From positions 3,647-67,646 of the IMG/VR virus record IMGVR_UViG_3300021060_000007: DNA of 64,000 nt; one strand, 5' to 3'. The notes below the pieces were generated by a model. That model did no database searches and had not been told where the DNA came from. It saw only the letters and a program-made list of their open reading frames with translations. The first letter of the stretch is position 1; every line of letters begins with the position of its first letter. Origin of the DNA: a virus. Lineage: Duplodnaviria > Caudoviricetes. The position numbers and the translations under genes were made by a program. This document shows, one piece after another, positions 1 through 64,000 of this stretch.

Positions 1-219
1 GGCTTCGGCGGCGAAGGCGCGGTCACGGGCTGCCATCCATAGACCCCATAGGCGCTCGCATTTCTCGTCCCGCTCGGTGATGAGCGAGGCGAGGGGGCCG
101 GCGATGAGGGCGTCGGCAAGAGTGTTTCCGTCCGCCAGTGTTCCCGGTCTATCGGCCCACTCGCGGAGCCACCTCGCCAGCGCCTCGCGCAGGCCGTTCG
201 GGTCTTCGGGGGCGGTCAT
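1..219 (-). CDS. Phage hypothetical protein, partial (runs off the window)
   Basis: ATG at 219 overlaps the upstream TGA (TGATG coupling); reads MTAPEDPNGLREALARW... open to position 1. Confidence 0.55.
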   Translation of the reverse strand, partial: MTAPEDPNGLREALARWLREWADRPGTLADGNTLADALIAGPLASLITERDEKCERLWGLWMAARDRAFAAEA

Positions 220-473
220 CAGCACCACCCCCGATAGATTGCGTAAATGACCCAAAGATCGCGCTGGTTCGGCGGCCCGAGCCCGACGCCTGCCGAGGCC
301 CACTGGCCGGCGAAGTAGTGGACGCGGATCGTGTGGTAGGTGGCGCGAAACCACCGGATGACCGGCAGGCGGAAGGGCCATGCGGGCTTCGGAGGAAGCA
401 CCCAACCGTTCGCCTCGCCATCCTTCCGCCAAGCGGCGTCATCGTCCATCTGAAGGATTTCGTCCGTCATCAT
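219..473 (-). CDS. Phage hypothetical protein
   Basis: MMTDEILQMDDD...; ATGA coupling with the upstream gene. Confidence 0.6.
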   Translation of the reverse strand: MMTDEILQMDDDAAWRKDGEANGWVLPPKPAWPFRLPVIRWFRATYHTIRVHYFAGQWASAGVGLGPPNQRDLWVIYAIYRGWC

Positions 474-766
474 TCGGCTCCCGGAAGGCGAGCGGGCTGC
501 TGATAGCGGCTGCTCTGGACGCCATGCGGATTGATCTTCGGCCCCGGCACGCCCGTCAGGGCCGCTTCGCCCTTCGCCGTGATGCCGATGCGCAGATCTC
601 CGCGCACCTCGACGTAGCCGGTGGTGATGAGGCGTAGCCACGTGACGGGCTCTAGGCCCATCAGGCGCTCACCGGCCGCGACGACCTTCCCGTGTTTATC
701 GATGACGCCCTCGCCGCCGTTGGCGCTGAGCTTTTTGAGAGCGTGGAGTTGTGCGTCGGTTGCCAT
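470..766 (-). CDS. Phage hypothetical protein
   Basis: 98-aa ORF coupled to neighbours on both sides. Confidence 0.7.
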   Translation of the reverse strand: MATDAQLHALKKLSANGGEGVIDKHGKVVAAGERLMGLEPVTWLRLITTGYVEVRGDLRIGITAKGEAALTGVPGPKINPHGVQSSRYQQPARLPGAE

Positions 767-2391
767 CAGCCCCGCCCTCCGTCAGCGGCCGGTGCGGCGG
801 CGAGAGCGGCTTCAATCCCGCGAAGGGTGTGCTTGGCCCGAACCGCGATCTCATCGCCGCCGACGCGGAACGTCATCGCCCTGGCGACGCGCTCGGCCAG
901 CCCCGCGCCGTCGCTCGCTCCAACTTTGTGATCGTAGTGCAGTCCCTCGATCACTTCGACTTCAATGCAGAAGTCGATTGCCGGGTCTGGATGGTGGTCG
1001 AACCGACCAAGCTCGCCCACCTCGTCTCCTGGCCGTGCCGCTGGGGCGGTGGAGAGGGCGGCGATGCCCTGCATGAGCTTCGCTTTAGCTTCTGCGATCT
1101 TCTGCTCGTAGTGCTCAGGTTCTGCGCCTTCGTTGGCGTCCACCGCCGCGTTGTGTTCGGCCGCGCCGTAGTTATGGATCAACTGTTCGAGCGTCAGGCC
1201 GTCTAGCACCACTCCTGCCGGCGTCTCGGCCTTGGGCGGTTGGGGGGCGAGGCTCCTATCCACAAGGGCGAAGTCACCCCTGCGCCAGCCGTTCACGAGG
1301 TTGGCGATCAAGAGCGCATTCGCATTTGCGCGGGGGCCACATCCGGTGAGCGCCGGACACGACCCGGAAGCGTTCAGCATGACCATGTGAGAGCCAAGGT
1401 TCTCTGTCTCTCGCACAAGGCGGAGTGCTTCTTCCTTGGCCTCGTCGTAGTCGGCCACCGGCTCGGAATAGATGGTCCATTCCCCTGGGGACGCGGCATC
1501 GCTTAGGGCATTCCATGCCGCTGTGGCCGCCTCCCGCACCCCCGTCTCGTCTTCACCCGCCGGGGCGGGTTGGGCGAGCAGAAGACAGCCGACAGCCTTC
1601 ACTACATCATCCTGCCAGTGCTTCGCTTTCCACAGAGGGTCGGCGAATAGGCTGCGGAACCAGTCGATAACGAACAGGTCAGTCCCCACCCCGGCATCCG
1701 GCGTCTTGGGGTCTGCCGGGGACGTGGTGGAGGCGAGGACGGCGAGGATCGCGGGCAGATTATCGCGCGCCACATGGCCGAGTGCCGAGATCGGATTGCC
1801 GCTTATACAAGCCGTCACCAACGCCTCCCGCAGGCTGGCATGGTCTTCCACCCCCGCCGCGACCGGCCCTTGTACGGCGGGTTGCTGGCTGGCGAGGGCA
1901 GTGACGGCCATAAGCACGTCCCGCTGCCAGTGAGGGACGTTCCAGAGTGGTACGGCGAAGAGATCGCGGAACCAGCCAACCGTGAACGGCTCCACGCCGA
2001 CTCCGGCCGCCGGTCCCTTGCCGGGCTCGCTGACGGCAGTAGCGGCGAAAAGAGCACGGCGCATGTCGCACCGAGCACTCTTCTCGTACTGCTTGGTCCG
2101 CTTCGGGACACGCCAATCCTGCGATCCGTAGAATGCGGTTAGAGCGGCGGCTTCCATCTCTGCCGTGACCGCCTCCCGCAGGCCCGCCACCTCTCCCTCA
2201 GGTGAGTTGAAGAGGAGCGCGGCAGACAACTCCTGAGACGCGGCGCGTGCGTAATCCCTTGCGACGAACACGACACCGCGAAGGAACTGCGCATCCTCCA
2301 GCTTGTGCTTCGGGATGTCCGTCACGTTCTCGATCACGTCCAGCGCATCCGCGAGCTTCTGGCCGGCTTCGGAAAGAATTTGGGTGGTCAT
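766..2391 (-). CDS. Modular phage early protein (541 aa) with an internal duplicated domain
   Basis: Long ORF; repeated segment WFRDLFAVPLW..HWQRDV / WFRSLFADPLW..HWQDDV. Confidence 0.75.
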   Translation of the reverse strand: MTTQILSEAGQKLADALDVIENVTDIPKHKLEDAQFLRGVVFVARDYARAASQELSAALLFNSPEGEVAGLREAVTAEMEAAALTAFYGSQDWRVPKRTKQYEKSARCDMRRALFAATAVSEPGKGPAAGVGVEPFTVGWFRDLFAVPLWNVPHWQRDVLMAVTALASQQPAVQGPVAAGVEDHASLREALVTACISGNPISALGHVARDNLPAILAVLASTTSPADPKTPDAGVGTDLFVIDWFRSLFADPLWKAKHWQDDVVKAVGCLLLAQPAPAGEDETGVREAATAAWNALSDAASPGEWTIYSEPVADYDEAKEEALRLVRETENLGSHMVMLNASGSCPALTGCGPRANANALLIANLVNGWRRGDFALVDRSLAPQPPKAETPAGVVLDGLTLEQLIHNYGAAEHNAAVDANEGAEPEHYEQKIAEAKAKLMQGIAALSTAPAARPGDEVGELGRFDHHPDPAIDFCIEVEVIEGLHYDHKVGASDGAGLAERVARAMTFRVGGDEIAVRAKHTLRGIEAALAAAPAADGGRG

Positions 2392-2771
2392 GCGCGGGCC
2401 TCCGAAGAAGATGCAGACTTCAGCCGGGCGGCGTGAGCCGTGAACCTGCGGCTGCGTGAATCCAGCCCGAGCGCGATGAGCCGTGAACTGGTCGTCCCGA
2501 CCGAGCGATGGATCCGGCGCGACAGCACCTTGAGCGACGTGACGCCTTCGACGGTGACGGCGTGGGTCAGCACCTCGTTGATCGCGAGGCTCGAAGCGGC
2601 TTGGCGCCCTTGGCGATGCAGCCCGCGCCGATGCAGCGACACGGTCACCATGAGCGACCCGGCCGGGCGGTCCATCCGCTCCGAGACTTCAGCCCATGTG
2701 AGACCGTCGTTCTTCAGGGCGATCGCGCGCTCAATCTCGCGCGTGGTGTAGGGCGTGAAGGGCGCGGGCAT
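2388..2771 (-). CDS. Putative HTH DNA-binding protein
   Basis: LTWAEVSERMDRPAGSL HTH-like segment; coupled to neighbours. Confidence 0.6.
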   Translation of the reverse strand: MPAPFTPYTTREIERAIALKNDGLTWAEVSERMDRPAGSLMVTVSLHRRGLHRQGRQAASSLAINEVLTHAVTVEGVTSLKVLSRRIHRSVGTTSSRLIALGLDSRSRRFTAHAARLKSASSSEARA

Positions 2772-3244
2772 CAGCAGGCCTCCCGAATAGCGGGAACGGG
2801 CGCGTCGGCTTGATCCTGGTACTTCCCGTCGTATCGCCGCTCCGCAGGCGCCTCCATCCGATGAAAGACGATCTGCGCGATGGGGTCGCCAGCGCTGATC
2901 TCGACGATCAGATCACCATGGTTCGTTACCTCCAGCGTGAGGTACCCGCGCCAGCCCGGCTCGATCACGGTGTTCTGGACGGCGATGCCGCGGCGCGCCC
3001 AGGTGCTCTTGTCGTGCACGAAGGCGATCACGTCGTCGGGCATCCAGAAGTGCTCGACGGTCGACAGCAGGATGAACTGTCCCGGCGAGAGAATGATGCC
3101 CTGCTTGGTGCGGACGTCGTAGCCGGCCGAAGACAGGCCGAACGACATGCCGTTCTGGACGGTCCGCTCGTAGAAAGGGACCACCACCGGCCGATCGTTG
3201 GGCGCCAGGTCGCGGATCATGAAATCGGGAAGGATGCCCATCAC
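2771..3244 (-). CDS. dcd: dCTP deaminase / dUTPase-like protein
   Basis: SFGLSSAGYDVR, DKSTWARRG, IEPGWRGYLTLE, YDGKYQDQ motifs. Confidence 0.9.
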   Translation of the reverse strand: MMGILPDFMIRDLAPNDRPVVVPFYERTVQNGMSFGLSSAGYDVRTKQGIILSPGQFILLSTVEHFWMPDDVIAFVHDKSTWARRGIAVQNTVIEPGWRGYLTLEVTNHGDLIVEISAGDPIAQIVFHRMEAPAERRYDGKYQDQADAPVPAIREAC

Positions 3245-4197
3245 GCGTCCTCCCGTTTCGCGTGCTCGGTGCCGACCGCAAATCCGGCGTCGTAGTTCGC
3301 CAGCCGGGCCGCATCGCCCTTGATCTCGGCGGTCAGACCCTTGCGGATGCCGCGCATGCCGCCCTCGTAGCCGAGCGCGTAGTCGGGGCTGTCCGTGTCG
3401 ATGGTGGGGGCGGCGCCGTGATCCTCAACGCCCTCGTCAGCTGCATCTACCGGCCCAGCGTCCGGTGCCTCGTCAATGACGGCATCCCGCTCGGGCTCGA
3501 CCTCGACCTGACGCGGCCGCGCGGCCAGAGAGTCCAGCCGGGCGTCGAGGCCCCGGGCCGGGGTGACGTCCCGGGCCGTCTCAGCGCCGCGCGGGGCGGG
3601 CTCGAGCTCGTCGTCCGCGTAGACGCCGAGGAGCACGTCGGGGAAATGCCGACGGCAGAGGGCGCGACCGGAGTAGTAGGCGTGCTGCTGATCGGGGTCG
3701 GACTTCCAGAGCGGGGAGTTCTTCGGCGTGATCCGGCTGAACTCGGGCGAGACGTACTCGACGATCTCGTCCGGGTCCTCGGCGAGGCGGGCCCAGGCGC
3801 GGCAGACCCGCTTGTCTCCGGTGCCGGTGTATTCGAACTTGATCCGCCCTTTGATCGGCGCGCGCTTCAGGATCACCGCCTGGACGAGCTGCGATTCGAA
3901 CGCGATCTGGTCGTTGACGAAGTAGCTCTTGTTCGCGACGGCGTAGGGGGACATGCCCCACTCGACGGCCTGCGTGCAGATGGCGAGGCAGGCGCCGACG
4001 TCGCCGCGCAGGTGCTTGCGGATGCCGCCCTTGGCAATCGCCATGTAGCGGGCGAACTCCATCATCTGGCTCATGTTGTGGAAGGCGAGGCCGCCAGCGG
4101 CGGCGGACACCGTCACGTCGTGGGCGGCGGCCGGGTCAATCCGCTCCGCGATGCGGCGCTCGGTATCGGTCAGGGCGAGGGCGTTACCGTTGCTCAT
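3241..4197 (-). CDS. recT: RecT-family single-strand annealing protein
   Basis: CLAICTQAVEWGMSPYAVANKSYFVN..IAFESQL, SPLWKSDPDQQ..Y; adjacent to exonuclease. Confidence 0.8.
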   Translation of the reverse strand: MSNGNALALTDTERRIAERIDPAAAHDVTVSAAAGGLAFHNMSQMMEFARYMAIAKGGIRKHLRGDVGACLAICTQAVEWGMSPYAVANKSYFVNDQIAFESQLVQAVILKRAPIKGRIKFEYTGTGDKRVCRAWARLAEDPDEIVEYVSPEFSRITPKNSPLWKSDPDQQHAYYSGRALCRRHFPDVLLGVYADDELEPAPRGAETARDVTPARGLDARLDSLAARPRQVEVEPERDAVIDEAPDAGPVDAADEGVEDHGAAPTIDTDSPDYALGYEGGMRGIRKGLTAEIKGDAARLANYDAGFAVGTEHAKREDA

Positions 4198-4697
4198 TAG
4201 GCGGCGGTCCTTTTAGTTCTGCGCTGGTTGGAATTCTGCTCAGACCGGGTCGCCCAACGGCAGTTGCCCGGCTCGTAGCCGCCATCGTTGTCGATGCGGT
4301 CGATGGTGTGCTGGGGAGTCGGCTTGCGCCCCATGTCGGCGAGAAAAGCCGCGTAGCTGTCCCGCCACTCGGCGCAGACTTTGATCCCGCGCCCGCCATA
4401 GTCGCCGTACTGCTCGTGCGATGGCCGCTCACACCGATTGATCATCGCGTTCCACGAGGACCATTCAGGCGTCTTGTGGCCCTCTCCGTGCGTCCGGGTC
4501 GCATCGCCGAGGCGCTCCCGCATGAGGCAGCCGCAGCTCTGCGTGTGACCTCGGCGCAGGTTATTCCCGATCGCGACCGTTTCGCCCCCACACGAGCATG
4601 CGCATCGCCACCTGATCTGCGTGCGGTACCGGCCCGCCTGACCGATGACGGTGAGGCGTCCGATGACGCGCCCGGTCATGTCCACTGCCCGGCTCAT
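4197..4697 (-). CDS. HNH endonuclease (homing-type, Cys-rich N-terminus)
   Basis: WRCACSCG..SCGC; YGGRGIKVCAEW; TIDRIDNDGGYEPGNCRWAT..Q..N. Confidence 0.9.
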   Translation of the reverse strand: MSRAVDMTGRVIGRLTVIGQAGRYRTQIRWRCACSCGGETVAIGNNLRRGHTQSCGCLMRERLGDATRTHGEGHKTPEWSSWNAMINRCERPSHEQYGDYGGRGIKVCAEWRDSYAAFLADMGRKPTPQHTIDRIDNDGGYEPGNCRWATRSEQNSNQRRTKRTAA

Positions 4698-5641
4698 GCT
4701 GCTTTGGCTTTCTTCGGGGCGCGGACGCGGAGGACGGCGAAGGTCGTCGCCTTGGCGAGGTATTCGCCGCGGCGGGTGATGGTCCGGGTGATCTCCCGGC
4801 CGTCGGCGAGGCGGGCGCAGGTCGCGCCGGCCAGCTTCTCGGTGAGTTCGGCCTTGATCTCGGACAGGCGGGCCTCGTCGGCTTTCACCCGGGCCTTGGC
4901 CTCGTCCATCTCGTCGAGCAGGGCCGGCGCGCGGTTGTCGGCGCTCCAGTCCAGGGCCTGGGCCATCTCGTCCGGCGGCCAGAGATCGGCGATCGTGTCG
5001 CCGTCGCGGGCATAGTCGGCGGCCGGCGGCTCGTTGCGCTCGACTCGACCCCAGAACTCGGCGACCTCGTCAACGAGACGGGACCAGATGCCGGCGTGCA
5101 GCGGGATGTCGATGACGTGGAGTTCCAGGCCATGGCCGACGACCAACAGGGCGACGCAGGCCCAGGTGGCGCCGGTCAGCTTCGCCTCGACGATGGCCTG
5201 CACGGCGATCCAGACCGGCAGGTTGACCGTACCGTCCTCGTCCTTCCATTTCTTGCGGAAGACCATGTCCGAGGTCGTCTTCACCTGAACCACGCCGCGG
5301 CCGGCGCGGGCTGGGTCGACGGCATAGGCATCCGGTGTGCAGCCGATGCGCAGGGCCGGCGCGCGCAGGTAGACGTCGTTCGCCGGCTCGACCCGCCAGT
5401 CAGGGCGTTCCTCGGCCAGGATCTCGAGCGCGTCGTCTTCGAGCAGACGGCCCCGGCGCATGGCCGGCGTCTCGGCCGGATCCTCGGCAAGCAGCCCGGA
5501 CTTCAGCGCCCAGAGTTCGAATGCCGTGGTGTACTCGTGGACACCGAGGACGGCGCCGGCGACCGAGGCGGTGACGTCCTTGGAGCGCGAGGCGAGCCAC
5601 GCTTCCTTCGTGGTGAAGGGGATACGCTCGACCTGCATCAA
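4694..5641 (-). CDS. YqaJ/lambda-exonuclease-like recombination nuclease
   Basis: WLASRSKDVTAS, MRRGRLLED, IGCTPDA, VQVKT PD-(D/E)XK-type motifs. Confidence 0.9.
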   Translation of the reverse strand: MMQVERIPFTTKEAWLASRSKDVTASVAGAVLGVHEYTTAFELWALKSGLLAEDPAETPAMRRGRLLEDDALEILAEERPDWRVEPANDVYLRAPALRIGCTPDAYAVDPARAGRGVVQVKTTSDMVFRKKWKDEDGTVNLPVWIAVQAIVEAKLTGATWACVALLVVGHGLELHVIDIPLHAGIWSRLVDEVAEFWGRVERNEPPAADYARDGDTIADLWPPDEMAQALDWSADNRAPALLDEMDEAKARVKADEARLSEIKAELTEKLAGATCARLADGREITRTITRRGEYLAKATTFAVLRVRAPKKAKAA

Positions 5642-5922
5642 TGCCTCCTCTCAGGCATCCAGTCCGGCCGGTACCGACCACACAGCGCGCTGCGCCCGAC
5701 GCGCTCGGCGGCGAAGGCCAGACGCGCCACCTCGTTGCGGACGGCGTCGTAGTCGTTTGGGGCGCTGCCCAACCTGACCTTCCGGTCGATGAAGGCGTCC
5801 GCGATCTTGCGGGCGAGGCCTTCGTCGGTCTGGATCTCGAGGAGGCCCACACCGCGGTCGATGAGCCACTGCGCCGTCTCGGCGGCGCTCACGGGCTTGG
5901 GGCGAGTCGCAGCGCGGGTCAT
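5638..5922 (-). CDS. Phage hypothetical protein
   Basis: MTRAATRPKP... start couples with the upstream stop. Confidence 0.6.
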   Translation of the reverse strand: MTRAATRPKPVSAAETAQWLIDRGVGLLEIQTDEGLARKIADAFIDRKVRLGSAPNDYDAVRNEVARLAFAAERVGRSALCGRYRPDWMPERRH

Positions 5923-6203
5923 TGCACCACCTCGTGCACCGAGTGGCTGACGGCCGGCCGCATCGCCTGCTGGCGGATCGCGGTGGCGTCGTGAATGTCC
6001 CAGGCCAGCTTCTTCACGCCCGACAAGCCGGTCGGGCCGAGCGCGGTGGTGATCGCGGTATTCACCCGCGTCCACTCGTTCTGGATGATGTGATCGGCGC
6101 CGGCGATCAGCAGAGCGTAGATCACCGCCAGCGAACGCCGGGTGGCCCGGCCGCTCTCGGCCTCGGTGAGGAACAGCGTGAGGATGGGGTGCTCGTGGCT
6201 CAT
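5919..6203 (-). CDS. Phage hypothetical protein
   Basis: MSHEHPILTLF... ATGA coupling. Confidence 0.6.
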   Translation of the reverse strand: MSHEHPILTLFLTEAESGRATRRSLAVIYALLIAGADHIIQNEWTRVNTAITTALGPTGLSGVKKLAWDIHDATAIRQQAMRPAVSHSVHEVVQ

Positions 6204-6415
6204 GCCGCCACCCCCAACCAAAGCACGACCGCCGGGATGCCGGTCAGGATGCCGGAGCCGAGCGCCAGCAGGGCCATTGACGTGACGTCGGGCTTGTTGT
6301 CGTTCGCGCCGACGGAGCGGGCCATGTCGTCCCGCAGGAGCGGCCAGAACACGACGGAGATGGCCGACGCCACGACGATGAAGCCGAGGCCGATAAGGAG
6401 GGCGGGGGAGGGCAT
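6200..6415 (-). CDS. Small two-TM membrane protein
   Basis: Two hydrophobic stretches; coupled in operon. Confidence 0.6.
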   Translation of the reverse strand: MPSPALLIGLGFIVVASAISVVFWPLLRDDMARSVGANDNKPDVTSMALLALGSGILTGIPAVVLWLGVAA

Positions 6416-6657
6416 CAGGCAGCCTCGCGCATATCGGAGGGCAGAGAGGCCAAGGCCGCCTCAAGGCGCGCGGTCAGCTCGCGCAGGTTCCCGACCTCGT
6501 CCCGGACGTGGGTCAGCATCTGCGGCGTGGCGTACGTCGCAGCGGCAAGGTTCCGCTCAATGAACGAGACGGCGGACCGCGCGGCGTTGATGGCGTGTGT
6601 CAGGCTGTGCGAGGCGGCCAGAACCTGGCCGAAGGCGAGGTGGGACTCGGCGACCAT
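6415..6657 (-). CDS. Phage hypothetical protein
   Basis: MVAESHLAFGQ...; TGATG coupling. Confidence 0.55.
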   Translation of the reverse strand: MVAESHLAFGQVLAASHSLTHAINAARSAVSFIERNLAAATYATPQMLTHVRDEVGNLRELTARLEAALASLPSDMREAA

Positions 6658-7085
6658 CAGAACCTCCCGCCGAGCAGCTCGACGTAGCCCAGGCGGTGCT
6701 CGTCGTTGTCGTCGTGACCGGTGCCGCAGACGATCCGGTCGAAAGCGCCGCGCAGGGCCTCGCCGAGCCCCTCGCACGTCTCCGCGTCGTATTCCTCGCG
6801 CTCCAGCAGGACCTCACGGAGCCGGGCGACCTGCACCTGGGCGAGGCTCAGCTGGGACACCGCGTTGCGCAGCGTATGCTCCGTGACCGGCGAGAGACCG
6901 ACCCGGCCAATGCTCTTCTCAGCGAGGCGACCGATCAGGCCGTCGACGACGCGTTCGCAGCGAGCGACTTCAGCGGTGGCGATGCGAAGGGCGGCCATCC
7001 GGTCGGCGCGGCGAGATTCGACCGTGGGCCGCGGCGGCGGGGCTGATTGAGGGAAGGAGTGAATGTTGGGCACGGAGGGCTCCAT
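6657..7085 (-). CDS. First gene of the early-left operon, hypothetical
   Basis: 142-aa ORF just downstream of the PL-like promoter. Confidence 0.65.
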   Translation of the reverse strand: MEPSVPNIHSFPQSAPPPRPTVESRRADRMAALRIATAEVARCERVVDGLIGRLAEKSIGRVGLSPVTEHTLRNAVSQLSLAQVQVARLREVLLEREEYDAETCEGLGEALRGAFDRIVCGTGHDDNDEHRLGYVELLGGRF

Positions 7086-7110
7086 CGGCTCGATGAGCGG
7101 CGATGGAGGT

Positions 7111-7162
7111 ATATTGTTGCGGTACTACTACCGCGTCAAGCCCGACACGGTAGAAAAACCGC
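7111..7162 (-). promoter_or_regulatory. PL-like promoter (TTGACG-N17-CAATAT) with operators OL1 (7119-7134) and OL2 (7147-7162)
   Basis: Perfect inverted arms GCGGTA-CTAC-TACCGC between the -35 and -10 boxes; second site ACGGTA-GAAA-AACCGC. Confidence 0.8.
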
Positions 7163-7279
7163 GTTTACAAATCCGAGCAAGTGATTCCCATTGACGGATC
7201 CGCAACACGAACCGCTGCCGGTTGACTCCCGCCTAAAAAGCGAACGGAATAGGAACATCGTCAGGGGGAGCGGTAGGAC

Positions 7280-7516
7280 GTGCAGCCCAATGGTAATGTC
7301 GCGCCAGAGAATCAGCCCTACACTTTACGCGTTCGGTGCCTGTCGTGCGCGGGGGAGACGTACCCAGTGATTATCGTTTGTGCGTCACTGAGGGCGCCTG
7401 CTGAAGTTGATCGCGCAGTCCGATACAAAGCAAACCAGACGGCCTTTCGTTGTCCTACATGCGCTGGCGAACGCTCGAGAGTTGTAGCCTACTTTTCGAG
7501 CGGCCGTCTGTTATGA
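7280..7516 (+). CDS. Small Zn-ribbon protein
   Basis: CLSC...CPTC pair; GTG start after GGGGAG. Confidence 0.5.
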   Translation: MQPNGNVAPENQPYTLRVRCLSCAGETYPVIIVCASLRAPAEVDRAVRYKANQTAFRCPTCAGERSRVVAYFSSGRLL

Positions 7517-7529
7517 CCAAGGGGGATCC

Positions 7530-7721
7530 GTGATTAGCAAGGAAGACAAGAGCGAACTTACGTCTCATTTTCAGTCGGAGGTGACGGAAGAGATGCTTCA
7601 GGCTGGCGCTCAAATTCTAGAGGATGCGAACCCAGATGGGATGCAGACGCTGCGTGCGCGGCAGATTGCTCTTTCCGTTTTTGCTGCGATGCGGAGCGCG
7701 CAGCGCATAGACCATCTGTAA
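7530..7721 (+). CDS. Small hypothetical protein
   Basis: 63-aa ORF with GGGGGA RBS; overlaps the 3' end of the HEPN gene in antisense. Confidence 0.4.
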   Translation: MISKEDKSELTSHFQSEVTEEMLQAGAQILEDANPDGMQTLRARQIALSVFAAMRSAQRIDHL

Positions 7722-8259
7722 TATGAAACAGCTTAACTCGATAATCTCGAAAATGGTTCGATAGCAATTTTATCTGATCTGATGTATATAAATACTTTTG
7801 CTTATAATCTCGGAGAGCGGTCTTATTCGTGTTGTAAATCGGTGGTCCGAGGTAGTACCCACTAGCTTCCGATCCATAGTGTTGACTAATCAAACCGTGC
7901 GCAATTTCATTCCTACGCGACGCTAGGCGTCCAACTTCATCCAGAAACTTAGTAATCTTTTTAAGGTCTTGATCGTGGACCAGGCAGAATACTTCTGCAG
8001 CCGCCATCAGCATATCCCGCCGAGTACTATGGCCGACTACTGCGCCATAAGCACGCTCGGCCGCAACCGTGTTGGAATCGCACAGAACACTAAACAGGTG
8101 TCCAAGGTGCATTTCCAGCGCCTCCCAAGAACTTAAAGCAAGACCCACACTTTGCAGCAATTCATCAGGACTCGTGTCGCCCCGCATCATTTGAGGCGGA
8201 ACATCCCATGGATTGCTTGAGGTAGGCTTAGAGTGATTTTGGGGCGGTCTTGATGCCAT
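7558..8259 (-). CDS. HEPN-motif protein (putative RNase), downstream of cI
   Basis: RRNEIAHG = R-x4-H HEPN motif in a helical context; AT-richer than flanks. Confidence 0.7.
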   Translation of the reverse strand: MASRPPQNHSKPTSSNPWDVPPQMMRGDTSPDELLQSVGLALSSWEALEMHLGHLFSVLCDSNTVAAERAYGAVVGHSTRRDMLMAAAEVFCLVHDQDLKKITKFLDEVGRLASRRNEIAHGLISQHYGSEASGYYLGPPIYNTNKTALRDYKQKYLYTSDQIKLLSNHFRDYRVKLFHITDGLCAARSASQQKRKEQSAAHAASASHLGSHPLEFERQPEASLPSPPTENET

Positions 8260-8271
8260 TGGCTTAACTGC

Positions 8272-9048
8272 TCAAAGACGATTGAGTATGCTACGCGCCC
8301 ACGCAAGAATGGTCACTTCACGACCATCCTCGGGCTTCATATCGTGAGGAATGATGATCGGCTTGTATTTCGCCAGCGTTGAGCGCGGGTGGAACTCATA
8401 TCGGTCCTCATAGACCTCCAATTGCTTCACGGAGCGTTCGATTAGGAGCCCCCCGTTGAGCGATTGCTGGACGATAACCACCATGCCGCTGTGCAGAGCG
8501 ACACGATTCTTGAGCCCTTCAAAATCCAGCGCGACAACCCTGTCGCCTTTTAAGATTGGACGTGGTTTGAGATCGTTCATTGAGTCGCCGCGAACGTCGA
8601 ATGCGAGCTGGCGCACATGCGGAAACTCGGGATCCGCGGGCTGATAGATCTCTTCCGGCTCCAGGTCGGTGAAGTCAGAAACTTCCCGGAAGGTGCCGGC
8701 CTCGACTAAGCCCGCGTAGACCACCGCAATGATAGGCTGCCTCGACGAAGCAACCTCGATCTCACCCGATGGCATCGGTGATGTCTCCGGCACTGCGGAA
8801 GAGCCCGCCTCTGCGTCCGTGGCCTCCGGTCCGGCCCCTGCGAACAGCCAGACCGCCGTCGTCTTAAGGACGGGTGCAAGCGCGTTTAGGGTGGCGGTGC
8901 TGACCCCTGTCCGCTCGTCCTTCTCCAGGGCTCTTCGGAGATTGCGGATCGCATCCGGTTTGCCGGCCAGTTTTCCAGCGGCGCTTTCGGAAAGATCGAG
9001 TGCTTCAAGGCGCTTCTCGATGCGGGCAAGGATCGCAGGCAGTTCCAT
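8272..9048 (-). CDS. CI-like repressor (N-terminal HTH plus S24 peptidase)
   Basis: LSESAAGKLAGKPDAIRNL HTH; VRGDSMND catalytic Ser and SVKQL Lys; ATG at 9048. Confidence 0.9.
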   Translation of the reverse strand: MELPAILARIEKRLEALDLSESAAGKLAGKPDAIRNLRRALEKDERTGVSTATLNALAPVLKTTAVWLFAGAGPEATDAEAGSSAVPETSPMPSGEIEVASSRQPIIAVVYAGLVEAGTFREVSDFTDLEPEEIYQPADPEFPHVRQLAFDVRGDSMNDLKPRPILKGDRVVALDFEGLKNRVALHSGMVVIVQQSLNGGLLIERSVKQLEVYEDRYEFHPRSTLAKYKPIIIPHDMKPEDGREVTILAWARSILNRL

Positions 9049-9049
9049 A

Positions 9050-9127
9050 ACGGTAGGATAACCGCGCCCCCGACGGGGGAGGAGCGGTAAGAAGGCCGTT
9101 GACTTTTGCGGTATTACTACCGATGTT
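9050..9127. promoter_or_regulatory. OR region: three operators, PR (TTGACT 9099-9104, GATGTT 9122-9127) and PRM-like -10 TATCCT (minus, 9055-9060)
   Basis: ACGGTA-GGAT-AACCGC (9050-9065), GCGGTA-AGAA-GGCCGT (9084-9099), GCGGTA-TTAC-TACCGA (9108-9123). Confidence 0.8.
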
Positions 9128-9153
9128 GGGCTCGATAGATCATTCGGGCTCCC

Positions 9154-9432
9154 ATGACCGGCAGAGAACGCATCCTCCAACTGGCGGCACTCTACGGCGC
9201 CGCGCTCAAGATCGAGCGCACGACGGTGAGCTGGCGGCTGTTCCAGGACACGAACAAGCTCGACGCGATCGCGGCCGGTAGGGACCTGTACCTCGGTCGA
9301 TACGAACGCGCGATGCGGTTCTTTGCAGAGCATTGGCCTGATGCCTTGGTCGATTGGCCCGAAGGCATTGAACGACAGACATTTGCGCCCCTCGCCACCG
9401 CCCCCGCGGCGATCGAAGCGAGCGTCGCCTAA
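9154..9432 (+). CDS. Cro-like protein
   Basis: Divergent from cI; small HTH-like protein (TTVSWRLFQDTNKLDAI). Confidence 0.8.
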   Translation: MTGRERILQLAALYGAALKIERTTVSWRLFQDTNKLDAIAAGRDLYLGRYERAMRFFAEHWPDALVDWPEGIERQTFAPLATAPAAIEASVA

Positions 9433-9632
9433 TGACCCCCGCCCGCCACACCGCCCTCGGCCTCGAGCGCGACGGCAAGCGGGTCGCCTTGATCGGCGGT
9501 CACCGCGACGGCGTGCACGTTCGCGTTGATGCCGGTCCATACACCGAAGCCGACGTCGAGCACCTCATCGCCCTGCTCACCGAGCAGCTGACGAACCGGC
9601 GCCTCGCTGCGGCGGAGGGGGGTGCCGCATGA
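9432..9632 (+). CDS. Phage hypothetical protein
   Basis: TAATG coupling to cro. Confidence 0.6.
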   Translation: MTPARHTALGLERDGKRVALIGGHRDGVHVRVDAGPYTEADVEHLIALLTEQLTNRRLAAAEGGAA

Positions 9633-9727
9633 CCAGCGACCGCTCCCCGATGCACGGCATCATCCTCGGCGTGCCGATGGGCGTCCTGCTGTGGATCGCC
9701 CTCTTCAAGTTTCTGGGCGTGCTGTGA
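9629..9727 (+). CDS. Small single-TM peptide (32 aa)
   Basis: MTSDRSPMHGIILGVPMGVLLWIALFKFLGVL; ATGA/TGATG coupling. Confidence 0.5.
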   Translation: MTSDRSPMHGIILGVPMGVLLWIALFKFLGVL

Positions 9728-9875
9728 TGCGCGCCCTCCCGTCCTTCGCCCGGCCGACCCTGTTCTGCGTCTTCCGGTCGGGCGTCGTCTGTCTGCGTGA
9801 TCAGTCTGTGCTTGGCGGCTGGTCTGATCGCGCTCGTGTGCCTGCGTATCCCTTCACTGCGAATGGGCGCCGCTG

Positions 9876-10304
9876 ATGTCTGCTGCCTCCTTCACTCCCA
9901 ACTTCCTGGCGCCCCCGATGTGCAAAACATCGGGGAAAACCATGGGAAAGACTGGACACGCCCGGCGAAAGGTTGGGCCGGTTGATGGCCGAACATTAGC
10001 GGAACGCGTTGGCGCGTTTCTGCGCGATCAACACCCGCTGAAGACCGCCCTCTGCGTCGAGGCCGAGACCAACATACCGGCCAACACGGTCCGGAAGTGG
10101 CTCGAGCAGGGCAACGCCCCAAACGGGCCAGCCTATGACGCCTTGGTTCAGCGATACGGCGCCGCCTTCCTCTGTCGCGTCCATCCGGACCGCGCCGACG
10201 CATGGTTCGTCGAGGTCGCTCGGCAGCAGGAGCAGGAGCGCCTCGAGCGCGCGGCTGCAGCCATCCGTCAGCAGCTCGCCGATGTCCTCGGAGGCCGCGC
10301 ATGA
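9876..10304 (+). CDS. HTH protein (CII-like position)
   Basis: IPANTVRKWLEQGNAP HTH; true start may be further downstream. Confidence 0.65.
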   Translation: MSAASFTPNFLAPPMCKTSGKTMGKTGHARRKVGPVDGRTLAERVGAFLRDQHPLKTALCVEAETNIPANTVRKWLEQGNAPNGPAYDALVQRYGAAFLCRVHPDRADAWFVEVARQQEQERLERAAAAIRQQLADVLGGRA

Positions 10305-10495
10305 TCTGGCACCTCGCCGCCCGTGTCGCTGCCTCGGCCCTTCGTGGGCTCGCCATCACGCTGCTCTTCGTCGGCTCCTGGGCGACGCCAATCCTGCTGA
10401 TCGCTCGCCGCTGCGAGGACGCCGCCCGCGAGTGGAACCCCCGCCTCTGGGACCGCAACGGCGATCCCCGCGCCGACAACGAGGAGCGCCCGTGA
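10301..10495 (+). CDS. Hypothetical membrane protein
   Basis: ATGA coupling; hydrophobic N-terminus. Confidence 0.5.
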   Translation: MIWHLAARVAASALRGLAITLLFVGSWATPILLIARRCEDAAREWNPRLWDRNGDPRADNEERP

Positions 10496-10731
10496 AACGC
10501 ATCACCCCCACGGATCTCGAGAAGATGCACGCCTATCGGCGGCGCGGCTTCACCTTCGAGCGGATCGGCCATTTCCTAGGCTGGTCCAGGTCTGCAGTCG
10601 CGCGGCGTCTGAAGGGTGTTTCCGTGCCTCCCGAGCGGAGGGCGGGCTACCCGTCGATGAAGTCCCGTGTGCTGCGGCAGCAGGCGCTGTTTGATGCCTG
10701 CAACCGGGCGATCGCCGAGGTGCGCGCATGA
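10492..10731 (+). CDS. Small HTH protein
   Basis: GFTFERIGHFLGWSRSAVARRL. Confidence 0.65.
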   Translation: MKRITPTDLEKMHAYRRRGFTFERIGHFLGWSRSAVARRLKGVSVPPERRAGYPSMKSRVLRQQALFDACNRAIAEVRA

Positions 10732-11087
10732 CCCGCGAGCGCCTGCCTAATCGCCGCGGCTCGACCACGTTCGAGTTCGCCCATGGCGGCATCGCCTACG
10801 TCGCGAGCTACTCGCTCTACGACGACGGCCGGTTGGCCGAGCTGTTCGTCAACGGGCTCAAGCTCAACACCGGATCCGACATTCTCGCCGCCGACGGCGC
10901 CAAGGCCGCCTCGCTCGCCCTGCAGCACGGCTGCCCGGTTGATGCCCTGCGCGCCACGCTGACTCGCACCGAGATTGGCGGCCCGGCCGGGCCCCTCGCG
11001 GTCGCCCTCGACATCATCGCCGCTGACATGCCGGCCGCCGTCGTGGCGCCGGCCGATGGTCCGCGCGTCCCCCGCTTCCCCGGCTGA
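10728..11087 (+). CDS. Stand-alone TSCPD-type domain (class II ribonucleotide reductase C-terminal-like)
   Basis: RERLPNRRGSTTFEF, GRLAELFV, ASLALQHGCP. Confidence 0.75.
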   Translation: MTRERLPNRRGSTTFEFAHGGIAYVASYSLYDDGRLAELFVNGLKLNTGSDILAADGAKAASLALQHGCPVDALRATLTRTEIGGPAGPLAVALDIIAADMPAAVVAPADGPRVPRFPG

Positions 11088-11126
11088 CCAGCCCGCCCAC
11101 GCGGGGCGTCCCCGCGCAATCTGGAG

Positions 11127-11549
11127 ATGACCATGGCCGAGAAGCTGAAGAAGTCCGGGCCGAAGGCGGCCGGCATTCACCCCGAGGTGCTCAAGTCGCT
11201 GATCTCGAAGTGCGACGGCATGAAAGCCGACATGGACGAGGCCCGGGGCGAGCTCGGTGCCGCGATCAAGGATGCCGAAGAGACCCACGGTGTCCATCGC
11301 AAGGCGTTCAAGCAGGTGCTCGCCCTGAAGCGGATGGAATCGGCTGCCCGCAGCGACTTCCTCCGCGCCTTCGACGACTACCGCGAGAAGCTCGACCTCA
11401 ACGACCAGCCCGACATGTTCGACGAGGGCGACGAGCAATCCCGGCGCGACGCGCAATCGGCGAAGGCGGCCGAAGATGCGGCCATCGTCGAGAAGAACGC
11501 CGCAGCCTTGAAGGGCGGCATCAAGCAGCTCGACCCGGCGGTGCACTGA
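11127..11549 (+). CDS. GapR/DUF2312-like nucleoid-associated protein
   Basis: LKSLISK.....D.....G..KAFKQVLALKRM......F...D.Y...L pattern. Confidence 0.65.
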   Translation: MTMAEKLKKSGPKAAGIHPEVLKSLISKCDGMKADMDEARGELGAAIKDAEETHGVHRKAFKQVLALKRMESAARSDFLRAFDDYREKLDLNDQPDMFDEGDEQSRRDAQSAKAAEDAAIVEKNAAALKGGIKQLDPAVH

Positions 11550-11552
11550 GCC

Positions 11553-12071
11553 ATGGCGCTGCCGAAGATCCTCACCCTCGACCTCGCCACGCGCACCGGC
11601 TGGTGCGTCGGCGCCCCCGACGAGGCCCCGCGGTACGGCACGAAGACCTTGCCCTCCACGGGCGAGGATATCGGCCGCTTCGCCGCTGCCTACAACGAAT
11701 GGCTCCTCGACATGATCACGCTGGAGAACCCGGCGCTGATCGTGTTCGAGGCGCCGATCCTGGCCGGCAAGACCAACCTCACCACGGCGCGAAAGCTGAC
11801 CGGGTTGGCTTGGCACACCGAGTTCGTCGGCAACCTCCGGCAGGTCCAGGTGCGCGAGCATCACCTGCAGTCGGTCAAGAAGTTCTTCACCGGCAGCGGC
11901 CGGGCCGACAAGGCCGAGATGATCGCCGCCGCGCGGCGCCTTGGCTTCGATCCGAAGGACGACAACGCGGCCGACGCCATCGCCCTCTGGTGCTGCACGG
12001 TGCACGAGCGGGCTCCCCAACACGCCGCCCGGTTCAAGCTCGGCGCCCTCGGAACGGTGAGGGCGGCATGA
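11553..12071 (+). CDS. RuvC-like Holliday junction resolvase
   Basis: ILTLDLATRTGW, IVFEAP, KKFFTGSGRADKAEM, DDNAADAIAL. Confidence 0.85.
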   Translation: MALPKILTLDLATRTGWCVGAPDEAPRYGTKTLPSTGEDIGRFAAAYNEWLLDMITLENPALIVFEAPILAGKTNLTTARKLTGLAWHTEFVGNLRQVQVREHHLQSVKKFFTGSGRADKAEMIAAARRLGFDPKDDNAADAIALWCCTVHERAPQHAARFKLGALGTVRAA

Positions 12072-12304
12072 GCACCCTCGCCGATCACCCCGCCTTCGAT
12101 CCGGCCCGCCCGCGCGAGCGCCAGCGCGACAGCCTGAACGACATCCGCGCCGTACTCCCGCTCGGGGCCGATACAGCGTGCCGCGTGGTCTGGCGCGCCA
12201 TGCAGGACCCGGCTGCGGTGCCGGAAGCCCGGCGCACGCTCCTGGCGCTGCCCGCCGCGGTTCAGGCGCATGTGAACTCGATGTCGAGGGCGATCGCGCG
12301 ATGA
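12068..12304 (+). CDS. Phage hypothetical protein
   Basis: ATGA coupling on both sides. Confidence 0.55.
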   Translation: MSTLADHPAFDPARPRERQRDSLNDIRAVLPLGADTACRVVWRAMQDPAAVPEARRTLLALPAAVQAHVNSMSRAIAR

Positions 12305-12870
12305 CGTGGCCCTTCGGCACCCTCTCACCCTTCGGCTTCGACCTGATCATGGTCGACCCGCCATGGGCCTTTGCCCTGCGTTCCGACAAAGGCGAGGCTA
12401 AGAGCGCGCAGGCTCAGTACGCCTGCATGCCCCTTGATGCGATCAAGGCCCTGCCGGTGGCGCAGCTGGCGCGCGGCGACGCCTTCCTCTGGCTCTGGGC
12501 CACCAACCCGATGCTGCCGCAGGCGCTTGAGGTGATGGCCGCCTGGGGCTTCACGTTCACCACCGCCGGCACCTGGGTGAAGACCACCTCCGGCGGCAAG
12601 CTCGCCTTCGGCACCGGGTACGTCCTGCGCTCGGCCTCCGAGCCTTTCCTGATCGGCAAGTTCGGCCGGCCCCGGGCCGGGCGCTCTGTGCGCAGCGTGA
12701 TCATGGCGCCGGTCCGCGAACACAGCCGCAAGCCCGACGAGGCCTACGCCGCCGCCGAGGCCCTGATGCCGGGCGCGATGCGCCGGGCCGACCTCTTCAG
12801 CCGCGAGTCCCGCGCCGGGTGGTCCTCCTGGGGCCATGAGGCCGGCCGCTTCGATGGGATTGCAGCATGA
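12301..12870 (+). CDS. MT-A70 family N6-adenine methyltransferase
   Basis: IMVDPPW, LWLWATNPML, SEPFLIG, REHSRKPDE, DLFSRE. Confidence 0.9.
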   Translation: MTWPFGTLSPFGFDLIMVDPPWAFALRSDKGEAKSAQAQYACMPLDAIKALPVAQLARGDAFLWLWATNPMLPQALEVMAAWGFTFTTAGTWVKTTSGGKLAFGTGYVLRSASEPFLIGKFGRPRAGRSVRSVIMAPVREHSRKPDEAYAAAEALMPGAMRRADLFSRESRAGWSSWGHEAGRFDGIAA

Positions 12871-14324
12871 CCGGCCGCAACGTCGTCCCCTTCGCTGCCC
12901 ACCATCAGGGCGAGGTTCTTGAGCCGCCGCAGAACATCGACGCCGAGCAGGCGCTGCTGGGCGCGATCCTCATCGACAACGAAGCGTTCTACCGCGTCTC
13001 GGATTTCCTCCTGGCCGAGCATTTCGCCGAGGAGATCCACCGCAAGACCTTCGAGGTGACCGCCCAGCTCATCAAGGCGGGCAAGGTCGCCACGCCGATC
13101 ACACTCAAGACCTACCTCGGCGACGCCGATCTCGGCGGCCAGACGGTGAGCCAATATCTCGCGCGCCTCGCGGCCGAGGCCACCACCGTCGTGAACGCTG
13201 GCGACTACGGCCGCACGGTCCACGACCTCGCCATCCGCCGCAGCCTCCTCGCGATCTCCAACGGCATCGCCGAACTCGCCCGGGACGCTCCGGTCGAGGC
13301 CAGCGCGATCACCCAGATCGAGCGCGCCCAGGAGAAGCTGCAGGATCTGCATCTCGCCCTGCCGTCCTCACACCTTGCCGGCATGACCGCGGGCGAAGGC
13401 GGCGCTTGGCTGATCGATCGAATCCACCAGCTGCGGGCCGGTCTGCTCCAGAGCACCGCGGTGTCGACGGGGATTCCCGACCTCGACAAGGCCACCAGCG
13501 GCGGCTTCGGCCGCGGGCAGCTGTGGCTGATGGCCGGGCGGCCCGGCATGGGCAAGACGGTGGTGATGTCGTCGCTCTCGCGGCGCGCGGCCAAGCACGC
13601 CGGGGTGCTCGTCTTCCAGCTGGAGGTCACACGCGACCAGCAGTTCGCCCGGTACATGGCGGACCTTTGCTACGTCGCCAACCGGCCCCTGAGCTTCGGC
13701 CAGATCATGGAAGGCGTCGGCCTCGACGAGGAGGACCTGTGGCGCCTGCAGGATGCCCAGAAGCGCCTCGACGTCCTACACCTGAAGGTCGAGTGCGAGC
13801 CGAGCATCACGCTGGCCCAGATCGTGTTCGCCGTGAAGGCCGAAAAGAAGCGCCTCGCCAAGCAGGGCGTGAAGCTCGGAGTGGTGTTCCTCGACTACCT
13901 GAAATTCATCAAGGCCGGCGACCGCTACAAGGGCAACCGCGTCCTCGAGATCGGTGAGATCAGCGGCGCCCTGAAGTCGCTCGCGAAGTCCGAGGACATC
14001 TGCGTCGTCCTCCTCGCGCAGCTCAACCGCGGGGTCGAGGCCCAGGGCCGCGAGGACAAGCGGCCGACCATGGCCGACCTCCGGGACTCGGGCGAGCTTG
14101 AGCAGGACGCCGACGTCGTCGTGCTCCTCTACCGGGACGCCTACTACCTCCAGAAGTCCGCCAAGGCGAAGAACGACCCCGAGTTTATCGACCGGCTCAT
14201 CGAGCGCCAGAACGCGCTGGAGCTGATCCTCGGGAAGAACCGCGCAGGCCCGACCCCCACCCTCGATCTGTGGTGCGACGTGGCCGCCTCATCCATCGCT
14301 CAACAGGCAAGGGGGCCGGTCTGA
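12867..14324 (+). CDS. dnaB: Replicative DNA helicase, DnaB family
   Basis: PPQNIDAEQALLG, AGRPGMGKT Walker A, VFLDYL, LAQLNR, DLRDSGELEQDAD, KNRAG. Confidence 0.95.
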   Translation: MTGRNVVPFAAHHQGEVLEPPQNIDAEQALLGAILIDNEAFYRVSDFLLAEHFAEEIHRKTFEVTAQLIKAGKVATPITLKTYLGDADLGGQTVSQYLARLAAEATTVVNAGDYGRTVHDLAIRRSLLAISNGIAELARDAPVEASAITQIERAQEKLQDLHLALPSSHLAGMTAGEGGAWLIDRIHQLRAGLLQSTAVSTGIPDLDKATSGGFGRGQLWLMAGRPGMGKTVVMSSLSRRAAKHAGVLVFQLEVTRDQQFARYMADLCYVANRPLSFGQIMEGVGLDEEDLWRLQDAQKRLDVLHLKVECEPSITLAQIVFAVKAEKKRLAKQGVKLGVVFLDYLKFIKAGDRYKGNRVLEIGEISGALKSLAKSEDICVVLLAQLNRGVEAQGREDKRPTMADLRDSGELEQDADVVVLLYRDAYYLQKSAKAKNDPEFIDRLIERQNALELILGKNRAGPTPTLDLWCDVAASSIAQQARGPV

Positions 14325-15289
14325 TGGCTCGCATCCGCACGATCAAACCCGAGTTTTGGACGTCCGAACAGGTCATGGACTGTTCGACGAATGCTCGTCT
14401 CCTGTTCATCGGCCTCTGGAATTTCTGCGACGACGCCGGCCGGATGGCCGCAAGCATAAAGCGAATCAAGGCGAGCATATTCCCGTCTGACGATTTTCAC
14501 TCCGACGACGTTCGCCGAATGATCGACGAATTGTCGACGAATGGGCTCGTCCACCTGTATGCCGTTGATGGCATTGAGTATTTGGTCGTCACGGGGTGGC
14601 GTCATCAGAAGATCGACAAGCCCCAAGCGTCCAAATTACCCCCGCCGCCCGACCCCAACTCGCCGAATGGTCGTCGAACGTTCGGCGTAGGAAGGGAAGG
14701 GAATGGAGAGGAAGGGAAGGGAAGGGAAAGGAAGAATCCTTCCGCAGCCGCAGAACCTCACCCCACGCTTCAGGCGGCCCAAATCGCCAGCGAGCCCGAC
14801 CCCAAGACCGCCAAGGCTGCTGCTGCGCCTGCTCAGAGTTGGCAGACTCGGGAGAACTTCGACCGGATCGAGGCTCGCTGCATCGCCGCCCTCGAGAAGC
14901 ATGCCCCAGTCGACGCCGTGATCGGGCCGATGGTGTTTCTGGTCGAACGCGACGGCTACGACCTCGAAAACGAGGTAGTGCCCGCCCTGCTCGACCTCTC
15001 GGCAGGCCGCCAGAAGCCGATCAAGACTTGGTCGCTGTGGGCCAGGATCGTCCGGGAGCGGGTCGACGAGCAGCGCGGGTTGCGGGCCATGCGGGGTCTA
15101 CCCGAGGTGCCAGCCGCCACCGGCGAGATGCACGACATGGGGCCATTCGGGGTCGTCGCCGACACCGTCCTGCGCAAGGCGATCGGCCACTACCGCGACG
15201 CCGGGAAGTGGTTCGCCGACATCTTCGGGCCCGCCCCAGGCCAGCCCGGATGCCGGGTCCCCGCGAAGCTGCTGCTGGAGGCCGCGTGA
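14324..15289 (+). CDS. Phage replication initiator
   Basis: MARIRTIKPEFW..ARLLFIGLWNFCDDAGR, W.HQKIDKP family signature. Confidence 0.85.
   Translation: MARIRTIKPEFWTSEQVMDCSTNARLLFIGLWNFCDDAGRMAASIKRIKASIFPSDDFHSDDVRRMIDELSTNGLVHLYAVDGIEYLVVTGWRHQKIDKPQASKLPPPPDPNSPNGRRTFGVGREGNGEEGKGRERKNPSAAAEPHPTLQAAQIASEPDPKTAKAAAAPAQSWQTRENFDRIEARCIAALEKHAPVDAVIGPMVFLVERDGYDLENEVVPALLDLSAGRQKPIKTWSLWARIVRERVDEQRGLRAMRGLPEVPAATGEMHDMGPFGVVADTVLRKAIGHYRDAGKWFADIFGPAPGQPGCRVPAKLLLEAA
14383..14733 (+). repeat. Putative origin: six TCG(A/C/T)CGAA(T/C) repeats plus a purine-rich GGAAG tract within the initiator gene
   Basis: Copies at ~14383, 14511, 14522, 14533, 14659, 14670; GGAAGGGAAGGGAA tract at 14690-14733. 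Confidence 0.5.
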
Positions 15290-16047
15290 TGGCGAAACGA
15301 AACCCCAAGCCCAGCGCCGGCCGGGCGCTGTGGGAGCGCCAACGGGACGCGATTCGTGCGGCGAAGGCAGCCCAAGCGCCCACCGCAACCGCATCGGAAA
15401 ATCGGGCCAATCTGACAACCACGTTAATTTCCGAGCCCACGATCGTGGCGGCAAAAATTAACATCGCGCCCGCCGTTGAAGCGCCGAAGCCTACCCGGCG
15501 CGGCCGGTGGGTTCCTACGAGGGCCAAGATCCAGGCCGGCGTGGAGATGGCGGCTGAGGCCGAGCGCGCGTTTCAGGCAGCGAAGGCGGGACAACTCCGG
15601 GACGAGCAACGCCGCGCAGAACCCGCCGAAAGCCGCCACGGACCAACGTCGGCGCCGGAATCAGCCATCCAAGCGCCGCCCGCGCCCCGGTTCACGTTCC
15701 CGCCGCCGGCCGAGCCCGCACCGGCCCCGCCGGAGCCCGCCGCCGGCATGTACCGGATCGACCAGCTTCGGTTCGGCCAGTGCCGGTTCGCGTGCACACC
15801 GTTCGAGGCCCGGTCGCACCGGTTCTGCGGCCAGCCGACCGAGATCGGGCCGGGCAACCTGCATGGGTCGTGGTGTGCCGATCACCTGCCGATGGTGACC
15901 TGCGCGCCGGGGCGGAACGCTGGCGGCTCTTCGAAAGCGGACGTGGCGAAGGGTGCCGGGCCGGACCGGGTGTTCACGCCCAACCGGCAGGGCGCATGGC
16001 GCGGATTCGGCGTGGCACGGCATCGGGATCTGGGGGGTGAGGCATGA
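15289..16047 (+). CDS. Protein with C-terminal GcrA-like Cys/His domain
   Basis: IDQLRFGQCRF......FCGQP......SWCADH matches the GcrA C-terminal pattern. Confidence 0.7.
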   Translation: MAKRNPKPSAGRALWERQRDAIRAAKAAQAPTATASENRANLTTTLISEPTIVAAKINIAPAVEAPKPTRRGRWVPTRAKIQAGVEMAAEAERAFQAAKAGQLRDEQRRAEPAESRHGPTSAPESAIQAPPAPRFTFPPPAEPAPAPPEPAAGMYRIDQLRFGQCRFACTPFEARSHRFCGQPTEIGPGNLHGSWCADHLPMVTCAPGRNAGGSSKADVAKGAGPDRVFTPNRQGAWRGFGVARHRDLGGEA

Positions 16048-16262
16048 ACCGGAAATCACACCCGAGCGGTCGGCCGATCCATCGCCCGGAACGCCGCGGG
16101 TACAGCATGGCCGCACAGCCCACGATCGGCTTTCGTTGCCCGCGCCTGAACCCGCAGCACATCGAGCAGGCCACGGATTCGCACTCCATCGGCTTCGTCG
16201 ACTGGCGTGTGCACGAGAGCATTCGCGAACTGGAACTGCGGAATCGTGGGGGCAAGGCATGA
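16044..16262 (+). CDS. Phage hypothetical protein
   Basis: ATGA coupling. Confidence 0.5.
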   Translation: MNRKSHPSGRPIHRPERRGYSMAAQPTIGFRCPRLNPQHIEQATDSHSIGFVDWRVHESIRELELRNRGGKA

Positions 16263-16819
16263 GCAAGCGCGGCACGAACGGCACCCACATGCGCTTCGAA
16301 GACCGGCGCACCATTGACCCGAATCGGACGTGGTTCGTCCTGCAGTCGGCGCCCATGTCGGAGGCCAAGGCCGAGGCGGAGCTTCGCGATGACGGCTGCG
16401 ACGTGTGGGTCCCGCGATTTCACGCCATCACGATCCGCCGGAAGCGGAAGGTCGAAGTCGTGACGGAGTTCTTCCCGCGCTACCTGTTCGCTGGCCTCAC
16501 GCACCGGTCCGAGGCCGGGCGCATGTTCCGATGCGACCACGTCACCGACGTGCTGGGGGCCGATGCTCCGCTGGCCATCCCAGCGGCCGTGTTGCAGGTC
16601 CTGGCCGATCGGATGACCGGCAACGTCCGGTCCGATCGCCTGGCCGCTGCCGCCGCGTTCCGGGTCGGCGAGCTCCGCCCCGTGACCCAGGGGCCGTTCG
16701 CCTCGTTCATGGCCGAGATCACGGAGCTGCTCGCCAACGGGCGGATCATGGGCGACGTACAGATCTTCGGGCGGGCTACGCCGGTCGAGTTTGATCCGGC
16801 CTACCTCGGTGCAGCTTAG
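16259..16819 (+). CDS. NusG-paralog antiterminator (NGN plus KOW)
   Basis: WFVLQS..SE.KA, FFPRYLF, FRVGE...VTQGPFASF.AEI, V.IFGRATPVE. Confidence 0.9.
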   Translation: MSKRGTNGTHMRFEDRRTIDPNRTWFVLQSAPMSEAKAEAELRDDGCDVWVPRFHAITIRRKRKVEVVTEFFPRYLFAGLTHRSEAGRMFRCDHVTDVLGADAPLAIPAAVLQVLADRMTGNVRSDRLAAAAAFRVGELRPVTQGPFASFMAEITELLANGRIMGDVQIFGRATPVEFDPAYLGAA

Positions 16820-17049
16820 TAGAAAGGTCGGAGCCGCAGCTGTTCAAAGCACAGCAGCTTTTCCTCGGTATAATGCCGTGCAGGCTCGCCGCAGAATTTT
16901 ACCGAATAGATCTGCTCGTCCTCATGCTGCCAGGTAGTTGCGCGCAAACAATTGAGAATTCGGCGAACCTGATCACGATCATCAGCCTCCTCGGTTTGCG
17001 TCGTCCGCCAATCGCTCCGGTTCTTCATTTTTACGATGTGCACAGGCAT
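16816..17049 (-). CDS. Small hypothetical protein (AT-rich moron)
   Basis: 77-aa ORF antisense to the flanking operons. Confidence 0.45.
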   Translation of the reverse strand: MPVHIVKMKNRSDWRTTQTEEADDRDQVRRILNCLRATTWQHEDEQIYSVKFCGEPARHYTEEKLLCFEQLRLRPFY

Positions 17050-17220
17050 GCGCTTGACTCGTCGAATCGGTTCTGAATCTATGCGGTCCGTGGACGGCCT
17101 GATGTGAGCAGCTCCCTTGAGGAAGCGCCTGCGGGAACACCCGGGTCACGCGGCAGGCCAACCCCGAAGGGATCGCCTGACCGCCAGTTCCGAAGGATTC
17201 TTAAATTTCAGCTGGATCGC

Positions 17221-17451
17221 CTACTCCGCTGGGAATGCGGGCAGGATGGGGTTCTGCAGGATTTCGCGACTAGATTTGGCCCACCCCAGGTCGTTCCCCT
17301 CAATCAGCTTCAGCGCCCCTTGGACCACGTCGTGAGCATCCGCTTTCGACAGCACGCCCTTCTCGACGAGCTTCTGCATGAGGCTGATTGTGAGGAGGGT
17401 GCCGGCGTTTCCGGTGACACCCGGATTTGGGTTTTGAACGTGCTGAAACAT
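17221..17451 (-). CDS. Small hypothetical protein (moron)
   Basis: MFQHVQNPNPG...; 76 aa. Confidence 0.5.
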   Translation of the reverse strand: MFQHVQNPNPGVTGNAGTLLTISLMQKLVEKGVLSKADAHDVVQGALKLIEGNDLGWAKSSREILQNPILPAFPAE

Positions 17452-17580
17452 TTGCGCTCTCGCGAGTCGGTGGCGACGGCCTGAGCCTATAGGCCCGGTC
17501 ACAACCGGCAAGCGCACAGCCCCAACTTGCCCGTTGTCCACCGCCGCACCCCGGCGGGCTTTGTCATGCGAGGCTTCCTC

Positions 17581-17991
17581 ATGACCGCAGCCAACCCGGC
17601 TTTCGCCACAGCCTATGACAATCTGTCGGCCAGCCTCAACCGCGCGCACGCAGAAGGTGACAGCCTCATATCCGAGGCTATCGACGCCGTCGTCTCCGCA
17701 CATCAGCATGGCGGGAAGGATGCGTTCGACGAGCGCGTCGATTTCTTGCGAGGCGTAGCCCGAGGCGTCACCTCCGGTATGGTCTCCAGCATGGACGCGA
17801 TGCGCCAGGTTGCGGGCCACATCGGTTCGCTGCCCGTGAAGGTCGACGCCGTAGCCGAGCCCGTCGTGGGCACCGTCGCTGCACCGGCGCTCGCCGCCGA
17901 CAATCAGCCGGCCCAGGATTCGGGACTGCCCGTGTCGCAGGCGGCCCGCACGCGGGGCACGCGCACCAGCGACGCTGCGGCCGAGGGCTGA
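17581..17991 (+). CDS. Hypothetical protein upstream of terminase
   Basis: MTAANPAFATAY... after GAGG. Confidence 0.55.
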   Translation: MTAANPAFATAYDNLSASLNRAHAEGDSLISEAIDAVVSAHQHGGKDAFDERVDFLRGVARGVTSGMVSSMDAMRQVAGHIGSLPVKVDAVAEPVVGTVAAPALAADNQPAQDSGLPVSQAARTRGTRTSDAAAEG

Positions 17992-18003
17992 GGCATCCAC
18001 TGA

Positions 18004-18489
18004 ATGGGACGCCCATCGGACTACGGACCGGAGATCGCCGCAGAGATCCTATCGAGGCTCGCATCCGGCGAAACGCTGCGCGCCATCTGCACCGACGAAG
18101 CCATGCCTGGGCGCACGACCGTCCGGCGCTGGCTCCACGAAAATCCAGAGTTTCGGACCCACTACGCGCACGCGCGCGAGGACCAAGCAGACGCCTGGGC
18201 CGATGAAATAGTCGACATCGCGGACAATCGATCTCCCGAAGATACGGGCCGCGCACGACTCATGATCGACACGCGCAAGTGGCTCATGGGGAAGACTTCA
18301 CCCAAGAAGTACAGCGACAAAGCTTCGGTCGCGCTCACCGGCCCAGGTGGTGGTCCGGTTCAAGTCCTTGACGTGAGCACGCTCACCCATGAACAGCTTG
18401 TCGCCCTCGAACCCGTCCTTGCTGCACTTGCCGGATCCGGTGGGGCTGCTGGCGAAGGTGAGAGCGGAGATCCGGAAGCGGGAGGCTGA
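18004..18489 (+). CDS. terS: Terminase small subunit
   Basis: MGRPSDY..EI...LASGETLRAIC..MP..TV..WL, ARLMIDTRKWLM.K..PKKY. Confidence 0.9.
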   Translation: MGRPSDYGPEIAAEILSRLASGETLRAICTDEAMPGRTTVRRWLHENPEFRTHYAHAREDQADAWADEIVDIADNRSPEDTGRARLMIDTRKWLMGKTSPKKYSDKASVALTGPGGGPVQVLDVSTLTHEQLVALEPVLAALAGSGGAAGEGESGDPEAGG

Positions 18490-19957
18490 CGCCGAGCGGG
18501 ACCGGATCGCTCACGATGCCGAGCGCATTCGCGACCGCTGTAAGACCCTTGCCGGCTTCGTGCGCGAGGCATGGCACGTCCTCGAGCCCACTGCCGCCTA
18601 CCTGCACGGATGGCACATCGACGCCATCTGCTCGCACCTGGAAGCCATCACCGACGGCCGCATCACGCGGCTCCTGATCAACGTCCCGCCCGGCACGATG
18701 AAGTCGCTCATCGTCTCGGTGTTCTGGCCCGCCTGGGAGTGGGGGCCGCGCGGGCTGCCGGGCATGCGGTATCTGACGACCTCGTACAAGGAGGACTTCG
18801 TCAAGCGCGATTCCCGTCGCATGCGCGACCTCGTATCAAGCGAGTGGTTCCGGGCGCTCTGGCCCGAGATCACCCTGGCCCGATCTGGCGAGATCAGCTT
18901 CGCGAACACCCGTACCGGCAACCGCGAGGGCGTGGCCTTCGCAGGCCTCACTGCCGGCCGCGGCGATCGGGTCATCATCGACGATCCACACTCGACCGAG
19001 ACGGCCGAGAGTCCGACCGAGCGCGACAAGACCACCCGCATCTTCCGGGAATCGGTCCCGACCCGCCTGAACGACCCGTTGCGCTCGGCCATCGTGGTGG
19101 TGATGCAGCGGCTTCACGAGAACGACGTGTCCGGCCAGATCCTCAAGCTCGGGCTCGGCTACGTTCACCTGATGCTACCGATGGAGTTCGAGCCGGAGCG
19201 CCGGTGCCGGACCCCGATCGGCTTCGAGGACCCCCGCAGTTCCGACGGTGACTTGCTCTTCCCCGAGCGATTCCCTCGCGCGGTGGTGGAGCGTGACAAG
19301 GTGCCGATGGGCCCCTACGCGGTCGCGGGCCAGTTTCAGCAGCGCCCAGCGCCACGTGAGGGTGGGCTGTTCAAGCGCGATTGGTTCGGCATGGTCCGGG
19401 CAGCGCCCGCCGGTTGCACATGGGTGAGAGCCTGGGACCTTGCCGCTTCCGAGCAGCGGCCCGGCAGTGAGCCCGCCTACACCGCCGGCGTGAAGATGGG
19501 CCGCGCATCGGACGGGCGCTTCTACATCGCCCACGTGACCCGTGACCGCCGGTCCCCCGGTGGCGTCGAGCAGATGATCGTCAACACGGCGCAGCAGGAC
19601 CGGCAAGAGTGCCGGATCTCGTTGCCCCAGGATCCAGGCCAAGCCGGCAAGGCCCAGGCCCAGTACCTCGTCCGGCAGCTCGTCGGGTTCAAGGCGCGCG
19701 CAACGCCCGAGACCGGCGACAAGGTCACCCGGGCCGAACCGGTCTCAGCCCAGGCCGAGGCGGGGAACATCCTTCTGGTGCAGGGCGACTGGAACGACGC
19801 CTTCCTGGACGAGGTGACGAACTTCCCGAACGGCGCATTCAAGGACCAGGTCGACGCGATGTCCCGAGCCTTCGACGAACTCGCCAGCGCTCGGGCGCCC
19901 CTGGTCATCCCTGAGGCGGTCGTGAACCGCTCGGCCATGATGGGCAGACGGTTTTGA
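18389..19957 (+). CDS. terL: Terminase large subunit
   Basis: LLINVPPGTMKS Walker A, IIDDPH Walker B, VMQRLHENDVSG, QFQQRP, AWDLAAS, FPNGAFKDQVDAMS. Confidence 0.95.
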   Translation: MNSLSPSNPSLLHLPDPVGLLAKVRAEIRKREADAERDRIAHDAERIRDRCKTLAGFVREAWHVLEPTAAYLHGWHIDAICSHLEAITDGRITRLLINVPPGTMKSLIVSVFWPAWEWGPRGLPGMRYLTTSYKEDFVKRDSRRMRDLVSSEWFRALWPEITLARSGEISFANTRTGNREGVAFAGLTAGRGDRVIIDDPHSTETAESPTERDKTTRIFRESVPTRLNDPLRSAIVVVMQRLHENDVSGQILKLGLGYVHLMLPMEFEPERRCRTPIGFEDPRSSDGDLLFPERFPRAVVERDKVPMGPYAVAGQFQQRPAPREGGLFKRDWFGMVRAAPAGCTWVRAWDLAASEQRPGSEPAYTAGVKMGRASDGRFYIAHVTRDRRSPGGVEQMIVNTAQQDRQECRISLPQDPGQAGKAQAQYLVRQLVGFKARATPETGDKVTRAEPVSAQAEAGNILLVQGDWNDAFLDEVTNFPNGAFKDQVDAMSRAFDELASARAPLVIPEAVVNRSAMMGRRF

Positions 19958-21534
19958 GCATCCTGTCCTGGCTGCGTCGTCCGAAGGTCGCGCCTGCTCC
20001 CCCGGCGGCGCTGGCCACCTCGCCGACCGGTCCGCGCATCCCGCTGAACGTGCCGCCCGGGGCTGTAGCGCATTCGCGTATCGAGCACCGGCCGCCGCCC
20101 GTGAACCCGTTCCTGCCGGCCAGGCACCCGAAGGGTGTGGTGCCGGACGGCATGGCAATGGACGATGCGTTCAGCACGTCGGTCGGCTGGTCCCCGGCCG
20201 GATACGACGGAACGGGGTTGATGGGCGAAGGCCTGTACTTCTTCGGCTACCCCTATCTGTCCGAACTGGCACAGCGCCCAGAGTATCGCCGGATTTCGGA
20301 GACCATTGCCCAGGAGATGACCCGGAAGTGGATTCGAGTCACGGCGACGGGCGAGGACGATAAGTCGGACCGGATCGCGGGTATCACCGCGGCGCTCGAG
20401 CGTTTCGGCGTGCGCGACAAGTTCCGCGAGATCGCCGAGCAGGACGGATTCTTCGGACGAGCCCACCTCGCGGTGGATCTCGGGACCAGCGATGACCCGA
20501 TCGAGACACGCACCCCGATCGGCTCTGGCCGGGACAGCGCCAGTAAGGCGAAGGTCGGCAAGGGCAAGCTGCGGGGTTTCCGCACCGTCGAGGCGGTCTG
20601 GTGCTACCCGCAGGGCTACAACAGCGCGAACCCGCTTTCTGCGGACTGGTACAGTCCCACGATCTGGAACGTGATGGGCCGCGGCGTGCACGCGTCCCGC
20701 CTGCTCACCTTCGTCGGGCGTGAGGTCCCGGACCTGCTGAAGCCGGCCTACAGCTTCGGCGGCCTGTCGATGTCGCAGATGGCCAAGCCCTACGTCGACA
20801 ACTGGCTGCGCACCCGGGCGAGCGTCGCCGATCTGATCTCGTCGTTCTCCGTGAGCGGAATCAAGATCGACATGGCCGCCTACCTGCAGAATGACGCGAG
20901 CGGCGCGCAACTCGACAACCGGATCGCGCTGTTCACGAACTATCGCGACAACCGCAACACGATGGTGCTGAACAAGAAGGTCGGCACCGACGAGGCGGAG
21001 GAATTCTTCAACGTCTCGACCCCGCTCGGCACCCTGGACGCCCTCCAGGCGCAGACCCAGGAGCACATGGCAGCGGTCTCGGGCATCCCGCTGATCAAGC
21101 TGCTCGGCATCTCACCGGCCGGCCTGAACGCTTCGTCCGAGGGCGAGGTTCGGACGTTCTACGACATGATCCACTCCTATCAGGAGCGGTTCTACCGGCC
21201 CCACCTGACCACGGTCATCGACCTCATCCAGCTCTCCGAGTTCGGCGATATCGACGAGGACATCGGGTTCCGGTTCGAGCCGCTCTGGTCGATGGACGAG
21301 AAGGAGTCGGCGGAGGTTCGCGAGATCGAGGCGCGCACGGCGCAGACCTACATCGACAGCGGCGTGCTGCTGCCTGAGGAAGAGCGCAAGCGCGTCGCGT
21401 CGGCCGAGGACACGCCCTACCAGGGGCTCGACCTGACCTTGGACATGGCTCCGCCAGCTGGCGAGACCGAGGCTCTGGCTGAGCCGCCGCTGCCTGGAAC
21501 CCAAGAGCCGAAGTTCGCCGAGGCTGCGGAGTGA
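19954..21534 (+). CDS. Portal protein (DUF1073 type)
   Basis: Position after terL; H.SRLL.F, SGIP..KLLG.SP.GLNASSEG...FYD. Confidence 0.9.
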   Translation: MSILSWLRRPKVAPAPPAALATSPTGPRIPLNVPPGAVAHSRIEHRPPPVNPFLPARHPKGVVPDGMAMDDAFSTSVGWSPAGYDGTGLMGEGLYFFGYPYLSELAQRPEYRRISETIAQEMTRKWIRVTATGEDDKSDRIAGITAALERFGVRDKFREIAEQDGFFGRAHLAVDLGTSDDPIETRTPIGSGRDSASKAKVGKGKLRGFRTVEAVWCYPQGYNSANPLSADWYSPTIWNVMGRGVHASRLLTFVGREVPDLLKPAYSFGGLSMSQMAKPYVDNWLRTRASVADLISSFSVSGIKIDMAAYLQNDASGAQLDNRIALFTNYRDNRNTMVLNKKVGTDEAEEFFNVSTPLGTLDALQAQTQEHMAAVSGIPLIKLLGISPAGLNASSEGEVRTFYDMIHSYQERFYRPHLTTVIDLIQLSEFGDIDEDIGFRFEPLWSMDEKESAEVREIEARTAQTYIDSGVLLPEEERKRVASAEDTPYQGLDLTLDMAPPAGETEALAEPPLPGTQEPKFAEAAE

Positions 21535-22325
21535 CCTATTCGGCCCGACTCGACCAAGCATTCGATGAGGCCGCCGGCTTTCGGAACTGGCGCCGGCAGC
21601 CGTCGCCACGGTCCGCCTTCCGTCGGGCCAAGCGCCTTGAGGAACAGTACGGGCGCCGGCTTCGGTCGATCGCCCGGCATATCGGCGATCTGGTTCGCGG
21701 CTTCGACCTGACCGACGTGTTCGGGGTAGCCGGGCCGTTGCAGGCCGCCCTCAGGCGCTACGCCGAAATTCTGGACCCGTGGGCACGCTCCGTTGCCGAC
21801 CGTATGGTCAAGGAGGTCGCTGCGCACGACGAAACGTCCTGGCGCAAGATGAGCGCCGACATTGGGCGGAACCTGCGGCGGGAGATCGAGACGGCGCCGA
21901 CCGGCCTCGTCATGCGCGAGTCCCTGGAACGCCAAGTCGGCCTGATCAAATCGCTTCCGCTGGAGGCGGCCCAGCGTGTCCAGAAGCTCACGACCGAGGG
22001 CATTACGCAGGGGCGCCGGGCCGCAGACATCGCGGCCGAGCTCATGGAGACGGAGAAGGTCTCCAAGAGCCGCGCCACGCTGATCGCGCGGACGGAGGTC
22101 AGCCGAACGGCCACTGAACTCACGAAGGCCCGCGCGCTGCACGTGGGCTCGACGGAGTTCATCTGGCGCACGGCCGGCGACAGCGACGTCCGCGACACGC
22201 ACCGGGCCCTGAACGGCAAGGCCTTCCGCTGGGATGACCCGCCCGAGTGCGACCCAGGCCACCGCGCCCTACCGGGCGGCATCTGGAACTGTCGGTGCTA
22301 CGCAGAGGTCGTGGTGCCGGACTGA
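21531..22325 (+). CDS. Minor head morphogenesis protein (Mu gpF/SPP1 gp7-like)
   Basis: RATLIARTEV, W.TAGD..VR..H..LNGK.F.WD, PG..WNCRC. Confidence 0.9.
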   Translation: MTYSARLDQAFDEAAGFRNWRRQPSPRSAFRRAKRLEEQYGRRLRSIARHIGDLVRGFDLTDVFGVAGPLQAALRRYAEILDPWARSVADRMVKEVAAHDETSWRKMSADIGRNLRREIETAPTGLVMRESLERQVGLIKSLPLEAAQRVQKLTTEGITQGRRAADIAAELMETEKVSKSRATLIARTEVSRTATELTKARALHVGSTEFIWRTAGDSDVRDTHRALNGKAFRWDDPPECDPGHRALPGGIWNCRCYAEVVVPD

Positions 22326-22331
22326 GGCGCC

Positions 22332-23741
22332 ATGACCCAGACCAACGCCATCTCGACCATCGCCTTCGACCGCGCTTCGGCGCGGGCCCTCGACGGTGAC
22401 GGCCATCTCCACGTCAAGCAGACTCACATCAGCAAGGCGATGGTGTGCCCCTACCTCGGGCGCGAGATCCCTGACGCTGACAGGCTCGGGCTCGACGAGG
22501 ACAAGATCTACTACTTGTTCCGCGACCCGCAGGAGCTCGCCAAGGCCGCCGGCACCTTCAACGGCAAACCGCTGCTCTACGATCACAAGCCGGTCCACGC
22601 CGACGCGCACGACCACGATCTTACGGTCGGCGCCCTCTCCAACGCGACGTGGAATCCGCCCTACCTCGACGCCGATCTCTCGTGCTGGTCCGGCTCCGCC
22701 ATCCGTACGATTGAGGACGGCTCACAGAAGCAACTGTCGAGCGCCTACCGCTACCGCGCCGACATGACGCCCGGCACCCACGAGGGTGTCCGGTTCGACG
22801 GGGTCATGCGTGACATCGTCGGCAACCACGTCGCGCTCGTCCGTGAGGGACGCGCCGGACCCGATGTCGTCGTCGGCGACAGTTTGGAGAACATCACCAT
22901 GGCCAAGACCGCTCTGACGCGGGCCGGTGCGACCACGCAGGGCGCGCTCGCCATCTACCTCCGCCCGAAGCTCGCGGCGGATGCCAAGATCGACCTGTCC
23001 GGCATCGTGTCCGGCCTCACGTCGAAGAACTTCAAGGCCCGCCAGGGCAAGCTCACCCACGACATCAAGAAGGCCACCACCGGCAAGCTCGCGCAGGACG
23101 CCAGCTTGGAGGACGTTGGCGAGGTGATTGAGGCGCTGGCCGATATCCTCCCCGAGGAGGTCCCCGAGATCGTCGAGGAGATGGGCGGCACCGAGGACGA
23201 TGGCGCGACGGACGAGGGCAGCGACGACGATCTGCGCGCCAAGCTCGAGGCCGCAGGTGTCCCGGCCGACGTGATCGCAAAAGTGCTTGCCGCCACCGGT
23301 GAAGCCGGCGACCCGCCGCCCGCCATGGACGCCGACAAGGACGAGAAGAAGGACAAGCCCCCCGCCATGGACACCAGCAAGTTCGTCACCAAGCAGGCGA
23401 TGGACTCCGCCGTCCGCGTCGCTTCGGACGCCGCGGCCAAGCGCGCCACCGAGGCCGCCATCCGCACCCAGCAGGAAATCCGCGAGGCCGAGCGCGCCGT
23501 TCGCCCCTTCGTAGGGGACCTCGCCATGGCGCACGACAGCGCCGATGCGGTCTACCGCACGGCTCTGACGAGCCTGAACATCAACGTGGAAGGCGTTCAC
23601 CCGTCCGCGTTCCCGACCATCCTCTCGATGCAGCCCAAGCCGGGTGACGCCCCGCGCCGCCAGGCGACCCCGATCGCGCAGGATGCCAAGCAGGCCGAGG
23701 ACTATTCGGCCCGCTTCCCCCACGCCAACCGGCTGAAGTGA
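22332..23741 (+). CDS. Prohead protease/scaffold (DUF2213)
   Basis: QLSSAYR, GNHVALVREGRAGPDVVVGD. Confidence 0.9.
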   Translation: MTQTNAISTIAFDRASARALDGDGHLHVKQTHISKAMVCPYLGREIPDADRLGLDEDKIYYLFRDPQELAKAAGTFNGKPLLYDHKPVHADAHDHDLTVGALSNATWNPPYLDADLSCWSGSAIRTIEDGSQKQLSSAYRYRADMTPGTHEGVRFDGVMRDIVGNHVALVREGRAGPDVVVGDSLENITMAKTALTRAGATTQGALAIYLRPKLAADAKIDLSGIVSGLTSKNFKARQGKLTHDIKKATTGKLAQDASLEDVGEVIEALADILPEEVPEIVEEMGGTEDDGATDEGSDDDLRAKLEAAGVPADVIAKVLAATGEAGDPPPAMDADKDEKKDKPPAMDTSKFVTKQAMDSAVRVASDAAAKRATEAAIRTQQEIREAERAVRPFVGDLAMAHDSADAVYRTALTSLNINVEGVHPSAFPTILSMQPKPGDAPRRQATPIAQDAKQAEDYSARFPHANRLK

Positions 23742-23754
23742 GAGGGCTGACCCC

Positions 23755-24252
23755 ATGCCGTTCCAGACTCAGGTCTACACCACCCAGGCACCCGCCGTTG
23801 CCGGCGACTTCGCCTCGGCCAACCCGCGCCACTCGACGCTGTCCGTCCCGGGCGGCTTCATCGCGGGCGCGGCCGGCCTCACCGTCGGGCTCTTCGCCTG
23901 GGCCGACACCGCGACCGGAACCGTGCTGCTGAACACCGGCACCGGCGCCCCGACGTGCTTCGTTCACCGCGAACTGAACGCGGACATCACCACCTACCTG
24001 TCCGAATCCGGCATGACCATTCCGGGCGGCAAGTACGTGGGCGAGATGTTCTCGTCCGGCGACTTCTTCGCGAAGAACGCTGGCGCCGGCGCCGTCACCA
24101 AGGGCCTGAAAGCCTTCGCCAACAACACCAACGGCACCGTCTCGTTCGCCGCTGCCGGCGGCACCGTCGCCGGCGCCACCGAGACCAAGTGGTACGCCCA
24201 CACGGCTGCCGCCGCTGGCGAACTCGTCAAGATCTCCAGCACCATTCCGTAA
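23755..24252 (+). CDS. Capsid decoration/cement protein
   Basis: MPFQTQV...APAVAGDFASANP; between protease and major capsid. Confidence 0.8.
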   Translation: MPFQTQVYTTQAPAVAGDFASANPRHSTLSVPGGFIAGAAGLTVGLFAWADTATGTVLLNTGTGAPTCFVHRELNADITTYLSESGMTIPGGKYVGEMFSSGDFFAKNAGAGAVTKGLKAFANNTNGTVSFAAAGGTVAGATETKWYAHTAAAAGELVKISSTIP

Positions 24253-24274
24253 GTCCGGGCATCAGGAGCGACCA

Positions 24275-25315
24275 ATGACCTTACAGGCCGATCGTGCCCG
24301 GCTCGAAACCGAGTGGGGCATCCATACACTCGCGCAGGACTACCTGCCGCGCGAATTCCGCAACAACTTCAATCTCGCCATGGACGCCCAGCCGACGCTG
24401 GCGACCACGCCGAGCGCGGGCATCCCCGCCTTCCTCACGCAGTACGTCGACTCCGACGTGGTGCGTATCCTCCAGGCTCCGAACGAGGGCGCCAATATCC
24501 TCGGGGAGCGCAAGAACGGCGACTGGACCACCCAGACCGCCTTCTTCCCCGTGGTCGAGAACACCGGCGAGGTGTCGAGCTACGGCGACTGGAACACCAA
24601 CGGCGTGTCCAACGTGAACGCCACTTGGCCGCAGCGCCAGTCCTACCTGTTCCAGACCATTGTCGAGTACGGCGACCTGCAGATCGAGCGCGCTGGCCTC
24701 GCCAAGCTGAACTGGGTCTCGGAGATCCAGACCTCGGCCGCGGCGACCCTAGATAAATTCTCGGACTACACCTACCACTTCGGCGTCGCCGGTCTGCAGA
24801 ACTACGGCCTGCTGAACGACCCCGCGCTGTCTGCCGCGCTCACCCCGAGCACCAAGGCCGCAGGCGGTGCCAAGTGGGTCAACAACGGCGCCGTCGTCGC
24901 GACCGCGAACGAGGTCTACGGTGATATCCAGGCCCTATTCTCGCAGCTCGTGGCGCAGACCGCGGGGCGCGTGAAGACCACCGACGCGATGACGCTGGCC
25001 CTGCCGCCCGGCGCGCAGGTCGGCCTCACCGCCACCAACTCGTTCGGCATCTCGGTCGGGGACCTTCTGCAGAAGAACTTCCCGAACCTCGAGATCAAGG
25101 TGTCGTTCCGCTACGCCACCACCGCCGGCAACGTGGTGCAGCTGATCGCAAACAGCTTCGACGGTCAGGACACCGGCTACTGCGCGTTCAACGAAAAGCT
25201 GCGCGACCACGGCATCGTCCGCGGCCTCTCGGCCTTCGCCCAGAAGAAGACCGCAGGCACGTGGGGGGCGATCATCCGCTACCCGCTCGCCATCGCACAG
25301 ATGTTGGGGGTCTGA
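24275..25315 (+). CDS. Major capsid protein (DUF2184, HK97 fold)
   Basis: GEVSSYGDW, RQSY.FQT, NYGLLNDP, GAIIRYPLAI. Confidence 0.9.
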   Translation: MTLQADRARLETEWGIHTLAQDYLPREFRNNFNLAMDAQPTLATTPSAGIPAFLTQYVDSDVVRILQAPNEGANILGERKNGDWTTQTAFFPVVENTGEVSSYGDWNTNGVSNVNATWPQRQSYLFQTIVEYGDLQIERAGLAKLNWVSEIQTSAAATLDKFSDYTYHFGVAGLQNYGLLNDPALSAALTPSTKAAGGAKWVNNGAVVATANEVYGDIQALFSQLVAQTAGRVKTTDAMTLALPPGAQVGLTATNSFGISVGDLLQKNFPNLEIKVSFRYATTAGNVVQLIANSFDGQDTGYCAFNEKLRDHGIVRGLSAFAQKKTAGTWGAIIRYPLAIAQMLGV

Positions 25316-25316
25316 C

Positions 25317-25748
25317 ATGACCTCCACCGTCACCGTCGCCTGCAAGCTGCCCCACGGCCTCGTCCTCCAGCTCCAGACCATGGTCGAGCGGGAAGAGCCC
25401 GTGATGGGCGGCGGCATCCGCAAGGTCAAACAGGCCGTGCGCACCGGCGAGAAGATCCTGATCGCTGGCTTCGCCCGCCCCGTGAACCCGGAAGGCGAGC
25501 ACGAGTTCGCCCCGCTCGTCGGCGGCTTCGGGCTGACTCACGACGTCCCGGCCGACTTCTTCGACCAGTGGCTCGCGCAGAACGCCGAGCTCGACGCCGT
25601 GAAGCGCGGATTCATCTTCGCGGCCGAGCGCAGCGCCGAGGTCAAGGCGCAAGCCCGGGACCACCGGGACCACCTCAGTGGGCTTGAGCCGATCAGCCCG
25701 AGCCGACTGCCCAACGAGTTCCAGAAGATCAAGCCGGCGGAGAAGTGA
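25317..25748 (+). CDS. Head-associated protein, paralog A
   Basis: TVTVACKLPHGL.L...VPADFFDQWL; follows capsid gene. Confidence 0.75.
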   Translation: MTSTVTVACKLPHGLVLQLQTMVEREEPVMGGGIRKVKQAVRTGEKILIAGFARPVNPEGEHEFAPLVGGFGLTHDVPADFFDQWLAQNAELDAVKRGFIFAAERSAEVKAQARDHRDHLSGLEPISPSRLPNEFQKIKPAEK

Positions 25749-25751
25749 GCC

Positions 25752-26252
25752 ATGGCCAAGATGATCAAGGTCGCAAGCCGCCTGCCGATGGCGGTCGCCC
25801 TGCGTGAGCCGAACCCGAACCCGGACAAGCCCGGCGAAACGCCGACCCTGCGCTCGGTGACGCTGGCCAGCGCGCCCCACCCCGGCGGCGAGACCATCTC
25901 TACCGTGGACGCGGAACTCTTCGCTGCCTGGAAGGACGGCAATCCGAACCACGACTGGCTGTCCGGGGATCTCGTGCGCGAGGTGCCCGACGACCACGAG
26001 GCCGATGGCCCGTCCTTCGGTCACGAGCCCGGCGTCGAGGCCTGGTCGCAGAACGCAGACAACGTGAAGCTGGCCGAGCAGGGCACCGAAGGCGAGGCCG
26101 GCCTGCCGGTGACCGCCGAGGACATGGCGGCTACCAGCGACACGCCGAATGACGACTCGCCGCGTTCCGATGTCGGTGGGCCGGGCGGCCGCAGGGCCCG
26201 GGTCGTGAAGACCAGCGATATTCCCGGCCCGGTGCCCGGCGAAAACGCCTGA
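25752..26252 (+). CDS. Head-associated protein, paralog B
   Basis: IKVASRLPMAV.L...VDAELFAAWK resembles the preceding gene. Confidence 0.7.
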   Translation: MAKMIKVASRLPMAVALREPNPNPDKPGETPTLRSVTLASAPHPGGETISTVDAELFAAWKDGNPNHDWLSGDLVREVPDDHEADGPSFGHEPGVEAWSQNADNVKLAEQGTEGEAGLPVTAEDMAATSDTPNDDSPRSDVGGPGGRRARVVKTSDIPGPVPGENA

Positions 26253-26263
26253 AGGAGGAGCCC

Positions 26264-26689
26264 GTGACGATTTCGCGAGCCGATCTCGTTGCGGCCTTCC
26301 CCGAGTTCGACACCGAGACCGTCTACCCCACGACCCAGATTGATTTCTGGATCGGGCAGGCGGTGAAGCAGATCAGCGAGGCGCGCTTCGGCGCTTCCTA
26401 CACGCTGGCAATGTTGCTGTTCGTCGCCCACAACATCGCCCTGTCCGCGCAGGCCGCGCGGGCGGGCAAGGCGGGCGGTGCCATCGGGACGCCGGGCCTG
26501 GTCGCGTCGAAGTCGATCGACAAGGTCTCGGTGAGCTACGACCTCACCACCACTGCGGCGGCGGGTGCGGGCCCCTGGAACGCGACGGTCTACGGGCAGC
26601 GCTACTACGCCCTGCTGCGATCCTTCGCAGTTGGGCCGGCCTACAAGGTGTCACCACGCGTCTTCGCGCCTCTCACTCGGCCGCGCTGA
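26264..26689 (+). CDS. Head-tail adaptor (DUF4054)
   Basis: AFPEFD..YP, AHNIAL, SKSIDKVSVSY, WNATVYGQRY. Confidence 0.85.
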   Translation: MTISRADLVAAFPEFDTETVYPTTQIDFWIGQAVKQISEARFGASYTLAMLLFVAHNIALSAQAARAGKAGGAIGTPGLVASKSIDKVSVSYDLTTTAAAGAGPWNATVYGQRYYALLRSFAVGPAYKVSPRVFAPLTRPR

Positions 26690-26691
26690 TC

Positions 26692-27189
26692 ATGACAGTC
26701 GTCGCGAAGGGGCCCGGCCTCGCAGCGCTGACCGGCAACGTCCGCAAGCTCCTGAAGAACGACGTGCTCATCGGAATCCCGGCAGAGAACGCCGACCGCA
26801 AGCCCGAAGAGGGCGAGACGGCGCCCACGAACAACGCCGCCATCGGCTATCTGATGGAGACCGGCGAGCCCGAGCGGAATCTGCCGGCCCGGCCCTTCCT
26901 GGAACCGGGCATTCGGGTCGCAGAGGGCAAGGTGGTGGAGCGGCTGAAGGTGGCGGCCCAGGCCGCCCTCATCGGCGACGACGGCACCATCGACCAGCAA
27001 TTCCACGCCGTCGGGCTGATCGGGCAGGCGTCGGTCCGCGCGGCAATCACGGACGGGCCGCACGCGCCGCTGTCCGAGCGCACCCTGAGGCAGCGCAAGG
27101 CGCGCGGGCGGGCGGGGACGAAGCCGCTCATTGATACGGGCCAGCTCCGGAATTCGATCAACTACGTCGTGCGGCCGAAGGGGAGGTGA
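26692..27189 (+). CDS. Neck protein
   Basis: VLIGIP, LPARPFL, KPLIDTGQLRNSINYVV. Confidence 0.85.
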   Translation: MTVVAKGPGLAALTGNVRKLLKNDVLIGIPAENADRKPEEGETAPTNNAAIGYLMETGEPERNLPARPFLEPGIRVAEGKVVERLKVAAQAALIGDDGTIDQQFHAVGLIGQASVRAAITDGPHAPLSERTLRQRKARGRAGTKPLIDTGQLRNSINYVVRPKGR

Positions 27190-27190
27190 C

Positions 27191-27472
27191 ATGGCGAGCG
27201 TACCCATTCTCATGAGCCCGCAGAACCCGGATGGCTGGAAGCTCGAGGAGCTGCTGCACGCCGTCCGCCACGAGGTCCACGACAAGGCGGATAAGATTGC
27301 GGGCGACCCTCGCTCCGTGGCGCGGCACGTCCTGCGCAACAACCAGCAGATCATGGGCCTGCTCCAGCAGGCCGAAGCCCTGCAGCGCGACAGCTACGAC
27401 GTCCTGAACGCCATGGCCCCGGACCAGGGTCCGCTCGGTACGCCCCGCATCGGGGTCGGCAGCAAGACCTGA
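27191..27472 (+). CDS. Small hypothetical protein inserted in the neck cluster
   Basis: GGAGG RBS; 93 aa. Confidence 0.7.
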   Translation: MASVPILMSPQNPDGWKLEELLHAVRHEVHDKADKIAGDPRSVARHVLRNNQQIMGLLQQAEALQRDSYDVLNAMAPDQGPLGTPRIGVGSKT

Positions 27473-27473
27473 C

Positions 27474-27854
27474 GTGCCCCTCCTCGACGTCTCCGATATC
27501 CTCGCCGACCCTGACTTCGCCGACACCTTCGACGTCATCCGCTACGGCGACGGCGTGGATGCAGACGGCGTCGCCACCGAAGCCCCGGCGCCCATCACCG
27601 GCCTCACCGGCGTCATCCAGCCGGCGAGCGAACTGAGCCTACAACGGCTGGCCGACGGCGCCCGCCTCGCCAGCACCATCGAGATCCACACCACGTTTCC
27701 GCTCTCGTCCGGCATCGACGGCCAGGGCGCCGACGAGGTGATCTATCAGAACGCCACCTACACCGTGACCGACGTCGCGGACTGGACGCGCTACGGCGCG
27801 GGCTTCGTGCGCGCCATCGCGCAGATGAAAGACCTCATCCCCAGCGAGTTGTGA
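27474..27854 (+). CDS. Head-closure/head-tail joining protein
   Basis: LDVSDILADPDFADTF, DW..YG.GF..A. Confidence 0.8.
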   Translation: MPLLDVSDILADPDFADTFDVIRYGDGVDADGVATEAPAPITGLTGVIQPASELSLQRLADGARLASTIEIHTTFPLSSGIDGQGADEVIYQNATYTVTDVADWTRYGAGFVRAIAQMKDLIPSEL

Positions 27855-28441
27855 TGGCGAACACCTCCGCGACGGGTGGCGCGCTGCTGCCCTTGTCCGG
27901 GGCGGTGCCCGCCGATCTCGAGTTCGACGTCGTCCTCGGGCGCCTCGTGCGCGACATCACGGGCTTGGCGCCCGGCATGGTGCGCCCGCGCTGGCAAGAA
28001 AAGCCGCCCCAGGCGCCGCCGAAGGACACGAACTGGTGCGCCATCGGCGTGATGCGCACGACGGCCGACGGCGGGTCCCGCGCCTCCATCATCCACAACC
28101 CGGAGGGCGAGGGGACCGACACCCTCCGGCGCTACGAGATGCTTGAGGTGATGGCCTCGTTCTACGGGCCGGGTGCCGGGGGCCTCGCCGCGCTCCTCCG
28201 TGACGGCCTCGCTCTCCCGCAGAACCGCGAGCCCTTGTTCTTCGCCCACGCCGCCCTCGTCGACGTTGGGCCGAACATCAACGCCCCGTCCCTCGTCAAC
28301 ACGACCTTCCAGCGCCGCCAGGACATCACGTTCCGCATCCGGCGCCGCATCGACCGCACCTACGCCGTTCGCAACCTCGTCGAGGCCGAAGGCGCCTTCC
28401 GCACCGAACCCCACGACCAGACTTGGTCCACGGAGAACTAG
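27854..28441 (+). CDS. Tail terminator/neck protein
   Basis: VRPRWQ..PP..P...NWCAIG, ASFYGP, R.DIT...RR. Confidence 0.8.
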
Positions 28442-28445
28442 GCCC

Positions 28446-29924
28446 ATGGCATCCGGTCTTCCCGTCAGCGACGTGGTCAACGTCAGCGTCAGCATCTCGC
28501 CGGTCGCGGCGCCCACGCGCAACTTCGGTGCGGCGCTCATCGTGGGCCCCAGCGCGGTCATCGACACGGTGGAGCGCATCCGCGCCTATCCGAACCTCGC
28601 CGGGGTGACGGGCGACTTCCCGACCAACTCGCCGGAGTACCAGGCTGCGGCCCGCCACTTCGGCCAGTCGCCGCAGCCCAACATCGTCTACATCGGCCGC
28701 TTCGCCCAGACCGACACCGCCGGCTCGCTGCGCGGTGGCGTGCTGACGAGCTTCGAGCGGCTGATCACCAATTTCACGGCCATCACCGCTGGGTCGATGA
28801 AGATCAGCGTCGATGGCAGCGAGAAGACGCTGACGGCCCTGAACTTCTCCGGCGCGACCAACCTCAATGGGGTGGCCGCCATCATTGATACCGCGCTCAC
28901 CGGCGCCACAGTGGTGTGGAACGCCAACATCGGCCGGTTCGAGGTGACGAGCGGGTCCACGGGCGCATCCTCGACGCTGTCGTATGCCAGCCCGACCGGA
29001 TCCGGCACCGACATCTCCGGCCTGCTGAAGCTGACCTCCGCCACCGCCTCGGCGCCCGTCGGCGGCATCGTCGCCGAGACGCTGGTCCAGGCGCTCGCCG
29101 CCCTCGCGGACCGGTCCGGTGACTGGTACGCCGCGATCCTCGCCGCCACGGGCGTGCAGAACTCCGACACGCTCGCCGCGGCCGCCTTCATCGAGGCCCA
29201 GGGCAAGAAGCGCATCTTCGGTCTGACGCTCAACGACACCAGCGTGATCGACCCCACCTCGACCACGGACCTCGGCTCGCTGCTGAAGACGGCCAACCTG
29301 CGCCGGACCTTCTCGCAGTACGCCAGCGTCAGCCCCTACGCCGTCGCCTCGTTCTTCGGCCGGGCCGCGACCATCAACTTCCAGGGCTCAAACACGACCC
29401 TCACCATGAAATTCAAGCAGGAGCCCGGCGTCGTCGCCGAGACCCTGACCGAGACCCAGGCCCGGACCCTGAAGGCGAAGGGCGTCAACGTCTTCGTGAA
29501 CTACGACAACGCCACGGCCATCCTCCAGGAAGGCACGATGGCCGACGGGTCGTTCTTCGACGAGGTCCAGGGTCTCGACTGGCTGGAGAACGACATCCAG
29601 ACCGCCCTCTACAACACGCTGTTGACCCAGCCGAAGGTCTCCCAGACCGACGCGGGCATGCACCTCCTCAAGACCGTGATCGAGGGGCGCCTGACCCAGG
29701 CCGTGACCAACGGCCTCGTCGCGCCCGGCATCTGGAACGCGGGCGGCTTCGGCGCCCTGAAGACCGGCGACGCCCTCGATACCGGGTTCTACGTCTACTG
29801 CATGCCGGTCGCGCTGCAGTCCCAGGCGGACCGCGAGGCCCGCAAGTCGGTTCCCATGCAGGTCGCCGTGAAGCTCGCCGGTGCGGTCCATTCCGTGGAC
29901 GTCCTGATCTCCGTCAATCGCTAA
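28446..29924 (+). CDS. Tail sheath protein (DUF3383)
   Basis: [49 protein letters not shown]. Confidence 0.9.
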
Positions 29925-29938
29925 TCGAGGTCTGATCG

Positions 29939-30403
29939 ATGTCCGACAACGGCACTTACGGCTCCTATTCGTTCGCGGACTTCCAGGCCGCCATCGACGC
30001 CCCCAACGGCACGTTCTCGCTCTCCGAGGGCGGCATCGCCGACGAGGGCATCACCATCGCCATGCGCGACCCGAAAAACACGATGGTGTCGGGCGCAGAC
30101 GGCTCGGTGATGCACTCCCTACGCGTCGCCAGCACCGGTACCATCACCATCCGCGTCCAGAAGACCGGCGTGCTCAACGCACTGCTGATGGACCTCTACA
30201 ACTTCCAAACCACGTCTTCGGCCTTCCACGGTCGCAACGTGATCAGCGCGAGCAACCCGGTGGCCGGCGACAGCTTCACGGCCCGCGCCTGCGCTTTCCA
30301 GAAGCTCCCGGACAACGTGAACGCCACCGAGGGCGGGATGCAGGAATGGGTCTTCGACTGCGGGCACATCTCGCAGAAGCTCGGGACGGGTCTTGCGTTC
30401 TAA
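29939..30403 (+). CDS. Tail tube protein (DUF3277-like)
   Basis: YSF.D..A.I, EGITI, GADG.VMHS, EW.FDC. Confidence 0.9.
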   Translation: MSDNGTYGSYSFADFQAAIDAPNGTFSLSEGGIADEGITIAMRDPKNTMVSGADGSVMHSLRVASTGTITIRVQKTGVLNALLMDLYNFQTTSSAFHGRNVISASNPVAGDSFTARACAFQKLPDNVNATEGGMQEWVFDCGHISQKLGTGLAF

Positions 30404-30412
30404 GGTCCGCGG

Positions 30413-30730
30413 GTGATGGCAGATGAGGCCGTTACGGCGCTCGACGTCCTGACGGCCTTCGCGCCGCTCGCCGACGACCTTGCTCCGCATATCGCGCGCA
30501 TCCGCTCCAGGCTTGCCGAGATCCAACCGCTCCCCGACGTGGACGGCCACGACCTCGCCGACTGCATGGCGCTGCGCGCGGACGGCGAGGCGATTTCGGC
30601 CATGGCCGGCATTGAGGGGCTGAGCTTCGTGATCGCCACCGTCGACGACACCGCAGGCGACCGGGCCGGGTGGTCAGCCGCGCTGCTTCAGCGGTCCTGG
30701 TCCGACCTTCCGGGATGGGGAACTCGATGA
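30413..30730 (+). CDS. Hypothetical protein
   Basis: 105-aa ORF in tail operon. Confidence 0.55.
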   Translation: MMADEAVTALDVLTAFAPLADDLAPHIARIRSRLAEIQPLPDVDGHDLADCMALRADGEAISAMAGIEGLSFVIATVDDTAGDRAGWSAALLQRSWSDLPGWGTR

Positions 30731-31386
30731 CCGACAAGGCCATCAACAGCGCGCTGCTCCAGCGCCAGATCAGGATCACGCACAGCTTCAAGCTCGGCGG
30801 CCATGACTATGAGTGCCATGGCTTGCTGCCCCTCGAACAGGTCCATCTCGCTCGGCGCTTGGCACCCCTGGTCCTCGGCGCCCTGAAGCCCGAGAGCGGC
30901 CGTGCCGTCATCCTGCAACGCCTGAGCAAGGTGGCCGGCATCGGCGCGGCGAAGGATGCCGATCCGATTTCACAGGCTGAACTGGCCGAGGCGTCGATGG
31001 AGCTCGCCACGGGCATCCTTGAGGCCGCGTCGTCCATCGACGAGGAAACGGTCAACGACATCATCCGCAAGGTGATGAAGAAGGTCTGGCGCGCAGATGA
31101 GACCGGCGCGAAACGGCAGGTCTGGTGGGACAAGCTGGACCAGCCGACCTTCCCCGACATCGACGGGTTCATGACTCTCGCCATCGTGGGTCAGTACCTC
31201 GTGGGCGAGTTCAAGGATCGCATTGCCGAATATGTCGCCTCCTTGAAGCTGCGCGCCGGCCCTGCCTTCGCTACGGCCATGAGCCAGACGCCCGCCGCGG
31301 CCCCGGCCGACGGCCCAACGATCTGGGAGAACGGTCGTCGCGTGCCGGTGCCGCCCGATGTGATGGCAGCGGCCGGGAGAGGCTAG
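30727..31386 (+). CDS. Tail assembly chaperone paralog 1
   Basis: F..GG.DY...L...EQ.HLARRLAP.V resembles the chaperone at 32687. Confidence 0.65.
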   Translation: MTDKAINSALLQRQIRITHSFKLGGHDYECHGLLPLEQVHLARRLAPLVLGALKPESGRAVILQRLSKVAGIGAAKDADPISQAELAEASMELATGILEAASSIDEETVNDIIRKVMKKVWRADETGAKRQVWWDKLDQPTFPDIDGFMTLAIVGQYLVGEFKDRIAEYVASLKLRAGPAFATAMSQTPAAAPADGPTIWENGRRVPVPPDVMAAAGRG

Positions 31387-31388
31387 GA

Positions 31389-32687
31389 ATGGCCGGCGAT
31401 CTCTACGGTGGTCCCGGGTCGGCAGAAGCCGCTTCGGCCGCCTTCGGCAACGGCCAGACGATGGAGGATGTGGCTCGCGCTGTGATCGAGGCCGAGCGGG
31501 CGCAGATCCACACGAGCGTGCCCGTGAAGGTGGTCACGGACAGCGACGGCAAGACGGTTCGGTTGCAGCCCACAGTGAAGGTGCCGCGCCGGAAGGACGA
31601 CGGCACGATGGAGTACGTTCAGCTCCCCGAAATCGAAGCCATCGTGCACCAGGCTGGCGGCGGCGACACGGCGCTCACGCTCCCAATTAAGACCGGCAAC
31701 GAGGGGTTCGTATCGTTCGGCATGGCGGCCTTCGATGCTTGGCGAGAGTCGGGTGGCGTGCAACAGGCCGTTTCCACCCGCACCCATCAGCTCTCCGATG
31801 GCATGTTCGTGCCCGGCATCAGGTCGAAGCCTCGGGACATCCCCGACATCAACACCGAGGCAGCCGAGGCCCGGTCGGACGACGGCAAGCATCGGACCAT
31901 CACTCACCCAACGAACGGGGTGAAGGTCACCGTCAACGGCGGCAAACAGGTCTTCGACGTCAACGCCAAGACGGGGCAGGTCGAGATCGTATCCAAGACC
32001 GTCACCCTGGCGGCCGGCGACGCGAAGGCCGGGCGTGGGCCTAATACCGAGAACACGACCGACCGGCATCTGAACGAAGCGTTGAAGGGCCTCAGCGCGC
32101 GCGTCGGTCAGGTGGAGAAGACCGCACATGCCCTATTCGACGTCACATCGAAGTTGCGCGAGCTGACGCAAATCCGGGTGCCCGAGGTCGCGGCGCTGTC
32201 CGGTCTCCTAAACCAGAACCCCGGCGGCCTCGACGCCATCGTGGGTGCGATTGAGGGCAAGGCGCAGGCTTACGCTCAGACGCAGATCCAGCAGGCGCTG
32301 GGCATGTTCCTCAACCCTTCCATCGGCGGTCTCGGATCGGTCCTTTCCGGCGGCATCGAGGCGCTGATTGCGGGCCTGGAGGCGCAGATCGCGAAGCTGA
32401 TCGAGATGAACCCGATCCTCGCGCGGGTCGATGACCTGCAGCGCCAAGCCGAAGCCATCCTCGCCCGCGGCGCCCGGCCGGATGTCCAGGCGGCACAACT
32501 CAAGCCGGTGCAAGACGCCCTGGCCGTCATCGCGCAGGGCAACCCCGCTGTGGCGGTTCTCCAGGGACTACAGGACCGCTTGAAGGGGCTGATGGGGCAG
32601 GCCGGGCCCGGCATCAGCTTTCTCGAGCCGCAGAAGCAGATTGCGCAGGGCGTCATCAAATCCATGCGCTTGTCGGAGGGAACCTGA
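31389..32687 (+). CDS. Baseplate spike paralog 1 (gp138/gp45-like N-terminus, long helical C-terminal extension)
   Basis: IHTSVPVKV, LQPTVK, PIK.G.EG, DAW..SGG.Q...R.H.LSDG.F.PG.RS. Confidence 0.8.
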   Translation: MAGDLYGGPGSAEAASAAFGNGQTMEDVARAVIEAERAQIHTSVPVKVVTDSDGKTVRLQPTVKVPRRKDDGTMEYVQLPEIEAIVHQAGGGDTALTLPIKTGNEGFVSFGMAAFDAWRESGGVQQAVSTRTHQLSDGMFVPGIRSKPRDIPDINTEAAEARSDDGKHRTITHPTNGVKVTVNGGKQVFDVNAKTGQVEIVSKTVTLAAGDAKAGRGPNTENTTDRHLNEALKGLSARVGQVEKTAHALFDVTSKLRELTQIRVPEVAALSGLLNQNPGGLDAIVGAIEGKAQAYAQTQIQQALGMFLNPSIGGLGSVLSGGIEALIAGLEAQIAKLIEMNPILARVDDLQRQAEAILARGARPDVQAAQLKPVQDALAVIAQGNPAVAVLQGLQDRLKGLMGQAGPGISFLEPQKQIAQGVIKSMRLSEGT

Positions 32688-33166
32688 TGCCGCCGGACAC
32701 GCAGCCTGTTCGTTTCACCATTGGCGAGGACGAGTTCCGGCACCGGCTGCTAAACGCGAAGGATGAGTTCCACTGCGCTCGGCGAGTCGCCCCCCTGGTC
32801 AAAGGCGCAGGGCTCTTCGTCACGGCCCTGGCGACGGGGAAGAGTGAAGAAGGCGATGATCTTGGCTCGCTCGCCTCCTTCACCGAGGGCGCTGCGCCGC
32901 TGCTGAAGGCCCTGTCCGCCCTGACGGACGACGATGCCGACTTCGTCATGACGAAATGCCTGAGCGTGACGGAGGCGCGGGACGGAGAGGCCTGGGCGCC
33001 GACGTGGGACCCTGCCGGGCGGACGGTCGCCCTACCGCAGTTGCGGATGAACCACATCCTGCAAATCTGCTACCAAGTCCTGCGCGAGGCCATCACGGTT
33101 TTTTTTTCACAAGCTCAATCCAGTTTGACCGAACTCGGGCTTCTGGCTCCGACTACAGCCCGGTGA
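32687..33166 (+). CDS. Tail assembly chaperone (G-type), with -1 frameshift extension to 33357
   Basis: LNAKDEFHCARRVAP, D.DFVM.KCLS; T9 slippery run at 33099-33107. Confidence 0.8.
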   Translation: MPPDTQPVRFTIGEDEFRHRLLNAKDEFHCARRVAPLVKGAGLFVTALATGKSEEGDDLGSLASFTEGAAPLLKALSALTDDDADFVMTKCLSVTEARDGEAWAPTWDPAGRTVALPQLRMNHILQICYQVLREAITVFFSQAQSSLTELGLLAPTTAR

Positions 33167-33357
33167 GGCTGCCGGACAACGAAGACTGGCTGATGCGCCC
33201 CGCGCTCGCCGACCCGCCGCTGTGTACCTACGAGGCCCTTGTCAATGGGACGCTGCGCCTCGCGGACGTCGCCAAGCTGAACGACGCCCTCTCGGCCCGC
33301 GAAGAGAACAGGGCCCGCGCGCAGAGGGCCGCCGAGGCCAACAGGAAAAGGGGCTGA
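33163..33357 (+). CDS. Post-frameshift tail chaperone segment (GT-type C-terminus)
   Basis: LPDNEDWLMRP....C.YE.L.NGTL.L.DVA.LNDAL, in the -1 frame relative to the upstream chaperone. Confidence 0.7.
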   Translation: MRLPDNEDWLMRPALADPPLCTYEALVNGTLRLADVAKLNDALSAREENRARAQRAAEANRKRG

Positions 33358-33360
33358 GCG

Positions 33361-34284
33361 TTGGCTGTCCAGTTCATCCGCGTCTGCCGGCTCACCTCCG
33401 GCGGAAACACGTGGAACCTCGACGATGCCGCGGTCGAATTTCTGGTGCGCCAGAAGACGGTCCAGATGCCGAACATCGCCGAGATCCGCGTCTACAACCT
33501 GACGGAAGACAGCCGGACCAAGCTCTGCAAGCAGAACCAGGAGATCATCCTGGAGGCGGGATACAGGGGGCGCTACAGCGCGATCTTCAAGGGGACCATC
33601 AAGCAGGGCAACCGCGGGAAGGTCAAAGGAACCGACACCTTCGTGGACCTGTTCTGCGGCGACGGGGATCAGGCCTACATCCGAGCCCAGGTGAGCAAGA
33701 CGCTGCCGGCCGGATCGACGCGCCAACAGGTCGTGGACGAGTGCCTGAAGGCGTTCGGCCCCTACGGGGTGTCGAAGGGCTTCATGTCGTCGAAGCTCGC
33801 CGGCTTCACCTTTCCGCGCCCTGTGACCCTGTTCGGCCTCGCGCGAGAGCAGATGCGCACCATCGCCAGGGACATCGGCGCGGACTGGTCGTTCCAATCG
33901 GGGCAGCTCGACGTCCTGCACAAGACCGAGGCCAAGCCCGGGGGGGAATACGTTCTGAACTCCCGCACGGGACTGATCGGCCGGGCGACGCAGACGTTTA
34001 ACGGGATCATCGTCCGGACGCTGCTCAATAACATCCAATGCGGCGGCGTGATCCGTCTGGATGAGAAGTCGATTGATCTCGCCGCACCCGACTCGACGTT
34101 CGGCTACGAGACGCCCAACAACGCGAAGCTCCCCAGCATCGCCACGGACGGACGCTACAAGGTCTATGGGATTGACCGCGTCGGCGTGATGCGCGGTCAG
34201 GACTGGTACAACATTTTGTACTGCGCTGCGGCCAACACCGATCAAAGCTATTTGCCGCGCGCGCTGCTGAACTATCAACAATAG
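33361..34284 (+). CDS. Baseplate hub paralog 1
   Basis: ILEAGY, IFKG.IKQ, PRPVTLFG.AR, LNSRTGLIG, ATDG.YKV, G..WY..L.C. Confidence 0.85.
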   Translation: MAVQFIRVCRLTSGGNTWNLDDAAVEFLVRQKTVQMPNIAEIRVYNLTEDSRTKLCKQNQEIILEAGYRGRYSAIFKGTIKQGNRGKVKGTDTFVDLFCGDGDQAYIRAQVSKTLPAGSTRQQVVDECLKAFGPYGVSKGFMSSKLAGFTFPRPVTLFGLAREQMRTIARDIGADWSFQSGQLDVLHKTEAKPGGEYVLNSRTGLIGRATQTFNGIIVRTLLNNIQCGGVIRLDEKSIDLAAPDSTFGYETPNNAKLPSIATDGRYKVYGIDRVGVMRGQDWYNILYCAAANTDQSYLPRALLNYQQ

Positions 34285-34299
34285 CCCCGGACCCGAATC

Positions 34300-36897
34300 A
34301 TGAGCGATACGATCCGGGAGTTTCTCATTGCGATCGGCTTCGCCGCCGATGAGGGCTCGCGGCGTAAGGCGGAAGATGCGCAGGCCGGGTTCGAGCGCAC
34401 CGTCACCACGTCCGACAAGCGCACGACGAAGGCGCAACTTCGTGAAGCGCTAATCCGCGGCACGACCGAGGCTAAGAGCTTCGGCGACCGGGTCCGGTAC
34501 GCGGAGAAGCTGGAGGAAATCGACAAGCGGTTCGGTGGGCTCGCCCTTCGTCGCACGCTCAGGCAGGCGGCGAAGCATGCGGAGACCGATGAGGATCGCA
34601 TCAAGTGGCTGACGCGGCTCCGCAAGGCCGAGGAAGAGCACCACCAGCGCAGCGCTGCCGGTCTGACCCGAATTGCGAGCGTGGCCGTCGGCGCCGCTCT
34701 GGCCGTGCAGGGGGCTGCCTTGGCCTTCGCCGGGTACGCGACGCAGGTGGCCGCGAAGCTCGAGGCAATGGCATACGCGTCGGATCGAACGAAGTCCTCC
34801 GTCGCGGACCTCAAGGTATTCTCGCAGGCGGTATCGCAACTCGGCGGCACGGCCGGCGGGGCGCTGAACGACCTGGAGAGCTTCGCCGAACGGCTGCGGT
34901 CCAACCCGCAGGGGTACACCGCTTTCCTGAAGAGCGTCGGCGTCGAAGCCCGGGACGCCAAAGGCAACATCCGCGGCGCGGCCGACCTCTACAAGGAGTT
35001 CCGAAAGAACGTCGGGGCCTCCAAGCCCTACGAGCAGCAGCTGCTCTACGCCCAGGAGATGGGCATCTCCGAGCAGACTTGGCGCGCCACCGACCCGGCG
35101 AAACTCGCCGCGGAAGAGGCGGCAGAGCGCGCGAAGCACGCCCGGATGGGCTTCAATCCCGACGCGGCGAAAGAGGACGCCAAGGGCCTGCAACACGCCT
35201 TCCGCGATATGTGGGATTCGATCTCCATTGTCGGGGAGAAGGCGGCGTCCAAGATCTTCGCGGACGTGGGCGGGAACCTGAAATCGTTCACGACCTTCGT
35301 GGAGCAGCACGGCGACCAGATCGCCGAGATCCTGTCGAAGGTCGCACAGATCGTGCTGGCGGTATCTCGGGCATTCCTTGAGCTCGCGACCAGCGATCGA
35401 GTGAAATCGTTCCTCGACGGGGTGCTCAACACCTTCGGGAAGGTGGACGACGCCACGGGCAAGTGGACTGCCAACACCGAGGGAATCAAGAATGCCCTAG
35501 AGGCCCTGGCGATCTTCGTGGCGACCGTGTTCGTCGCCAAGATCACCGGCGCGTTCGCCAGCATTCTGAAGGATCTGAAACCGCTCCTCTTCCTTCTGTC
35601 GCCATTCCTCGGCGCTCTGGGGTTGCCCGCGCTGGGCGCCCTGGGAATCACAGGGGCTCTGGTGGCGGGGTCGGACCCGAGCAAGGGCGTCGTGCATGGC
35701 GGCCGCCCCGACATCAATGGCAACGATCTCGGCTTGCCTGGCGTGGATGCCAACGGGAACGGAAGCTTGGGGCCGCGGAAGGCGCCGGGCGACACGCGCA
35801 GTTGGTATGAGCGAATCGCTCCCAAGTTCCTCGGGGGGAAGGATGCTCCGTCCGGGGCCGGTGGCGGGCGCGAAGATGATGGGGGCTCCGCTCCACGTGG
35901 TGACGGCACCGGCACTCGCGGGGCCGCGCCGGTCGGCAAGATGATGGCCTACGCAATGGATCAGCTTCGCAGGGAGGGCGTGCCCGAGAAGCAGCTTCGG
36001 CAATCAGCGGCACATCTCGTTGGCCAGGCCACGATGGAGTCTGGACTTGATCCCAACAAGGTTCACGACAGCGGAACCGGCTACGGCATCTATGGCGCTC
36101 GCGATCCCAAGGGATGGGGTGACTACAAAGGCGCGCGACGCAGTCAGATGGTGAAGTGGCTCGAAAAGAACGGATACGCCCGCAATTCAGCCGAAGGCCA
36201 GATGCGTTATATGGCGCACGAGGCCATGTCGGGCGGGTACGGCACGACAAAGCGCATTCTGATGGGCGAGGGGTCTGGCAACATCACCGCCGACACCAAC
36301 GCAATCACGCGCGAGTTTGAGGCGCCCGCGATCATCAATCACCGGGCAGGCGCCGTCGAGCGAGCCTTGCGCATTGGTCCAGAACAGGCGGCGCCGGCAA
36401 GCCTGGACGAAAAGCCCTCGGCCGGACTGTTGCCGAACGGGGCACCTGCTGTGCTGAAGCCTAAATCCATGCCAGATGCGCCGGGCGTGGTTATGGATCT
36501 AGATACGAGCGCATCCAAGCCCGCTCCTGAAGCATCTACGCCCCCCGCCTCGCCTGAACCCACTCAGCGAGCGCCCGACAACAAGATGACCGATCAGGCG
36601 CGGGACGCGATCGCTCGTTTCAACGACGCGTTGAAGACGCTGGACACCGGCAAGCTGCGCACGTTCGGAGAGGCGACGCAGGGATTCGATCCCGGCAAGT
36701 TCTTCGTGGCGCCCCCCGTCGGCACTGAGGGGGCGACGAACAACTCCTCGGTGAAGCATCAGACCTTCAACGGTGGAACGACGAACATCACCCAAAACGT
36801 TGCGGGCGGCGCCGACGAGGGCGCGGCAGTGTTCCGGCGGCACAAGGAAAGGCAGAACGCCGACGACGTCCGCTACGCGTCCAGCATGTTCGCTTGA
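34300..36897 (+). CDS. Tape measure protein with a phage tail lysozyme domain
   Basis: DTIREFLIAIGF N-terminus, long helical region, AAHLVGQATMESGLDP...GYGIYG...QMRYMAHE. Confidence 0.9.
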   Translation: MSDTIREFLIAIGFAADEGSRRKAEDAQAGFERTVTTSDKRTTKAQLREALIRGTTEAKSFGDRVRYAEKLEEIDKRFGGLALRRTLRQAAKHAETDEDRIKWLTRLRKAEEEHHQRSAAGLTRIASVAVGAALAVQGAALAFAGYATQVAAKLEAMAYASDRTKSSVADLKVFSQAVSQLGGTAGGALNDLESFAERLRSNPQGYTAFLKSVGVEARDAKGNIRGAADLYKEFRKNVGASKPYEQQLLYAQEMGISEQTWRATDPAKLAAEEAAERAKHARMGFNPDAAKEDAKGLQHAFRDMWDSISIVGEKAASKIFADVGGNLKSFTTFVEQHGDQIAEILSKVAQIVLAVSRAFLELATSDRVKSFLDGVLNTFGKVDDATGKWTANTEGIKNALEALAIFVATVFVAKITGAFASILKDLKPLLFLLSPFLGALGLPALGALGITGALVAGSDPSKGVVHGGRPDINGNDLGLPGVDANGNGSLGPRKAPGDTRSWYERIAPKFLGGKDAPSGAGGGREDDGGSAPRGDGTGTRGAAPVGKMMAYAMDQLRREGVPEKQLRQSAAHLVGQATMESGLDPNKVHDSGTGYGIYGARDPKGWGDYKGARRSQMVKWLEKNGYARNSAEGQMRYMAHEAMSGGYGTTKRILMGEGSGNITADTNAITREFEAPAIINHRAGAVERALRIGPEQAAPASLDEKPSAGLLPNGAPAVLKPKSMPDAPGVVMDLDTSASKPAPEASTPPASPEPTQRAPDNKMTDQARDAIARFNDALKTLDTGKLRTFGEATQGFDPGKFFVAPPVGTEGATNNSSVKHQTFNGGTTNITQNVAGGADEGAAVFRRHKERQNADDVRYASSMFA

Positions 36898-36900
36898 CGC

Positions 36901-37359
36901 TCAGTTTAACTTCTCGACGTTCTCGAACGATGGGCACATCACGCGAAAAATGGCGATCGCCTGATTATTGTCGTCGCCGCACATAGGCGTGACGGGGAAT
37001 GAGTAGGCGTTCGACCATTTGCCGCCGGCCGTGCTGAGTTTGCCCGTTTTGCAGTTGGCTTCAGCGGTGATCGGGCCAGAGGCTGCCGCCTCCCGCAGGA
37101 ACCCGTCGGCGCAGGCCGAGATGGCGGATGGCTTGGGTGAGCTTTTGCCCTCAGCTCTGCCAAGCGAGTAGTAGCAGTACGAAATCGCGTCTGGACGACT
37201 GTGTTGAGCGGTGACGCGAGCTCGGCTCGTATCAATCCCCTCAATAGCGGTGATGGTTGCCGAAGCACCCCGGCAGGTGCCGGCGTACTCAAGGGCCTGG
37301 CAGGGAACCGCCGCCAGAGATCCAACGAGAAAATAAGGGGCAATCAGAGTGGTGCGCAT
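36901..37359 (-). CDS. Secreted Cys-rich protein (moron)
   Basis: Signal-peptide-like N-terminus ending near VPCQA; 6 further Cys; antisense within the late operon. Confidence 0.7.
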   Translation of the reverse strand: MRTTLIAPYFLVGSLAAVPCQALEYAGTCRGASATITAIEGIDTSRARVTAQHSRPDAISYCYYSLGRAEGKSSPKPSAISACADGFLREAAASGPITAEANCKTGKLSTAGGKWSNAYSFPVTPMCGDDNNQAIAIFRVMCPSFENVEKLN

Positions 37360-37439
37360 GGATCGCAAGATAGGCCCCGCGCTTGTTCGCGCAACTGGCA
37401 TCGGCTACCCCAAAGCGAGGGCATGGGGAGCGTTGCAAT

Positions 37440-38732
37440 TTGAAGAATCCATTCCGCCGCCCGGCCAAGGCTCCAGAATTTGAGGAGAACGACCTTTCGG
37501 CCCTCCGAGACCTCCGGTTGGTTGAGCGTATTCCGTCCCCGCGACACCTTCCGCGCTTCTCGTTCGCTCATCTCTCGAAGCAGATCATCGGTATTCCCGA
37601 GGCCAACAGGCGCCTCTTCGGGCAGATTTCCAGGCAGGACGCCCTGCCGGCCGACGCCAGAAGGCTGAAGGTCAGATCCATTGGAGACGGGCATTTTTCC
37701 GCCATGCGGAGGTCGGTGTTTACCTCCGGCCTCGGCGATATACCCGTTGATGTGGTCTGCCTTGAGGATGCGATCGTCACGCCGCGAGGCTTCGTCATTC
37801 ACGGATCGAGCCTAGTTTGGGATGCGCATGCGCTTGGCCCCAACTGGCACGTCGGTGAGGAGTCGCTGTATCTGGTCAACGAACTGGCCGGCAATAATCT
37901 CGGCGGATACGACGCGTTCTGCGGCGAGATCAGCCATTGGAATGCAGAGAGTTACGAGACGCTGGAGGCCCCGGCCTTCCTCTTCAATGCTGGCTTGGCA
38001 ACGGTCAATTTCGCCCACCTGATCCACGACACGATCGCGCAGGTTCCGACTTTCCACGAGTGCACCATTCAGGTGCCCGACCTCGTCCCGTTTATGCCGG
38101 GGGCCGCCCTCGGTCTTCCGATCTCCGAAGAGATCCTGACCCGCACCATGGGGCGCCACGCAGAGCGGCGCGTGTTTGGCCATCATCGCTTCTGGCGGGT
38201 CAAGAAGCTCTACGTGCCGACGCCACTCTTCGACGACACTTCACGGCAAATATCGCGGGGCGCGATGCTGCGGATGCGCTCGCTTCTTGATGTCGCCCTC
38301 GCCGCGCATCCAGCCTCACCCCCTCGGGACCTGTTCATCTCGAGGACGAAATCCAGTCGGGGCCAGCACGAGCCGAGCGCCACGAACTACGGCGCCTTCT
38401 TGGAGCTTCTGGAAAAGCGTGGCTTCACGACAATCGACGCCTCCGAGATCGCCGGACCGGAGTACTTCGACACGTTCCGCGGCGGGCGGATATTCATCGG
38501 CCTTCATGGGGCCGGCCTCCTCAACAGCATGCTAGCGCCTCACGCGAGGCTGATCGAGTTGTCCGTCCCAGGCACGGCGCCTTGGGTGATCGAGCGGTTC
38601 GGTCTGCTCGCGCGCGGCGCTGACATGCCATTCGTGAAGGTGCCACCGAAGACAGTCGACGGCCAATCGCTGGAGCTCGACCTACCCGCCATTGATGCGG
38701 CGATCACCGCGCTTCGCGAAGACACCCCGTAG
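37440..38732 (+). CDS. Glycosyltransferase family 61 (DUF563) protein
   Basis: NFAHLIHD, LFISR, FIGLHGAGLLNSM; probable TTG start at 37440 after GGAG (ORF open from 37383). Confidence 0.85.
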   Translation: MKNPFRRPAKAPEFEENDLSALRDLRLVERIPSPRHLPRFSFAHLSKQIIGIPEANRRLFGQISRQDALPADARRLKVRSIGDGHFSAMRRSVFTSGLGDIPVDVVCLEDAIVTPRGFVIHGSSLVWDAHALGPNWHVGEESLYLVNELAGNNLGGYDAFCGEISHWNAESYETLEAPAFLFNAGLATVNFAHLIHDTIAQVPTFHECTIQVPDLVPFMPGAALGLPISEEILTRTMGRHAERRVFGHHRFWRVKKLYVPTPLFDDTSRQISRGAMLRMRSLLDVALAAHPASPPRDLFISRTKSSRGQHEPSATNYGAFLELLEKRGFTTIDASEIAGPEYFDTFRGGRIFIGLHGAGLLNSMLAPHARLIELSVPGTAPWVIERFGLLARGADMPFVKVPPKTVDGQSLELDLPAIDAAITALREDTP

Positions 38733-38780
38733 AGAGGCCGTCCCAAAGTGATGGGGGCTTCACGATCGAGTGAGACCCCC

Positions 38781-39581
38781 ATGGCAGCCGGACTTATCGG
38801 AGCGGCCGTTGGCCTGATTGGCGACGCGCTCGCGCCCTACGCGCTGATCTCGTCGCCGATGCGGTCCATCGGGACCATCGTCCCCGACGTTGCGATCTCG
38901 GAAGGCCATACGGACGATCTGGCGATCACGGACCATCCGGTTGAGACCGGAGCCGCGATCAGCGACCACGCTTTCAAGATTCCGTCGCGCGTCATCATGC
39001 GATGCGGTTTCTCGAACTCGACGGCCGGGACGGAGGGGTACGTTCAGCAGGTCGTTCAGCTCTTCGACTCGCTTCAGGTCAGTCGCAACCTCATCGACGT
39101 CTACACCGGCAAAAAGTTCTACCGGAACATGCTGGTAGAGCGTCTCGCCCATGAGACGGATGAGGGCACCGAAAACAGCCTCATCCTCATTGTGGGGCTG
39201 CGGCAAGTCCTCCTGACACAGACCCAGTCTCGCAGTGCCCCGAAAGAGGCGCAGGCGATGCCGGAAAAGACCGCGCCCACGACGGACAATGGGTCAACCC
39301 AGATGACGCCGTTGAGCGTGCCGGCGGACAGCTCTTTCGGGCTCTCGACAGCGGGCAACACCTCGTTTCTCGGAGGCGGTACCAGCCTCATCGGCGGCGG
39401 CGACGTTGAGATCGGCGAGATGATCTCGTTCGATCCGGCCAACCCGTCGACCACCTACGTCACGCCAGGCAGCGGGGAATCGTTCTCCGGCCCACTGTTC
39501 GCTCCGGGCGACACCGGCAATACGGCCCTGTTCGGCCGCTACCCCTCGGCGTTTGACGCCAAGGGGTTCAGCCTCTTTTGA
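38781..39581 (+). CDS. Tail tube initiator / Dit-like protein
   Basis: IVPDV.ISE.H.D.L.ITDHPVETGAAISDHAFK.P, TGKK.Y.NML. Confidence 0.85.
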   Translation: MAAGLIGAAVGLIGDALAPYALISSPMRSIGTIVPDVAISEGHTDDLAITDHPVETGAAISDHAFKIPSRVIMRCGFSNSTAGTEGYVQQVVQLFDSLQVSRNLIDVYTGKKFYRNMLVERLAHETDEGTENSLILIVGLRQVLLTQTQSRSAPKEAQAMPEKTAPTTDNGSTQMTPLSVPADSSFGLSTAGNTSFLGGGTSLIGGGDVEIGEMISFDPANPSTTYVTPGSGESFSGPLFAPGDTGNTALFGRYPSAFDAKGFSLF

Positions 39582-39590
39582 GGACGACGC

Positions 39591-40034
39591 ATGGCTTTCC
39601 CGTCGCCCTACGCCCCGACCGCCGACAACACCGCGATCACCGCCGATACGACCCGCTACACCGCGGATGGCGGCATCTTCGTCCCCTGGGCGTTCAACCC
39701 CGCCAGCCTGCGCAACGCCGGTACTACGCTCTACGAAATCCCCATCGCCAACGCGCCCTGCACCCTGAGCGTGGACCTGCCCGGCGGCACCTTCACCTTC
39801 CGGCTCGTCTACGCAGATGCGGAGGAGGGCGGCTGGATCCTCGACATCTCGGACGCGGCCGGCAACCCGCTGGTCTGCGGCATCCCCCTGGTGACGGGCC
39901 TGAACCTCCTGAAGCCCTACGCCTACCTCGGAATCGGTGGGCGCCTGTTCGTGATCGACGTGGCCGATCCGGCCTCGCCCCCAGGCTTCAACGACCTGGG
40001 CACGAACGCCCGGCTGTACTTCGAGGCCGCCTGA
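39591..40034 (+). CDS. Small baseplate protein
   Basis: YEIP, GW.LDI.D..G.PLV.GIPLVTG.NLL..Y.YLG.GG. Confidence 0.8.
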   Translation: MAFPSPYAPTADNTAITADTTRYTADGGIFVPWAFNPASLRNAGTTLYEIPIANAPCTLSVDLPGGTFTFRLVYADAEEGGWILDISDAAGNPLVCGIPLVTGLNLLKPYAYLGIGGRLFVIDVADPASPPGFNDLGTNARLYFEAA

Positions 40035-40990
40035 TGTCGCTGCAGTTCATCCGCCGCGCGAAAATCAATGTGGCCGGCACGGTGATCGAACTGACGGGCG
40101 CGGCCGACGCGAGGGACGACACGGCCTTGCGGGTTCGCTTCAACATCAAGGACTCGACCCTCCAGGCGCCGCGCGTCGCCGAGATCCGCATCACGAACCT
40201 GAGCGACAGCACGTCGAAGAAGCTGCTGGGCCAGAAGGGCAAGACCGTCGAGTTGGACGCCGGCTACCTCGAAGGCATGGGACGAATTTTCAAGGGCGAG
40301 ATCAAACAGGTCCGCATGGGCCGCGAGACGCCGACCGACACCTACCTCGACGTGTTCGCTGCGACCCAGGAGCGGGCCTACAACAACGCCATCGTGAACA
40401 AGACCCTGCCAGCCGGCTCGACGGGGCAGGACATCTACAAGGCCTGCCTCGACGCGATGAAGCCTTTCGGGGTGGCGCAGGGGCAGATCCCCGACGCGCT
40501 CGCCAAGATGAAATACCCGCGCCCCGTGACGCTGTTCGGCATGGCCCGCGACCACCTCCGCACGCTGGCCTACTCGGCCGGCTGCACCTGGAACATCCGC
40601 GACGACAACCTCGACGTGATCCCGAAGGACGGCGCGCGGGATGGCGGGGCCATTGTCCTGAACTCGCGCACCGGGCTGATCGGCCTGCCGGCGCAGACGG
40701 AGCAGGGCATCCTGGCCCGCTGCCTCATCAACACCCGGATCGGCATCAACTCGACGGTCCAGATCGACCAGAAGAGCATCCAGCAGGCCGCGCAGAACCT
40801 CTCCTACGGCGGCGAGCCCTTCAACTCCGAGCCGTACCTGCCCTCGCTGGCAGCCGACGGCCTCTACCGCGTAGTCGGCATGGACCACATCGGCGATACC
40901 CGGGGTCCGCCCTGGTACTGCGAGCTCTACTGCATCGCCAAGAGCGGCGCCGGACCGACCAAGTCGCAGATCTCGATGGGCTGGAACTGA
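40034..40990 (+). CDS. Baseplate hub paralog 2 (canonical position)
   Basis: VELDAGY, IFKGEIKQ, PRPVTLFGMAR, LNSRTGLIG, AADGLYRV, GPPWYCELYC. Confidence 0.85.
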   Translation: MSLQFIRRAKINVAGTVIELTGAADARDDTALRVRFNIKDSTLQAPRVAEIRITNLSDSTSKKLLGQKGKTVELDAGYLEGMGRIFKGEIKQVRMGRETPTDTYLDVFAATQERAYNNAIVNKTLPAGSTGQDIYKACLDAMKPFGVAQGQIPDALAKMKYPRPVTLFGMARDHLRTLAYSAGCTWNIRDDNLDVIPKDGARDGGAIVLNSRTGLIGLPAQTEQGILARCLINTRIGINSTVQIDQKSIQQAAQNLSYGGEPFNSEPYLPSLAADGLYRVVGMDHIGDTRGPPWYCELYCIAKSGAGPTKSQISMGWN

Positions 40991-40992
40991 CG

Positions 40993-41871
40993 ATGGACCT
41001 GCGCGAGCGCATCCTCGAACTCGGCGGCACGGCCGACTTCGAGGAGATCATCCGAGCGGCAATCCAGGCTGAGAACCGCAACACCTACACCATGCTGCCC
41101 GTGACCATCACGAAGGACTCGGACGGCAAAAAGGCCATGCTCCAGCCGACCGTGAAGGCGCAGACGCGCGACGCGGACGGCAACCTGAAGCACGTCGACC
41201 TTCCCGAGGTGGAAGGCATCGTCCACTTCATGGGCGGCGGCGGCATGACGGCGACGTTCCCGATCAAGCAGGGCGGAGAAGGCATGGTCCTGTTCGCCTC
41301 CCGCGCCATCGACGCCTGACACCAGTCCGGTGGCTCGCAGCAGGCCGTGGACACCCGCTCGCACCACCTCTCGGATGGCATCTTCCTCCCCGGCCTGCGC
41401 TCCCAGCCGCGCGACCTGAAGGACATCAACACCGAGGCGGCCGAGACCCGGACCGACGACGGCAAGCACAAGACCTCCGTCCACCCGAAGAACGGCGTGG
41501 CCGTCTCCGTCGAGGGCGGCAAGCACACCATGGCGTGGCACCCGGAGAACGGAATCGCCGCGTCCGTCGATAGCGGCAAGCACACCCTCAACCTGAACCC
41601 CGCCTCCGGCATCTCCATGAAGACCGCGATGAAGCTCGCTGTCGACGCGACGTCCGGCATCGACATGAAGGGTGCGCTGGCCGTGGACGGAAAGGTGACA
41701 TCGACCCTGCCCATCGGCGCCGGCGTGCTGCAGGGCATCCTGCAGGGCGGCATCGGGGCCGTCATCGGCGCGCTGATGACTGGCGCGCTGTTCGCCGCCT
41801 ACGGCGCCCAGGCGCCTCACGAGGGCTACCAGACTGCCCGCTACGCGCTCGCCGCGTTCTGGGGCCGCTGA
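40993..41871 (+). pseudogene. Baseplate spike paralog 2, interrupted by an in-frame TGA at 41317-41319 (pseudogene, readthrough, or sequence error)
   Basis: RAIDA*HQSGGSQQAVDTRSHHLSDG aligns with paralog 1 AAFDAWRESGGVQQAVSTRTHQLSDG; the frame continues to 41871. Confidence 0.75.
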
Positions 41872-42221
41872 TGCGAGTCCGCAAGGTCGACGAGAACGGC
41901 GACATGCAGTTCGGCCGCAACCAAGCCGACTACCACCGGGACAGCCCCGAGGGCGTCGCCCAGATCGCGCAGTCTCGCCTGCAGCTCTACCGCGGCGAGT
42001 GGTTCCGGGACACGACCGATGGCACTCCGTGGCGCACGGAGGTGCTGGGCAAGTACACCGGGCCAACCCGCGACCTCGTCATTCGCTCGCGCATCCTCGG
42101 CACCCCGGGGCTGACCAGCATCGACGCCTACGCGAGCCAGCTGAACCGCGACACCCGCGCGTTCGCGGCCCAGGTGACGATCTCCACGCAGTACGGCCCC
42201 ATCAGCTTTCAGGCGTCCTGA
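41871..42221 (+). CDS. Baseplate wedge initiator (gp46/gpW-like)
   Basis: MRVRKVDENGD..FG, RL.L..GEWF.DT..GTPW. Confidence 0.85.
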   Translation: MRVRKVDENGDMQFGRNQADYHRDSPEGVAQIAQSRLQLYRGEWFRDTTDGTPWRTEVLGKYTGPTRDLVIRSRILGTPGLTSIDAYASQLNRDTRAFAAQVTISTQYGPISFQAS

Positions 42222-42224
42222 CCG

Positions 42225-43415
42225 ATGGCATCCACTCCCCTCGTCACCATTGACGCGACCGGCATCCACATGCCGGCGGAGGCCGATGTGCAGGCGTTCT
42301 TCCAGGCGGCGTTCCGAGGCATCTACGGGCAGGACGTCTACCTCGGAAACGACTGCCAGGACGGGCAGTGGGTGCAGCTCATCGCCAGCGCCTTTCACGA
42401 TGCGAACGCGGTGGCCGTGTCGGTCTACAACTCGTTCTCCCCCGCGGGCGCGCAGGGCGTCGGCCTCGACCGCATCGTGAAGATCAACGGGCTCACCCGA
42501 TCGGGCGCGACCCGGTCCAGCGTCGATCTGCGCCTCATCGGCCAAGCCGGCGCGACGATCACGGGCGGCATCGCGGCCGACGGGGCCGGGACGCAGTGGG
42601 TGCTCCCCGCCCTCGTCACCTTCCCGCTTGCCGGCGAAATCACGGTGACGGCGACAGCCGCCGACCTCGGCGCCATCGCGGCGGCGGCGGGCACCATCAC
42701 CAGCATCGCAACCCCAACCTTCGGCTGGCAGAGCGTGACGAACCCCGCAGCGGCCACCCCCGGCCTGCCGGTGGAGAGCGACGCGGCCCTGCGTCAGCGC
42801 CAGACTCTCTCGACCACGCTCGCCGCGCGGACGCTCCTCGAGGGCGTCGCCGGCACCATCGCCGCGATGGAGGGCGTCGCCCGCTTCCGGGTCTACGAGA
42901 ACGACCTAGACCAGACGGACGACAATGGCCTGCCGGGCCACAGCATCGCCTTTGTCGTCGACGGCGGCGACGCCCAGATGATCGCGGCGCTGATCGCGGC
43001 CCGGAAGGGGCCCGGCGTCTCGACCTACGGCACGACGAAGGTCACCACCGGCGACCGGCTCGGCATCGCCCGCGCCATCGCGTTCTCCCGCCCCGTGGCG
43101 GTCCCCGTGGCCTACGGCGTCAGCCTCAAGGCGCTGAAGGGCTACAACCTCGAGGTCCAGGCCAAGATCGCCCAGGCGCTCACGGACTGGACCGTCGGCC
43201 TCGGGATCGGCGGTGGGCAGGACGGCGCGCTGCTGCTGACCCGGGCGTATGGGCCGGCCCTGCTGCGGGGCGACCCGGCCGAGCGCACCTTCGAGATCCT
43301 GTCCTTATCGGTGGGGCTCGATGGGCAACCCCTCGGGTCGGCCGACTTTCCGTTCCGCTTCGACGAGGCGCCGACCTGTGACCCGGCCTCCATCTTCTTC
43401 ACGGTGACGCAGTGA
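42225..43415 (+). CDS. Baseplate J-like wedge protein
   Basis: IYGQDVYL..D.QDGQ, GVGLDRIV..NG..R, VESDAALRQR, HSI..VVDGG. Confidence 0.9.
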   Translation: MASTPLVTIDATGIHMPAEADVQAFFQAAFRGIYGQDVYLGNDCQDGQWVQLIASAFHDANAVAVSVYNSFSPAGAQGVGLDRIVKINGLTRSGATRSSVDLRLIGQAGATITGGIAADGAGTQWVLPALVTFPLAGEITVTATAADLGAIAAAAGTITSIATPTFGWQSVTNPAAATPGLPVESDAALRQRQTLSTTLAARTLLEGVAGTIAAMEGVARFRVYENDLDQTDDNGLPGHSIAFVVDGGDAQMIAALIAARKGPGVSTYGTTKVTTGDRLGIARAIAFSRPVAVPVAYGVSLKALKGYNLEVQAKIAQALTDWTVGLGIGGGQDGALLLTRAYGPALLRGDPAERTFEILSLSVGLDGQPLGSADFPFRFDEAPTCDPASIFFTVTQ

Positions 43416-44266
43416 GCGAGCCCGGCGACCAGTACGTCGCCCTCATCACGAGCTGGCATCGCGGGAAAGCGCGGTTCACCGAGACGGTCCGCGCGTCCGT
43501 CAGCCCCGTCGCCGAGGCGCAGAGGGCCATCGCGGGCGTCGGCCCGGCTTTCGACCTCGACAGCGCCATCGGCGTGCAGCTCGACACTCTCGGTGGCTAC
43601 ATCGGCCGCACGCGCGAGATCTCCTACCCGGTCCGGGGCAACTACTTTGCCCTGGACGATCCCGACCGCGGCCTCGACGTTGGCGTCTGGCGCGGGCCGT
43701 TCGACACGATCATCGGCGCCTTCACCCTGGAGGATGAACGCTACCGCCGGCTTCTCAAGGCCAAGGCCATCGCCAACCGCCAGGACGGCACGCTGGCTGG
43801 CGCGCAGGACGTGCTGGACGCATACTTCACCGATCCAGACACGCGGGTGGTGATCGAGGACCGGACCGAGGCCCACACGCCGGAGACGTTCTTCGCCTTC
43901 GACATCGACGGTCGGGGCTTCGACGCCGCGCTGATCGAACCGCACATCTTCGCGTTCGACACCCCAGGCCGCGGCCTCGACCAGTCCCGCTGGATCGGTC
44001 CGAACGAGATCGACGCCAGTCGGACCTCTCTGGATATGGAGATCACCGTCACGGTGTCGGGCAAGATGCCGGACGCCATCGACCTTGCCATCCTCGCCAA
44101 CCGCCTCCTGCCGATCAAGCCGGCCGGCGTTCAGATGGAGACGATGGTCACCTCGACCGATGACGCCCCGCTGTTCGGCTTCGACCTCAACGGCGAATCC
44201 GTCGGCGGCTTCGACCGCGGCGCCTTCGGGGTGACCCCGCAGTACCTCCAGGGCGCGTCCGTCTAG
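43412..44266 (+). CDS. Baseplate wedge protein (DUF2612)
   Basis: Y..LITS.H..K.RF, FDLDSA.GVQLD.LG, D..YR.LLKAK..N, P.KPAGV. Confidence 0.85.
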   Translation: MSEPGDQYVALITSWHRGKARFTETVRASVSPVAEAQRAIAGVGPAFDLDSAIGVQLDTLGGYIGRTREISYPVRGNYFALDDPDRGLDVGVWRGPFDTIIGAFTLEDERYRRLLKAKAIANRQDGTLAGAQDVLDAYFTDPDTRVVIEDRTEAHTPETFFAFDIDGRGFDAALIEPHIFAFDTPGRGLDQSRWIGPNEIDASRTSLDMEITVTVSGKMPDAIDLAILANRLLPIKPAGVQMETMVTSTDDAPLFGFDLNGESVGGFDRGAFGVTPQYLQGASV

Positions 44267-44300
44267 GCCCTTCCGACCCCTCTCAGCCCATCCTCACGAC

Positions 44301-44325
44301 CCTGCCTGACCGGCGGGGTTTCCAG
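44301..44325 (+). terminator. Hairpin between the baseplate and tail fibre genes
   Basis: CCCTGCC-TGACC-GGCGGGG followed by TTT. Confidence 0.45.
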
Positions 44326-44346
44326 ACCTGCCCGTTGGGAGCCCCC

Positions 44347-45669
44347 ATGGCCAACGTCAACCAGTTCCTGCCCTTCGGCACGTCCACCGGGGCCAACGTC
44401 CTCGCGCAGTCGGCCTACGCCGCCCTGGCGAGCCGGCTGACCGGCTTCGTCGCCGGCACCGCCTATTCGGAGCAGTTCAACAAGGCGCTCCGGCAGGGCA
44501 CGGCCATGGCCTCGGCCCTGGGCGCGTTCACTTCGGCCCGGGGCCCGCGCGACGCGCGCGACGACGGCGACATTGGCGCCCTGGCCGACAGCTTCGCGGC
44601 GGCGGTGGCACAGTTCCAGGACGCCGCGAAGTTCGCGAACGATACCGGCGTCATCAACAACTACGTCGCCAACCTCGACCCAGCGCCGGGCGCCTACTAC
44701 GAGGGCATGACCGTCTGCCTCGTGCCACAGTCCAGCAACACGGACGCGGCCTACCTCTCGGTGAACGGCCTCGGCAACCGCGAGATCCGGCGCAACAACG
44801 GCACGCCGATCCAGAGCGGCGATCTTCCCCAGGGCGCCCCGGCGGTCCTGCGCTACATCGGCGGTGCCGTCGGCGGCTTCTTCCGGCTCACCAGCTTGGC
44901 GCAGGGCGAGGCCCAGCGCGTCGTCGCCAGCCCGATCCTCTACGTCCGCACCGACGGCTCGGACGCCAACAAGGGCACCGACAACACTCCGTCCAAGGCC
45001 TTCGCCTCCATCGGCGCGGCCTACAACTACGGCATCACCTACCTCGTCCTGACGGGCCAGCCGCTCACGATCCAGCTCGGCACGCCCGGCACCTACGCCG
45101 CGCCGACCGGCCTGCGCCCCAACTCGAACATCGTCATCCAGGGCGATCTGAGCAATCAGGCGGCCTACACCATCAGTGGGTCGCTCGGCGCGTCGGGCAG
45201 CGCCGGCATCGATTTCCGGGGCGTCACCCTTCAGAATAACAGCGCGTCGGGCAACGTCCTGACCACCAACGGCGGCATCAACGTCGCCCTGCTGAACGTC
45301 ACCCTCACTACGACGACCACGACGACGGGCGCGCACATCAACGCCGGCCCCGGCTCGACCGTGAACGTCCAGGCGGGCTGCATCTTCTCGGGATCGTCGG
45401 CCAGCCTGTTCTCGGCCGGCGGCGGCACGATCAACTTCGCCGCAGCCGTGGTCATCATCCAGGGCTCGCCGACCTTCTCCATCGCGGCGGCCTACGCCAA
45501 CGGCGGCGGACAGATCTTCGTCACGCCCGGCTGCAGCTTCTCGGGCGCCGCCACGGGCACCCGCTACTTCGCCAATTTGAACGGCGTGATCATCGTTTAC
45601 GGGGCCGGCGCATCCGTCTTCCCCGGCACGGTGGCCGGCGCGACCCAGAACGGAGGGCAGTATGCCTGA
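44347..45669 (+). CDS. Tail fibre/spike protein with beta-helix-like C-terminus
   Basis: N.FLPF....GANV..Q..Y....GF..G.A.S.Q.NKALRQ N-terminus; YVRTDGSDANKG and G/S/T-rich repeats. Confidence 0.85.
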   Translation: MANVNQFLPFGTSTGANVLAQSAYAALASRLTGFVAGTAYSEQFNKALRQGTAMASALGAFTSARGPRDARDDGDIGALADSFAAAVAQFQDAAKFANDTGVINNYVANLDPAPGAYYEGMTVCLVPQSSNTDAAYLSVNGLGNREIRRNNGTPIQSGDLPQGAPAVLRYIGGAVGGFFRLTSLAQGEAQRVVASPILYVRTDGSDANKGTDNTPSKAFASIGAAYNYGITYLVLTGQPLTIQLGTPGTYAAPTGLRPNSNIVIQGDLSNQAAYTISGSLGASGSAGIDFRGVTLQNNSASGNVLTTNGGINVALLNVTLTTTTTTTGAHINAGPGSTVNVQAGCIFSGSSASLFSAGGGTINFAAAVVIIQGSPTFSIAAAYANGGGQIFVTPGCSFSGAATGTRYFANLNGVIIVYGAGASVFPGTVAGATQNGGQYA

Positions 45670-46252
45670 GACCCAAGCCGCCGAAGATATCCTGCCGCGC
45701 ACCGTCCCGCCGCTCTATCGGCCGGGCAGCTGGTACTGGCTGCGCGAGGACGGCGCCGTCTACTCGTCCGACCGTGGTGCCGTCATTGCCGAGGGCGATG
45801 CGGAGTATTCCTCGTGGACCTCGACCGGCCAGCGCGCGACGCCCTGGCCGAAGGATGCCGACGGCAACCAGACGCTCGCCGCCTTGCAGGCCGTCCTGCC
45901 CGAAGGCACCTACGCCTCCCTCGACGACTACGCCGCCAAGGTGCTCGCCGATGCGCAGGCGGCCGGCGTCGAGGTGAACGGCGTCCGCGTCCCGACCGAC
46001 CTCGACAGCCAGAGCCACCTCACCAACGCCTTCACCTTCGCCAGCTTGGTGGGCGATGAGACGGTCGCCTACTCGGACGCGACCGGCCCCGTCAGCCTGT
46101 CGCTCGCCGAGGCCAAGACCCGGATCATCGCCATCGGCCAGCACATGAAGGCGTGCACCGCCGTGGCCGAGCAGGTCCGCGCCAACATCGCCGCGAACAA
46201 GATCCGGGCGAAGTCGGGCGTCGACAAAGCCTTCGCCGAGCTGATGAACTGA
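45662..46252 (+). CDS. Tail fibre assembly-type protein (DUF4376-like C-terminus)
   Basis: WYW....VYSS, PTPWP-like segment, GVEVNG..VPTD.DSQ..L. Confidence 0.7.
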   Translation: MPETQAAEDILPRTVPPLYRPGSWYWLREDGAVYSSDRGAVIAEGDAEYSSWTSTGQRATPWPKDADGNQTLAALQAVLPEGTYASLDDYAAKVLADAQAAGVEVNGVRVPTDLDSQSHLTNAFTFASLVGDETVAYSDATGPVSLSLAEAKTRIIAIGQHMKACTAVAEQVRANIAANKIRAKSGVDKAFAELMN

Positions 46253-46259
46253 GCGCCCA

Positions 46260-47105
46260 ATGTCGCAACAGATCATCATCGTTGGGGCGACCGCGAACGA
46301 CCGGACCGGCGATCCGATCCGCGATGCGTTCCGCAAGGCCAACGCGAACTTCTCCGAGCTTTACGACGCCGTCGCGGCCATTGACCCGAAGGTGGCGGAT
46401 GCGGTGGCGGCGGCCATCGCGGCGCTCGTCATCGGGGATGTGGCGGGCCTGCAATCGGCGCTCGACAGCAAGGCGACGCCGGCCGACATCCAGGCCGCCG
46501 TCACGGCGCTCATCGCGAGCGCACCCGGCGCCCTTGATACCCTCAACGAACTCGCGCTCGCACTCGGGAACGACCCGAACTTCGCGACGACGATCACGAA
46601 TGCCCTGGCGGCCAAGGCGCCCCTGGCGTCCCCGGCCTTCACCGGCACACCGACGGTGCCGAGCCCTCCGCTGGGCGACAACAGCCAGCGTGCGGTCAAC
46701 TCGGCGTGGGTCACCGCTCTGGTAGCCCAGGTCGCGCAGGGCATCTCCTACAAGAGCCCCGGCGACACGAACACGACGCTTCTCAGCACCGACCGCATCA
46801 TCGTCGTGGCGACGCCCCTGACGGCGCCGCGCACGTGGACCCTGCCCACGGCCGCTTCCGTCTCCAACGGCGTCCAGTACCGCATCCTCGACATCGTGGG
46901 CGGCATCTCGAGCGCCAACACCCTCACCATCGCGGCGGCAGGCGGCGACACGATCAACGGCCTGCCGACGCGCGTCCTGGCGTCGCCTCGGGCCGAGGCC
47001 GTGCTGATGTCGGACGGCGCGTCGACCTGGTCATTCCCGGTCAACGGCGACACGGCCCGCGCCCTCCGCGTCGCCCGCCTCTACACCGCCGCCACCTTCC
47101 CCTGA
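46260..47105 (+). CDS. Tail appendage protein with T4 gp9/gp10-like N-terminus and fibre repeat
   Basis: IIVGATANDRTGDPIRDAFRKANANFSELY; APGALDTLNELALALGNDPNF..KAPLASPAFTGTPT. Confidence 0.75.
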   Translation: MSQQIIIVGATANDRTGDPIRDAFRKANANFSELYDAVAAIDPKVADAVAAAIAALVIGDVAGLQSALDSKATPADIQAAVTALIASAPGALDTLNELALALGNDPNFATTITNALAAKAPLASPAFTGTPTVPSPPLGDNSQRAVNSAWVTALVAQVAQGISYKSPGDTNTTLLSTDRIIVVATPLTAPRTWTLPTAASVSNGVQYRILDIVGGISSANTLTIAAAGGDTINGLPTRVLASPRAEAVLMSDGASTWSFPVNGDTARALRVARLYTAATFP

Positions 47106-47115
47106 GAGATCCCAC

Positions 47116-47790
47116 ATGGCACTTGATCCAAACCACGTCGGGTCATTCCGGCCGTTTTCGCCTGCGCGTATCCTGCCGGTGCATGCGACCCGGCCCGTGT
47201 TCGTGTTCGCGTCGGCGGATGCGGCGACGGGCGTAACGCCTCCGTTGGCTGGCGGCTCGCGCCTGTTCGCCCTCACGGCTGCGCAGTTCCAGAGCACCCC
47301 GGCCGCGCTGTCCATCCGCCTGTTCGCCGCCCGGCGCCTGACGAAGGTGTCCGACATGGGCACGGCGTCGATTACGACGAACACGATCACGCGGACCACG
47401 GGTTCGTTCATCACGGACGGATGGCAGGTCGGCGACAGCATCGGGTTCCGCAATACGGCGAACCTGCCCGCCGTCGAGCCCGCCCAGGTGACAGCGGTGT
47501 CCGCGACGACCCTCACCTTCGCCGCATCGAGCTTCACGGCCGAGACCCCGCCGGCCACGGCCGAGTTCTGGCGCCTGCACCTCCTCGCCACGTCCACCCT
47601 GGCCTCCGGTGCGGGCTCGACCGCCGGCACCGCCGCCCTCGACCTTTTCACCGACTCGAAGCCCTTCATGGACGCCTCCCCGAACCGTGCCCTCGCCATC
47701 GGTCCCGGCTCCGGCTTCTTCGCTGCGCTTCTCTCGACGCTTCCTGCGAATGGGTACGTCGATATCACCCCGCTGCCGGGGGATTACTGA
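47116..47790 (+). CDS. Putative virion protein (beta-rich)
   Basis: GAGA RBS; Thr/Ala-rich; in late operon. Confidence 0.7.
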   Translation: MALDPNHVGSFRPFSPARILPVHATRPVFVFASADAATGVTPPLAGGSRLFALTAAQFQSTPAALSIRLFAARRLTKVSDMGTASITTNTITRTTGSFITDGWQVGDSIGFRNTANLPAVEPAQVTAVSATTLTFAASSFTAETPPATAEFWRLHLLATSTLASGAGSTAGTAALDLFTDSKPFMDASPNRALAIGPGSGFFAALLSTLPANGYVDITPLPGDY

Positions 47791-48368
47791 TGCCGGCGTG
47801 GGGACAGCAGCCGCATCAGATCGGGTCGCTGGCGATCAATCAGAGCGCATCGGCCGGGCCACAACTCATCGCGATCCTCAGGCCCCGCGACACCTCTTGG
47901 GTCGCGCCGAAGACGAGCAAGTACACGTTTTATGTCTGGGGTGCAGGCGGCATTCCAGCCACCGTTGGCGCCGGCGCCGGCGGGTTTGCGCGCAAGACGA
48001 TATCGTTGACCAAAGGCACGGCCCTTACGTCCGCCATCAGCTTCGGCGGCGTCTATTCTCCTGACTCTAGCCAAAACTCGGTCTCGACCACGACGCTTTC
48101 CGGCCCCGGCATTTCGATATCCTGTGGCGCCGGCAACAATGCTACGGGCGGCAACGCCACGGGAGGTGATGTGAACGTTCCCGGCACAAATGGCGTGGGC
48201 CAGACGGGCGGCGCAGCGGGTGGCGACGGAACTCCGATAGGCACGGGCGGCACGGGGGGGCCGAACGGCACCCCTGGCACTCACCCCGGCGGTGGAAGCG
48301 GCAGCGGCGGCGGAATCATCTCCTACAGCGGCTCCGGCGAAATCCGCATCGTGGACGAAACCCCATGA
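47790..48368 (+). CDS. Gly-rich putative virion protein
   Basis: W.AP.T.KY.F.VWGAGG, GAGAGGF.RK, poly-Gly C-terminus. Confidence 0.7.
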   Translation: MPAWGQQPHQIGSLAINQSASAGPQLIAILRPRDTSWVAPKTSKYTFYVWGAGGIPATVGAGAGGFARKTISLTKGTALTSAISFGGVYSPDSSQNSVSTTTLSGPGISISCGAGNNATGGNATGGDVNVPGTNGVGQTGGAAGGDGTPIGTGGTGGPNGTPGTHPGGGSGSGGGIISYSGSGEIRIVDETP

Positions 48369-48946
48369 CCGACTATCGCCTCCTCACCCTCTCCACCCTG
48401 ACACCTCTGGAGTCCGCCGGCCCGCTCCCGGCCTGGCTCGTGGCCGCCAACCCATCCGAGGATCAGATCACCGATCTCGGCTGGTCCGGGCGCACGGGGC
48501 AGGGCTACTTCCGCATCGCCATCGCGGATGATCCTGCGTTCGATCCCGATACGCAGCGCCTCTCCGACCCCGTCGAGGGGAAGGCCGATCCCAAGACCAA
48601 GACCATCCCAGCGGTGCGGGAGGTGGTGGCGCTGACAGCAGACGAGATCGCTGCGCGCAATCCGATCCCCGACAACCCGACGCTGGGCGACTGGCGTGTG
48701 GCCCTGGTGCTCTGGGGGCGCCTCGCCGACGTGCTGGCCCGGATCAAGGCCCTGGTGGACGCCGGCAACCCGCTCGGCGTCGTCGCCCAGGAGCGCGTCG
48801 AGTACAGCAACAACGTCCTGCTGGCGCAGCTCCTCCAGCTGAAGGACGTGTTCGGCTTCACTGAGGCCGACGTGATTGAGAGCCTGTGGCGCGCGGACCG
48901 GGTGTCGAAAGGCGACCTGTCGGGCGTCTGGCCGCTCAAAAGCTGA
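48365..48946 (+). CDS. Putative tail fibre chaperone
   Basis: ATGA coupling; P.FDP.TQRL.DP motif typical of fibre-associated proteins. Confidence 0.65.
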   Translation: MTDYRLLTLSTLTPLESAGPLPAWLVAANPSEDQITDLGWSGRTGQGYFRIAIADDPAFDPDTQRLSDPVEGKADPKTKTIPAVREVVALTADEIAARNPIPDNPTLGDWRVALVLWGRLADVLARIKALVDAGNPLGVVAQERVEYSNNVLLAQLLQLKDVFGFTEADVIESLWRADRVSKGDLSGVWPLKS

Positions 48947-49002
48947 TCATTTAACACTCCTGAAAGCCGCCCACTACGGGATCAGCGGCAAGGGGGCGGG
49001 CA

Positions 49003-49737
49003 ATGAGCGCGGACGTGGTTGGGTGGTTCAAATCAATTGGAATTATTGCTGACATGCCTTTGGGCGTAAGGGGCACAGTCCTTTACGAAGAAACGATTAG
49101 GCTTCATCATAGCGTATCCCTGAATGAATGCCTTATACTTTCTCTTTCTATTATTTCACCGCAAACCGCACTACTTGATACATATGTGGGGCGCTACTGC
49201 AGCATCGGGCACAATTGCACCATTGGCTTCTCTAGCCACCCCATGGATCGGCTCACCACTAGCACCCTGACTTACGAAAATTCATTCAACGTTGACGGCG
49301 ATTATCACCTTCAAAGCTATGGCCCTCAGACAAAACGCGTTACGATCGGCCATGACGTTTGGATCGGCGCAGGCGCGTCAATCTTGCCCGGCCTCACCAT
49401 CGGGACGGGCGCGGTCATCGGTGCAGGCAGTGTCGTCACGAAAGACGTTGAGCCGTACGCGATCGTTGCCGGGAATCCAGCCGTTAAAAAGCGATCGCGC
49501 TTCAGCGCGGAGGCAGTCGAGATCATCACCGCATCGGAGTGGTGGCGATACGATTTGCGACAAGCGGTCCAAAGAGGATTAATTGCGGACTGGTCTGACC
49601 CCGTATCGGCAGTTCGGTCTCTCGAAGACGGGTTTGCAAAGGGGGACATCGCAAAAATCGATGTACCTGGGCGCCTCCTTCAAGGTGAGGATGGCATCTT
49701 CAAGAGCACCATCCTCCAGCAGAAAATTTTCGTCTAA
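49003..49737 (+). CDS. CatB/Vat-related O-acetyltransferase (hexapeptide repeat), AT-rich moron
   Basis: VGRYCSIG, H.MD.LTT, IGHDVWIG.GA.ILPG.TIG.GAVIGAGSVVTKDV.PYAIVAGNPA. Confidence 0.9.
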   Translation: MSADVVGWFKSIGIIADMPLGVRGTVLYEETIRLHHSVSLNECLILSLSIISPQTALLDTYVGRYCSIGHNCTIGFSSHPMDRLTTSTLTYENSFNVDGDYHLQSYGPQTKRVTIGHDVWIGAGASILPGLTIGTGAVIGAGSVVTKDVEPYAIVAGNPAVKKRSRFSAEAVEIITASEWWRYDLRQAVQRGLIADWSDPVSAVRSLEDGFAKGDIAKIDVPGRLLQGEDGIFKSTILQQKIFV

Positions 49738-49787
49738 CGCCGGCTGCGGGTCCCCCGAGCCGTCACGGCTCAGATGAAGGACTGCGC

Positions 49788-50324
49788 ATGAACGCCACCG
49801 CCGTCATCGACACGGCCGACATTCTCTTGGCCCAGCCCATCGCGGTCCGGCCCGGCGAAACCATCGACTTCTCCGGCACGGCCCTGTCCGTCGACTTCAC
49901 CCCGATCCGGGGAGGCCCGGTGGTTATGTCGGCCTCGACGGCGGATGGGACGCTGGCGTTCGTCGGCGGGGATGCGCCGTACTTCCGGATCGACCTGCCG
50001 GTGGCGGGCCGCACGTGGCGCGTCGAGCGGCCCACGGCGGTGCGCGGGGACATTTTGCGCCGGCCGGATCCGATGAACCCGGCGCAGATTGAGTGGCTCG
50101 GTCGGACCGAGCTTCTGGTTCTGCCGGGCTCGTCGTCAGCCGCCATCGCTCTCGCGGCGCAGGCGCCCGTCCTTCTCGACGCCCAACCCTACGACGGCCG
50201 GATCGCCACGGCGCCGATGCTCATCGGCCCGCAGGGGTCACCAGCCTATCCCGCCTTCGACCCCCTCACCGATGAGGGCAAGGCGCTGCGCATCGTGGGT
50301 GGTGTGCCGACGTGGGCGTTCTGA
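49788..50324 (+). CDS. Putative virion protein
   Basis: AAGGA RBS; in late operon. Confidence 0.6.
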   Translation: MNATAVIDTADILLAQPIAVRPGETIDFSGTALSVDFTPIRGGPVVMSASTADGTLAFVGGDAPYFRIDLPVAGRTWRVERPTAVRGDILRRPDPMNPAQIEWLGRTELLVLPGSSSAAIALAAQAPVLLDAQPYDGRIATAPMLIGPQGSPAYPAFDPLTDEGKALRIVGGVPTWAF

Positions 50325-50854
50325 CCATGCCGACCCCGTTCGCGTATCCTCCGCAGGGCCGACCCGGCGCGCCCGGCCAGCAGACCGGCTTCGGCCAGGT
50401 CACCTACACCGACCGCACCATCGGCGTGGAGGACACCTTCCTGCCGAACGTCCGGCAACAGCTGGTGTTCGCCCCCAGCGCGCTCCAGACCCAAGACCTG
50501 CTCAACCCGCCCTTCGCCGGCCATCAGTTCTTCGTCGACAATCGCATCGTGCCCCGCGCGATGTTCGACCTCTACGACATGCGGGTGAACCTGCTGGTGA
50601 CGGCGGACCAAGCAGGCGGACAGCTGCGCCTCGACATCGACACGGGATCCACCCTCGGCCCCCTCCAGTCCGACACCACGAGCCTGTTTGCCGGGGCCGG
50701 CGTTACCGAGCGCGTCACGTTCTCGTTCTCCATTCAGGTGCTGGCGACCTTCCTCGCCAATGGCGCGGTGTTCTTCCTGCAGAGCACCCGGCCCGTGACC
50801 GTCATCAGTGAGACGCTGCTGCTGATGCCCAAGAGCATTCACCCGGGGGCCTGA
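50312..50854 (+). CDS. Putative virion protein
   Basis: 180-aa beta-rich ORF coupled to neighbours. Confidence 0.6.
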   Translation: MGVLTMPTPFAYPPQGRPGAPGQQTGFGQVTYTDRTIGVEDTFLPNVRQQLVFAPSALQTQDLLNPPFAGHQFFVDNRIVPRAMFDLYDMRVNLLVTADQAGGQLRLDIDTGSTLGPLQSDTTSLFAGAGVTERVTFSFSIQVLATFLANGAVFFLQSTRPVTVISETLLLMPKSIHPGA

Positions 50855-51489
50855 TGATGATCGCCGTCTGGTACGACCCCGACTGCGACGAGATTTGGAT
50901 CACCGACGAGGATCGGTCCTACGCGCGCCGGTCGCTCGTGAGCTTCATCGACCCCACCACGGGCAAGATCGGAATCCGCCTCAAGGAGTGGGTCGGGCCC
51001 GACATCGTCATGACGGCTCACGCCAACCTCATGGACCGGGCGGGGCAGGGGTTTCTGTCGGCCGTGGAGGCGAAGGCGTATCTGGACGGGGAGTTCGCCA
51101 AGCAGCGATCCCTGGATCTTCCGACCGCCACGGCGCGCGCAGCTGCGGACCTTCCGGCCGGCCTGCCGGTGTGCATCTCGAGGTTCGACGGAAGTCTGCG
51201 CCCCGCGCGCGCCGACACCTACACGGAAGCCTTCGTCGTCGGCCTGCTCATCGCGCCGGTGGCGGAGGGCTTCGTCGGGACGGCTACACGCAACGCCCTG
51301 ACCCTCAACGACTGGACTGCGGTCGCCGGCACACAGTTGCTCGCCCTTGGCCAGCCGTACTTTCTCGGCCTCACCGGTGGCCTGACCCTCACTCCCGACC
51401 TCGGCACCGGCCGCTGCCTCGTGCGCATCGGCAACGCCACCGGCCCCCAGACCCTGGCGCCCGTCCAGGCCGATCCCATCCTGCTGTAG
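50854..51489 (+). CDS. Putative virion protein with DUF2190/cement-like C-terminal domain
   Basis: LPAG.PV.I...G....ARAD....A.VVGL, L..G..YFL...G.LT. Confidence 0.6.
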   Translation: MMIAVWYDPDCDEIWITDEDRSYARRSLVSFIDPTTGKIGIRLKEWVGPDIVMTAHANLMDRAGQGFLSAVEAKAYLDGEFAKQRSLDLPTATARAAADLPAGLPVCISRFDGSLRPARADTYTEAFVVGLLIAPVAEGFVGTATRNALTLNDWTAVAGTQLLALGQPYFLGLTGGLTLTPDLGTGRCLVRIGNATGPQTLAPVQADPILL

Positions 51490-51503
51490 AAGGAGACACC
51501 CCC

Positions 51504-51992
51504 ATGGCGCTTCGCAAGCCCCTCGTCATCGGCGACGACGGCCTCCCCCAGGCCCTGCAGCCCAACGACACGATCTCCGCGCCCACCAACGCCCCGTCCC
51601 TGCGCACCACGACGAACGGAGAGACCGCCACGGCCCTTCCGTTTGGAACCCCGGTCTACGCCGCCACGGGCACGACGGTGAAGCGCGGGCAGGCCAACGC
51701 GAAGGCCACGGCGACGGTCGTCGGTCTGGTTTATGACGCCTCGGTCGCGGCTGGCGCCACGGGCAGCATCGCGCAATCCGGGATCCTTACCGGCACCACG
51801 GCGCAGTGGGACGCGGTGGCGGGCACCAGCGGCGGGCTCGCCGTCGGCGCCTACTACTTCCTCGACGCGGCCAATGCGGGCCGGATCACCGCCACCCCGC
51901 CGACCACGGCCGGGCAGGTCAACGTCTGCATCGGCTCGGCCCTGTCCAGTACGGAGCTTGAGGTGGACGTCGAACTGCCGATCCTGCTGTAG
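51504..51992 (+). CDS. DUF2190/cement-like putative virion protein
   Basis: LPFGTPVY, A.A.VVGL, GL..GAYYFLD...GRIT, IG.ALS.TEL.V....PILL. Confidence 0.65.
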   Translation: MALRKPLVIGDDGLPQALQPNDTISAPTNAPSLRTTTNGETATALPFGTPVYAATGTTVKRGQANAKATATVVGLVYDASVAAGATGSIAQSGILTGTTAQWDAVAGTSGGLAVGAYYFLDAANAGRITATPPTTAGQVNVCIGSALSSTELEVDVELPILL

Positions 51993-52000
51993 GTCCGGCC

Positions 52001-52351
52001 ATGGCCGCGCGCACACCGCTCGTCGTCGGATCGGATGGGCTGCCCCAGCAGTTGCAGTCCGTCGACACCCTCGCCACGGGCCTGCGCTTCCAGACCTTCA
52101 CAGGCACGGTCACGGGCGGCGCGGGCGTGGCACAGGTCACGTTCAGCCCGGCGTTCAAGGCGGTGCCCCTGGCCTTCGTGGTCGAGAGCTGGTCCGGGTC
52201 GCAGATGGTCTGCGGCGCGGTCACGGCGACCACGGCCGCCGGCTGCACGGTCCAGGCGATGGTCTCTCAGGGAACGCTACTGCTGAACACGGCCCCGTTC
52301 ACGACGGCGCAGAACGGGACGGTGGTGACCGTCGTGGCGATCGGGGCGTGA
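52001..52351 (+). CDS. Putative virion protein (H-type lectin-like small beta domain)
   Basis: VTFSPAF...P...V, V..V.AIG; N-terminus RTPLV.G.DGLPQ.LQ shared with the preceding gene. Confidence 0.6.
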   Translation: MAARTPLVVGSDGLPQQLQSVDTLATGLRFQTFTGTVTGGAGVAQVTFSPAFKAVPLAFVVESWSGSQMVCGAVTATTAAGCTVQAMVSQGTLLLNTAPFTTAQNGTVVTVVAIGA

Positions 52352-52363
52352 AGGCGAAGCCCG

Positions 52364-52474
52364 TCAGTCCACCTTCTGCGCCACCGGCGTCGGCGACCGC
52401 AGGAAGATCATGATGCCACCGGCCACGGACAGGCCGAGGGCGATGACGACGAGCAGGAAGAACCAACGAGGCAT
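52364..52474 (-). CDS. Small single-TM peptide (36 aa), antisense
   Basis: MPRWFFLLVVIALGLSVAGGIMIFLRSPTPVAQKVD. Confidence 0.45.
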   Translation of the reverse strand: MPRWFFLLVVIALGLSVAGGIMIFLRSPTPVAQKVD

Positions 52475-52586
52475 GGGGCCGGATAGCACGCCAGGCGTGC
52501 CCGAGCCCTGCGAAACTTTCGCGCCCCTGACGGCCTGACCATCCCGCGCCGGCCGGGCGACGCCGCGCATCCCCTGGAGAGAGATC

Positions 52587-52784
52587 ATGGAAACTTACCG
52601 CCTCACGGCGAGCGCGCTGCTGCGCCTTGCCGCCATCGCCTCGCAGGCCCCTGGCGCCGATGCCGACGAGATCGTGGGCATCCTGCAGGAGGCCGTGCCC
52701 ATCGCGCCCCTGGTGGGCGAGCATGTCGAGCCGGTCGTGTCCGACGACGAGCCCGGCCCGACCAAGCCCGCGAAGCCGGAGTAG
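52587..52784 (+). CDS. Small hypothetical protein
   Basis: GGAGAGAG RBS; 65 aa. Confidence 0.55.
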   Translation: METYRLTASALLRLAAIASQAPGADADEIVGILQEAVPIAPLVGEHVEPVVSDDEPGPTKPAKPE

Positions 52785-52789
52785 GGACG

Positions 52790-53110
52790 ATGGCTCGGAT
52801 CGGAGTTCTGCGCACGCTCGAGGGCGGACGCATTGGCTTTCACTGCCCCGGATGTCGGAAACCTCACGTCGTCAACGTGTCCCCCGGCGGTTGGGGCTTC
52901 AACGGCAACTATGAACGGCCGACGTTCACGCCATCGGTTCTCGTTACCTACAACGGGCCAGATGCCGGTGCGGACAGAGGCGACGGGGACAGAGCCCCGC
53001 CTGCGGTCTGCCACTCCTTCGTGACGGACGGTCAGATCCAATTCCTCGGCGACTGCACGCACGCTCTCGCCGGCCAGACTGTCCCGCTCACGGCAGAAAC
53101 GGAGGCTTGA
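52790..53110 (+). CDS. DUF6527-like Cys/His protein
   Basis: F.CPGC...H, W.FNG...PTF.PSVL, CHSFV.DG.IQFL.DC.H.LAGQTV. Confidence 0.75.
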   Translation: MARIGVLRTLEGGRIGFHCPGCRKPHVVNVSPGGWGFNGNYERPTFTPSVLVTYNGPDAGADRGDGDRAPPAVCHSFVTDGQIQFLGDCTHALAGQTVPLTAETEA

Positions 53111-53111
53111 G

Positions 53112-54314
53112 ATGGCATCGGTCCCCGCACCGGCCAAGCGCCTCCTCGACTTCATCCGAAGCTACGAGGCGCCGCGCGGCTACGACACCGTGTTCGGCAA
53201 CAAGATGGCGCGGATGCCGAAGCCCATCACGTCCTTGACCGTCAACGAGGTGATCGCCGACGGACCGCGCCGCACGCGCGAGTTCGGCTCCTCGGCGGCC
53301 GGCGGTCTCCAGTTCATGACTGCCACCCTGAAGGGCCTGCGCGACGAGGGCTCCGTTTCCGGATCGGAGCGGATGACTCCCGATGTGCAGGACCGCTTGG
53401 GCTACATCCTGCTTCGCCACCGCGGCTACGACCGCTTCATGGCCGGCACGATGACAGCCACCGCCTTCGGCAACGAGATCGCCAAGGAGTGGGCCTCGTT
53501 CCCGGTCCTATCCGCGATCAACGGCAAGCGCCGGGGTCAGAGCTACTACGCCGGCGACGGGTTGAACCACGTCCTCGTCAGCCCCGAGCCGGTGGAGCGG
53601 GTGCTGGCCTCGATGCGGCAGGCCAGCCTGGAGCCCCAGGAGCCCCCCGTGGCGGCCGTCGTCGCCCCGCGCGCGCCAACCGTGCCCGCAGCCGACGTTG
53701 CCGCTCCCTGGTGGCAGCGTGCGCTTGGGATCGGCAAGGCGAAGCCTGTGGCGGCCAAGGCGCGGCCCGGCCTGCATCCGAACGGCAATCCCGACCTCTG
53801 GGACGTCCAGGCCGCGATGAAGGATCGGGGCTACTATCTGAAAGGGCTGCTCGACGGACTCGACGGCCGAGAGACCCAAGGGGCGGTCGCCCAGATCCGA
53901 AAGGACAACGGCCTCGGCGATGGCGGAGTAGACGCGGCGTTCCTCGCCGGGCTGCCGACCTGGCCCCACGCCAGGGTGTCGGCCGAGCGGGCCAGCATGT
54001 CGCTCGGCGACGCCGCCAAGCACGCGCCGGAACTGTTCGGCCCGGCGAAGTGGCTGGTGTCGGCCGGCCTCGGCTCGCTCGGCCTCGGCGGCGCGGCGGG
54101 CACCGGCCTCATGGACAACGTCCAGGGCGGGGTCGCCAGGGCCAACGACGTGTTCGGGCAGGTCCAGTCCGCGTTCGCGCTCGTCTCCGGCGTCGTGTCC
54201 TTTGTCGTGGAGCACAAGACGCTGTTCCTCGTCGGGATCGGCGCCGTCCTCGTGTGGAAGGGCGTGAGCGCGCTTCTGGACGCCTGGATCAAGGTACGGA
54301 GGGCGTTCTTCTGA
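53112..54314 (+). CDS. Endolysin: lysozyme-like domain, PG-binding domain and C-terminal TM segments
   Basis: LLDFI...E....YD, SSAAGGLQF..TL, AKEWASFP; VQ..M..RGY......DGLDG..T..AV; hydrophobic tail. Confidence 0.9.
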   Translation: MASVPAPAKRLLDFIRSYEAPRGYDTVFGNKMARMPKPITSLTVNEVIADGPRRTREFGSSAAGGLQFMTATLKGLRDEGSVSGSERMTPDVQDRLGYILLRHRGYDRFMAGTMTATAFGNEIAKEWASFPVLSAINGKRRGQSYYAGDGLNHVLVSPEPVERVLASMRQASLEPQEPPVAAVVAPRAPTVPAADVAAPWWQRALGIGKAKPVAAKARPGLHPNGNPDLWDVQAAMKDRGYYLKGLLDGLDGRETQGAVAQIRKDNGLGDGGVDAAFLAGLPTWPHARVSAERASMSLGDAAKHAPELFGPAKWLVSAGLGSLGLGGAAGTGLMDNVQGGVARANDVFGQVQSAFALVSGVVSFVVEHKTLFLVGIGAVLVWKGVSALLDAWIKVRRAFF

Positions 54315-54409
54315 TGCTCGTCGAACTCGCCCCGGTCGGCTGGATCTTCGCGACGCTCGCGTTCGCCGTGGTCCTCATCGTCGCCATCGTCGCGTCCGCG
54401 CGGCCCTGA
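54314..54409 (+). CDS. Small single-TM peptide (31 aa)
   Basis: TGATG coupling to endolysin; MLVELAPVGWIFATLAFAVVLIVAIVASARP. Confidence 0.5.
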   Translation: MLVELAPVGWIFATLAFAVVLIVAIVASARP

Positions 54410-54475
54410 ACACCCATAGGGAGGCCCGGTATGTCCAGCGCCGCCTCACCCTGGCCGTCAAATTCCGGAGAGGAC

Positions 54476-54769
54476 ATGGCCCCCTTGCCCGAAGAGAACG
54501 TCGATACCCCGCTGCTATCCGGTCAGGGCGACTTGAAGAGCGACGTCCGCTTGCTGGCCTATCAAGTCGGGCTCCTAGACAAGAAACTGGACCGTTTCTT
54601 CGAAGAGGTGAAGAACAGCTACGCTACGAAGAGCGAAATGCAGAATGTCAAAGAAGATGTTAAAAAGCTGAATGACAACATCGGCTGGCTGGTGAAGATC
54701 ATCATTGGTGCCATCGTCGTTGCTCTCCTTGGTGTCGTTCTCGTCAAAGGCGGGGTGGCTCCGCGATGA
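54476..54769 (+). CDS. Holin-like protein (coiled coil plus C-terminal TM)
   Basis: GGAGAGG RBS before ATG 54476; YATKSEM..V..DV..L, then IGWLVKIIIGAIVVALLGVVLV. Confidence 0.65.
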   Translation: MAPLPEENVDTPLLSGQGDLKSDVRLLAYQVGLLDKKLDRFFEEVKNSYATKSEMQNVKEDVKKLNDNIGWLVKIIIGAIVVALLGVVLVKGGVAPR

Positions 54770-55326
54770 TCCTCCAAAATCCGTGCCCCGATCCCATGAA
54801 GCCTTCCGAAACCGATATTGACCTGTATGCGCGCGCGCTCGCCCTCTCGGCAGCGCCGCGACAGACTCCTGTCCACCAGCAGATCCTGAACTTCCTCTAC
54901 TGGTGCGCCCTCCTGGGCGTCTTCGGCTGGTTCGCCGCGATGGTCTTCGACCGCGAGCCGCCCGTCCGTCAGATCCTCCGTGAGATCGTGAACCCTGAGC
55001 GCAAGGTTCGCATCGGCGAACGCCTGCTGATCCATGGCATCCGCGAGCGCAAGCGCCAGTGCGAGGTCACTCGTCGGTGGTGGCTAGTCGACGGGGCTGG
55101 TCGACGCCTCGACTATGAGGCAGAGCGCTTCGATGCCTACGGCGATCTCGGCCGCGAGGAAGAGACCATCGGCCCAACGATTCCCCTCGACGCCATGCCG
55201 GGCAAAGGCGTGCTGCGCGGCGTGGTCGCCTACGATTGCAATCCGCTGCAGCGCGCGCTCGGCTGGTCGATCATCTCCATGCTCCAGCCCCTGGAGTTCG
55301 AGATCCTGCCGAAGGCGGCGCCGTGA
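54766..55326 (+). CDS. Lysis-region membrane-anchored protein
   Basis: One TM segment then a periplasmic-type domain with two Cys. Confidence 0.7.
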   Translation: MILQNPCPDPMKPSETDIDLYARALALSAAPRQTPVHQQILNFLYWCALLGVFGWFAAMVFDREPPVRQILREIVNPERKVRIGERLLIHGIRERKRQCEVTRRWWLVDGAGRRLDYEAERFDAYGDLGREEETIGPTIPLDAMPGKGVLRGVVAYDCNPLQRALGWSIISMLQPLEFEILPKAAP

Positions 55327-55430
55327 CCTGTCCGCCCGTCGAACCACAGGATCTGGGCGCCGTCTACGCGCTGATCGCCGGCCTCGTGGGACTCATCATC
55401 GGAGGGCTCACCGCGCTGCGTAAGGGTTAG
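55323..55430 (+). CDS. Small single-TM peptide
   Basis: GTGA coupling; AVYALIAGLVGLIIGGLTALRKG. Confidence 0.4.
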   Translation: MTCPPVEPQDLGAVYALIAGLVGLIIGGLTALRKG

Positions 55431-55607
55431 CCTGACTTGGCGGCCTGCGTTCTGGATGGGAGGATTTTAACTCCTACCCCCCCAGGGGCATTCGACCCTA
55501 ACTCAACCCGCCCGGCCCCAGCCGTGGCGGGTTTTTCATGACCGGTATGCAAACGCCTCCCTGGCTGTCCTGCAGCGTTGACCGTGAGCTGCCCGCTCAG
55601 GCACCTA

Positions 55608-55826
55608 TGTCGCATGCCCGTGACCGCTCAGCAGCATCAGCTCCTCACCCGCCTTCGGCGAGGACGGCTGACGTTCACAGGCGCGGAGTCGGATGATGAA
55701 CGCCTTGCCATGTTGCAGCTGTACATCATCGGGTACGTAAAGCAGGGTCAGGAGCGAAGCCGGGAAGGACTGATGAACTGGCACATCACCCCAGCCGGGA
55801 TGAGCGCGATCCGAGCGCCCCTGTAA
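55608..55826 (+). CDS. Small hypothetical protein (winged-helix-like end WHITPAG)
   Basis: ORF stop abuts hairpin copy 2. Confidence 0.55.
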   Translation, partial: CRMPVTAQQHQLLTRLRRGRLTFTGAESDDERLAMLQLYIIGYVKQGQERSREGLMNWHITPAGMSAIRAPL

Positions 55827-55934
55827 CCCGCCCGGAGCAATCCGAAGCGGGTTTTCTTTGTTCATGAAGACTGCACGGTGCCATGGAAATTCTGGCGCGG
55901 TCCGCGCGTTCTCATTAAAGCTGTAGGAGCATCC

Positions 55935-56207
55935 ATGAGAACCCTGACACTTTCCACCTGCGCTCTTGCCTTTGCCGCCCTCGTGCTGCCGCAGACAAGC
56001 ACAGATGCTGACGCCCGTCCCCGCTACAAAAAGCGTGGTGTCGGCTTAGTGACCACGACGAACAACACTGGTGGCCGTCGAAATCGCACGATTTCGCGGG
56101 GTGCGACGGGCGCCGATACGGTGACGTCTAACTCGGCTGCTGGCGGCAACGCGGGCCGCCCTGAGCAGGCCGTGCCGAACAGCAGCGCGGGCGGCGGCGG
56201 TCGATAG
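55935..56207 (+). CDS. Small secreted Gly/Arg-rich protein
   Basis: AGGAG RBS; signal peptide MRTLTLSTCALAFAALVLPQTSTDADA. Confidence 0.65.
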   Translation: MRTLTLSTCALAFAALVLPQTSTDADARPRYKKRGVGLVTTTNNTGGRRNRTISRGATGADTVTSNSAAGGNAGRPEQAVPNSSAGGGGR

Positions 56208-56307
56208 TCCCACGGCGCAGGCTCTACCTTCACCCGCCCGGCTCGCGCCGCGGCGGGTTTTTCATGTGGCGCGAAACCTCTGCGGCCCAGAACCCGTAGA
56301 CCGCGGT

Positions 56308-64000: not shown

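Follow-up and report, generated by a model that had tools for sequence, protein, structure and literature searches.

Tail assembly is initiated by the central hub, the spike, and the tape measure, which also open a route for the DNA to enter; the three usually occur as single copies and are considered tightly co-adapted. Why, then, does the 64,000-nucleotide stretch of phage DNA analyzed here (the window) code for two hub and spike sets, one on either side of the tape measure gene? Judged from the sequence, the doubling in this contractile-tailed phage, which we take to be temperate and integrated, looks like a foreign tail-core block swapped in for the phage's own tape measure segment. On balance, the region is probably a mosaic tail operon in which parts were replaced, and not one designed for two tips, a reading preferred because the original spike gene (spike2) now holds a stop codon.

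Two hub and spike sets in one tail operon

Both sets lie within one tightly coupled operon. The relatives used for comparison are G005, the closest complete relative (69.8 kb, with terminal repeats), which has one hub and an intact spike (set 2 only); the close relatives L027, L028, and L029; and L006, a locus related to the first set.

28446 to 29924, plus strand: tail sheath (ATG at 28446; the G005 sheath is 492 aa), resident backbone
29939 to 30403, plus strand: tail tube (99% aa identity to the G005 tube), resident backbone
30413 to 30730, plus strand: orf105, first cassette gene (L006 ortholog 81% identical, dN/dS 0.18)
30727 to 31386, plus strand: TACa, second divergent tail assembly chaperone (PF21822, 30.6 bits, cut-off 22, partial profile; phrog_1688)
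31389 to 32687, plus strand: spike1 (PF18352, 59.7 bits, cut-off 26.1; phi92 gp138-type N-terminal domain)
32687 to 33166, plus strand: TACb, G-type tail assembly chaperone (PF21822, E 9e-15; phrog_1688, E 1.7e-19)
33100 to 33357, plus strand: slippery T TTT TTT site (heptamer 33100-33106) and -1 frame extension (DUF6889), a predicted GT-type product
33361 to 34284, plus strand: hub1, cassette baseplate hub (phrog_196 'baseplate hub', E 1e-54; dN/dS 0.12 versus L006)
34300 to 36897, plus strand: cassette tape measure, last cassette gene (lysozyme-type domain PF18013, residues 567-677)
36901 to 37359, minus strand: small gene in the variable slot, on the strand opposite to its neighbors (signal-peptide-like N-terminus, judged by eye)
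37383 to 38732, plus strand: GT61 glycosyltransferase (PF04577, E 2.5e-11), in the variable slot between tape measure and Dit
38781 to 39581, plus strand: Dit-like protein (PF21821, E 6.5e-26), resident backbone
39591 to 40034, plus strand: plug, Pam3 gp18 type (PF22479, E 2.9e-21; 93-95% identity to G005, L027, and L029)
40034 to 40990, plus strand: hub2, resident baseplate hub, intact (PF22759, 44 bits, cut-off 27)
40993 to 41871, plus strand: spike2, resident spike, interrupted (TGA at 41317-41319, codon 109)
41871 to 42221, plus strand: W-like baseplate wedge (annotated wedge in phage Magia), resident backbone
42225 to 43415, plus strand: baseplate wedge J (annotated wedge in phage Magia), resident backbone

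The preliminary description located and aligned the two sets correctly. Hub1 and hub2 share 43% identity over 302 aa (E 4e-80), with every quoted motif found, and spike1 and spike2 are strongly similar from spike1 residue 19 to ~190, with ~185 N-terminal residues in common and C-termini that are unrelated to each other. Two chaperones that both pass the PF21822 cut-off (30727-31386 and 32687-33166) sit interleaved with the hub1/spike1 set, although their mutual resemblance is weak (E 6e-5 over 32 aa). The assumption of one hub per isolated phage is also borne out: each of the 539 phage records that contain a hub homolog has just one, and neither these records nor 802 sampled genomes contain a second example of a single tail cluster with two hubs. 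The sole record with two hubs, that of Erwinia phage LS-2018a, was set aside as a concatemer with identical matches offset by 31.8 kb. A megablast search of positions 28000-44000 against isolated phages gave no match.

Set 1 is part of a 6.5-kb cassette (30413-36897) comprising orf105, TACa, spike1, TACb with its -1 frameshift extension, hub1, and the lysozyme-domain tape measure. These genes are co-oriented as in an operon, with overlapping stop and start codons or gaps of ≤15 bases, and comparison with L006 shows them to be under purifying selection (dN/dS 0.12-0.32). Orf105 has no match in Pfam and PHROG searches. TACa orthologs are present in all of the type-B blocks described below, and a fused G-T chaperone was rejected as an identity for TACa, whose C-terminus has no similarity to the DUF6889 extension. 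TACb has the makings of a G/GT-type frameshifted chaperone: a chaperone domain, a slippery heptamer within a T9 run that is read in the TACb frame, and a -1 frame open reading frame before the tape measure (32956-33357) that carries DUF6889 (PF21829, E 4e-14), from which a frameshift is predicted. The pairing of TACb with a -1 extension is seen in all related loci. As in the G/GT-type chaperones of lambda, a slip site (T TTT TTT in TACb) and a -1 extension closely precede the tape measure, but here the hub gene lies between chaperone and tape measure, and there is an extra upstream chaperone without a recognizable frameshift partner.

Spike1 is a phi92 gp138-type central spike by its N-terminal PF18352 domain and its matches to solved spikes (PDB 3pqi, E 1.4e-7; Pam3 gp20 [7yfz_w], E 1e-6; phi92 gp138), and it is 81% identical to its L006 ortholog (dN/dS 0.20). 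Hub1 matches hubs of solved structure (Pam3 gp19 [7yfz_t], E 1.3e-20; phi92 gp137, E 3e-13) and belongs to the Pam3 gp19/phi92 gp137/E217 gp41 type; it falls below the PF22759 cut-off (17.4 bits versus 27), yet the 43% identity to hub2 is full-length. The purine-rich AGGAAAAGGGG run preceding the TTG start of hub1 is read here as a putative ribosome-binding site. The baseplates of Pam3, phi92, E217, and Burkholderia phage Magia are built from the same families (Dit-like, gp18-type plug, hub, spike, W, and J), with hubs of the gp19/gp137/gp41 type and spikes of the gp20/gp138 type, and the resident part of the window has the gene order of Magia and G005. In these phages a single hub and a single spike follow the tape measure, whereas the window has a second pair and a second chaperone upstream of it.

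The interrupted resident spike

The two sets had been described as complete, which holds for set 1 and for hub2 but not for spike2. Hub2 matches phrog_196 'baseplate hub' (E 1.8e-64) and is 79-94% identical to its relatives (dN/dS 0.08-0.26), and the changes unique to the window, 6 nonsynonymous and 13 synonymous, give no sign of relaxed constraint. In spike2, an in-frame TGA (41317-41319), supported by one record, stands in for a conserved Trp inside the N-terminal domain that is coded by TGG in all three close relatives. Past the TGA the frame is open and homologous for 183 codons, with a hydrophobic stretch at the C-terminal end. The base after the TGA is C, and UGA-C is a weak termination context in E. 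coli.

Among the changes that only the window shows in spike2, 13 are nonsynonymous and 20 synonymous; the three relatives pooled have 5 and 33, respectively (Fisher p 0.015). Gene-wide relaxed selection was nonetheless rejected, as both types of change cluster in codons 227-289, a divergent C-terminal tract. Just two unique nonsynonymous changes lie outside this tract, which implies that the lesion either arose recently, is leaky, or reflects a sequencing error. It is the sole lesion noticed in the tail genes from sheath to wedge, where gene lengths equal those of the relatives.

A decaying prophage could explain why the only record with a double set has a nonsense codon in spike2, a gene essential to its relatives. 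The recombinant would then be defective, with the spike2 nonsense codon as the first step of decay and cassette proteins unable to replace the resident set; prophages commonly decay, and the record is presumed to be an integrated temperate phage. We regard this as unlikely, as no second lesion is seen from sheath to wedge, the record has a CheckV completeness of 97%, the cassette genes are intact and constrained, and the combination of hub1 and spike1 with a phage-type Dit and plug stands alone in L006.

The maintained two-tip system put forward in the preliminary description, in which both sets are used to build two kinds of tail, would need spike2 to be made by leaky read-through of UGA-C as Trp, or the TGA to be a sequencing error. 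Low-level read-through could suffice for a spike present at three copies per virion, and the weak termination context, the open and homologous frame beyond the TGA, the intact hub2 with no nonsynonymous excess, and the location of both sets in one operon are all compatible with two working tips. The idea is nevertheless quite unlikely. No other record retains both sets, with G005 having set 2 only and the other hub1-clade loci set 1 only; three relatives have TGG at the spike2 site; the surveys revealed no other two-hub tail cluster; and the resident tape measure, the would-be partner of set 2, is gone. A double set unique to one genome with one copy decaying had been named as part of the outcome that would count against two tips, and at the sequence level this is what is found: a single record, with a nonsense codon in its spike2 copy.

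Borders and ancestry of the cassette

Part replacement, the reading we prefer, draws on the borders of the cassette. The gene order in the G005 lineage is tube, chaperone, tape measure, variable genes, Dit, plug, hub, spike, and wedge. The window is 92% identical in nucleotide sequence to G005 over 28312-30405 (sheath and tube), and the homology ends at the tube stop codon and is back at the Dit ATG (blastn from 38779); this ATG, at 38781, is common to G005 and L027 and was taken as the Dit start rather than 38748. The exchanged slot in G005 contains a chaperone that is 28% identical and a tape measure that is 31% identical and has a Peptidase_M15_4 domain, whereas the cassette tape measure shares 60-69% identity with its type-B counterparts across the N-terminal 350-490 aa. 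Homology to L006 extends from the orf105 ATG to the tape measure stop. The breakpoints are thus exactly at the tube stop, orf105 start, tape measure stop, and Dit start, with a 9-bp spacer and no repeat. In the variable slot, a GT61 copy that is 91% identical lies directly upstream of Dit in L027, and G005 has other genes; beyond the hub and spike, the wedge genes (41871-43415) are 89-99% identical to those of relatives.

L006 codes for hub1 and spike1 alongside a phage-lineage Dit (72% identity) and plug (87%), with no second hub, and the combination of hub1/spike1 with phage-type Dit and plug therefore occurs on its own. L006 itself is too distant to be the donor (dS 0.5-1.2). In the hub tree, hub1 groups with nine sequences from capsid-less elements (100/99), and its clade has at least nine other members; hub2 groups with the G005 lineage (100/99).

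We propose that a phage of the G005 lineage exchanged its chaperone/tape measure segment at gene boundaries for the foreign cassette. The probable home elements, which are capsid-less and plasmid-like or integrative, keep hub and spike genes beside the tape measure, and because the cassette brings its own hub and spike, the recombinant phage holds two sets of different ancestry. Hub1, spike1, the tape measure, and their chaperones are presumably co-adapted, and a core of hub1, spike1, and tape measure may form on the resident Dit and plug, with the resident wedge, tube, and sheath assembling around it as a chimeric tail encoded in cis. Hub2 and spike2 would be left redundant, so that the TGG-to-TGA change in spike2 could be tolerated; hub2 may be either a still-intact leftover or still in use, and which hub and spike the virions use is something we infer from the gene content. 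Transfer could also have run in reverse, from phage to elements, the sole counter-argument being distribution, with at least nine elements versus one phage. Classical phage mosaicism likewise has breakpoints exactly at gene boundaries, but here the incoming module comes from capsid-less elements and adds extra copies of essential, single-copy baseplate parts.

It is very improbable that two elements of one sample were joined by the assembler. The record is from a public virus collection of assembled contigs, and Dit and plug are common to the phage lineage and L006-type elements, but a join through these genes would give another gene order, the junctions are at a stop and a start codon, show no repeat, and include a 9-bp spacer, and the cassette is in operon orientation, with overlapping stop and start codons or gaps of ≤15 bases. 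Duplication in the genome, a tandem hub/spike copy with later divergence inside this phage that would make the sets paralogous, can essentially be dismissed: both pairs are homologous along their length, but the hub tree already contradicts it, with hub1 and hub2 in separate, strongly supported clades and their nearest relatives elsewhere (L006 at 88% and L027 at 94%, respectively), and the junctions match the limits of homology to two different donors.

Capsid-less carriers and possible chimeric tails

All other hub1-clade loci have the same fixed type-B block adjoining primase/helicase genes: chaperone, Dit, plug, spike, chaperone with -1 frameshift, hub, and tape measure. The block is kept in L005-L008, L054, and L058-L060. 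Two of the carriers are fully sequenced, apparently circular ~35-kb Methylobacterium contigs (G003:C28 and G004:C97), one with a 141-bp terminal overlap and the other with a 118-bp terminal repeat with one mismatch; the remainder are partial proviruses and metagenome contigs. G003:C28 carries integrase, ParA, and primase/helicase genes, and PHROG and Pfam searches found no terminase, portal, capsid, sheath, or tube. A Pfam scan of part of G004:C97 identified primase and helicase, and tblastx found no structural genes like those of the window. A resident helper of the window's phage lineage was not found in the two genomes (G003 and G004), where neither the J protein nor, in a stricter first look, the sheath of the window has a match; G004 also has no Baseplate_J family matches.

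The PLEs of Vibrio cholerae are, to our knowledge, the only satellites so far shown experimentally to build chimeric tails. Besides a tape measure and a chaperone, they code for a hub with ~41% identity to that of the helper (PLE11), and PLE virions exclude the helper tape measure and hub while taking tube, sheath, and the remaining baseplate from phage ICP1 (PMC12987554, Nature 2026). The PLEs (PLE11, PLE1, and PLE4) are the closest precedent for the cassette, which also encodes tape measure, chaperone, and hub together, with a hub divergence of 43% identity between hub1 and hub2 versus ~41%. A capsid-less carrier, as in the PLEs, is found among the cassette's relatives and not in the window, which is a complete phage with head, sheath, tube, and wedge genes. 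The type-B block is larger than that of PLEs, with two chaperones and with Dit, plug, and spike in addition to hub and tape measure; its carriers include the two plasmid-like Methylobacterium elements, and the block in the window is in cis inside a complete phage beside a resident hub and spike, which is not described for PLEs.

We suggest, tentatively, that the cassette represents the tail-core module of satellites from Alphaproteobacteria, an as yet undescribed family whose members would form chimeric tails on a helper, with the phage of the window belonging to the helper lineage and having captured the module in cis. These satellites would be ~35 kb, plasmid-like or integrative, and would carry the tail-core genes (two chaperones, Dit, plug, spike, hub, and tape measure) while lacking those for capsid, tube, and sheath. 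Capture could, for example, protect the phage from satellites that interfere by targeting its original tape measure. The phage would also no longer depend on its resident hub and spike, and the window would be a natural snapshot of a tail core being replaced. The earlier suggestion that the extra set builds on a shared sheath and tube fits the probable working of the home elements, because they have no sheath, tube, or capsid genes; it is proposed for those elements and not for the phage of the window.

The record indicates that hub, spike, and tape measure, together with chaperones, are movable as one cassette between capsid-less elements and a complete phage, and the window appears to catch the coexistence of old and new sets, with the old spike just hit. 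It also points to a conserved element family in Methylobacterium and relatives with a fuller tail-core set than the Vibrio PLEs. If these elements act like PLEs, chimeric tail assembly would be widespread and testable in the cultivable M. guangdongense SI9 and Methylobacterium sp. J-076. We note, finally, that the C-terminal ~230 aa of spike1 are rich in Ala/Leu/Gly/Gln and have a weak, composition-like match (E 0.005, 27 aa) to a 279-aa gene that stands on its own behind the spike in the Methylobacterium blocks; it is plausible that spike1 is a fusion with this gene.

Gene layout and the exchanged segment

The record is 67.6 kb long, with 64 kb of it in the window, and is 97% complete by CheckV. 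Its tail genes are arranged as follows:

28446-29924, + strand: sheath
29939-30403, + strand: tube
30413-30730, + strand: orf105, the first cassette gene
30727-31386, + strand: tail assembly chaperone TACa (PF21822)
31389-32687, + strand: spike1 (432 aa)
32687-33166, + strand: tail assembly chaperone TACb (PF21822); its -1 frame extension, to 33357, bears DUF6889
33100-33106, + strand: TACb slip site, T TTT TTT in the TACb reading frame
33361-34284, + strand: hub1
34300-36897, + strand: cassette tape measure (865 aa) with a lysozyme-type domain (Phage_lysozyme2)
36901-37359, - strand: small gene with a signal-peptide-like start
37383-38732, + strand: GT61 glycosyltransferase
38781-39581, + strand: Dit-like protein
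39591-40034, + strand: plug, Pam3 gp18-type
40034-40990, + strand: hub2
40993-41871, + strand: spike2, with an in-frame TGA at 41317-41319
41871-43415, + strand: wedge genes W and J

The standard order, as in Burkholderia phage Magia, is tube, chaperone with a frameshift form, tape measure, two small proteins, hub, spike, and wedge. The closest complete relative, G005 (69.8 kb, with terminal repeats), has a single hub of the hub2 type, and its nucleotide homology to the window spans sheath and tube (92% at the nucleotide level; 99% at the amino acid level for the tube), ends at the tube stop codon, restarts at the Dit start, and extends to 47824. Within the gap, G005 codes for another chaperone, 28% identical to the window's, and another tape measure, of 964 aa (L050:4646-7540, - strand; 31% identity), with a Peptidase_M15_4 domain; the genes that follow are unrelated. 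Because homology stops at the tube and resumes at Dit with other genes between, window positions 30406-38778 have been exchanged relative to this nearest relative. The window is homologous to L006, the provirus fragment most similar to the cassette, from the orf105 ATG to the tape-measure stop, and the cassette genes have dN/dS values of 0.12 to 0.32 in this comparison. Three virus contigs, one of them G005, contain close relatives of hub2, spike2, W, and J, at 79 to 99% identity. As judged from these sequence comparisons, the extra hub, spike, and chaperone demonstrably came along with a tape measure of foreign origin, in a single cassette that took the place of the resident chaperone/tape-measure segment. 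We note that gene content varies from tape measure to Dit: this slot holds the small opposite-strand gene and GT61 in the window (36901-38732), the same GT61 (91%) in virus contig L027 (L027:3-686), and a DUF6414 gene with three unknown genes in G005 (L050:197-4645).

The two hub and spike pairs

The preliminary description presented these genes as two complete paralogous sets. The homology of hub1 and hub2, with the motifs attributed to them, is confirmed (43% identity over 302 residues, E 4e-80), as is the N-terminal likeness of the spikes, which is clear over the first ∼185 residues, with the remainder unrelated. In a maximum-likelihood phylogeny of 31 hubs, however, hub1 clusters with the hubs of the capsid-less elements described below (support 100/99) and hub2 with the G005 lineage (100/99), and as they fall in different clades they are xenologs joined by recombination rather than duplicates. 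The chaperones, also described as paralogs, both match PF21822, but their mutual similarity is weak. Among solved structures, hub1 matches the hubs Pam3 gp19 and phi92 gp137, and spike1 matches the spikes phi92 gp138 and Pam3 gp20.

Nor are both sets complete, as a stop codon is now present in the resident spike. The TGA at 41317-41319 lies within the N-terminal domain of spike2 and aligns with a Trp of spike1, and all three close-relative contigs have TGG at this site. The preceding codon (window 41314-41319, with the TGA) has a synonymous GCT to GCC change relative to the same three contigs, such that third positions are changed in two adjacent codons at the lesion; the base after the TGA is C. 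Compared with their relatives, hub2, spike2, plug, W, and J have dN/dS values of 0.06 to 0.26. The window-unique changes in spike2 show a nonsynonymous excess (nonsynonymous to synonymous, 13:20 versus 5:33; p 0.015), but nonsynonymous and synonymous changes alike are concentrated in codons 227-289, which therefore form a divergent tract, and general decay is rejected. The nonsense codon is an isolated lesion and probably a recent one.

That a single hub is the norm holds well: of 539 phage records that contain a hub homolog, one has two matches, and that one is a concatemer. This is Erwinia phage LS-2018a (CP013974.1), rejected as a two-hub phage as its matches are identical and 31.8 kb apart; the 59.8-kb deposited sequence is a concatemer or permuted over-assembly of a ∼32-kb genome. 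The suggested survey of relatives for a conserved double set yielded no second tail cluster with two hubs in the material searched, and scans of the virus-contig collection gave no other hub1-clade contig with a hub2-type gene. In a sample of 401 genomes from the family to which the Methylobacterium host belongs, 21 carry a hub homolog; three of these carry two copies, on different contigs or >1 Mb apart; an order-level sample has hubs in 2 of 401 genomes.

Capsid-less elements with the same tail-core block

The hub1 type is rare, with ∼15 clusters at 58 to 88% identity and then a drop to 43% in a search of 5.8 billion proteins. Every hub1-type locus recovered has one conserved block, adjoining divergently transcribed replication genes that code for a Toprim primase with a DUF3987, DUF927, or D5_N/DUF5906 helicase, or for DnaB. 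The Methylobacterium-type order is TACa, Dit, plug, spike, a 245- to 281-aa protein, TACb with DUF6889, hub, and tape measure; in L006 it is Dit, plug, orf105, TACa, spike1, TACb, hub1, and tape measure, a circular permutation of the window's order. Spike1 is 432 aa long (439 aa in L006) and corresponds in extent to two neighboring Methylobacterium-block genes (L008:7808-9312), one for a spike of 221 aa and one for an Ala/Leu/Gly/Gln-rich protein of 279 aa. It is plausible that spike1 is a gene fusion, although the C-terminal parts are only weakly similar (E 0.005).

Complete elements are represented by two contigs from Methylobacterium isolates (strains SI9 and J-076), G003:C28 (L021+L022; 35,480 bp) and G004:C97 (L023+L024; 35,019 bp). 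The ends of one contig overlap exactly over 141 bp, the k-mer length of the assembler, and those of the other share a 118-bp repeat that differs at one position; both are thus probably circular. Each codes for a Toprim primase, a DUF3987 helicase, and the full tail-core block, and G003:C28 also for ParA, DUF932, an integrase, a BrnT toxin, a Topo VI-like protein, and Rap1a. A full PHROGs and Pfam scan of G003:C28 found no terminase, portal, capsid, sheath, or tube gene. For G004:C97 the Pfam scan was partial, identifying the primase and helicase, and tblastx revealed no structural gene in common with the window outside the block. The Baseplate_J family has no match anywhere in the Methylobacterium sp. 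J-076 genome (the source of G004:C97), and the window J and sheath proteins are unmatched in both Methylobacterium genomes, the sheath search having a stricter first look. By tblastx, the elements and the window share only the tail-core block plus, variously, one small gene near 58 kb or, for L006, a distant DnaB. The two Methylobacterium contigs are candidates for satellites equipped with a tail core of their own.

L006 (7763-15614) is mosaic, combining a Dit (72%) and a plug (87%) like those of the phage lineage with an element-type hub, TACb, and tape measure. The N-domain of its spike, at 55%, lies nearer to the phage-lineage spike than Methylobacterium spikes do to either (37 to 42%). This composition suggests that the elements and this phage lineage have exchanged genes more than once. 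Beyond the tail core, tblastx of L006 against the window gives a distant DnaB match only; the window DnaB-type helicase (12903-14153) and the DnaB beside the L006 block are 39 to 64% identical in local segments.

Tail assembly and precedents

The cassette proteins would make up the tail core, with the resident Dit, plug, wedge, tube, and sheath assembling on it, because the linkage of hub and tape measure is constant in the home elements, because L006 combines hub1 and spike1 with Dit and plug of the phage type and lacks an additional hub, and because Vibrio cholerae PLE satellites provide a precedent. PLEs have a tape measure and chaperone of their own, along with a hub that shares 41% identity with that of the helper, and in PLE virions these take the place of the phage's own (PMC12987554). 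Tape measures are otherwise almost unreported in satellites (PMC12822802). Phage module exchange and satellite-encoded tail cores are already known; the new aspect is that a complete inner-baseplate and tape-measure cassette occurs both in capsid-less elements and in a full phage, a combination that leaves one phage with two hub/spike sets, one of them disabled, probably recently. We note that the swap also switched the cell-wall hydrolase domain of the tape measure, which is Phage_lysozyme2 in the window and Peptidase_M15_4 in G005.
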